Shown: in pieces, positions 1-32,000 of the stretch | How the letters are laid out: each line of letters starts with the position of its first letter | How positions within the stretch are numbered: the first letter of the stretch is position 1 | Assembly: GCA_000025185.1 (NCBI GenBank) | Contig: CP001848.1 | Coordinates: forward strand, 4,590,001-4,622,000 | Direction of reading: 5' to 3' | Origin: Pirellula staleyi DSM 6068 | Lineage (GTDB): Bacteria > Planctomycetota > Planctomycetia > Pirellulales > Pirellulaceae | Length of the DNA stretch: 32,000 nt | Made by a program: the position numbers and the translations under genes | The notes under the pieces: model-generated | What the model was told of the DNA's origin: nothing | Databases searched by the model: none | The model's input: only the letters and a program-made list of their open reading frames with translations

Positions 1-1193
1 CTACTGCTCCGAGCGAGAAGATTACTCTCGGTGTGATCGGCATTGGCCCACGCTGCACCTACGACATGAAGTCGATCTTGCCGATGGGGGATGTTCAGTG
101 CGTGGCGATTGCCGATGTCCAAGCATCGCGACGTGATGCGGGAAAAAAACTAGTCGACGACCACTACAAAAACGCCGACTGCAAACTCTATCGCGACTTT
201 CGTGAACTTCTGGATCGCAAAGATATCGATGCAGTGCTGATCGCCACCGGCGATCGCTGGCATGCAGCCGCCTCGATCATGGCGGCCCAAGCTGGGAAGG
301 ATGTCTATAGCGAGAAGCCTTGCGGAATCACGATTGCCGATTGCCAAAAACTGGCCGACACCATGCATGCCGAGAAGCGCGTGTTTCAGGCAGGTACGCA
401 GCGGCGCAGCGTTCTGAATTTTCAGAAAGCAGTCGAACTGGCTCACTCGGGGAAACTTGGCAAGTTACAGACGATGCACGCATCGGTTTATGTACCGACG
501 CTCGATAACACCTGGCTCCCTGCGGAACCAACACCAGCGCGCGATGTTGTCGACTGGAATCTCTGGCTCGGCCCATCCGCTTGGCGACCGTACAACCAGC
601 AGTATGTCGGGGGAAAGTGGCGCGGGCAGTGGGATTTTGACTCCGGCGCTCGACTACTTGACTGGGGTGCTCATACGGTCGATCTGTGCCAATGGGCTAA
701 TCAAGCGGACAACACTTTGCCAATCGATTACGAGCCGACCGAGAACAGCATCGTCTGCCGCTATGCCAACGGCGTGAAGCTAGTGATCGATTTCCTGCAA
801 GCACCGTTTGGAGACCGTGCGCCTCATTACATCACCCGACTCGGCACTTGTCCCGTCCGATTCATCGGTGATGAAGGCTCGGTGGAAACGGGAGATGAGG
901 GAGAGATCGTCGCCTCGTCGAGCACACTACAGAAGCAACTCGATGGTACCAAGCGCGTTCGTGGTCTCGATGTTTCGACGCATGCCCGCGACTTCTTCGA
1001 CTGCATGCGATCGCGCGAAAAGACCGCTGCGAATCCCGACGTGATGCGACGTTCGCACATCGCTTGTCATGCCGCCGCGATCGCTTGGATTCTGAAACGG
1101 AAGCTCACAATCGATCCTGTCACGGAGACGTTTGTTAGCGATCCGGAAGCGAACCTGCTCAGGTCACGTCCTGCTCGCGAATGGGCCGTGTAG
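1..1193 (+). CDS. Gfo/Idh/MocA-family NAD(P)-dependent oxidoreductase (5' end cut by window edge)
   Basis: ORF track 33..1193. The same frame stays open back to nt 3 (TAPSEKITLGVIGIGPRC), so the Rossmann 'GVIGIG' start sits at the edge and the true start is upstream of the window. 'DAVLIATGDRWHA' and 'YSEKPCG' (EKP motif) are typical of the family. Confidence 0.85.
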   Translation, partial: TAPSEKITLGVIGIGPRCTYDMKSILPMGDVQCVAIADVQASRRDAGKKLVDDHYKNADCKLYRDFRELLDRKDIDAVLIATGDRWHAAASIMAAQAGKDVYSEKPCGITIADCQKLADTMHAEKRVFQAGTQRRSVLNFQKAVELAHSGKLGKLQTMHASVYVPTLDNTWLPAEPTPARDVVDWNLWLGPSAWRPYNQQYVGGKWRGQWDFDSGARLLDWGAHTVDLCQWANQADNTLPIDYEPTENSIVCRYANGVKLVIDFLQAPFGDRAPHYITRLGTCPVRFIGDEGSVETGDEGEIVASSSTLQKQLDGTKRVRGLDVSTHARDFFDCMRSREKTAANPDVMRRSHIACHAAAIAWILKRKLTIDPVTETFVSDPEANLLRSRPAREWAV

Positions 1194-1342
1194 AGCGTAC
1201 TGAGCAAATGGAGAACGCGTTGAAGCTCTAAGCTTCCAAGCATCGCTGGAGCTTCATGCAATCTGACGTTTGAGCTCGCGCCGATAGCAAGAGCGGCTGT
1301 TGTGCCTGAAGCAGACAGCCAGCTGCAGATTGGAAAAGATCC

Positions 1343-3847
1343 CTAAGGGTTAGCGAATTCGACCTTCATGGCTTTTGTATCGACGCGCACTTCATCGGCG
1401 GAATTCGGCTGCCAATTCGAAACCTCCATGACCCGCTGTCCATTGATGGGTGCCGAGAGAAACAGCTGAATTTCTTTCCACGAATTGAAGAAGACCACGC
1501 TTTCACCCGAGTCGCGATGACGCAGGTAAACCGCTCCCGATTCAATGTAGGGGCCGCCGTGTGAGCCGATTTCGAAAGTGACGCGATGAATGCCTCGCGC
1601 AATTCGAACTTCGCCCGATCCACCGACATCCTTGCCGTTGATCGAAAAACGCCCGCCGCGAGTGATCTCGAGGCTGTAAGTGGCATCTTCAGGAATAGCG
1701 ATACTGGCAGTGCCGATGTACGAGATCTCATCAAATGGGATTCGGCCGCGAACCGTATCTTGAATTTCACGGCTCCAGAGATTGGCATTGGGTACCAGCA
1801 TGTTCACCACCGGATAAGGCTTGCGTTTATCCGAGTAATACAAGTAGACCCCGAGGAACGACTGAAAGGCTGTGTTCGAATTTCGGTTAGGAACTTTCCA
1901 TTCCCCTGGGCCGCTAGCGGCTGGTGGAGTGGTGGGCCGAGTGGGGTCAGTTGGACTAGCGGCCACGGCTGTGGGTGAGGGCTGCACGCTGGCCAGACGC
2001 TCGTTGAGCTCTGTGAGGTACTTTTCGACGCGCGCCTTTTCCAGGCCTGCGAGTTGACCGACGCAGCGGTCGTACCAGTACTTCGCTCGCTTCAGGAGTT
2101 CGGGCTCCATTTCGGCTGTCATCTGCGAGGCCAAGGTGCGCCAGTCGTCCGCCAACTTTTTCTGATCGGCACTGCTTGAAGGGCGTCCGGAATCGGCTTG
2201 TGCCACCGCAGCAAAAATGCCGCCGCTCTTGGAAAGATGAAAAATACCTTTCTCGAGCTCCCCTTTTTGGAACCAGTACCATTTGCCCAACGTTTCGTGA
2301 GCTGATGCATTGCTCGGATCGCTCGTGAGTTGCTGCAGCGCGGCGTCGACCACTTTATAGAGCTGCTCACGCTGCTTCATTTTGGTCGCGCCAGCCGTAA
2401 TCCGTTCGGTCGCCTCGCGATTCTTGGCGGTTTTAGCAATCGTGAGTGCTGCCCGGCCAAGTTCTGTGGCGGCGGTGTACTGATCGGCTTCGATATAGCG
2501 GAGGAACTCTTTTTCCGCGATCTCGAGTGCTTCCAGTCGGTCGGCAGCGGTTCCATTTTCCGATGCTTCCACGAGTAGCTTGGCCGAATCGGCGGCGATG
2601 TTCACGTCGAACGATTCAGAAGCTTCCTGCAGATACTGTAGCGCACGCTGGAGTTCGCCCGCTTCAAGGGCGAGTGAGCGCGACAGTAGCAGCGCAGCTA
2701 AACGGACTTCGGGAGGATTATTCGTATCACGTCCTTGCTGCGCAATTTCATCCGCCACCACCATCTTCGCCGCAGGTGCTTTCGCCTCGTCGAGACGAAC
2801 AGAATAGACTTCGCGAATCTGTCCCTCGGCCGATTTCAGTTGATCGTCGGATGGAACTGGTAGCAGTGATTTCGAAGGTGGGTCGGCAGGAAACGGCGCG
2901 GGGATGTTTGGCTCGGGAACATTGGGGAGCGGTGCCGTCTCGGTTTCATTCGATGTCTCTCCTGGGAATGCTCCAGGAGGAGTGACTGCAGGTGGCGCGG
3001 GGACCGGAGTGCTCATTTCAGGCGGAATGCTCGGATCAGTACCAGGTGATTCTGGCTCCGGAGGCTGTGGCACTGAAGTTTCGGGATCGGTGGTGCCAGG
3101 GGGCGTAGTGCTCGATTCACTTGGAAGCACTCCGGGATCGGCTACTGGAACCACCGGGGGAGGGGCGGGGGGACCGCTGAGGTTTTCGCCATTGGCGGGC
3201 GGAGTTGGATTGTTGACCACTTGGTTGTCGCCACTCATCGAGTACACGACGACAACACCCATCAGCAGAATCAGCAAGAATCCGGAGGCTCCCGCTGCAA
3301 TCAATAGCAGTGGCGACTTTTGAGCGGGTGGTGTATCGACTAGGGCCGCGAACTCGCTTACTGGAGTTGTTGGGTCAGTAGCGGCTGCAGCAAACGCTGG
3401 CGGTGCTACAGAGGGGGCAGCCAAAGGTGGCGGAGGAGGTGGTGGTGGCTCGATGGCTGGAGGAGTGCTGACTGCAGCGATCGGCCGAGCAACAGGCAAC
3501 GCCTTTTTGGGAGGGGGAGCGCTGGCAATACCCGACGAGGCATCAGCCAATTTCGACTTCAGCTGCGCGTCGTACTTGGCTTTAGTTTCAGGCACGAGCA
3601 AACAGGTGCTGGCAGCCGAGACTTCACCGAGCAATTTCTCAGCGAGCTTTCCATTGGGCCCAATCGACATCCGACGCAGATGATCCATGTGCCGATCGGC
3701 TGCATGTTCAATCACGGAAAGGTCGGACTCGAATCGCCGCACACCGAGCAAACGATAGTGGTCGGCGGGCTGTTCTTCGGGAGGAATTCCGAGCCAGCGA
3801 TGATAGGGATTAAACAGGTCGGTCACACAAATCCCCTCGGCTAACAA
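1343..3847 (-). CDS. Bitopic membrane protein: HPD-less J-like N-terminal domain, Pro-rich linkers, one TM helix, helical repeat region, C-terminal beta-rich domain
   Basis: 834-aa ORF. N-terminus 'NPYHRWLGIPPEEQPADHYRLLGVRRFESDLSVIEHAADRHMDHLRRM...KAKYDAQL' follows the J-domain helix pattern but lacks HPD. TM helix 'LLLIAAGASGFLLILLMGVVVVY' (about nt 3236-3316). Pro-rich stretch about nt 2852-3208. The start is ambiguous: TTG at 3847, or GTG at 3826 preceded by GAGG. Confidence 0.8.
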   Translation of the reverse strand: MLAEGICVTDLFNPYHRWLGIPPEEQPADHYRLLGVRRFESDLSVIEHAADRHMDHLRRMSIGPNGKLAEKLLGEVSAASTCLLVPETKAKYDAQLKSKLADASSGIASAPPPKKALPVARPIAAVSTPPAIEPPPPPPPPLAAPSVAPPAFAAAATDPTTPVSEFAALVDTPPAQKSPLLLIAAGASGFLLILLMGVVVVYSMSGDNQVVNNPTPPANGENLSGPPAPPPVVPVADPGVLPSESSTTPPGTTDPETSVPQPPEPESPGTDPSIPPEMSTPVPAPPAVTPPGAFPGETSNETETAPLPNVPEPNIPAPFPADPPSKSLLPVPSDDQLKSAEGQIREVYSVRLDEAKAPAAKMVVADEIAQQGRDTNNPPEVRLAALLLSRSLALEAGELQRALQYLQEASESFDVNIAADSAKLLVEASENGTAADRLEALEIAEKEFLRYIEADQYTAATELGRAALTIAKTAKNREATERITAGATKMKQREQLYKVVDAALQQLTSDPSNASAHETLGKWYWFQKGELEKGIFHLSKSGGIFAAVAQADSGRPSSSADQKKLADDWRTLASQMTAEMEPELLKRAKYWYDRCVGQLAGLEKARVEKYLTELNERLASVQPSPTAVAASPTDPTRPTTPPAASGPGEWKVPNRNSNTAFQSFLGVYLYYSDKRKPYPVVNMLVPNANLWSREIQDTVRGRIPFDEISYIGTASIAIPEDATYSLEITRGGRFSINGKDVGGSGEVRIARGIHRVTFEIGSHGGPYIESGAVYLRHRDSGESVVFFNSWKEIQLFLSAPINGQRVMEVSNWQPNSADEVRVDTKAMKVEFANP

Positions 3848-4042
3848 TGCAGTGGATGCCAGCTAGATTTTAAGTGGCAAGCCGATATCGCACAACACTT
3901 TCGGTGGGCTCGATGGACCTCAATTACAATTCCCCCACAATTAAACGCAACTTTTTGGGCAATCTACGGACTTTAGTGCCATATCAACCGAAGCATGCCC
4001 GGCCATCTCTGCCTTGCCCTCGTAGCACCAGGTTGAGTTAGA

Positions 4043-4071
4043 AGAGCCTCGTGAGCACCCTGAGAGGCTCT
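4043..4071 (-). terminator. Possible hairpin downstream of the cupin gene
   Basis: 8-bp perfect stem agagcctc / gaggctct with a 13-nt loop, about 200 nt after the cupin stop. No U-tract on either strand. Confidence 0.25.
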
Positions 4072-4267
4072 CCCTAAGCACCGCGCCATGAACTAGCAGC
4101 ACGACGGGCAATGCCGCGTCTACGCACGGCTAGTTTTTGCATCGCGCCGGCACGACCACTCGGTCGCAGATGCACGCAGTTGCAATACCCTGCCGCGGAA
4201 ATGTTGGCGAAGCATGGGAATCGCGAGAGCGCTGTTTGTTATCGCGGGACGATTGCCCGATTCGCCA

Positions 4268-4744
4268 TCAGTGCGGAGGCAAGAGCAAGGTGACACCATA
4301 CTGCGGTGCTGCGGCAATCACGCGTTCGATATCAGCGGGAGTGATTGGGGGCACAGGATCGGTGATCAAGCAGGGTGTTCCGATCGAGATGAACATTTTC
4401 TCAAGCCCGGCCGGTGCCACGGAGATGATCATCCGCGCGGGCTTCTCTGTTTGATTGCGAAAGCTATGCGCTGTGCCACGCGACACGTTCGCAAACATCC
4501 CGGGAGTTGCCACCACTGTCTGGTCGCCGATCGTGAAGGTGATTTCACCCTCGAGAATGTAGAACGACTCCTCTTCACGCGAGTGGATATGCGGAGGTGG
4601 TCCACCCCCTGGTCCCACCACCGCTTCCCACATGGCGTAGGCGCCACCCGTTTCATCACCCGTGACCAAAAAACGATAGATATCACCGACGATCGCAAAG
4701 GTTTTTCCTTCGTCAGTCGTGCGTACTGTGGCGGGATGTGTCAT
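4268..4744 (-). CDS. Cupin-domain protein (cupin_2 type, metal-binding)
   Basis: 158-aa ORF. Cupin motif 1 is 'GGGPPPHIHSREEESFYILEG'; motif 2 is 'GMFANVSRGTAHSFRN'. Confidence 0.85.
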   Translation of the reverse strand: MTHPATVRTTDEGKTFAIVGDIYRFLVTGDETGGAYAMWEAVVGPGGGPPPHIHSREEESFYILEGEITFTIGDQTVVATPGMFANVSRGTAHSFRNQTEKPARMIISVAPAGLEKMFISIGTPCLITDPVPPITPADIERVIAAAPQYGVTLLLPPH

Positions 4745-4873
4745 GGCGCTGGAGCTCGTCGTCGCTGGCTGCTGAAAAAGAACGCTTGCCGTAACTACAA
4801 ATTACAGCACTCTAACTTACACGCAGCGCTGCGGCTTGTCAGTCTGCTTGGCACTGGCCGCGTGTGAACTTGT

Positions 4874-5704
4874 TCATCCAGCGACTTCGAGAAGTGGCGC
4901 AAGGAGTTGCCCGGTAAAAATCGTAATCGCCGCGCCTCCTAGCAGGACACGATCGCCACGCACTTCCACCGCGACTTCGCCGCCACGCTGCGACGCTTGA
5001 TACCCCAGCATGCTCGGCTTACCAAGTTTGGAAGCCCAGTACCCCGCTAAACAACAATGGGCCGAACCTGTGACAGGGTCTTCGTTAATTCCGGCAGCAG
5101 GCGCAAAGAAGCGCGAGAGGAAATCATACTTAGGCGAATTCGTACCCTGCGAATTGCTTGCCTTAGCGGTGAGGATGAAGCCGCGACCTTCCGCTTTGCC
5201 TAAGCGATCGAAATTCGGACAGGCCTCGAGCACTTCACGCTCGGTTGCCACCTCCACAAGCCAGTCGAATCGCCCTTTTCCGGTGTAAACCGGCGCAACA
5301 CCGAGCGCTTCGCGCAGTTCCTCAGGCAGCTGCTGTGGTGCCTGCTCGATCAGCGGAAAATCGAGCTCAATCCGCTCCCCGCGCGGCGCTGCAATCAGTC
5401 TTCCACTCCGTGTGGAAAACGTGATCGGCAACCCCGTTTCAGCTGCGGCAATTTCCCATAAATAGTGCGCCGCCGCCAAGGTTGCATGACCACACAAATC
5501 AACCTCGATCGCCGGTGTAAACCAGCGAAGCTCAAAATGGTCGCCGCGTCGCACCGCAAAAGCGGTTTCCGATTGGTTCATCTCTCGGGCCACCATCAGC
5601 AATTGCTGATCGGCAGGCCAGTGTGGCAGCAGAAACACTACCGCTGGATTTCCCCGGTAGGCCTCGGCTGTAAAGGCATCGACAAGCGCGAAAGGACGTG
5701 GCAT
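4874..5704 (-). CDS. PhzF-family (phenazine biosynthesis-like) isomerase/epimerase
   Basis: The ORF track gives 4874..5830. I place the start at ATG 5704 (MPRPFALVDAFT...), preceded by GAGGAA 8 nt upstream. Family motifs: 'GNPAVVFLL', 'SETAF', 'RWFTPAIEVDLCGHATLAAAH', 'GSAHCCLAGYW'. Confidence 0.85.
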   Translation of the reverse strand: MPRPFALVDAFTAEAYRGNPAVVFLLPHWPADQQLLMVAREMNQSETAFAVRRGDHFELRWFTPAIEVDLCGHATLAAAHYLWEIAAAETGLPITFSTRSGRLIAAPRGERIELDFPLIEQAPQQLPEELREALGVAPVYTGKGRFDWLVEVATEREVLEACPNFDRLGKAEGRGFILTAKASNSQGTNSPKYDFLSRFFAPAAGINEDPVTGSAHCCLAGYWASKLGKPSMLGYQASQRGGEVAVEVRGDRVLLGGAAITIFTGQLLAPLLEVAG

Positions 5705-5880
5705 CGAATCGTTTCCTCGAAACAGCAGATCGAACGTAGAGCCTCGGCATAACGCCACAGCGGTTGATGGCAGTACGACAATCACGAGTGCCGACAGGTT
5801 CGCCCTTACCAAGGCTAGTAATTGCCCCATCCGACTCGTACACTCGCTCGCACTGCCCCATTTTCACAACAATCAAAGGA

Positions 5881-6792
5881 ATGCTGATGGTACCGCAACC
5901 TCTCCGCGCCATGTTCAGTCAGCTGACACTGGCAACCACCATGCTCGCCACCATGGTTAGCTTTACTCGAGCTGACGAAAAAAATGTCTACCCACTTTGG
6001 CCCGAGAAATCGGTTCCCGGTGAGACCGGCACCATCGGCGAGGAGCATGTCCTTCCCGATCGCGAAGGCCAAAAGAAAGTGATGCGTGTCACGAACGTCA
6101 CCGTCCCCACGCTCACGGTCTATCAGCCAGTTGCCGAGAAACGTTCGAAGACGGCGGTGGTGATTTGCCCCGGTGGCGGCTATTCGATTTTGGCCTGGGA
6201 TCTCGAAGGGACCGAAGTCGCCGAGTGGCTCAATTCTATTGGAGTCACAGCTGTGGTATTGAAGTACCGCGTCCCAGCTCGCGAAAAGAGCAATCTCGCG
6301 CCGCTACAAGATGTTCAGCGGGCCATTCGCATCGTGCGATCCCAGGCAGCTGACCTCGATATCGATGCCAACCATATCGGCGTGCTGGGCTTCTCTGCAG
6401 GTGGCAACCTCGCCGCCCGCGCTTGCTTACACGACGAACAAAAATCGTATGACAAGCTCGATGCCATCGATGATCTCTCGTGCAAACCCAACTTTGGCGT
6501 GCTGGTCTATCCCGCATATTTGCACGACGAGAAAGGGGGACTCAAACCCGAGTATGCCCCGACCGAAACAACGCCGCCGATCTTTTTTGCTCACGCCTTC
6601 AACGACCCGGTGAAGCCGGAGAGCAGCATCGCTTTGTTCCAAGCACTGCGCGCGAAAGGGGTGAGTGGGGAACTACATATCTACTCGCAAGGTGGTCACG
6701 GCTTCGGGCTACGCAAGAGCGACGATCCTGTTTCGACATGGCCCGCCCGCTGTGCTGAATGGATGACGCGTGAAAAACTGATCGCCCACTAA
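5881..6792 (+). CDS. Secreted alpha/beta hydrolase (acetyl-esterase/lipase-like)
   Basis: The ORF track gives 5764..6792. Probable start is ATG 5881 or 5887 (AAGGA at 5876-5880), giving the signal-like N-terminus 'MLMVPQPLRAMFSQLTLATTMLATMVSFTRA'. Oxyanion region 'VVICPGGGY', nucleophile elbow 'GFSAGG', C-terminal 'GGHGFGL'. Confidence 0.85.
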   Translation: MLMVPQPLRAMFSQLTLATTMLATMVSFTRADEKNVYPLWPEKSVPGETGTIGEEHVLPDREGQKKVMRVTNVTVPTLTVYQPVAEKRSKTAVVICPGGGYSILAWDLEGTEVAEWLNSIGVTAVVLKYRVPAREKSNLAPLQDVQRAIRIVRSQAADLDIDANHIGVLGFSAGGNLAARACLHDEQKSYDKLDAIDDLSCKPNFGVLVYPAYLHDEKGGLKPEYAPTETTPPIFFAHAFNDPVKPESSIALFQALRAKGVSGELHIYSQGGHGFGLRKSDDPVSTWPARCAEWMTREKLIAH

Positions 6793-6832
6793 TTGGCGAT
6801 GTAGATTTGCGGCAGGACGAGACAACCAATCG

Positions 6833-6860
6833 GAGTCTCCCGCTAACTTCAGGGAGACTC
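6833..6860. terminator. Hairpin between convergent genes (possible bidirectional terminator)
   Basis: 9-bp perfect stem gagtctccc (6833-6841) / gggagactc (6852-6860) with a 10-nt loop. It lies in the 99-nt gap between the hydrolase stop (6792) and the cytochrome stop (6892). No clear U-tract. Confidence 0.45.
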
Positions 6861-6891
6861 GGGAGGGATTTCTCGGCGAGGAATTAAGTCA

Positions 6892-9429
6892 CTACTTAGG
6901 ACTTACCGGTGTCACGGTTTTCACTGCAGGGGGCCTGGGAGCTTGCATACGGGTAGAAGCTTCCAGTTCGCGGCGCAGCTGCAGAATCGCCTGATTATCA
7001 GGCCACGCTTGCAGCACCTTCTCCGTGACGGCAAGTGCTTCGCGGAATCGACCACTATCGCGATAGAACACTGCCAAGTAATAGCCATAGTCAAACGCGC
7101 GCGGCTCGAGCAAGTGCGACATCAGGAGAGAATGCTCGGCCTCTTTGTGCCAGCCTTGCAGGTGCTGCGAGAGCCCTAGACGACTCTGCACAATCGCCTC
7201 TGCCGGCACGAGCTGAGCATCCCGCTCGAGCAAGTCGTGCTCGGTGCTACGGAGTTCTTTAGCGCGTGACATTTTCGCGCGAACGCTCGTTTCGAGCGCT
7301 GCCGTCGATTCATTCGGTTTCGCGTTTTGGCTCACAAGCGTTTGGAGTTCCTCGGCGGCATCTTGTGCTTGACGCTCGAGGAGTGACGCGAGATTGGCAC
7401 GAGCGCCGCGAGATCCTGGCTCAAGGCGAATTGCAGTTTCATAAGCTGCAATCGCCGCCTCGGGATCGCCGAGCGACTCTTCCAGCACACCCATCATGAT
7501 GTGAGCGCCACCGCTATCGCTGCCGGTCATCAGCGCGTCGCGATACTCCGCGAGTGCTTTGGCAAAACTCTCGCGTTCAGCGGCATTGAAGTTTTGCAGC
7601 GATACCGACGACAGAACGCGAGCAGCCTCGGTTCTCACCAGTCGCGAGGGGTCGCTCAGCAGCGGCGTTAGCGCGGCGAGTTGTACGTCGGTTGTTGCCT
7701 GCTGTAACGCCACTACCGCTGCCGCGCGGACTTCCGATTTCTCATCGGCAAGCATCTTGCGGATGATCTTCTCAACGTCCTTGCCTTGCGAAATAAAGTT
7801 GCCAAGCTCCATAGCAAGTGTTGCGCGTACGATCGCAGGAACTTCGCGCTGCTCGGCCAGTTCCATCAACTTCTGGGGGGCATCGGGCGCGAGTGTACGA
7901 GCGGCGTCAAGCGCCGTGGCATAATGCGCAGGCTGCTTACGATCGGGGCCATACCACTTGCTGATTTGCTTATCGGCCCACGTATTGAGCCTCGTAATTT
8001 CCGCGGCCACTTCTTTCTCGCCGCCACGCGACTTGGCTAGCAAATGAGCATACGATTCGCTCCGTGTTGCCAATTTGCTTTGCGCCACTTTGGCATCACT
8101 CACGTGGCAACTGACGCACGCATTCGGGGTCCCGAGTTGCAGGCTCAAATCGGGGCGTGGCACGCGCAAACTGTGATCGCGGCGGGGATCGACCGCCATG
8201 TAAGTGGTCTCAGGCATGTGACAGTTCACACACGATGCGCCAGAGGAACCTTCCGGGTGATGATGGTGCGCGAATGTGTCGTACTTACCCGATGGATGCT
8301 GATGGCAACTCGTGCAGAGTTTGTTCCCCTCGAACTTTAGCTTTCCCGAGTGAGGCTGATGGCAATCGGTGCAGCGGATTCCTTTGTGGAACATCTTGCT
8401 CTGCACAAACGAGCCGTATTCGTACACTTCATCTTCGATCTGGCCATCGGCGTGGTACATCGTTTCGGCGAGTACTTCGTTGGCAAAAAAGTCGTGGAAG
8501 TTGCAATCAGCAGTGTGACCACCTGCGAGGGTACGACGGCGCGAATGACACGGCGCGCAAGCTTCGACTTGCGGAATGTTGCTGGTCGATTTCAGCTCGG
8601 CGAGACCGTAGCCCCGTTTGCGATCCCAAAACAGCGAATGAGAATTGGCCAGTTCAACGTGCACACTTCCGGGGCCATGACATGCTTCGCAGCCGACGTT
8701 GATATCGCTCCAACTGGTATGGTAGCTGGCGGTCGCAACATCGAAGTTCTTTTGCAGGTTCGTCGAGTGACAGTCAGCGCACATGCTGTTCCACCGCTGT
8801 GCCGAACCGGTCCAGTGCAGCTGATCTCCCGGCGGCAATTTACTAGCAACGTCGGGGGGATCGAGATGGAACCATTTCTTTTTCTTCGTGTCCCACGATA
8901 CGCGCAGCACTTGCAGTCGCCCGACTTCATTTTCTTTGAGCTCGGGCGAACGATCAAACTCCACCATGTACTGCTGCAGCGGATCGATACCAAGCACGTA
9001 CTTGATCTCGAAATCGGCAAGTTCACCCTCGGGACCTTCCGTGTTGATGAAGTACTTGCCGTCGCGCATGAACATCGTCGACGTAATGCCGTAATGTTCG
9101 AGCTTCGCGCCACTAAAATCGCCGATCACCTTATCGGGAGTGGCCCGATCCATCGCCAAATCGTGATGCGATCCGAGCCAGTCTTTGTGCTCCCCTTGAT
9201 GGCAACTGATGCACGACTGAGTTCCTACGAAGGTGGCTTTCGTTGTTTCTGGAACCGCCATCCAGTAGTCGGCAAAAATGGCGCTAAGGCCTGCTAAAAT
9301 CGCTCCCAGCACGCTGAGCAGAATCCACGCTCGCTGCGTGAAATGGGGAAAGCTCCAGCCCGGTTTGGGGGTCGAATCGCCCGCCGAATCAGCCGATTTG
9401 CTGGACTTTTTGGAGCTTCGCTGAGACAT
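6892..9429 (-). CDS. Membrane-anchored octahaem c-type cytochrome fused to HEAT and TPR repeats
   Basis: The ORF track gives 6892..10023. I start it at ATG 9429 (MSQRSSKKSSK...) because the upstream extension overlaps the opposite-strand Nudix-like gene. TM helix 'AWILLSVLGAILAGLSAIFADYW'. Eight CXXCH motifs, then HEAT-like 'EVRAAAVVAL...LVRTEAARVL' and TPR-like repeats. Confidence 0.85.
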   Translation of the reverse strand: MSQRSSKKSSKSADSAGDSTPKPGWSFPHFTQRAWILLSVLGAILAGLSAIFADYWMAVPETTKATFVGTQSCISCHQGEHKDWLGSHHDLAMDRATPDKVIGDFSGAKLEHYGITSTMFMRDGKYFINTEGPEGELADFEIKYVLGIDPLQQYMVEFDRSPELKENEVGRLQVLRVSWDTKKKKWFHLDPPDVASKLPPGDQLHWTGSAQRWNSMCADCHSTNLQKNFDVATASYHTSWSDINVGCEACHGPGSVHVELANSHSLFWDRKRGYGLAELKSTSNIPQVEACAPCHSRRRTLAGGHTADCNFHDFFANEVLAETMYHADGQIEDEVYEYGSFVQSKMFHKGIRCTDCHQPHSGKLKFEGNKLCTSCHQHPSGKYDTFAHHHHPEGSSGASCVNCHMPETTYMAVDPRRDHSLRVPRPDLSLQLGTPNACVSCHVSDAKVAQSKLATRSESYAHLLAKSRGGEKEVAAEITRLNTWADKQISKWYGPDRKQPAHYATALDAARTLAPDAPQKLMELAEQREVPAIVRATLAMELGNFISQGKDVEKIIRKMLADEKSEVRAAAVVALQQATTDVQLAALTPLLSDPSRLVRTEAARVLSSVSLQNFNAAERESFAKALAEYRDALMTGSDSGGAHIMMGVLEESLGDPEAAIAAYETAIRLEPGSRGARANLASLLERQAQDAAEELQTLVSQNAKPNESTAALETSVRAKMSRAKELRSTEHDLLERDAQLVPAEAIVQSRLGLSQHLQGWHKEAEHSLLMSHLLEPRAFDYGYYLAVFYRDSGRFREALAVTEKVLQAWPDNQAILQLRRELEASTRMQAPRPPAVKTVTPVSPK
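8104..9213 (-). other. Haem-binding module: eight CXXCH motifs
   Basis: CISCH (9199-9213), CADCH, CEACH, CAPCH, CTDCH, CTSCH, CVNCH, CVSCH (8104-8118), read directly from the translation. Confidence 0.85.
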
Positions 9430-9717
9430 CAATCCACAATGCGCCTGGCTCGCCCGGGAGCGGGGGAGCCTGAGAGGTTTTTCGAACATTTCGCGTCGCA
9501 GGGGCAGTATATCAACAGCTGCGTGCAACTTCATGATGAAGTCCGCTGAAGATCGCTGATTGGACGAATTTTCCTCGCGCTGCGGGCGCTGCCGCGACCG
9601 GTGGAAGGGGAGCTCTCGCGGCGGTATACTCCCGCCACACCACGCAGCGACGCTTGCGCGGTTTTTCGTCCGATGATCCGCCGGCGTGCGCGATTGAATT
9701 TCTTCAGGAGGCTGTCT

Positions 9718-10335
9718 GTGTCCAGCATTGCAACCGAACATGTGCTCGTGGTTCCTCGAATCGTGTTCCAAGGACTCGGACACTTCCAAGGCTTCTCGGG
9801 CGAAGTCGATCGCTATCTCGAAGGTCTCCTCGATCCCGCTGTCACGAGCTACCGTCCGCGCAGTGCCATGGAGCAAGACCCCAGCTTCAAGCAGCTGATT
9901 CCTTACGTCATTTTCCGCTATCGCGATGTAGCTGGCAGCTGGCATTTGTTCCAGTACACGCGCGGTAAAGGGCAGGGGGAAAAACGGCTCCATGCCAAGC
10001 GAAGCATCGGCATCGGCGGGCATATCTCGTCGGACGATGCCAGCTGCAGCAATCCTTACGCCGAAGGGATGCGTCGCGAATTGGCCGAAGAAGTGAACAT
10101 CGATACCCCTTACACTGCATCACTTGTCGGACTGATTAACGACGACCAGTCCGAGGTCGGTAAAGTGCACCTCGGAGTCGTCCACTTCTTCGACGTCACT
10201 TCGCCGAGCGTTACGCCGCGTGAAGAGGATCTGCTCGATGCTGGTTTCCGGCCTCTTGCTGAAATCCAAGCGATGGCTGCGGAATACGAAACCTGGTCGC
10301 AGATTTGTCTTGAAGCGCTTTTTCCGAAGGGATAG
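9718..10335 (+). CDS. Nudix-like hydrolase/phosphoesterase-family protein
   Basis: The ORF track gives 9601..10335. The best start is GTG 9718, with AGGAGG at 9706-9711 (6-nt spacer). Nudix-box-like 'GGHISSDD...YAEGMRRELAEEVNI'. Conserved-looking 'FKQLIPYVIF' and 'VHLGVVHFFDV'. Confidence 0.65.
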   Translation: MSSIATEHVLVVPRIVFQGLGHFQGFSGEVDRYLEGLLDPAVTSYRPRSAMEQDPSFKQLIPYVIFRYRDVAGSWHLFQYTRGKGQGEKRLHAKRSIGIGGHISSDDASCSNPYAEGMRRELAEEVNIDTPYTASLVGLINDDQSEVGKVHLGVVHFFDVTSPSVTPREEDLLDAGFRPLAEIQAMAAEYETWSQICLEALFPKG

Positions 10336-10415
10336 TGCGCGGATATCAGCGGCAATAAACGCGCACCAGAACCCTCCATTTTTGAACGTCTCCACTTTCC
10401 CAGGAGCAACGACCG

Positions 10416-11330
10416 ATGACCGGACTGCCTTCTCATTACGGACTGACGCGCCGTAGCGCTATCACCGCCGCTGTCGCTGCGACAGCAGGTGCCATGTTCA
10501 CCGGCACTTCCACTGTGCAAGCTGATGAAATTGCTATCGATCCTCAGTGGAAAATCACCAAGGGAAACATCAACCAATCGGTTGTGCACTGGTGCTACGA
10601 TCCGATGACGGTAGAAGAACTGGCCATCGCCGCTGCTGCGATGGGCGTGAAGAGTGTCGAACTCGTCGATCCACAGTCGTGGCCGATTCTGAAGAAGCAT
10701 GGCCTCACCTGCGCCATCGCCAGCAGCCATGGATTTGTGCGAGGCTGGAACGACAAAGCGAATCACGACTTTTGCCGCGAAAAGATCAATGCATCACTCG
10801 CTGCAGCGGTCGATTTTGGTTGCCCCAGCGTGATCACCTTCTCGGGCATGCGCGGCAATCTGACCGACGAAGAAGGGAAGGCCAACATGGTCGAAGGGAT
10901 CAAAACGATCATCGGCCAGTTCGAGAAAAACAAAATCAATCTCTGCATCGAGCCGCTTAATACGCGCGTCGACATCGAGATGAAAGGGCACCCTGGCTAT
11001 CAGTGCGACACGGTGGAGTGGGCTGTCGATGTCATCAAAGCAGTCGGCTCACCCAACCTCAAGATTTTGTTCGATGTCTACCATACCCAGATCATGGAAG
11101 GGGACGTCATCACCCGGCTGAAGCTCTACAAAGATTTCATCGGGCACTATCACACGGCAGGTGTCCCTGGGCGTAACGAGCTCGACGACAACCAAGAGGT
11201 GAACTATCCCGCAATCATGAAGGCGATTGCCGAAACGGGATACAAGGGCTTTGTGGGTCAGGAATACATCCCGACCTGGAAAGACAAAGTCGCTTCGCTC
11301 CGTCACGGCGTGAAGCTGTGCGACGTTTGA
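10416..11330 (+). CDS. Tat-exported xylose-isomerase-like TIM-barrel protein (hydroxypyruvate isomerase family)
   Basis: 304-aa ORF with AGGAG 9 nt upstream. Twin-arginine signal 'LTRRSAITAAVAATAGAMF...VQA'. Family-like segments 'HWCYDPMTVEELA...VKSVELV', 'CIEPLNTRVD', 'FDVYHTQIMEGD', 'GHYHTAGVPGRNE'. Confidence 0.8.
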   Translation: MTGLPSHYGLTRRSAITAAVAATAGAMFTGTSTVQADEIAIDPQWKITKGNINQSVVHWCYDPMTVEELAIAAAAMGVKSVELVDPQSWPILKKHGLTCAIASSHGFVRGWNDKANHDFCREKINASLAAAVDFGCPSVITFSGMRGNLTDEEGKANMVEGIKTIIGQFEKNKINLCIEPLNTRVDIEMKGHPGYQCDTVEWAVDVIKAVGSPNLKILFDVYHTQIMEGDVITRLKLYKDFIGHYHTAGVPGRNELDDNQEVNYPAIMKAIAETGYKGFVGQEYIPTWKDKVASLRHGVKLCDV

Positions 11331-11382
11331 GCAAACAGGCTCACGATTATTAGCGTTTAGAAAGTCCGTTTGGCAGTTGCCA

Positions 11383-13962
11383 TTAATCGAGCGACTGCCA
11401 GCGGAGCCGTAAGCTGCTGAGAACCACCGAAACGCTGCTGAGACCCATTGCAGCAGCGGCGAAAGCAGGGGGGAGCGCGATTCCGAAGATCGGAATGAAA
11501 ACCCCAGCTGCCATTGGGACAAGAATCAGGTTGTACGAAAAAGCCCACAGCACATTTTCTTTAACAATGCGCCGAGCGAGTCGCGCCAGTTTAATCGCAC
11601 GGGCAACTTGCCCTAGCTCTCCTCGAAACAGCACCAAATCGGCCGACTGACGAGCGACATCCACCGCCGTGCTAACAGCAATGCCGAGATCGGCTGCTGC
11701 CAAAGCAGGAGCGTCGTTGATTCCATCCCCCACCATCGCCACCACTTCGCCGCGCGAACGTCGAGCGGCAATTTCCGCAAGCTTCTCTTCCGGACGAACA
11801 CCGCCGCGCACATCGTCGATCCCCACACGCGCCGCTAGTTCTTCAGCAGCCGACTGAGTATCGCCCGAGAGGAGCGCAACGCGAAGTCCACTCGCTTTCA
11901 GCGCCGCAATCGCTTCTTTGCATCCTGGCTGAAGCTGCTCAACCGCTTCGATCGATCCGAGATAGCGATTTCCAATCGCCACATGACAGCGCAGCTTGGC
12001 GGTGAAGCTGGTTGATTCCGAACTCTGCAAATTGTCGTCAACCACAGGTTCGACATCGATTCCATGCGCCGACAACAGAGAACGCTTACCGACGAGCACA
12101 CGCTCGCCACGAACCATGCCTTCCACACCTTCTCCAGCGACCGCGCGGACTTGCTGCGCGATATCGCAGGAAACTTTATCGGCAGTCGCTTTGGCAACAA
12201 TGGCTCGCGCGAGTGGATGACTGCTGAGCCGCTCGATGGCGGAAGCTACCGCCAGAAGTTCCGTCGTCGAGCTGCCCGGCGCAGCCTTGATCGCGCACAC
12301 TTCAGGAAGCGCGAGGCTGAGAGTCCCCGTCTTGTCGAAAACGACCGTGGTGATCTTTCCCGCTTGCTCGATGGCGGCGGCATTCTTCAGCAAAACACCT
12401 TCACGAGCTCCGCGCCCGGCAGCCACCATCATCGCCAGTGGGGCAGCAAGACCGAGTGCACAAGGGCAGGCAACCACCAGCACCGAAGTGGCGCGAATCA
12501 ACGAGTTTTGCCACGTACTGCCGGGAATAAAGAACCACACGATGAACGTGAGAAGTCCCGCGGCGAGTAGAGCCGGTGTGAACCACGCGACAACTTGATC
12601 AGCCAGACGCTGCAGCTTCGACTTCGAGAACTGCATCTCTTCGACCAATTGGGTGAGCTTCGCGACACGAGAGTCGCCACGAGCGCTACGAACTTCAGCC
12701 GTCAGTGATTGGTCGAGATTCACACTTCCGGCGAGCAGCAGATCGCCGGGTCGCTTCTCGACCGGCATCGACTCCCCCGTGAGCCACGCTTCACTTGTGC
12801 TGCTTTGTCCCTCGATGACGGTGGCATCGAGCGGCACGCTCGCGCCGGGCTGGATGACAATCGTCTCTCCCACCTGAACCTGCGAGGAAGGAACTTCCAC
12901 AAGCTGACCAGCACGAAGCACAAGCGTGACTTGCGGTAGCAGCGATGAAAGTCCTGTCACTGATTCCGAGGCCTGCTCGCGGAACTTCGCCTCTAAATAG
13001 CGACCGACCGTAACGAGCGCCAAGATTGTCGCCGCATCGCCGAGCCCCATCCCATGTCCATGCGCCAACGTCTCATAAAGTCCGAGCCCAAACGCGGCTG
13101 TTCCACCGAGGACAATATGGGTATCCATGTTGAGCGAACGGGCGGCAAGACTTCTCCAAGCACTTTGGTAGAACGGCCAACCGATCACCACCTGCAAGAG
13201 GCTCGCCAGCAGCACTAAAATTGCGGTAATTGCAGTTGCTGCAGTGGGAGCGACACTTGGCGAGAACCAACTTCGCGCTATCGATTGGCCGTAGTTTTCG
13301 AGCACCAGAACCGCTGCGGTCAAAACAATCGAAATGATCATTTGCCGGCGCCATTGAAGGGTTTCCTCATGAGCGCGCGATTGACCGGTCGCTGCGTGGT
13401 TAGAAGTTTCGTCGACAATCGAAGCCTGGTAGCCAGCGGCAGTGACAGCCGCTGTGAGTGTTTCGCCAAGCAGGGGGCGGTGACTTGTGATCCGTGCTTG
13501 ATTCGAAGCGAAGTCGACTTCGACTTTCTCAACACCCGGCACACGGGCGAGCGACTGCTCGACACGTGCGACGCAACTGCTGCAGTGCATACCAGAAACC
13601 GAGAGCCGAACGGAAGTCTCGCCAGATGCTGGACGTTCCTCGACTGGAGTTGTCTGGAGAGTAGGTGTCGGTGGATTTGAGGGGGCAAGACCTAGCTGTA
13701 ACAGTTGCGGCTGTTGCGCTGGAGCAGATTTTTGAGAGGTCGACAACTGGGGGGCATCGAGCATCGCGAAGCCTGCTTGCTCAATTGCGCTACGAAGTTG
13801 TTCACGGGGCGGAGCATCTCCTCGAGTGTCGAGTCGGACCGTTCCGGTCTCCAGTTCCACGTCGACATGCTCAACTCCTGGCAACACGGAGAGCGCAGCG
13901 GTCACTTGCTTTACGCAATGGCCACATGTCAGCCCATCGACGCCAAACGTAAGATTCGCCAT
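11383..13962 (-). CDS. copA: Cu(I)/Ag(I)-translocating P1B-type ATPase with two N-terminal HMA domains
   Basis: The ORF track gives 11383..14145. I place the start at ATG 13962 (MANLTFGVDGLTCGHCV). Two metal-binding motifs (GLTCGHCV, GMHCSSCV), TM CPC motif 'VVACPCALGLA', phosphorylation site 'FDKTGTL', hinge 'GDGINDAPAL', and 'YN' and 'MGLSS' in the last TM helices as in Cu(I) exporters. Confidence 0.9.
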   Translation of the reverse strand: MANLTFGVDGLTCGHCVKQVTAALSVLPGVEHVDVELETGTVRLDTRGDAPPREQLRSAIEQAGFAMLDAPQLSTSQKSAPAQQPQLLQLGLAPSNPPTPTLQTTPVEERPASGETSVRLSVSGMHCSSCVARVEQSLARVPGVEKVEVDFASNQARITSHRPLLGETLTAAVTAAGYQASIVDETSNHAATGQSRAHEETLQWRRQMIISIVLTAAVLVLENYGQSIARSWFSPSVAPTAATAITAILVLLASLLQVVIGWPFYQSAWRSLAARSLNMDTHIVLGGTAAFGLGLYETLAHGHGMGLGDAATILALVTVGRYLEAKFREQASESVTGLSSLLPQVTLVLRAGQLVEVPSSQVQVGETIVIQPGASVPLDATVIEGQSSTSEAWLTGESMPVEKRPGDLLLAGSVNLDQSLTAEVRSARGDSRVAKLTQLVEEMQFSKSKLQRLADQVVAWFTPALLAAGLLTFIVWFFIPGSTWQNSLIRATSVLVVACPCALGLAAPLAMMVAAGRGAREGVLLKNAAAIEQAGKITTVVFDKTGTLSLALPEVCAIKAAPGSSTTELLAVASAIERLSSHPLARAIVAKATADKVSCDIAQQVRAVAGEGVEGMVRGERVLVGKRSLLSAHGIDVEPVVDDNLQSSESTSFTAKLRCHVAIGNRYLGSIEAVEQLQPGCKEAIAALKASGLRVALLSGDTQSAAEELAARVGIDDVRGGVRPEEKLAEIAARRSRGEVVAMVGDGINDAPALAAADLGIAVSTAVDVARQSADLVLFRGELGQVARAIKLARLARRIVKENVLWAFSYNLILVPMAAGVFIPIFGIALPPAFAAAAMGLSSVSVVLSSLRLRWQSLD

Positions 13963-13971
13963 AGTGTTTTC

Positions 13972-13999
13972 ATTATACGGTAGTCGGGCAACCTGTCGG
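13972..13999 (-). promoter_or_regulatory. Sigma70-like promoter candidate for the ATPase gene (very short or no leader)
   Basis: On the minus strand: CCGACA (13999-13994), 16-nt spacer, perfect TATAAT (13977-13972). Only 9 nt separate the -10 from the ATG at 13962, and there is no SD. Confidence 0.3.
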
Positions 14000-14028
14000 C
14001 TGGGCGATTTTGACGAAGGATACAGCGA

Positions 14029-15276
14029 ATGCGGGCGGAAGTGATCTCGATCGGCGACGAAATGACCAGCGGGCAGCGACTCGACACCAACAGCCAATGG
14101 CTGAGCGAGCGGCTCGGTGAACTGGGTATTCCAGTCGCCTTTCATACGACAGTTGCCGACAACTTGGCCGACAACATTCAGGTGTTTCGTATCGCCTCCG
14201 AGCGTGCCGATATCGTGATTAGCTCCGGTGGACTGGGACCAACAGCCGACGACTTAACGCGGCAAGCGATCGCTGCAATGGCTGGTGTGGAACTCGTCGA
14301 GTTTCCGGAAGCCCTGGCCCATATCGAGGGGATGTTTGCCCGGCGCAAACGCGCGATGCCCCCCTCGAATCGCGTTCAGGCACTCTTCCCACTCGGCAGC
14401 CGCATGATCCACAATCCCCATGGCTCTGCCCCCGGGATCGACTTTGCTCTTCCTCGTGACGAGCGCGAGCCAGCTCGGATCTTCGCGCTACCCGGTGTGC
14501 CTGCCGAAATGAAGGAGATGTGGGAAGGGACCGTACGCAGTGAACTTCAAAAGCTCACTGGCGGCGGGAAAGTGATTTGTCACTATCGCGTGAAATGCTT
14601 TGGCGTCGGGGAGAGCGATCTCGAGCAGATGTTGCCCGACATTATCCGTCGGGGTCGTGTCCCCAGTGTCGGCATCACTGTCAGCAAAGCAACAATCACG
14701 TTGCGCATCACAGCCGAAGGTCCTGATGAACAAACGTCGCGCGACTCGATGCGTCCCACCATCGATACGATTCACACCTGCCTCGGCACTTTGGTCTATG
14801 GCTACGAGGATGATGAACTCCAGCATGTGCTCGTGCGCGAACTCACTTCACGGTCGAAGCAACTTGGACTCATTGAGATCGGCACCGGGGGACTCATCAC
14901 CAGTTTGATCAACGATGTTCCTGGTGGTCGAGATGTCTTGCGGTCGAGTGTCATCGCCTCATCGACAAAAGATCTTCTGCCGCTGATCCCGAAGCATTAT
15001 TCGCAGTTCGACTTCGACAGCAGTCACGGACTCGAACAAGCAGCCGAGATGTTCCGCGAGCAAATGCAGGCCGACTACGTATTGCTTGTCGGACCGTTTC
15101 CGCCAAGCTACACCCCGACACAGGCACCAGGACAACTCGATATGGTGCTTGCCTATCGCGATGGAGTTCTCGTGAAATCGGTGCCGCATTCGGGACATCC
15201 CGATATTCTTCGTCCACGTTCTGCTAAGCAAGCGATGAACATGCTGCGGCTGCATCTGCTGGAAACCACGCACTAG
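14029..15276 (+). CDS. cinA: CinA-family protein (MoCF-type N-terminal domain plus divergent CinA C-terminal domain)
   Basis: 415-aa ORF with AAGGA 8 nt upstream. N-terminus 'MRAEVISIGDEMTSGQRLDTNSQWLSERLGELG...ISSGGLGPTADDLT...LPGVPAEMKEM' is classic CinA. The C-terminal domain carries 'EIGTGG' where the family normally has 'ESCTGG'. Confidence 0.85.
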   Translation: MRAEVISIGDEMTSGQRLDTNSQWLSERLGELGIPVAFHTTVADNLADNIQVFRIASERADIVISSGGLGPTADDLTRQAIAAMAGVELVEFPEALAHIEGMFARRKRAMPPSNRVQALFPLGSRMIHNPHGSAPGIDFALPRDEREPARIFALPGVPAEMKEMWEGTVRSELQKLTGGGKVICHYRVKCFGVGESDLEQMLPDIIRRGRVPSVGITVSKATITLRITAEGPDEQTSRDSMRPTIDTIHTCLGTLVYGYEDDELQHVLVRELTSRSKQLGLIEIGTGGLITSLINDVPGGRDVLRSSVIASSTKDLLPLIPKHYSQFDFDSSHGLEQAAEMFREQMQADYVLLVGPFPPSYTPTQAPGQLDMVLAYRDGVLVKSVPHSGHPDILRPRSAKQAMNMLRLHLLETTH

Positions 15277-15296
15277 CAAATCCGGTATCAACGAAA

Positions 15297-15326
15297 AGAG
15301 CCACGGCGATATCACGCTGTGGCTCT
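15297..15326 (-). terminator. Rho-independent terminator candidate for the WD40 gene
   Basis: Stem agagccac (15297-15304) / gtggctct (15319-15326), extendable by 3 inner GC pairs. On the minus strand the hairpin is followed directly by TTTCGTT. It lies in the 90-nt gap between convergent cinA and the WD40 gene. Confidence 0.6.
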
Positions 15327-15341
15327 GGATCGGTTGATCGT

Positions 15342-15361
15342 GAGACGGAGATGCTTCCGTC
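15342..15361 (-). terminator. Second small hairpin immediately after the WD40 gene stop
   Basis: 7-bp stem agacgga / tccgtct with a 6-nt loop, 6 nt downstream of the stop at 15367. No U-tract. Confidence 0.3.
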
Positions 15362-15366
15362 TGGTG

Positions 15367-18300
15367 CTACTTCATTTCGACCACTGGTTGCTCGGGAGCA
15401 AACGTGGCCAGTGGTTGTCCTTGGTCGTTCCAGATTCGCAGCACACTATCGGCGCCGCCAGCCAAAATTACTTTGCCATCGGCACTTTGAGCGGCGGTGT
15501 AGATATAGTCCGTAGCTCCGCTGAAATCACGCATGTTGCTTCCATTGGCAGCATTAGTGAGTCGCACACGTTGATCGCCACTGCTGACGAGCACCGCGTC
15601 TCCTTCTCCAGCGAAGTGGACGCTTGTCACTTCTTTGCCGAAGCCTTGAATCGTCCGGACCTGATCACCGGTTCGTGTGTCCCACACCTTCACCACGTTA
15701 TCAGCGCCGCTGCTGACGAGCATCCGTCCATCGGCTCGCCATGTAACACCAAGCACATGATGCGTATGTCCCTCGAACGAACGGACAAATTTACCACCGT
15801 TGACCTCAAACACTTTGACGAACCGATCTGCACCACAGCTGGCAACGTGCTGACCATCGGGTGAGAACTCGATGGAGTAAATCGTATCGCTATGAGCATC
15901 CTTAAGTGTCAGCACGAGATCGCCGGTATCAGCATTCCAGATTTTCAATTCGCCACTTCGTGATGGCTCGCCACCACCGGTTGCGATGAGTTTCCCATCG
16001 GGGCTAAATGCCACTGCGATTACGCGATCCACTAGCTTCTCGGGCGAGTCGGGCGAACCGATCATCCGTTCGAGTTTCCAGTCGACACCGATCTCATGGA
16101 TCATCGCCGTCGGCTGTTTGGCAACGCTCACGAGAAGTCCCGTGTCGCTGAAAGCCACCGCCGCAATAGGGCTGGCATGACCTTCAATCACTTCACCAGC
16201 ACCAGCCGTTTCACCATTCCACAGGTGGAGTAGGTTGTCGTCGCCACCGGTCACAATCCAGTTGCCATCGGCAGAGAAGGCGACACAACGCATCGGTTTA
16301 TCGGCTTCGGTCGCTTGCTTCTGAGTTGCCTCGAGTTGCTGCTGCATTTCGGTGGCGGTTTTTTCGGTGGCAGCGACGATTGCTTCCATGGGAGGAATCG
16401 CTTCGATTGCCTTCTTCACAGAGTCTGCTGCCCGCTCAACACTTCGCTTAGCAGCCTCGAGCGTTCGCTCGGCGGCTACCTTTTCGTCGAATGCCTTCTG
16501 AAATACAGGCATCACTTGCTTGAGCTTCTGATCCGCCTGATTAAAGGCATTCTGAGCATCGCTAGCAGCCTTATCCGCTACTTGCTTGGCTTCATCGGCG
16601 GCCTTTTTTGCAGCTTCAGAGTCCATCACCAGTTTGTCAGCAACAGCCTTGGCATCGGCAGCTACTTTACTAGCTTCTTCGGCGGTCTTGAGTTCGGTTT
16701 CGGCTGTGGCTACTGCATTCTTCAGATCAGCATTTTCTGGATCTTTGCCGAGTGAATCTTTGGCTGCGTTGAGCTTATCGGTTGCTGTTTTGAGAGCAGC
16801 GGTGGTGTCGTTTGCAGCCTTGTTTTTGACATCGCGATCAGCAATAGCAGCGGTGAGAGTGTCGGCTGCTTTCTTCTGATTGTCTGTGGCAGTAACCTTG
16901 TCCGCATCGGCTTTAGTTTTAGCGGCTGTGGTGTCGGCGACTGCTTTTTCAGCTTGTTCTTTTTCTGTAGTCGGAGCTTTGAGCGCTTCGTCTTTCGTTT
17001 TGAACTCTCCTTCGGATTTCGTGAGAGCCTCTTTCGACTTCTTATCGTTCTCTTCTTCTGCGGTCTTTCGTTTACCAGCTTCGGTAACATCGTTCTTGGC
17101 GTGCTCTACCATGCGTTTAGCGAGGGCAAGCTGACGCGACACTTCGCCTGTCTTGATCGTTGCACGAATGTCGCCACGGAACTCGGCGATCATTTGATTG
17201 TTCTCGGCGTTCCACAGCTTGCCGACATTGTTTGCACCCACCGAGACAAAGCGTTTCAGATCGGGGCGAAAGGCAACAGCTTCGACGGGTCCACCGTGAC
17301 TTAGATTCTGTGTAACGTTGCCCCCCTCGAGATTCACTACTCGCGCACTGCCATCGCGAGATCCGGTGAGGACTTGGTTTTTCGAGAGCACGGCAATCGA
17401 AGTAATCGCGCCGCCGTGTCCACCAATTTCTTTCGTAGGCTTGGGGGATTCTCCTTCGATCTTTGCGGTCGGAAGATCCCACAGGCGAAGCGTGTTGTCT
17501 TCACTACCTACAACGATCGACTTGTCCTCAAGCACCACACCGATCGAAAAGATCGGAGAAGGGGTCTCGATCGCAGCGATAAGAGAGCCGTCGGCTAGAT
17601 TCCACGTATGGAGTTTTTTGTCGGCAGCTCCCGAGACGAGCTTGGTGGCGTCGGACGAGAATGCCACGGCGGTGACGGGACCCGCATGGCCCTCGAGTGT
17701 CTTGATCGGCTGACCTGTCGCAAGATCAATCACCTTGATCTTGCCACCTTCTTCACCCACAGCAGCCAGTTTGCGATCGGACGAAATCGCCATCGAGCGT
17801 GCAGCCGACTCGAGACCAGCAATGTCGAGCTTCTTCGTGATGCCTGGCTTCTGCCAGATCTTTACGGTACGAAAACCACCGGAAGCGAGGCGACGACCAT
17901 CGGGACTGAAAGTAAGAGACTGAACAAGATCGAGATCAGCCACGCCAGGCTGCGTGTAGATGCCACGTTCGAGGAGTGCGGGATCGGTGAGTCGGCTTAA
18001 TTCGCGTCGACCAGGAACATGGTAGATCGAGACCTGATTCGCGCGGGCAGCAGCGCCGTACATGCCATCGCGAGTAACAGCGACCGCGTAGATCGGATTA
18101 ATACCAGCCGGAAGTGGCTGCCATGCTATGGGACCTTGCGAAGCCGAGAGGACTTCACCCTTCGCCCCTTGATCGATCCAGAGCTTAATCAAACCGAGTT
18201 CGTCGGACGAAAGTGGTCGTGCCTTCACATCGTTGTCCGCCGGCGGCATCACGGGTTCTTGCTGATGTGCCGACAACTTAAGGAGCAAGCTGCCTGCAGA

Positions 18301-18588
18301 GTTACCAGCAACTACCGAAGGTCCTTCACTCCCACCCTTAATGATCGCAGCGGGATTCTCGAGCACCAAATCGCTTTCCGCTTCAGTCGCGCTATGACAA
18401 GCGAGGCAGTTACGGCGAAAGATCGGCAGGATTTCGCGTTCGAAGTCGACCGGACCTTCGTGCTTCACATCGGCGATGGCAATCGGTGCGGCTTGCAAAC
18501 TCGCGGCACCTGCAGCGAGCGACATAGCTGACGCAACAAAAGCAAGTGTGCGATGGGCAAACAGGCGGGGAAGGATTTTCGAGAGCAT
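15367..18588 (-). CDS. Exported PSCyt1 (planctomycete cytochrome c-like) protein with two seven-bladed WD40 propellers separated by a long helical segment
   Basis: The ORF track gives 15367..18672. Start at ATG 18588 gives the signal peptide 'MLSKILPRLFAHRTLAFVASAMSLAAGAASLQA'. PSCyt1-like 'FEREILPIFRRNCLACHS...LSSDELGLIKLWIDQGA'. I count 7 + 7 WD40-like blades by eye (e.g. 'SLTFSPDGRRLASGG..VKIWQ', 'SIEFSPDGQHVASCGADRFVKVFEV'). Confidence 0.85.
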   Translation of the reverse strand: MLSKILPRLFAHRTLAFVASAMSLAAGAASLQAAPIAIADVKHEGPVDFEREILPIFRRNCLACHSATEAESDLVLENPAAIIKGGSEGPSVVAGNSAGSLLLKLSAHQQEPVMPPADNDVKARPLSSDELGLIKLWIDQGAKGEVLSASQGPIAWQPLPAGINPIYAVAVTRDGMYGAAARANQVSIYHVPGRRELSRLTDPALLERGIYTQPGVADLDLVQSLTFSPDGRRLASGGFRTVKIWQKPGITKKLDIAGLESAARSMAISSDRKLAAVGEEGGKIKVIDLATGQPIKTLEGHAGPVTAVAFSSDATKLVSGAADKKLHTWNLADGSLIAAIETPSPIFSIGVVLEDKSIVVGSEDNTLRLWDLPTAKIEGESPKPTKEIGGHGGAITSIAVLSKNQVLTGSRDGSARVVNLEGGNVTQNLSHGGPVEAVAFRPDLKRFVSVGANNVGKLWNAENNQMIAEFRGDIRATIKTGEVSRQLALAKRMVEHAKNDVTEAGKRKTAEEENDKKSKEALTKSEGEFKTKDEALKAPTTEKEQAEKAVADTTAAKTKADADKVTATDNQKKAADTLTAAIADRDVKNKAANDTTAALKTATDKLNAAKDSLGKDPENADLKNAVATAETELKTAEEASKVAADAKAVADKLVMDSEAAKKAADEAKQVADKAASDAQNAFNQADQKLKQVMPVFQKAFDEKVAAERTLEAAKRSVERAADSVKKAIEAIPPMEAIVAATEKTATEMQQQLEATQKQATEADKPMRCVAFSADGNWIVTGGDDNLLHLWNGETAGAGEVIEGHASPIAAVAFSDTGLLVSVAKQPTAMIHEIGVDWKLERMIGSPDSPEKLVDRVIAVAFSPDGKLIATGGGEPSRSGELKIWNADTGDLVLTLKDAHSDTIYSIEFSPDGQHVASCGADRFVKVFEVNGGKFVRSFEGHTHHVLGVTWRADGRMLVSSGADNVVKVWDTRTGDQVRTIQGFGKEVTSVHFAGEGDAVLVSSGDQRVRLTNAANGSNMRDFSGATDYIYTAAQSADGKVILAGGADSVLRIWNDQGQPLATFAPEQPVVEMK
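16300..17145 (-). other. About 280-aa Ala/Lys/Thr/Asp/Glu-rich predicted helical (coiled-coil-like) segment between the two propellers
   Basis: Translation from 'GEVSRQLALAKRMVEHAKNDVTEAGKRK...' to '...QQQLEATQKQATEADKP'. Almost no Gly or Pro, except 'SLGKDPENADL' (GKDPEN = nt 16732-16749) near the midpoint and 'IPPM' near the end. Confidence 0.6.
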
Positions 18589-18672
18589 GTCTCTACAACC
18601 TTTATCGGAGTTATGCAGCAGTTCTTGGCAAACTGGTGATGATTGACTTTCGACCCATACTTGGGGACGCAA

Positions 18673-21600
18673 CTACTGCGCTGCGGGAGCAGCTTCGACT
18701 TTGATTTTCACTTGCGTCGTTGCGCCGATATCGACGTTGTTGAACTTACCTTTCGCACGAATCGTGACGAGGTGCTCGCCGACCGTGGCATTATCCCCCG
18801 CCATGATTTCGAGCTTACCTTCAGCACCACCTTGCGGGACATTCACCTTCGGAGCCTGAATGCCTTGCACTCCAGGTGGGAGTTCGATGCTGAGTTCGAC
18901 AGCGTCGGCAAACTCGTACTTGCGATCGAGCTTGATCGTGAGTTCCGACTTCTCTTTTTGCTTCACAGCAACTTCAGCAGCCGGTGTGATTGTCAGGGGA
19001 GTCGGGACAATCCGGAGTTTGATGGGACTCGAGACCACCATGAAGTTGACGTCCTTCATTTGGTTGGCATTACGTGTGTCGGTGAGGCGTTTGTCAGCAG
19101 CTTGCTTCAGCTGATTCGCTTGCGCGAGTTGATCCATCGCAAGCTTAGCTGCAGCTTCCGATTCGGTTTTGGCGGTATTGGCAGCATCACGAGCCGCAGT
19201 GGCATCGACCACAGCCTTATCGGCAGTGGCTTTCGTTTCGTCGGCAGTTTTCACCACGGCGGTGAGATCGTCGACTACTTTTTGGGCAGCATTAGCGGCG
19301 TCGACGAGAGCCTGATTGGCTGCATCTTTGCTCGCGGCATCCTTGGCCTGTGTTAGTTTGTCGTTAGCAGCCTTCAGAGCGTCGGCTTGCTTCTTTGCTT
19401 CATTGGCAGCATTCGTTGCATTTTGCTGCGAGGTCTTCAAAGCTGCTTCAGCTTCGGCTGCTTTCTTGGTCGCTTCATCCTTCGCAGTGGTTGCTGTTTT
19501 CTGTTTCTCGGTGAACGTGGCAACCGTCATTTCAGCCTGCTTTTGTTCAGCCTCGGCAGCAGTAACCGCTTCGACGTTGCGGCCATACTTTCGCTTCGCT
19601 TCTGTGCTGAGGTAGAAGGTATAGGTACCGGGCTTGATGTTGTTTTGGGTCAGCTCGATTTCGAGTTTGCCATCGCCAGCACCGCCACCAATCGCCACTT
19701 CTTTGGGCTTAATCTGGTCGGGCAAACCATCGGCTTGCAGTTTGAGTTCGTCTTTAAATTCGCCGCGACGCAAGACACTCACAGGAATCGAAAGTTTGCC
19801 ACCTAGCGACGTTTCCCAAACTTTGTCTTCACCGGCGGTCACTTGCACGGGAAGCGTATCTTTCTCGGCGACAGCAAGATAGAAATGGGGTGTGAGACGA
19901 AACTTGCCGGGTTGCTGTTGGCGGTTGGGCGTTCCCCAAGTCACCTGGGCATAGCGGGCTTCGCGAACAAGTTCTTTGTCTCCTACGATGCTTTTGCCGA
20001 TCACGCGAATCGTGCCGCACCAGTTGGCAGCTTGATCGTTCGCCGAGAAGACCAACTTCGCGCGGTTTACTTCACCCCCGAGCAGAGCGCCGGTGCATGT
20101 CACGCCGGCAGGCAAACCCTCGACGGATAGCTGCACTTCACCTTGGAAATCATCGCGACGTTGCAGCACGACATCTACCGACGAGTTGCTGCCGCGATAT
20201 AGCGCAAGTGCGCCAGATGGAATCTGATTATTGTTCTGCTTCCGTCCAGCTTCAGGTGGATCATTCTCGACCAGCAAGCGAAAATCGGGAGCCAGGGGAC
20301 GCATAGCCAGTCGATAAACGTTGCCCGGATTGGCCACACCTTCGCCAAACTGATCGCGCACAAGTACGCGATAGGTGCCATCTTCGGGAACCAAGAATCG
20401 GAGCGATGGGTCGTCGCTTGTCGAATCGAAATCGCTACCAATCCGCTGCTGACGCTCCTGCGAATCATCCACCTGCATCAAGTCGTTAACTTTCTCGACA
20501 CCTGCCTCGTCCTTGGTGATTCGGAAAAAAGAAATCGCGGGATCACTCTCGAGACCTGCTTGATTCGAGATCACTTCGATCCAGTAGATATCACCCTTTT
20601 TGGCGTCGAATTGATACCAGTCGACATCTCCTTCAGGATAAAACTGACCAGCGATATCCACGGGAAGGGTGACGACTTGCGCATCGGTTGTTTTGTCACT
20701 CGCTTGTTGTTCGAGCACGACCGGAGCAGTTGCGAACTGCAGGGGAATGCCAACCGTGGCACTGCCGAAGTTGTGCTTGTGCTCGAACGTGTCGAGCCAT
20801 GCACCACGCGTTGGTGCTTGCTGGCAAACCACATGAGCAGCACCATCGCCAGGAATCCCAATGTTCAGTTGCACCTTTTCGAGCGGAACACCATCGATCT
20901 TCATACCGTCGGCAGGTTGGCTGCCAGGAAGGTTGCGACCGTAAATCCAGTAAGCACCACTGGAACCAGGAACACCTGCGGGTGGAAACACGAAATCGAT
21001 GATCGGCGAACTGCTGACCGACAAGCGATAGAAATAGTCGGGACCGCCACCAAAAATCGAATCGTTCAGCTTGATGAGGAAGTCGCCGGTGGTCGGCGCG
21101 GTGAAAACAAGCTGCGCATCTCGCGCAACATTAGCGCGCGCTCGCGCGAGTTGTTTACCATCGCTGCTAAGAACCGCCACCAGCGGACTCAGCCGCGAAT
21201 CGATACGGTCGGCCGTGACGTCGATCGTCACTTTCTCCCCTTGCTTTAGCGAGAGTTTAAAAAAGTCGCTGTTCGAGGCGTCGACCCGTCCGCTGAAGAC
21301 CTGCCCCAGCGTCATGGCGACTGCATTCTCGATGGCCGAGTTCGCGGCAGCTTCAACTACTTCCTCTTGACCACTCACCACAAAACGTCGTGCGCTAGAG
21401 AGACCAAAACGACCGAACGCGCGCACTTCGTATACGCCAGCAGGGACATCCCCCGCGATCTGCAGGGTGTAGACATTCGCAATCGGCTTAGCCGTCGGCT
21501 CGAACTCGGTGGGGGCCGACATTTTGGGGGTCGCCGCGATGCCGGGATGCGAAAACACCAGCTGCGTAATATCGTCGAGATCAGTTCCAGCGAGCGTCAC

Positions 21601-21759
21601 CTCGACCGTGGTTCCCTGGCGTCCCCCGGGCGGAAAGATGCTGGCGAGTTGAGGCCGTGGCATTTGTGCCACTGCGACGGAAGCCATCGCCAAAACCATA
21701 GCGAGCGGGCTTACGGCACGCTTCATGGCAGCAGCGAGCAGGGCGAAAAAAGCTGGCAT
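18673..21759 (-). CDS. Exported multi-domain protein: two IPT-like + PPC (pre-peptidase C-terminal type) units, further beta-sandwich domains, long helix, C-terminal beta-sandwich
   Basis: The ORF track gives 18673..21816. The preferred start is ATG 21759 (AGGAG 7 nt upstream); ATG 21726 (MKRAVSPLAMVLAMASVAVAQ) is an alternative. PPC-like segments 'SDFFKLSLKQGEKVTIDV...GDFLIKLND...YRLSV' and 'GDVDWYQFDAKKGDIYWIEV...GTYRVLVRD...VYRLAM'. Recurrent 'LSVEGLPAGV / LQADGLPDQI / LSIELPPGV' domain signature. Confidence 0.8.
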   Translation of the reverse strand: MPAFFALLAAAMKRAVSPLAMVLAMASVAVAQMPRPQLASIFPPGGRQGTTVEVTLAGTDLDDITQLVFSHPGIAATPKMSAPTEFEPTAKPIANVYTLQIAGDVPAGVYEVRAFGRFGLSSARRFVVSGQEEVVEAAANSAIENAVAMTLGQVFSGRVDASNSDFFKLSLKQGEKVTIDVTADRIDSRLSPLVAVLSSDGKQLARARANVARDAQLVFTAPTTGDFLIKLNDSIFGGGPDYFYRLSVSSSPIIDFVFPPAGVPGSSGAYWIYGRNLPGSQPADGMKIDGVPLEKVQLNIGIPGDGAAHVVCQQAPTRGAWLDTFEHKHNFGSATVGIPLQFATAPVVLEQQASDKTTDAQVVTLPVDIAGQFYPEGDVDWYQFDAKKGDIYWIEVISNQAGLESDPAISFFRITKDEAGVEKVNDLMQVDDSQERQQRIGSDFDSTSDDPSLRFLVPEDGTYRVLVRDQFGEGVANPGNVYRLAMRPLAPDFRLLVENDPPEAGRKQNNNQIPSGALALYRGSNSSVDVVLQRRDDFQGEVQLSVEGLPAGVTCTGALLGGEVNRAKLVFSANDQAANWCGTIRVIGKSIVGDKELVREARYAQVTWGTPNRQQQPGKFRLTPHFYLAVAEKDTLPVQVTAGEDKVWETSLGGKLSIPVSVLRRGEFKDELKLQADGLPDQIKPKEVAIGGGAGDGKLEIELTQNNIKPGTYTFYLSTEAKRKYGRNVEAVTAAEAEQKQAEMTVATFTEKQKTATTAKDEATKKAAEAEAALKTSQQNATNAANEAKKQADALKAANDKLTQAKDAASKDAANQALVDAANAAQKVVDDLTAVVKTADETKATADKAVVDATAARDAANTAKTESEAAAKLAMDQLAQANQLKQAADKRLTDTRNANQMKDVNFMVVSSPIKLRIVPTPLTITPAAEVAVKQKEKSELTIKLDRKYEFADAVELSIELPPGVQGIQAPKVNVPQGGAEGKLEIMAGDNATVGEHLVTIRAKGKFNNVDIGATTQVKIKVEAAPAAQ
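19060..19572 (-). other. About 170-aa Gly/Pro-free Ala/Lys/Thr/Asp-rich predicted helix
   Basis: Translation from 'EAVTAAEAEQKQAEMTVATFTEKQK...' to '...KQAADKRLTDTRNANQMKD'. It contains no Gly or Pro, and its composition mirrors the helical segment of the downstream gene. Confidence 0.6.
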
Positions 21760-21949
21760 CAGGAGACTCCTGAGTGATCGATAAATCGCGGGGGGAAAGG
21801 GCGGGAGAGCAGACAACAGGGGATGCTGTCACTCGGCGAATCTCGAGGCGAGCATCCGGTTGGATGGTACGCCAGAATTCGTAACAGGCAGGAAGGAGAC
21901 CGCTTTTCCAACGACCAAGTTTAGTTCGTTGTACAGTTCATCGCCGACA

Positions 21950-21986
21950 GAAATCTCAGGAATTATCACCTAACTCCTGAGATTTC
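21950..21986 (-). terminator. Perfect 12-bp hairpin 25 nt after the DUF1549/DUF1553 gene stop (terminator, attenuator or RNA-processing element)
   Basis: gaaatctcagga (21950-21961) / tcctgagatttc (21975-21986) with a 13-nt loop. No U-tract follows on the minus strand. Confidence 0.45.
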
Positions 21987-22010
21987 ATTGACGACCTTTT
22001 ACGCAACTCT

Positions 22011-24512
22011 TTAGTGATTAAAGAGAAACTCTTTCGTATTGATCAGAGCCCAAACAATATCTTCGTAGGCTCGCTTGGGGTCCTCAGCGTTCTTTTCGAT
22101 GTGAGCCACAGCAACAGCCAGTTCTTCGGGCAGGGGGGCCCGGCCGAAGGTGAGGAGATAAAGCTCACGAATCTTCACGTCGTGCGGACGCTCTTTGTCA
22201 GCAGCCAACTTGGCAGCGCGACCACCACCGCTCGTGAGTTTGCCTTGAATCTCGCCCGAGTTGAGCAGGTGCAAGCTCTGAGCCAGATTGGCCTCGCTCG
22301 ATCGTTCGCACTCGCAAGCCGAACTCGACTCTGGCCGACCAAACACGGTGAGGAAGTAGCTATTGAAGCCGTTGTCGGGCAACTGCACGGCGCGGGTTCC
22401 GTTGGGAACACCACCAAAGTTGCTTTGCGTTCCGGTCACCTGATCGATGGCGTCGAGCAGCACTTCGGCATTGAGTCGCTTGGGGTAGTAGCGGCTGAAG
22501 TTTTGCTTGTCGTCCTGATTCCACTCATTGGGCTCCGCCGTGAGCTGATAGGTGCTCGAGCTGCAGATCGTATGGCAGAGCTTCTTCAGATCGAACTTGC
22601 TGTCGACAAAGTCCTTGGCCAGTGCATCCAAGAGCGCTGGATTCGAGGCCGGATTGGTCACCCGCATGTCATCTTCGGGATCGACCAGACCACGACCAAA
22701 GAAATGCTTCCAGTATCGATTCACAAGCGAGCGTGCGAAGAATGGGTTACTCGGGTCCGACATCCAATCGGCCAGGGCGCGACGAGGATCTTCGTCGGCA
22801 GTCAGTTCGAGCGGAGCGCTCCCAAGTCCGGTGGGCTTCACGGCCTGACCGGTCTTTGGGTTACTCGCCTGCGCGATCCCTCGGCGATGGTAGATTCGAT
22901 CTTCGTTTTGCACTTCACCACGCTTACGACCCACTTGAGCAAAGAAGGCGGCAAAACCGTAGTAGTCTTGCTGACTCCATTTTTCAAACGGATGGTGATG
23001 GCAGCGGGCACATTGAATGCGTAGTCCCAGGAACAGCTGAGCCGTATCCTCGACCTGTGCCGACTGATCTTTCACTTCGCGATACCAAGCTACAGGAGCA
23101 TTTTTGCCCGCTTCGCCGGTAGCCGTCAGGATTTCGCGTACGAACTGATCGTACGGTTTGTTTTCGTGCAAACTTGTCCGAATCCAGTCGTGAAACGTGA
23201 AGGTGTAGTTCTTTTCGAAATCTTGGCGACGCTTGTTACGCAGGATTGCGTTCCACTTGTTGCCAAAGTAATCGGCGTAGTCGGTGCTTTCGAGCAAACG
23301 TCGAATGACGTTATCCCGTTTGTTAGGGTCGGCATCAGCCAGAAACTGTTCCGCTTCCTCAAGCTTTGGCAAGCGACCAGCGAGGTCGACCGTCACACGA
23401 CGAAGAAAGGTGGCATCGTCACTAACACCCGACGATGGCAAACCGAGATCGCCCAATTTTTTGAAAACCAATTCGTCGATGAAGTTCTTCTTGCCGACGT
23501 TTGACTCGGACTTTACGCCGAGGGGAACAGTGGCGCGGAACACACCGACGTGACCTTGGTAGCGCGCCATGATGGCGACACTACCGGTCAATTGGCCCGT
23601 CGTCACCAGACCGGTAACACTCACTTCGGCCATTTCGGTGTCGTTGCTGTCAAACTGAGCTGTACGCGTGACATCTTCGGTCGAGCCGTCACTGAGGTGA
23701 GCAATCACCACCGCTTGTTGCGTGGTGCTGCGATCCATCAGGCGTTCCGAAGGAAAGACTTCGATATGCGTAACGACCGGATCAGTCTCTTTGCCGTAAG
23801 GCATTCCTTGCTCGATCCAGCGTTTCATCAGGCGATAGGCTGGGGAGTCGAAATCAACACGCTGTCCGCCACCGTGAGGCAGGCGTGCGGTTGCCTTGAG
23901 GAGCAGCAAACTTTGATCGGGAGCAGCGGGGAAGATTCGCCGGCCGCGTCCTTCTTTGACGAGATATTCGTAGTCTTCCTTGGGCTCGAAACCTAAGAGT
24001 GAAAGACGGAAACCGTTTTGGCCACCACTCTTTCCGTGGCAGCCACCACCGTTGCAGCTGTATTTCGTGAAAAGGGGGGTGATCTGGTTGGCGAAGTTGA
24101 TGGGCAGATCGGTCACAAGGTTGGTGACACGGGATTTCAGCTGCAGTTTCTGACCAGCGGCGTCGACCTCGATCGTGGTTTCCCCTTCAGCAATGGGGGT
24201 CACGAGGCCAGTTTCGTCGATTGCCACAATACCGGCAGGATTAGCCGAGTATTTGGACGAGCGGGTTAGGTCGCGGGTTTGTCCGCTGTTATAGAGACCT
24301 GTAACCACGAGTTGCTGAACAGCGTCGCGACCCGAGAGTGTAAAGAGTCCATCGACAGTGCGACCGGTATCGACCTGAATCGATGTCAGCTGACCAGGAT
24401 CACCGAGACCTGGAGCCTTCGGTTTTTCGTCGGCGGCATACGAGCTCGAGGCAAAAAGTAAGCAACTAAGAAGCAAGAGCCGAGAGAGCGGCAGGTGGGG
24501 ACGTGAGGGCAT
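22011..24512 (-). CDS. Exported Ig-like (Big_2-type) + PSCyt2 (DUF1549) + PSD1 (DUF1553) protein
   Basis: 833-aa ORF with GGAAGGGA SD 6 nt upstream. Signal peptide 'MPSRPHLPLSRLLLLSCLLFASSSYA'. Two Big_2-like segments ('AIDETGLVTPIAEGETTIEV', 'VSVTGLVTTGQLTGSVAIMA'). 'CNGGGCHGKSGGQNGFRLSLLG'. DUF1549-like 'FIDELVFKKLGDLGLPSSGVSDDATFLRRVTVDLAGRLP'. 'IQCARCHHHPFEKWSQQDYYGFAAFF'. DUF1553-like 'LVNRYWKHFFGRGLV...ACECERSSEANLAQSLHLLNS'. Confidence 0.88.
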   Translation of the reverse strand: MPSRPHLPLSRLLLLSCLLFASSSYAADEKPKAPGLGDPGQLTSIQVDTGRTVDGLFTLSGRDAVQQLVVTGLYNSGQTRDLTRSSKYSANPAGIVAIDETGLVTPIAEGETTIEVDAAGQKLQLKSRVTNLVTDLPINFANQITPLFTKYSCNGGGCHGKSGGQNGFRLSLLGFEPKEDYEYLVKEGRGRRIFPAAPDQSLLLLKATARLPHGGGQRVDFDSPAYRLMKRWIEQGMPYGKETDPVVTHIEVFPSERLMDRSTTQQAVVIAHLSDGSTEDVTRTAQFDSNDTEMAEVSVTGLVTTGQLTGSVAIMARYQGHVGVFRATVPLGVKSESNVGKKNFIDELVFKKLGDLGLPSSGVSDDATFLRRVTVDLAGRLPKLEEAEQFLADADPNKRDNVIRRLLESTDYADYFGNKWNAILRNKRRQDFEKNYTFTFHDWIRTSLHENKPYDQFVREILTATGEAGKNAPVAWYREVKDQSAQVEDTAQLFLGLRIQCARCHHHPFEKWSQQDYYGFAAFFAQVGRKRGEVQNEDRIYHRRGIAQASNPKTGQAVKPTGLGSAPLELTADEDPRRALADWMSDPSNPFFARSLVNRYWKHFFGRGLVDPEDDMRVTNPASNPALLDALAKDFVDSKFDLKKLCHTICSSSTYQLTAEPNEWNQDDKQNFSRYYPKRLNAEVLLDAIDQVTGTQSNFGGVPNGTRAVQLPDNGFNSYFLTVFGRPESSSACECERSSEANLAQSLHLLNSGEIQGKLTSGGGRAAKLAADKERPHDVKIRELYLLTFGRAPLPEELAVAVAHIEKNAEDPKRAYEDIVWALINTKEFLFNH

Positions 24513-24852
24513 GAGGTTTCCCTTCCAAGCGGTGCCAAGGTGTGACGACTATCCATAGCCGGAGGGCGATACGGAGGGCTGGAAGCGATTATTGTCATCG
24601 CCAACTGTCGATGCAAGCACATTTCAACATTTGTTGATGGGTTGCCCGATTTCCGCACAGGGGGTGTTAGCGGAAATCAGCCTTCCACTGAATGCACTTC
24701 ATGGGCAGCTGACTTCCCATGGCACCCCAGGATACGTTGGTTACGCAGTTTCTTGCCGATTGGGGCGAAAAGAAGGAAGATTCGGCTGAAAGTACACCTG
24801 GGGAACTCTGCGATTACGGCTGGCGTGGCCACACGGGTGTAACGTGTCTACG

Positions 24853-24887
24853 AAAAAGGGCCTTCAACTCTGAGAGAGGAAGGCCCT
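24853..24887 (-). terminator. Rho-independent terminator of the PpiD-like gene
   Basis: Stem agggccttc (24857-24865) / gaaggccct (24879-24887), with an inner ctct/agag helix. On the minus strand it is followed by a T-run (plus-strand aaaaa at 24853-24857). It lies 64 nt after the stop at 24950. Confidence 0.7.
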
Positions 24888-24949
24888 GGAAGACGTTCAA
24901 ATTATCGTTGCTAAGGCAGCGTTCGGCGCCGGCTCAGCCAAATCTACGA

Positions 24950-27400
24950 TTAACGATCGTTGTCGAAAACAATCGGACGGAGCCACTTCACCGAGTACTC
25001 GGTATCGATGGCGTTGAGCATCTTCATCATGGACTGGCGAGCTTCAATCATCGCCATCTGCTGCACTTGTTGCGAGGCACCTGTTTCCAGGAACTTCTCG
25101 CGGCGAATCTCTTCCGAAGGCTCGTCACTGATCATTCGGACGACGTAGACCACCTTGCCGGGCTGATCGACCGCCACACAAGCTTCACCTGGCTTGAGGT
25201 CGAACACAGCACGACGGAAATCGTCGCCAGCCAGCGGGATGCCATCGACATCGCTGAGGGTCGGGCCATTCGATCCCATCCCCATCGCGGTGAATCCGGC
25301 GGTAAACCAACTGAACGGAGCAGGCTTAACGACCTTCGCGGCATCAGGAACCGCTTTTTCAACACTTCCGGCTGCCTTCACTTTGTCGACGTATTTCTGA
25401 GCTTCTTCCTTGGCCAGCGTTAGAGCTTCCTTCATTTTGTAGAAGGCAATGACGTCGTCTTTCACTTCGTCGAACGTGACATCGGCAGCAGGTTCTTCCT
25501 GGGTACGCCAGAAGATGCACGATCCATTACCGAACACACCGTCGCCGCGGCTCATCATTTCGCGAGGGTTGTACAGCAAATCGCTACCGGAGTAGGCAAT
25601 CTGTGCGAAATCGAATTGCTGAAAACCTTGCGAAAAATCGATCGCAATCAGGTTCTTGCCGAGTTCGGATTCGTACGATTCCGCGGCACTCATCAGTTCG
25701 GTCGTGCCCGACTCAAGGTTGTACTTCTTCGAGAGGGCTGGGAGATCGAGTGCGGGTAGTTCTGGCTTAGGCCCCTTGGCGGTTTCCGCCTTGAGCTTGG
25801 CACTGTTGTAAGCCCGCGAGAACGAGCGAAGTTCGTCGATCACGCCCTTCACAGCCGTCGTTCGCATTTCGCTGGCGATAGGCTGAGCAAGCTGATTGAG
25901 GATGGCTTCGCGAACTTCCGCCAGTGGCTTCACTGCGGGAGCAGGAGGAGTGGTTGGTGGAAGCGCTGGATCGGCTGGCTTTTCGCCAGCAGGGGGCTCT
26001 GCCGCCGGCGTTTCGGTGGCTGGAGTTTCTGCAGCAGGCTTTTCTGCTGGTTCTGCTGGTTTTTCCTCGGCAGGCTTCTCTTCAGCCGGCTTAGCTTCTT
26101 CCGCTGGTTTTTCAGCAGGAGCATCAGCTGGCTTCTCTTCCGCAGGTTTTTCGGGGGCTGGTTCTTCCTGGCAACCACCTTCAGGCTTGGCCTCTTCCGC
26201 TGGCTTTTCAGCAGGCGTTTCGGGTTTGGCTTCTTCAGGTTTTGCTGCTTCCGGAGCAGGTTCAGCAGGCTTTTCCTCGGCTGGTTTCTCCGCCTCTGGT
26301 TTCGCTGCCTCTGGTTTCGCTGCCTCTGGCTTGGGTTCTTCGGCCGGCGTCTCTGGTTTCGGCGTTTCACCTGCGGGAGCTTCGGGCTTGGGAGTTTCCG
26401 TCGCGGGAGTCTCTGGGGCAGGGGTTTCCGTCGCGGGAGATTCAGGCTTCGGTGTCTCGGCAGGAACTTCGACCCGATGCTTACCTTGCGACACTTCCAA
26501 GTCGTACTGCTTTTGGATTTGCTCCTCAGTTACCTGTTTTTTGGCAATTTCCAAGTATTTATCGAAATCGACTTTCAGGTAGCCAAAAGCGATGCGAGCG
26601 GGACGATGAAAACCGGGCTCGGCACTCGCTGGATCGGGATCGTTGTCTTTACCCTCTTCGAACAGGGCACGCAGTTTGGGATCGTTCGCAGCCGGATCGG
26701 GAACTTTGCTGACAAACTGCTTCACGTCGATCGGATAGGCTTCGATCGAAGCCCGGCGGTCGAGGCGATTGAAGTAGTCCCAAAGTTCCGTCGTACCGAT
26801 CGAAAGAATCGGATCGCGGATCAGCATGATCTCGTGCTGAGCCAGGAGTTCCGATTCCAAATGTTCCAGCAACTGCTGCACGCTCACCAGGGCGTCGCGC
26901 GGCGTCACTTGATTGGCAATGTCGATCCAGTCACCCTCGGTGACCACGAAATCGCTCAATCGACTCAGGAATTGCTTGACTGCTTCTTTGTCGACGACCA
27001 CGCCAGCAGCCCGCGCTTTGCGGGCCAATAGCATCCGGCGAACGACCGACAGTTCGCTCGAATCGGGGTCGATACCAGGATTCAGTACCTCGCCCGTTTG
27101 TGGGTTGACCATCAGCATCGGAGCCGACGGTTTTCCTCCCAGGGCGAGCGAGCGTGTCACAATGCCGCGGCAGAAATTCACAGCCACGGTGTGCAGCATT
27201 CGCTCGCGAGCGATTTCGCTTTCGGTCAGGCGTCCCCCTCGGAAAGTGACGACAGTTTTGTCGGCTCCCGAACGTCCACCCAGGCCCACAGCGTCCAAAA
27301 GGAAGGGGCCAACGACCCAGGTGATCATCAAAACCACCCCGACCGCAGCCACGATGAGCTTCTGATTCTTCCGCAAATAACTATTGAACTGACTAGCCAT
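24950..27400 (-). CDS. N-terminally anchored periplasmic chaperone-like protein (PpiD/SurA-N-like) with a 180-aa Pro/Glu/Ala/Lys-rich insert
   Basis: 816-aa ORF. '[35 protein letters not shown]' is a signal-anchor like PpiD. The flanking regions resemble SurA-N/PpiD-type chaperone domains. I saw no clear parvulin PPIase motif. The functional call is tentative. Confidence 0.55.
25931..26470 (-). repeat. Low-complexity coding repeat region (PEAK-rich: [11 protein letters not shown] units)
   Basis: Encodes '...[38 protein letters not shown]...[21 protein letters not shown]...'. At the DNA level, the 15-bp unit gcctctggtttcgct occurs twice perfectly in tandem (26292-26321) plus a degenerate third copy. 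The 16-mer gtttccgtcgcgggag recurs at 26394 and 26424. Confidence 0.85.
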
Positions 27401-27862
27401 ATCCGCGACCTATTCCTCCCGCTGACCAACCCTAACCGGTTGACAGTCGAGCCTTGCCCGGCTTAATAGAGAAGCCCACTTCCTGGAGGCTTCAGAAGGG
27501 GTCAGATTGTAAGGGTAAGCGACGTAAATTCAATCCCAATCAGACGATTCGCTCACAAGCTGGTCTATTTTGACTGGCTCAGCAGCGCTCCTGGGATCGA
27601 AGAAGCCAGCAGCTACTCCCTGTACCTTTGGATGAGAGAAACAGTTATTTCGGGTAGACTAGTCGAAACCTAAGGGAACCGCGATCTGCGTTAAATCAGG
27701 TCAACTTTTCCTGTGCTATCGTTAATTCCGCTCGCCAGTTTCGCAGGTGATACTGCCGCCGGGCGGCGAATCACTTAGGTTTGTCCCTACACGCGTCAGA
27801 TATAGTGAACACCCGACTCGGCTATCCGCCAGAACCCTTTTCCAGCTAACCGTGAGTGACCA

Positions 27863-30631
27863 ATGGCCAAACGAGCCAGTACCGGAAACAAGGCATTGGT
27901 GATCGTCGAATCGCCCGCCAAGGCGCGAACGATCTCCAAATTCCTCGGGCCGGACTACACCGTCGAGGCGAGTATTGGTCACATCCGCGACCTTCCTCAG
28001 GGCTCGAAAGAGATTCCGAAGGAATATAAAGGTGAAAAATGGGCCTATTTGGGCGTGAACGTCGACGACGGCTTCACCCCGATTTACATCGTCCCGCCCG
28101 ATAAAAAACAGCACGTCTCGAAGCTTAAACAGCTGCTGAAAGAATCCGACTCACTCTTTCTCGCGACCGACGAAGACCGCGAGGGGGAAGCGATCTCTTG
28201 GCACCTCGCGGAAGTTCTCAATCCGAAAGTCCCTGTCAAACGGCTCGTGTTTCACGAAATCACCGAAGAGGCGATTAAAGGGGCACTGGCCAATCCGCGC
28301 GATATCGACGATGGCCTGGTGCGCGCTCAAGAAACGCGCCGCATTCTCGACCGCCTTTATGGCTACGAAGTATCGCAGCTGCTTTGGCGTAAAGTGGCAC
28401 CACGACTTTCAGCCGGCCGCGTTCAAAGCGTGGCGGTGCGCATGATTGTCGAGCGCGAGCGGGCTCGCATGGCTTTCCGGAGCGCTACGTACTTCGACTT
28501 GCTCGGGCGTTTTGCCTCCGCCGAAGGGAAAGAGTTCGATGCCGAACTCGTCTCGGTCGGTGGACGCCGCATTCCGACCGGCAAAGACTTCGATTCGACG
28601 ACCGGTCTGCTGAAGGACAGCAAGCTGCTGCAGATGTCCGAGCAAGAGGCGCTCGCTTTAGCCGAGCGTCTGAAGGTGGCCAAGTTTCAAGTCACCGGTA
28701 TCGAAGACCGCCCCTACACACGTAAGCCTTCCGATCCATTCACCACCAGCACGCTGCAACAAGAGGCCAACCGCAAGCTTGGTTTCACTGCGCGTCGCAC
28801 GATGGACGTGGCGCAAAGCTTGTACGAAAACGGCTATATCACTTACATGCGTACCGACTCTACGAACCTGGCGCAAGTGGCCATCGACGCCGCACGCGAT
28901 CTGGTTCGCACCGAGTATGGCGATGCCTTTGTCCCGGCTCAGCCGCGCATCTATAAATCGAAAGTGAAGAACGCGCAGGAAGCTCACGAAGCCATTCGTC
29001 CTGCTGGTCATCCGTTCAAATTGCCGCAGAATCTCCGGAGCGAACTCAACCCCGATCAGTTCCGGCTGTTCGACATGATTTGGAAGCGCACGATCGCCAG
29101 CCAAATGGCCGACGCTCGTGGTCGCAACATCACAATCACCCTCGAAGGGGACGGCGCCGTCTTTCAAGTCACGGGCAAAACGATCGAATTCGCGGGCTTT
29201 CTGCGAGCCTACGTCGAAGGCTCCGATGATCCCGATGCCGAGCTTGCAGATCAAGAACGGATTCTCCCGTCGGTTGACAAGGGATATCCCCTTAATATCA
29301 AAAAACTCGACGCCAAGAGCCATACGACTCAGCCTCCAGCGCGATTCAGCGAAGCCTCGCTCACGGCAGCGCTCGAAGAGCGCGGGATTGGTCGCCCGAG
29401 TACATACGCCTCGATTATCGAAACGATTCTCGCCCGGCAGTATGTCTTCAAAAAGGGTAATGCGCTCGTTCCAACTTGGACGGCGTTCAGCGTCTCGAAG
29501 CTTCTCGAAATGCATTTGCCAAAACTGGTCGACTATCAGTTCACCGCGCAAATGGAAGACTTGCTCGACTCGATCAGCCGCAAAGAATCCGAGCATGGCG
29601 AGTACCTCCGTCAGTTCTACTTCGGCGACGTCAAACCGCAGTCCGACGCTGGCCACTCGATGGCGGTGGGGGACGAGGGGCTCAAGAAACTGCTCGAGAC
29701 CAAGATTCAAGAGATTGATGCGCGCGACATGAGCCGCTTCTCCCTCGGAAAGCCCGAAGAAGGTGGCGACGAAGTCTTCGTACGCGTCGGCAAGTTCGGC
29801 CCGTTCATCGAGCAAGGTGAGCGGAAGGCAAGCATTCAGCAAGAGACAGCGCCCGACGAAATCACCCTCGCTCGCGCCTTGGAAATGCTCAATCAAGCGA
29901 GCGTTGCCGAAGAACCGCTGGGGCTCGATCCTGAAACACAAAAGCCGGTCTACATGAAGCAGGGACGGTTTGGTCCTTACGTGCAGCTCGGCACAGCCGA
30001 CGATGAAGAAAAGCCGAAAAACGCCTCGCTTTTGAAGGGCATGACACCTCCCGATGTCACTCTCGAAGTGGCCCTCAAGCTCCTTTCGCTCCCCCGCAAT
30101 CTCGGTGTGCATGCCACGCTTGGCGAACCGATTCAAGCCTTCAACGGCAAGTTCGGACCGTACATCAAATGTGGTAGCGAAACTCGCTCGCTCCCCAAAG
30201 AAATTTCTCCGCTCGAAGTGACGGCAGAGCAAGCGATCGAGCTTCTGGCTCAGCCGAAAACGCGTGGTGGTGGTCGTGGTCAGGCAGCTGCTCGCGAGCC
30301 ACTCCGCACGCTCGAACCCTCACCTGTGACTAACGAGCCCATCAAATTGCTCGCTGGCCGCTATGGGGCGTATGTCACTGACGGACAGACAAACGCCTCG
30401 CTTCCGAAAGATATGCAGCCCGAAACTCTCACGCACGAACAAGCGGTGCAATTGCTGGCCGATCGTGCCGCGAAAGCTCCGGCAGGTGGACGCGGACGTC
30501 GCAAAGCGGCTCCCAAGAAAGCTGCAGTAAAGAAGGCCGCTCCGAAAAAGGCTGCCGCCAAAAAGGGAGCTAAAAAAGCAGCCCCCGAAAAGAAGAAAGT
30601 GGTCGACGTTCCGTTTGAAGTCGAAGAGTAA
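27863..30631 (+). CDS. topA: DNA topoisomerase I (type IA)
   Basis: 922-aa ORF. Toprim start 'KALVIVESPAKARTISKFLG...EASIGHIRDLP', acidic 'LATDEDREGEAISWH', catalytic Tyr motif 'GYITYMRTDS'. C-terminus has four GxxGPY/F-type repeats and a KKAAPKKAA tail. Confidence 0.95.
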   Translation: MAKRASTGNKALVIVESPAKARTISKFLGPDYTVEASIGHIRDLPQGSKEIPKEYKGEKWAYLGVNVDDGFTPIYIVPPDKKQHVSKLKQLLKESDSLFLATDEDREGEAISWHLAEVLNPKVPVKRLVFHEITEEAIKGALANPRDIDDGLVRAQETRRILDRLYGYEVSQLLWRKVAPRLSAGRVQSVAVRMIVERERARMAFRSATYFDLLGRFASAEGKEFDAELVSVGGRRIPTGKDFDSTTGLLKDSKLLQMSEQEALALAERLKVAKFQVTGIEDRPYTRKPSDPFTTSTLQQEANRKLGFTARRTMDVAQSLYENGYITYMRTDSTNLAQVAIDAARDLVRTEYGDAFVPAQPRIYKSKVKNAQEAHEAIRPAGHPFKLPQNLRSELNPDQFRLFDMIWKRTIASQMADARGRNITITLEGDGAVFQVTGKTIEFAGFLRAYVEGSDDPDAELADQERILPSVDKGYPLNIKKLDAKSHTTQPPARFSEASLTAALEERGIGRPSTYASIIETILARQYVFKKGNALVPTWTAFSVSKLLEMHLPKLVDYQFTAQMEDLLDSISRKESEHGEYLRQFYFGDVKPQSDAGHSMAVGDEGLKKLLETKIQEIDARDMSRFSLGKPEEGGDEVFVRVGKFGPFIEQGERKASIQQETAPDEITLARALEMLNQASVAEEPLGLDPETQKPVYMKQGRFGPYVQLGTADDEEKPKNASLLKGMTPPDVTLEVALKLLSLPRNLGVHATLGEPIQAFNGKFGPYIKCGSETRSLPKEISPLEVTAEQAIELLAQPKTRGGGRGQAAAREPLRTLEPSPVTNEPIKLLAGRYGAYVTDGQTNASLPKDMQPETLTHEQAVQLLADRAAKAPAGGRGRRKAAPKKAAVKKAAPKKAAAKKGAKKAAPEKKKVVDVPFEVEE

Positions 30632-30637
30632 GACGGA

Positions 30638-30689
30638 GCCTCCAAGGCGTCGACTGGAGGCCGGACAGATGCTCGATCAATCGTCCGGC
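30638..30689. terminator. Two adjacent hairpins between convergent topA and acpS
   Basis: gcctcca (30638-30644) / tggaggc (30655-30661) and gccggac (30660-30666) / gtccggc (30683-30689), both in the 63-nt convergent gap. No U-tracts. Confidence 0.35.
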
Positions 30690-30694
30690 TTCGC

Positions 30695-31102
30695 TTAGTC
30701 GAGCAAACCTTCGTCCCCATCGCGGCCCACGGCGAGTGCATACGCAGTCGCATGACTGCGGCAATGGCTGATGCTGATCATCATTTCGGTGATCCCCATT
30801 TTCTCGCAGATTTCGCGAGCGCCACCCGAAAGGGCAATGCGAGGCTTGCCTCCCATTTCGTTCTGCACTTCGATATCGCGCCACTGCACGCCACGTGTCC
30901 AGCCGGTGCCGAGTGCTTTGAGAACCGCTTCTTTGGCCGCAAATCGGCCGGCGTAGTGCTGTGTCGAAGCCTTGCGCGCGGTGCAGTAGTCGATCTCGTG
31001 CGGCGTGAAGACGCGCATCAAAAACACTTCGCCGTGGCGCTCGATCATCTTTGCCACACGCAAGCATTCGACAATATCGGTTCCGATTCCAAGCACCCGC
31101 AT
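30695..31102 (-). CDS. acpS: Holo-[acyl-carrier-protein] synthase (4'-phosphopantetheinyl transferase)
   Basis: The ORF track gives 30695..31276. Start at ATG 31102 (GGAG 8 nt upstream) gives 135 aa: 'MRVLGIGTDIVECLRV...FTPHEIDYC...HYAGRFAAKEAVLKALG...ISISH', the classic AcpS pattern. Confidence 0.9.
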   Translation of the reverse strand: MRVLGIGTDIVECLRVAKMIERHGEVFLMRVFTPHEIDYCTARKASTQHYAGRFAAKEAVLKALGTGWTRGVQWRDIEVQNEMGGKPRIALSGGAREICEKMGITEMMISISHCRSHATAYALAVGRDGDEGLLD

Positions 31103-31333
31103 CGACTCACTCCATGTACGAATTTGCGCCGCTGATGCACTAAGCTTAGCAGCCCACCACCCCACTTCACGAGTGCCCCTTCCTTGCACGACAGCATCTC
31201 GCCCGAACTTCGACTTGCGAGAGTTCGCTCGGGCAGAAACAATAAACATCTGGACATTACTGCGCCGCAGTAGCATGCTGAGACTCGGCTTCCCCGACCA
31301 GTCCCGCCTTGCCTGCGAAAAGGAATTGATTTC

Positions 31334-32000
31334 ATGTTCGAACGACGCTCATTACGCTGGCCGATCACGCTCGGCGTGGTGATGATCGTGCTGGTCGTGC
31401 TGCTGATTGTCGGCTGGGTGCTGATCACCGCGTTTGGCGCGACCACAGCAGGCTCGCGCGCAGGAATTTACTGGGCCCTGTTATCGATCGGGGCCACGCT
31501 GCTGGCCTTTGTGCTGGTCGGAGTGGTGATGTACCTAACGCTCACCATCAAAGCAATCAACCTCAGCCGTCGACAATCGAATTTCATCGACAGTGTGACC
31601 CACGAACTCAAAAGCCCGATCGCCTCGCTCAAACTCTACTTGCAAACGCTCAATCGCCGCCAGGTGAGCCCCGCCGAACAAGAGAACTTCTATCGCTACA
31701 TGCTCGAGGATGTCGAGCGTCTCGACACGCTGATCAACCATCTACTCGATGCCGCGCGGCTCGAAAAACCAACACTGCAAACCGAGGTCGAAGATATTGA
31801 ACTCACTTCGACAATTCGTAGTATCTCGGAACAGGTGGCGTTAAAACATCGCGCGCCGCTCGACGTGATTCAGCTGCAAATGACACCGGTTTTAGTCACC
31901 GCGACACGCGTCGATCTCGACCTGATCTTGCGCAACTTAATCGATAACGCGGTGAAGTATGCATCGGATAGCGATCCGCAAGTGCTGGTGAGTACTGCCA
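31334..32000 (+). CDS. Sensor histidine kinase (3' end cut by window edge)
   Basis: Absent from the ORF track because it has no stop in the window. My translation from ATG 31334 (AGGA 9 nt upstream) is 'MFERRSLRWPITLGVVMIVLVVLLIVGWVLI...'. It shows two TM helices, H-box 'FIDSVTHELKSPIASL' and N-box 'LRNLIDNAVKYA'. Confidence 0.88.
   Translation, partial: MFERRSLRWPITLGVVMIVLVVLLIVGWVLITAFGATTAGSRAGIYWALLSIGATLLAFVLVGVVMYLTLTIKAINLSRRQSNFIDSVTHELKSPIASLKLYLQTLNRRQVSPAEQENFYRYMLEDVERLDTLINHLLDAARLEKPTLQTEVEDIELTSTIRSISEQVALKHRAPLDVIQLQMTPVLVTATRVDLDLILRNLIDNAVKYASDSDPQVLVSTA

Follow-up and report, generated by a model that had tools for sequence, protein, structure and literature searches.

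Three adjacent genes of Pirellula staleyi encode a candidate periplasmic complex with invariant haem-type motifs and coiled-coil hairpins of fixed length

Genes and domains of the cluster

We analysed a 32,000-nucleotide stretch of Pirellula staleyi DSM 6068 (CP001848.1, positions 4,590,001 to 4,622,000; hereafter, the window), in which three consecutive genes, designated g1, g2 and g3, lie on the minus strand. The open reading frame (ORF) list and the translations confirm the coordinates and lengths (833, 1028 and 1073 aa) proposed in a first-pass annotation of this DNA. The genes, their domains and the hairpins discussed below are located as follows:

22011..24512, minus strand: g1, 833 aa (ORF, translation), with signal peptide, Big_2, cryptic PSCyt1-like domain, Big_2, PSCyt2 (DUF1549) and PSD1 (DUF1553) (Pfam, AF2)
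24123..24389, minus strand: g1, first Big_2-type Ig-like domain, aa 42-130 (AF2 strands 42-130)
23799..24110, minus strand: g1, cryptic PSCyt1-like domain, aa 135-238 (profile comparison with PSCyt1 of g3)
23526..23774, minus strand: g1, second Big_2, aa 247-329 (Pfam PF02368, E 3e-7; AF2 strands)
22932..23480, minus strand: g1, PSCyt2 / DUF1549, aa 345-527 (Pfam PF07583, E 2.4e-51)
22101..22784, minus strand: g1, PSD1 / DUF1553, aa 577-804 (Pfam PF07587, E 2.1e-45)
18673..21759, minus strand: g2, 1028 aa counted from ATG (ORF), with signal peptide, a run of beta-sandwiches (two PPC, one weakly TIG-like), helical hairpin and C-terminal beta-sandwich (Pfam, AF2)
21100..21303, minus strand: g2, second, weaker PPC, aa 153-220 (Pfam, E 0.004)
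20356..20628, minus strand: g2, PPC, aa 378-468 (Pfam PF04151, E 9e-12)
19066..19575, minus strand: g2, antiparallel coiled-coil hairpin, aa 729-898 (AF2 helices H729-811 and H816-898)
15367..18588, minus strand: g3, 1073 aa counted from ATG (ORF), with signal peptide, PSCyt1, WD40 propeller, long coil and WD40 propeller (ORF, Pfam)
18235..18408, minus strand: g3, PSCyt1, aa 61-118 (Pfam PF07635, E 1e-11)
16291..17178, minus strand: g3, coiled-coil hairpin between both propellers, aa about 471-766 (colinear with the g2 hairpin)

The ORFs of g2 and g3 run further upstream, to a TTG at 21816 and a TTG at 18672, respectively. Public P. staleyi DSM 6068 proteins of the same lengths match g1 and g2 with 100% identity and coverage and are labelled as a 'DUF1549' protein and a 'peptidase domain protein', respectively; one g2 homologue carries the automatic annotation AcrA.

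The N-termini of all three proteins resemble Sec signal peptides, as judged by sequence and in line with the first-pass annotation, and an AxA-QLP junction is kept in this region of the g2 orthologue alignment. No membrane anchor was predicted in g1, g2 or g3. A profile-HMM check with Pfam recovered every domain that had been named. In g1, PSCyt2 scored 175.1 bits against a gathering threshold of 29.8, and PSD1 155.5 bits against 28.5. For the region between the two Big_2 domains, Pfam by itself gave no match; comparison of orthologue profiles with hhalign relates it to the PSCyt1 domain of g3 (probability 96%, E 2.7e-9), with a pairwise Smith-Waterman z of 4.8. This second, hidden PSCyt1-like domain, which carries a CX4CH motif, is a new detail, recognised by profile similarity.

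The g1 segment aa 42-130 resembles the Big_2 repeats of PDB 9ifo and 9pt5. Searched with Foldseek, the AF2 model of g1 (pLDDT 72.7) matched Ig-like domains alone, with no PDB fold for the PSCyt2/PSD1 core. In g2 (pLDDT 79.7), the PPC domain keeps the motif GQFYP..D.DW..F.AKKG among orthologues, and Pfam adds a weak TIG match and no further assignment. Foldseek matched g2 to generic Ig/MG arrays alone (TM about 0.1). Members of the alpha-2-macroglobulin, complement and CD109 group, which share with g2 a long beta-sandwich array, were ranked at the top; membership in this family was rejected, given TM values of about 0.1 to CD109, C5 and A2M and no CGEQ thioester motif, and g2 further differs in its PPC domains and coiled-coil hairpin. 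Pfam identifies two WD40 propellers in g3.

Conservation of gene order and sequence

The first-pass annotation had predicted that orthologues of the three genes stay adjacent, and scattered orthologues were not seen: the full trio is kept in the same order and on the same strand in 40/45 fully evaluable loci, while the flanks differ. Directly upstream of g2 lies g1 in 59/63 evaluable loci (L021, with a frameshifted g1, included), and directly downstream lies g3 in 46/51. These loci come from Pirellulaceae, Planctomycetaceae and one Limisphaerales MAG, and the order and strand are maintained at a g2 identity of only 35-53%, with changing flanking genes; the 816-aa gene upstream of the trio in P. 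staleyi is missing from all 83 related loci.

A relative of g2 is present in 424 species-level genomes, and the g2 family comprises 4,190 clusters at 50% identity (E <= 1e-30). Genomes usually contain one trio, and a second, distinct type now and then. Variant clusters include extra multi-propeller WD40 proteins on either side of the trio, as would be expected for a large assembly. The most conserved member is g1, with a median identity of 72% (58 orthologues) versus 42% for g2 and 51% for g3 (45 orthologues), and its identity reaches 70-82% between genera sampled from soil, freshwater and marine sites.

Haem-type motifs

The first-pass annotation had pointed out three c-type-haem-like motifs, CNGGGCH and CARCH in g1 and CLACH in g3, all of which are present and invariant, in 59, 59 and 46 orthologues, respectively. 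In g1, these are C153-x4-C158-H159 in the PSCyt1-like domain and C501-A-R-C504-H505-H-H in PSCyt2; PSD1 contributes another motif, C733-E-C735-E-R, conserved in 57/59 orthologues. In g3, C61-L-A-C64-H65 is accompanied by an equally invariant M114-P-P. With a CXXCH and a downstream M-P-P within about 60 residues, the PSCyt1 domain of g3 is similar to c-type cytochromes with His/Met ligation, whereas the g1 domain differs from these in the variant CX4CH spacing and in a His (H213) where g3 has Met, an invariant P212-H213-G-G-G occupying the place of M-P-P.

A phmmer search of the PDB with the g3 PSCyt1 domain yielded chance-level CXXCH matches alone (E of at least 0.48). With no solved-cytochrome relative for PSCyt1 and no PDB fold for PSCyt2/PSD1, putative haem binding is argued here from the motifs themselves. 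We infer that the g1 and g3 motifs would carry haem. The AF2 confidence of g1 drops below 50 at aa 500-511 (PSCyt2) and aa 699-744 (PSD1), collapsing at the very loops that contain the cofactor motifs, which we count in favour of the haem-bearing complex proposed below.

Coiled-coil hairpins

In the AF2 model, the g2 hairpin consists of two 83-residue helices of about 12 nm; the arms of the g3 hairpin are about 150 aa long, or about 22 nm, with the tip motif KDSLGKDPEN at aa 610, in the centre of the coil. Between the anchors, the coil measures exactly 175 aa in 47/72 g2 orthologues and exactly 308 aa in 24/46 g3 orthologues, so that the hairpin lengths are quantised at these values although coil identity drifts to 37% and 51%, respectively. 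Nested deletions in g2 orthologues are centred on the hairpin tip, and length variants of g3 (L001, L005) are symmetric around it, with +84 and +84 aa. The two hairpins are colinear tip to tip, with a Smith-Waterman z of 9.9 and an hhalign probability of 98% (E 3e-14), values that are subject to the compositional bias common in coiled-coil profile comparisons. The homology of the hairpins and the quantisation of their lengths are new details of the trio.

Coil length in g2 is not correlated with that in g3 (Spearman 0.19, p 0.21), and the idea of full-length, side-by-side pairing of the two hairpins was therefore abandoned. Docking via the tips is likewise unsupported, because the tip, whose motif is common to g2 and g3, is surpassed in conservation by other parts of each coil. 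The AcrA, MacA and HlyD adaptors similarly have an antiparallel helical hairpin of lineage-specific length that projects from a beta-rich exported protein. The likeness is one of shape only: the trio hairpins sit within Ig-like or WD40 surroundings, and no transporter or outer-membrane channel gene adjoins the trio. A periplasmic adaptor identity for g2 or g3 was rejected, with no HlyD, lipoyl or beta-barrel match in Pfam or NCBIfam.

Transcription units

Three RNA structures were identified in and around the trio:

24850..24887, minus strand: terminator-like GC-rich stem (24857-24887) and U-run past the upstream 816-aa gene (fold z -2.8)
21950..21986, minus strand: 16-bp stem-loop, 24 nt past the g1 stop, without a U-run (fold z -5.2; 0/200 shuffles equal)
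15289..15326, minus strand: terminator-like hairpin (15297-15326), then UUUUCGUU, past g3 (fold z -4.0; 0/200 shuffles equal)

The terminators past g3 and past the upstream gene insulate the block on either side, and the latter parts the 816-aa gene from the trio, which leaves 24513-24850 as the likely promoter region. A scan of 14900-25200 for sigma-70-like promoters returned none; the scan is confined to that promoter type and is uninformative for the promoter types of planctomycetes. The terminator past g3 is common to the convergent cinA gene.

Both RNA features that the first-pass annotation had described around g3 were borne out, namely the terminator-like hairpin with a U-run (z -4.0) and the 84-nt g2-g3 spacer free of hairpins, which shows no structure above chance (z 0.03). 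The 100 nt past g1 have unusually stable folds in 54% of the 70 orthologous loci, versus 20% for those past g2; together with the strong stem-loop found here, this makes a single transcript for all three genes doubtful. Judging from the stem-loop and from the spacer past g1, which is about 250 nt long, transcription of g1 may be separate from that of g2-g3, and the stem-loop itself is possibly an intercistronic RNA element or a partial terminator.

Separate transcription units for g1 and for g2-g3 would also suit functionally independent exported proteins that are neighbours by shared ancestry alone, and so would the independent variation of the g2 and g3 hairpin lengths and the g2-like paralogues found without g1 or g3 in 4-5 loci (L053, L063, L069, L074, L058). 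We nevertheless consider such independence highly improbable: adjacency and order survive across families at 35-40% g2 identity with all flanks changed, the same set recurs in Verrucomicrobia (PMC3542564), and the proteins share modules, with a homologous hairpin in g2 and g3 and a PSCyt1-type domain in g1 and g3.

A previously described module and its DUF1501 member

The first-pass annotation had taken the trio for an unrecognised assembly, which it is not. Exactly this set was described bioinformatically in 2012, when Kamneva et al. (Genome Biol Evol; PMC3542564) published a conserved PVC module of DUF1501, PPC, PSCyt1/Big_2/PSCyt2/PSD1 and PSCyt1/WD40 proteins, assigned no function to it and tied it to 'intracellular membranes'. 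The planctomycete cell plan has since been reinterpreted as having an enlarged periplasm (PMC5394234). The non-DUF1501 members of the module agree with our three genes in domain architecture, in signal peptide and in being adjacent: g1 shows the PSCyt1/Big_2/PSCyt2/PSD1 architecture (Pfam, with the PSCyt1-like domain through profile-profile comparison, probability 96%), g2 is a signal-peptide protein with weak PPC domains (E 9e-12 and E 0.004), and g3 combines PSCyt1 (E 1e-11) with WD40 in the form of two propellers. The accompanying expectation that no characterised homologous system explains the trio agrees with the literature searched, including a 2025 phylum review, in which we found no such system and no report of a tested function for the trio or for any PSCyt, PSD1 or DUF1501 protein.

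The DUF1501 member of the 2012 module, which often bears a TAT signal, is described as TAT-exported and was argued by the authors to be enzymatic (PMC3542564). In contrast to that module, the P. staleyi cluster includes no DUF1501 gene, and nor do most clusters of Pirellulaceae; Pfam, run on the 13 largest ORFs of the window, found no DUF1501 match. Of 83 related loci, about 14 have DUF1501 genes flanking the trio; the DUF1501 genes directly upstream of g1 in L006, L007, L054 and L041 form one subfamily, with 55-95% mutual identity. The L054 protein (Pfam DUF1501, E 4e-84) has database relatives that are 69-93% identical. This trio-linked subfamily is large, highly conserved and often encoded by a stand-alone gene, and no P. 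staleyi member was present among the best 120 matches listed. The earlier remark that the three proteins show no catalytic signature stands insofar as none of them matches a known enzyme family in Pfam or NCBIfam, the latter search adding no catalytic family; with a fourth, reportedly enzymatic gene in the module, however, it probably describes an incomplete system.

PSCyt2-PSD1 proteins also occur with DUF1501 in two-gene pairs, of which planctomycete genomes have tens of copies; R. baltica carries 41 copies each of the DUF1549 and DUF1553 domains (PMC2754498). Both domains, and the CxxCH and CxC motifs, are shared by g1, which differs from these pairs in having no adjacent DUF1501 gene, in its two Big_2 domains and CX4CH PSCyt1-like domain, and in the presence of g2 and g3 alongside. 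Moreover, its conservation far exceeds what is expected of proteins in an expanded paralogous family.

PPC domains (PF04151) are substrate-binding accessories of secreted peptidases. The trio could capture and process a polymer from outside the cell, for instance a glycan or an organic compound bearing sulfate or phosphate groups, with PPC, Ig-like and WD40 domains binding it and the DUF1501 hydrolase cleaving it, as one of many nutrient-specific PSCyt/DUF1501 sets. In keeping with this, DUF1501 lies beside the trio in some loci, and other PSCyt proteins have carbohydrate-binding modules and are encoded near sulfatases (PMC5615132; PMC3542564). Yet Pfam detects no carbohydrate-binding module in g1, g2 or g3, an identity of 70-82% for g1 across soil, freshwater and marine genera is unusual for nutrient-specific systems, and the trio is usually single in a genome, with only the occasional distinct second type, so that we regard a nutrient-specific role as distinctly unlikely.

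A candidate periplasmic complex

The genes, their domains, the invariance of the motifs, the synteny, and the homology and quantised lengths of the hairpins are established. As for what the set does, we see an even chance that the three proteins are Sec-exported subunits of one periplasmic, haem-bearing complex with rods of fixed length, which serves a DUF1501-type hydrolase encoded elsewhere. We infer that the trio proteins bind each other and that DUF1501 is their partner. Among the PVC-specific 'PSCyt / PSD1 / DUF1501' modules, such a complex would be the best conserved. Its functional core would be g1, which combines a pair of Ig-like domains with the invariant haem-type motifs CX4CH and CXXCH and, by analogy with the two-gene pairs, may work with a TAT-exported DUF1501 protein encoded outside the window. 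The scaffold would be provided by g2, a beta-sandwich rod, and g3, with its cytochrome-c-like domain and two WD40 propellers, and the hairpins of both, at about 12 and 22 nm, could define how far apart components lie in the wide periplasm of planctomycetes. The substrate is a guess: high conservation, and no carbohydrate-binding module in any of the three proteins, point to a housekeeping step in envelope or imported-polymer processing more than to a nutrient-specific one.

Alternatively, the trio could be a purely structural element of the envelope, for example a skeleton or spacer in the periplasm, or a component of the apparatus of crateriform pits and fibres. The Cys-His motifs would then serve folding or metal binding, with neither redox chemistry nor DUF1501 involved. 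All three proteins are built of scaffold modules alone, the hairpin lengths are fixed in the manner of a ruler, variant clusters add WD40 propeller proteins, and DUF1501 is away from the trio in most loci. A review counts both crateriform structures and macromolecule uptake among the features whose components have yet to be identified (PMC12673574), and the text of a Gemmata pore-membrane proteome study mentions beta-propeller proteins and not WD40, cytochrome or DUF15 (PMC5287468). Against a purely structural role speak the invariance of CX4CH, CXXCH and M-P-P, the habitual pairing of the g1 family with DUF1501 (PMC3542564) together with the position of g1 as the most conserved of the trio, the occurrence of the module in Verrucomicrobia as well (PMC3542564; L041), a phylum in which crateriform structures are not known to have been described, and the lack of a predicted membrane anchor on any of the three proteins. 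On balance, we deem it unlikely.

The haem-bearing complex can be extended into a bolder proposal, which we hold to be very unlikely as a whole. The trio and an orphan, very highly conserved DUF1501 protein would then form a PVC-specific periplasmic machine of fixed dimensions, whose two homologous coiled-coil rulers, about 12 and about 22 nm long, would hold a hydrolase and as many as three haem groups in place between the inner membrane and the outer one. It would perform a housekeeping task in the enlarged planctomycete periplasm, for example as part of the apparatus for macromolecule uptake and degradation or of the crateriform-structure apparatus, without a counterpart in model bacteria. 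TraDIS datasets for Planctopirus limnophila (PMC10632474) and Verrucomicrobium spinosum (PMC12283558) are published.

To conclude, few function-unassigned families of Planctomycetota and Verrucomicrobiota are as large as the PSCyt, PSD1 and DUF1501 families, which have tens of copies per genome. The trio, being mostly single-copy and syntenic across families and containing an exceptionally conserved g1, is the best entry point to them. Its testable features are the three putative haem sites, the two fixed-length coiled-coil rods and the possible partnership with DUF1501. Solving the trio would provide the first function for a family of thousands and could account in part for the unusual periplasm of the two phyla.

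Gene block and conserved synteny

Three consecutive minus-strand genes, g1 to g3 in transcription order, had been proposed in the first-pass annotation as a candidate uncharacterised envelope assembly, and the ORF list and translations place them at the coordinates given there:

24512-22011, minus: g1, 833 aa
21759-18673, minus: g2, 1028 aa
18588-15367, minus: g3, 1073 aa

Pfam profiles recovered every domain named in that annotation, namely Big_2, PSCyt2/DUF1549 (E 2e-51) and PSD1/DUF1553 (E 2e-45) in g1, two PPC domains (one clear, one weak) and a weak TIG match in g2, and PSCyt1 (E 1e-11) and two WD40 propellers with a long helical stretch between them in g3; NCBIfam contributed no further domain. 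Each protein carries a Sec-type signal peptide at its N-terminus, in agreement with the proposed export. Over the full length, the products of g1 and g2 match two P. staleyi entries at 100% identity, annotated 'protein of unknown function DUF1549' and 'peptidase domain protein', respectively.

This trio is not new, having been known as a module since the survey of DUF1501 gene neighbourhoods across PVC genomes by Kamneva et al. 2012 (PMC3542564). The 'most complex' cluster in that survey consists of four genes, encoding a DUF1501 protein (with a twin-arginine signal in some), a signal-peptide protein with weak PPC domains, a PSCyt1/Big_2/PSCyt2/PSD1 protein and a PSCyt1/WD40 protein, the last three of which correspond to g2, g1 and g3. 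In that paper, the cluster is correlated with 'intracellular membranes' (r = 0.852) and is assigned no function. Unlike that cluster, the window has no DUF1501 match among its 13 largest ORFs, which were those scanned. Later papers give only PSCyt gene counts or WD40 genes neighbouring DUF1501 genes (PMC5615132, PMC5587647), these families are absent from a 2025 review of the phylum, and our literature search found no experimental work on them. Essentiality data have been published for P. limnophila and V. spinosum.

Three g2 homologues (44-51% identity) each lie in a g1-g2-g3 block of the same order and strand, with other neighbours. A one-genome-per-species scan found a g2 relative in 424 genomes, and among the best 80 loci, which were retained and analyzed by tblastn and ORF mapping, g1 immediately precedes g2 in 59 of the 63 that could be evaluated (including L021, with a frameshifted g1), and g3 immediately follows g2 in 46 of 51. 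The complete trio is present in 40 of 45. The orthologues are thus not scattered; scattering is what the first-pass annotation had held would refute an assembly. It is very unlikely, in our judgement, that g1, g2 and g3 are three independent neighbours. These loci belong to Pirellulaceae, other Pirellulales, Planctomycetaceae (including Fuerstiella) and one MAG labelled Limisphaerales; the g2 family comprises 4,190 clusters (50% identity level) at E <= 1e-30. A second cluster type, mainly from Planctomycetaceae (L059, L065, L075, L077, L079 and L081), has a g3 of ~1645 aa with PSCyt1, extra propellers and a 265-aa coil, and further triple-propeller WD40 genes on either side of the trio. Both types occur in one MAG, NP86 (L028 and L065).

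The cinA gene (14029-15276, plus), convergent with g3, adjoins the trio in 14 related loci too, and the 816-aa gene upstream of g1 is conserved in no related locus. Other genes of the window are:

1343-3847, minus: ORF of 834 aa without a Pfam match; its N-terminus resembles a J-domain, and it has a transmembrane segment and an extended Pro-rich region
6892-10023, minus: 1043-aa protein with multihaem cytochrome c signatures (c7, c552, c554, paired CXXCH) and HEAT and TPR repeats
11383-14145, minus: heavy-metal P-type ATPase, 920 aa, two HMA domains; L001 likewise has a similar ATPase close to its trio
24950-27400, minus: the 816-aa upstream gene, with an N-terminal transmembrane helix, no Pfam match and a ~170-aa Pro/Glu/Lys/Ala low-complexity linker

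Sharp AT-skew dips (to about -0.3) at 16001-17000, 19001-20000 and 26001-27000 fall where the coils of g3 and g2 and this linker are encoded; AT skew alone suffices to flag these low-complexity helical or linker segments.

Transcriptional boundaries

Folding of the 84-nt g2-g3 spacer is no better than chance (z 0.03, against shuffled sequence), as expected from its description as hairpin-free, and the terminator-like hairpin reported after g3 is present, followed by UUUUCGUU (z -4.0). A classical terminator with a GC stem and U-run lies 3' of the unrelated upstream gene (24857-24887), and the block is thus bounded by terminators. Directly 3' of g1 is a perfect 16-bp stem-loop without a U-run (21950-21986, minus; z -5.2), and thus the block may be split internally. 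Against mononucleotide shuffles, the first 100 nt past the g1 stop fold unusually strongly in 54% of 70 loci (median z -2.2), compared with 20% (median z +0.2) for the region after g2; the recurrence is at the level of structure, not sequence. Therefore, expression of g1 may be separate from that of g2-g3, or differ from it in level; for the stem-loop, a role as intercistronic stabiliser is conceivable, as is one as a partial terminator setting the g1 to g2-g3 ratio.

Haem-type motifs and coiled-coil hairpins

At a median orthologue identity of 72% (to the window protein), g1 is far more conserved than g3 (51%) and g2 (42%); its best 120 matches each share at least 71% full-length identity, which is striking for a member of a family with ~40 paralogues per genome (PMC2754498). 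Between the two Big_2 domains of g1, residues 135-238 form a PSCyt1-like domain missed by Pfam (profile-profile comparison with g3 PSCyt1: probability 96%, E 2.7e-9), with CX4CH in place of CXXCH and an invariant P-H-G-G-G at the site of the invariant M-P-P of g3. All candidate haem motifs, among them the c-type-haem-like ones noted in the first pass, proved invariant in all orthologues: g1 has C153/C158/H159 and C501/C504/H505-H-H, and g3 has C61/C64/H65 plus M114; C733-x-C735 in the g1 PSD1 domain is almost invariant. In the predicted g1 structure (AF2), confidence drops at the motif loops (aa 153-193, 500-511 and 699-744), which would fit, without proving, cofactor-dependent folding. Foldseek with g1 returned only Ig-like matches, and we found no solved relative of the PSCyt2/PSD1 core or of PSCyt1.

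The AF2 model of g2 (pLDDT 79.7) is a series of beta-sandwich domains, from the penultimate of which an antiparallel hairpin of two 83-residue helices (~12 nm) is predicted to project; Foldseek returned only low-TM MG/Ig arrays. The g3 coil is homologous to this hairpin and colinear with it, tip to tip (Smith-Waterman z-score 9.9 against composition-preserving shuffles; hhalign probability 98%, E 3e-14, subject to coiled-coil bias). A tip motif common to both proteins lies at residue 610 of g3, the coil centre, and g3 length variants are symmetric about it, with 84 additional aa per side in L001 and L005, and with deletions centred on the tip in shorter variants. The central tip, the symmetric variants and the colinearity with g2 together indicate that the g3 coil is also a hairpin, with arms of ~150 residues (~22 nm). 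Exactly 175 aa separate the anchors in 47 of 72 g2 orthologues, and in g3 the spacing is exactly 308 aa in 24 of 46, despite pairwise identities inside the coils of 37% and 51%, respectively, which is the signature of a length constraint. The lengths of the two coils do not co-vary (Spearman 0.19, p 0.21), and the hairpins are thus probably not paired along their whole length. As a rival reading, a purely structural envelope element is considered unlikely.

DUF1501 as a candidate fourth member

About 14 related loci have DUF1501 ORFs beside the trio, most of them unrelated paralogues (30-40% identity). The copies immediately preceding g1 in L006, L007 and L054 are mutually 92-95% identical, and are 55-59% identical to three tandem copies (63-71% identical to one another) that directly precede a complete g1-g2-g3 in the Limisphaerales-labelled MAG of Verrucomicrobiota (L041, 756-4872). 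This trio-linked subfamily (TAT signal, ~454 aa, Pfam DUF1501 E 4e-84) is a stand-alone gene as a rule. The best 120 database relatives of the L054 copy, at 69-93% identity, include no P. staleyi member. The obvious candidate for a partner is an orphan DUF1501, conserved as strongly as g1 and found next to it in some genomes. In Lignipirellula cremea (L084), the orphan lies beside cinA (11407-12726), the neighbour of the window's trio, which hints at an ancestral arrangement of trio, DUF1501 and cinA. The same genome has a mini-cluster (3009-7225) of PSCyt2/PSD1 (595 aa), DUF1501 (422 aa) and single-propeller WD40 (362 aa) genes, and therefore WD40, DUF1501 and PSCyt2/PSD1 are a recurring combination.

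Thus, the first-pass interpretation is supported in part: the co-location proves conserved, but the module had been described before and has a likely fourth, enzymatic member; the absence of a catalytic signature holds for the trio itself, which matches no enzyme family. A nutrient-specific polymer-processing set appears improbable.

To conclude, the best-supported reading, held with moderate confidence, is that the three exported proteins form one periplasmic complex. In such a complex, g1 would be the conserved core, probably partnered by a DUF1501 protein whose gene lies elsewhere, g2 and g3 would be rod-and-propeller scaffolds with their homologous fixed-length hairpins as spacers, and up to three putative haem-type sites might serve electron transfer or sensing. 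The value of the trio is that of a well-defined target rather than a discovery.

Follow-up and report, generated by a model that had tools for sequence, protein, structure and literature searches.

How does a chain that carries a haem-c domain and two WD40 propellers accommodate almost 300 residues of predicted helix between the propellers? This question is raised by a locus of Pirellula staleyi DSM 6068. The original prediction, made from the letters of the window (the whole 32,000-nucleotide stretch of DNA analyzed), proposed that the segment folds back on itself as a long antiparallel hairpin and brings the two propellers side by side at its base. The gene is a real open reading frame (ORF) on the minus strand, at positions 15367 to 18588 with the stop codon included, and encodes 1073 amino acids (aa). 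A longer minus-strand ORF of 1101 aa (15367-18672) begins with TTG at 18672, and the start of the 1073-aa cluster representative corresponds to its M29, at nt 18588. The gene is present as a single copy in the 6.2-Mb genome of P. staleyi.

The domain order is a signal peptide, a PSCyt1 haem-c domain, a seven-bladed WD40 propeller, a linker of 292 aa, and a second seven-bladed propeller. The Sec-type signal peptide, read from the sequence as MLSKILPRLFAHRTLAFVASAMSLAAGAASLQA followed by APIA, covers residues 1 to 33 (18490-18588, minus strand, as for all features below), and residues 1 to 31 have a pLDDT below 50 in the AlphaFold2 model. The PSCyt1 c-type cytochrome domain spans approximately residues 40 to 145 (18154-18471) and was recognized in the first 100 aa by PF07635 with an E value of 2.7e-7. 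Its putative haem-attachment motif CxxCH is C61-L-A-C64-H65 (nt 18394-18408), and C61, C64, and H65, together with M114-P115-P116, are invariant in 97 homologues. This bears out the N-terminal PSCyt1 module of the original prediction. Because it has both a signal peptide and a haem-c domain, we infer that the protein is exported to the periplasm. The count of seven plus seven blades, made by eye at first, is borne out by the AlphaFold2 model and by Pfam propeller families: 28 strands precede the linker, from E166 to E471 with pLDDT above 90, in a propeller of approximately residues 160 to 473 (17170-18111), and 28 strands follow it, from E766 to E1063, in a propeller of approximately residues 766 to 1066 (15391-16293). 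The second propeller contains the invariant columns E939-G-H-T-H-H-V945 and G871-x-G-x-P-S-R-x-G879. Pfam reported WD40 and tandem-propeller families and PSCyt1 on the whole protein and nothing else. The linker comprises residues 474 to 765 (nt 17169-16294); the segment had been put at about 280 residues, at 16300-17145, which spans only about residues 482 to 763.

AlphaFold2 modeled the whole chain with a pLDDT of 88.8 and a pTM of 0.71, with pLDDT values of 76 to 95 in the coil. The linker is predicted to form two helices, an N-arm of 142 aa (residues 474-615, 16744-17169) and a C-arm of 143 aa (residues 620-762, 16303-16731), and neither a disordered region nor a single long coil. The loop between them, D616-P-E-N619 (16732-16743), is the sole nonhelical stretch of the linker in the model. 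It lies inside a K-D-x-x-N-x-x-L motif at linker positions 142 to 149, which reads KDPENADL in P. staleyi, and GKDPEN is located exactly where it had been placed, at residues 614 to 619 (nt 16749-16732). Each arm contains 20 unbroken heptads, at linker positions 3 to 142 and 149 to 288, respectively. Alanine occupies heptad position a with a frequency of 0.69 in the N-arm and 0.72 in the C-arm, compared with 0.08 to 0.48 at the other heptad positions, and positions d and e are likewise core-like. The hydrophobicity of the linker has a 3.5-residue period, with 5 to 15 times the mean spectral power in every subsegment.

Six residue types (A, K, E, T, D, and Q) account for 71% of the linker. Such an Ala/Lys/Glu-rich composition would also suit a low-complexity flexible spacer or a parallel homo-oligomeric coiled coil hinged flexibly at its center, and one homologue carries the annotation "Chromosome partition protein Smc," evidently from its coiled-coil content. 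The strict heptad phase and the pLDDT of the coil argue against disorder, and equal arms, an exactly central turn, and a matched expansion of two different repeat arrays (see below) would all be needless in a parallel coil or a spacer. The exact conservation of length counts against both as well. We regard this explanation as hardly credible.

The turn is not the only clear helix breaker, as had been claimed for it. Further Pro and Gly sites are found at linker positions G8, G32, G54, P66, P221, and P259-P260, all of which are helical in the AlphaFold2 model, and the prolines P66 (99%), P221 (82%), and P259 (94%) are more conserved than the turn proline (25%). What is conserved at the turn in linkers of 292 residues is D143 (76 of 89 sequences), N146 at the exact midpoint (86 of 89), and L149 (87 of 89). 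The landmarks P66 and P221 are symmetric about linker position 143.5. APC-corrected mutual information lends indirect support to pairing of the arms, with 10 of the 60 top long-range pairs satisfying i+j = 293 ± 5 where about 2.4 are expected, an approximately 4-fold enrichment at an effective sequence number of only about 52. A mirror correlation of hydrophobic positions was set aside as evidence because its peaks recur every seven residues (i+j = 265, 286, 293, and 314) and cannot fix the register.

AlphaFold2 is biased towards a fold-back here because a second chain is not on offer in a monomer prediction, and the same monomer run is compatible with an extended antiparallel homodimer. In such a domain-swapped version of the hairpin, each chain would contribute a nearly continuous helix of about 290 residues, and two chains would lie head to tail in a dumbbell of about 42 nm, the N-arm of one chain pairing with the C-arm of the other and propeller 1 lying beside propeller 2 of the other chain at both ends. 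The homodimer predicts the same covariation at constant i+j, compatible arms, and heptad continuity, and it obeys most of the same symmetry rules. A continuous helix, however, needs no break, and helix-capping or helix-breaking residues (D, P, N, and G) are found at the exact center in most length classes. Together with the neighboring protein described below, this makes the homodimer quite unlikely. The linker is very probably an intramolecular antiparallel two-helix coiled coil folded back at a short turn, as the model suggests and as the original prediction had proposed. From the pTM and the comparative data, we infer that the helices pack against each other and that the propellers stand side by side.

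More than 5800 homologues of the protein are on record. Among 121 homologues with 50 to 78% identity, 89 have a linker of exactly 292 aa, and with genome loci added, the count is 108 of 199 sequences. Longer linkers fall into classes of 376, 460, and 544 aa, each step lengthening both arms by a single 42-residue repeat. Two distinct 42-aa repeats are involved, both present once in the 292 class; the longer classes have 2+2, 3+3, and 4+4 copies, with the turn exactly central. Stalks of 208 aa also occur naturally. At the DNA level, two separate 126-nt tandem arrays lie behind the longer linkers, with 4.0 and 3.6 copies in one locus (L038) and 3.1 and 2.3 copies in another (L001); no tandem repeats were found at the DNA level in the P. 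staleyi gene itself. K-D-x-x-N-x-x-L is located at L/2-4 in the 292, 376, and 460 classes, and the 544 class has the one-residue variant KDPNSQAL at L/2-4. In 24 of 36 length classes (166 to 544 aa), the strongest signal of a turn detector lay no more than 8 residues from the midpoint, where a uniform expectation is about 12%, i.e., about 4 of 36. In the other 12 classes, the strongest turn-like hexamer is off center, mostly at P66- or P221-type landmarks. Arm lengths and turn position are thus symmetric in orthologues wherever they are measurable, which the hairpin had been expected to entail. The comparison shows that relatives lengthen the predicted rod only by matched additions to both arms. 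The exact conservation of 292 residues, the paired growth of the repeats, and the turn at the center show that the geometry of the predicted rod is under strong selection, as is usual for cell-envelope elements that act as spacers or tethers or provide reach.

Two further searches among relatives contributed nothing to this comparison. Homologues of 1300 to 1650 aa were considered as Rosetta-stone fusions, and their extra length turned out to be more WD40 propellers, which is uninformative on function. A phylum-wide genome search with the full protein scored 5 of about 100 WD40 candidates per genome, and its tally of 7 of 151 is unreliable and was not used.

The upstream neighbor (18673-21759, minus strand) encodes a 1028-aa exported protein with multiple beta-sandwich domains and a PPC domain (PF04151, E value of 1e-11). 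Its AlphaFold2 model (pLDDT of 90.2, pTM of 0.80) contains a second predicted hairpin at 19066-19575, with helices of 83 aa each (residues 729-811 and 816-898) and a loop, DAAN, at nt 19315-19326; the sequence at its tip is AKDAASKDAANQAL. This hairpin is a paralogue of the stalk in the WD40 protein. Aligned locally to positions 61 to 218 of the WD40-protein linker, the PPC hairpin gave a score of 203, compared with a mean of 113 and a maximum of 149 for shuffled sequences (z = 8.5), and its turn is at the exact midpoint in aligned homologues. Here the same design lies between two beta-sandwich domains of one chain, for which a fold-back is simpler than the homodimer. A search of the PDB with the model using Foldseek returned only generic MG-domain and ColG-PPC sandwiches.

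The paralogous hairpins and their common tip motif raise another explanation, namely, that the hairpin is real and serves mainly for association, bundling side by side with the PPC hairpin or with its own copies into four-helix or larger assemblies that would keep the complex together. Of the 69 loci with an upstream match, most have the two genes next to each other and equally oriented. In addition, Ala or hydrophobic residues fill positions a, d, and e alike, an apolar stripe wider than a simple two-helix coil requires; this a-d-e pattern is, however, expected for a tight Alacoil-type pair of helices too. The lengths speak against association. The PPC hairpin keeps a length of 176 aa, whereas WD40 stalks of 242, 292, 376, 460, and 544 aa occur, and no length covariation between the two was found in 55 loci (rho = 0.20, P = 0.14). 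Pairing of the two rods along their whole length was down-weighted because of this lack of correlation, and we consider association as the main purpose of the hairpin unlikely.

The PPC gene is preceded by the first gene of the module (22011-24512, minus strand), which encodes an 833-aa protein with Big_2, PSCyt2 (DUF1549), and PSD1 (DUF1553) domains according to Pfam; PSCyt1 was not found in this product at an E value of ≤0.01. Most of the 69 loci with an upstream match retain the order PSD1, PPC, WD40, which is conserved across Planctomycetota and Verrucomicrobiota. A module of a DUF1501 protein, a PPC protein, a PSCyt1-Big_2-PSCyt2-PSD1 protein, and a PSCyt1-WD40 protein, without known function, was described in PVC bacteria by Kamneva et al. 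(2012, PMC3542564). The domain content of three of its four genes is matched here, clustered and in the same phyla: the PSCyt1/WD40 protein is accompanied by an adjacent PPC protein and an adjacent Big_2/PSCyt2/PSD1 protein. The described module includes a DUF1501 gene, whereas the P. staleyi locus has none adjacent. There is no DUF1501 gene in the window; the genome has 57, the nearest of which ends about 27 kb before the window start. The passages of Kamneva et al. (2012, PMC3542564) deal with domains only and do not mention helical hairpins, symmetry, or quantized lengths. In the literature searched, neither the stalk nor the rule for its length appears to have been described.

No constant fourth partner gene was found among 42 upstream and 70 downstream neighbors of the relatives' genes. 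The upstream neighbors include DUF1501 (6 of 42) and HtrA-like Trypsin-PDZ genes (5 of 42), and the downstream neighbors include cinA (10 of 70), BBP7 porin (3 of 70), and DUF1501 (2 of 70) genes. A promoter and terminator scan gave counts at the level of shuffled sequences, and for this reason no operon claim rests on it.

We compared the predicted architecture with known systems. In the arms of SMC, Rad50, and MukB, a long coiled coil likewise folds back and has two globular parts at its base. These proteins, however, have ABC-ATPase head halves and a hinge or zinc hook, none of which was found in the P. staleyi protein with Pfam, NCBIfam, or the model. They are also cytoplasmic with arms of about 300 to 350 aa, whereas the P. 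staleyi protein is probably exported, with predicted arms of 142 aa and a turn of 4 to 6 residues at the apex. Lacking ATPase heads, hinge, and zinc hook, it is not a member of this group.

Judged by its heptads, the stalk pattern is Alacoil-like, Alacoils being antiparallel coiled coils reportedly described by Gernert et al. in 1995. It has Ala at every seventh position in common with them, over 20 heptads per arm, and the arms are predicted to be antiparallel as well. Classic Alacoils, which are defined by a helix spacing of 7.5 to 8.5 Å, are short helix pairs inside globular proteins, whereas the P. staleyi stalk would be a free-standing rod of about 21 nm; the likeness concerns the heptad pattern.

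The HlyD-family adaptors and AcrA, MacA, and EmrA are periplasmic and have a hairpin of variable length with a conserved tip motif between beta-rich domains. The likeness to such adaptors is closest for the PPC neighbor and does not go beyond an analogy of function. Pfam detected no HlyD, biotin-lipoyl, beta-barrel, or MFP families in the WD40 stalk protein or the PPC neighbor, and no TolC-like or pump genes are conserved among the neighbors at the relatives' loci. The best Foldseek matches were tandem WD40 double propellers, i.e., 2ymu, Aip1 (1nr0), and UTP proteins of the SSU processome, with E values down to 3e-37. Like the P. staleyi protein, they have two seven-bladed propellers per chain, but the query-normalized TM-score is at most 0.26, and they have neither an inter-propeller hairpin nor a haem-c domain. 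Foldseek with either model found no stalk analogue in the PDB. The original prediction could assign the architecture to no characterized family, and this still holds: a sequence search of the PDB with the linker gave no relative, NCBIfam had no matching model, and the papers found on it describe its function as unknown.

The explanation that we favor is that the chain folds back at the conserved K-D-x-x-N-x-x-L turn. Propeller 1 would then end next to the start of propeller 2 at the stalk base, and a rod of about 21 nm (142 × 0.148 nm) would project from there, pointing away from both propellers and from the haem domain. The rod may serve as a rigid strut or tether that sets length within an assembly formed in the periplasm with the products of the two upstream genes. 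Binding surfaces would be provided by the propellers and the conserved proximal third of the stalk, while the repeat-built distal stalk would set the reach. We give this explanation as a whole, comprising the fold-back rod, the matched length rule, the periplasmic location, and the strut or tether role, a probability of roughly 80%, with the role in the periplasm much less certain than the rest. PSCyt, PSD, and DUF1501 are among the most expanded and least understood gene families of Planctomycetota and Verrucomicrobiota, and one conserved module would gain a testable architecture, in which one rigid rod holds an exported haem domain and two propellers at its base and the PPC neighbor has a second, paralogous rod. 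More speculatively, the stalk might be a genetically tunable ruler, adjusted by additions of 21 or 42 residues to both arms, that sets the distance or reach to a partner in the enlarged PVC periplasm, with the tips of the stalk and of the beta-sandwich hairpin sharing a docking site; this would be a so far undescribed envelope assembly specific to Planctomycetota and Verrucomicrobiota, a possible but doubtful proposal. The gene is also carried by cultivated relatives, such as Anatilimnocola aggregata and A. floriformis.

The WD40 protein is encoded by a single ORF on the minus strand of the window (15367-18672); the 1073-aa cluster representative starts at M29 (nt 18588). In protein order, a Sec-type signal peptide is followed by a PSCyt1 c-type cytochrome domain (PF07635, E 2.7e-7), a first set of WD40 repeats, a 292-residue linker rich in Ala, Lys, Glu, Thr, and Asp (residues 474-765, nt 17169-16294, minus strand), and a second set of WD40 repeats, both sets being recognized by Pfam families. 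C61, C64, H65, and M114-P-P of the PSCyt1 domain do not vary in the alignment of 97 homologues. Because it has a signal peptide and a heme-c domain, we infer that the protein is periplasmic. Its gene is single-copy in the organism's own genome, where a second ORF with PSCyt1 and WD40 domains (1001 aa, ~5.029 Mb) is unrelated to it.

The AlphaFold2 model, computed from an alignment of 97 sequences, had a mean pLDDT of 88.8 and a pTM of 0.71. It has 28 strands N-terminal and 28 strands C-terminal of the linker and therefore seven blades per propeller, in agreement with the original prediction, which had counted seven by eye on either side. The linker is modeled as a 142-aa helix (474-615) and a 143-aa helix (620-762) whose sole connecting loop is D616-P-E-N619, with pLDDT values of 76 to 95 across the coil. 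The GKDPEN break had been placed exactly (nt 16749-16732), and the proposal that the segment folds back there as a hairpin was supported by the two long helices and their 4-residue loop. Packing of the helices on each other is suggested by how short this loop is, by the comparative data, and by the high pTM of the chain as a whole.

Hydrophobicity, profiled across the family, shows a periodicity of 3.5 residues in all parts of the linker, at 5 to 15 times the mean spectral power. Each arm consists of 20 heptads without a break (linker positions 3-142 and 149-288), separated by a six-residue turn (143-148). Ala fills one heptad position in ~70% of cells, and the positions +3 and +4 from it are also apolar or Ala, an arrangement seen in closely packed antiparallel helix pairs of the "Alacoil" type. 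The core of one N-arm heptad, EEENDKK (linker positions 38-44, residues 511-517), contains no apolar residue, yet this heptad is nearly invariant (E38 and N41 each in 89/89); it may represent a polar layer or a candidate binding site in the proximal stalk.

Comparison with relatives gave evidence that does not depend on AlphaFold. Over 5800 family members are present in the protein database, and scanning genome contigs yielded 564 confirmed encoding stretches, of which the best 80 loci were retained; these 80 come chiefly from Pirellulales, other Planctomycetota, and Verrucomicrobiota. A few loci with the full module carry labels that fit neither Planctomycetota nor the Verrucomicrobiota lineages expected, namely, Acidobacteriota and Haliangiales metagenome-assembled genomes (MAGs) (L052 and L054) and Akkermansia muciniphila MAGs (L043 and L076), which may reflect misbinning or mislabeling rather than true distribution. 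When the linker was measured between conserved anchors, 89 of 121 proteins (50 to 78% identity) had one of exactly 292 aa, as did 108 of 199 once genome loci were added. Many length classes follow a series of 166 + 42k (166, 208, 250, 292, 376, 460, and 544 aa), one step of which equals three heptads in each arm. The 292, 376, 460, and 544 classes contain 1+1, 2+2, 3+3, and 4+4 copies of two different 42-residue repeats, so each longer class has one more copy in either arm. At the DNA level, the longer stalks have two separate 126-nt tandem arrays flanking the turn, with matched copy numbers (4.0 and 3.6 in locus L038, 6668-7761; 3.1 and 2.3 in locus L001, 11601-12459) and 71 to 84% identity between copies; a 63-nt (21-aa) subperiod is visible within them. 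That two independent arrays stay balanced implies that the arms have to match.

The turn keeps its central place as the arms grow equally, again as expected of the predicted hairpin. A K-D-x-x-N-x-x-L motif lies at L/2-4 (L, linker length) in the 292, 376, and 460 classes, and a one-residue variant, KDPNSQAL, does so in the 544 class; N146, the exact midpoint, is kept in 86/89 of the 292 class. A simple detector was used to score the strongest turn-like hexamer per length class; in 24 of the 36 classes (166 to 544 aa), this hexamer lay no more than 8 residues from the midpoint (chance, ~12%). The conserved prolines P66 and P221 mirror each other about linker position 143.5. Covariation (APC-corrected mutual information) placed 10 of the top 60 long-range pairs at i+j = 293 ± 5, against 2.4 expected, a supportive but weak signal because the effective sample is only ~52 sequences. 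Matched arms and exact lengths contradict a parallel coil or floppy linker, which is very improbable. A domain-swapped extended antiparallel dimer would obey the same symmetry rules, but a capping or breaking motif at the linker center would be superfluous in it, and we consider it unlikely. The evidence thus argues strongly for an intramolecular antiparallel hairpin holding both propellers at one end of a ~21-nm rod (142 residues at the coiled-coil rise of ~0.148 nm per residue).

The proximal third of the linker (positions 1-65 and 222-292) is the most conserved, with R34, E38, N41, K59, K225, A226, E229, R242, and R246 invariant, and the distal part evolves by gain of repeats; binding at the stalk base, with reach set by the distal repeats, would fit this pattern. 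Speculatively, the rod might be a strut or tether fixing a distance inside an assembly with the products of the two upstream genes. In some homologues, one or two extra WD40 propellers lie between PSCyt1 and the stalk (P0065, P0070, and P0119, 1605 to 1653 aa; P0059, P0086, and P0096, 1297 to 1361 aa), with stalks still of 292, 250, or 238 aa.

The product of the upstream neighbor gene (18673-21759, minus strand) is an exported 1028-aa chain of beta-sandwich and PPC domains, and its AlphaFold2 model (pLDDT, 90.2; pTM, 0.80) also contains a hairpin (window 19066-19575, minus strand), inserted between two sandwich domains. Helices 729-811 and 816-898 (83 + 4 + 83 aa) are joined by the loop DAAN. 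The insert aligns to linker positions 61-218, the P66-to-P221 part including the tip (AKDAASKDAANQAL versus AKDSLGKDPENADL), with a score of 203 (shuffles: mean, 113; maximum, 149; z = 8.5). As the score exceeds those of shuffles and the tip motif matches, the two hairpins are, judging from sequence, probably paralogous. Both this paralogy and the a-d-e apolar stripe of the linker would suit a role in bundling with the neighbor's hairpin. The insert, however, is mostly 176 aa in relatives (92 and 134 aa are among the other classes, which also have the turn at the midpoint) and remains 176 aa long next to stalks of 242, 292, 376, 460, and 544 aa; no length covariation with the stalk was found across 55 loci (rho, 0.20; P = 0.14), which leaves bundling doubtful.

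In SMC, Rad50, and MukB, the topology is the same as in the WD40 protein, with a coil that folds back and brings globular parts together at its base. Since their heads and hinge are absent from the WD40 protein, membership in this type was rejected, despite one homologue being automatically annotated "Smc." Likewise, the hairpins of periplasmic adaptor proteins are a functional analogy only, because Pfam found none of the adaptor domains. Foldseek against solved structures matched tandem WD40 propellers alone (query-normalized TM-score, ≤0.26), and linker relatives were found neither in the PDB by sequence search nor in NCBIfam.

The module itself is already known as an uncharacterized PVC gene cluster. 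In the text covered from Kamneva et al. 2012 (PMC3542564), a four-gene DUF1501/PPC/PSCyt2-PSD1/PSCyt1-WD40 cluster is described at the domain level and correlated with PVC cell organization; that from He et al. 2017 (PMC5615132) states that nothing is known of the functions of these genes, and helical hairpins are mentioned in neither portion. The literature searched does not seem to describe the symmetric, Ala-cored, length-quantized stalk or its probable paralogue in the neighbor. The order PSCyt2-PSD1, PPC, PSCyt1-WD40 is held in most of the 69 loci with an upstream match. No constant fourth gene was found among 42 upstream and 70 downstream neighbors in relatives: DUF1501 is upstream in 6/42 loci and downstream in 2/70, and cinA is downstream in 10/70, limited to close relatives. 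None of the 57 DUF1501 genes in the organism's own genome (G000) adjoins the module, the nearest lying ~27 to 31 kb before the window start.

Propeller 2 (window 15391-16293, minus strand) has invariant motifs in addition to the usual WD40 signature. G871, G873, P875-S876-R877, and G879 are invariant in the family (GGGEPSRSG, residues 871-879, in the window), as is E-G-H-T-H-H-V (residues 939-945) with its three invariant His residues, and these motifs could form a candidate ligand- or metal-binding site facing the heme domain.
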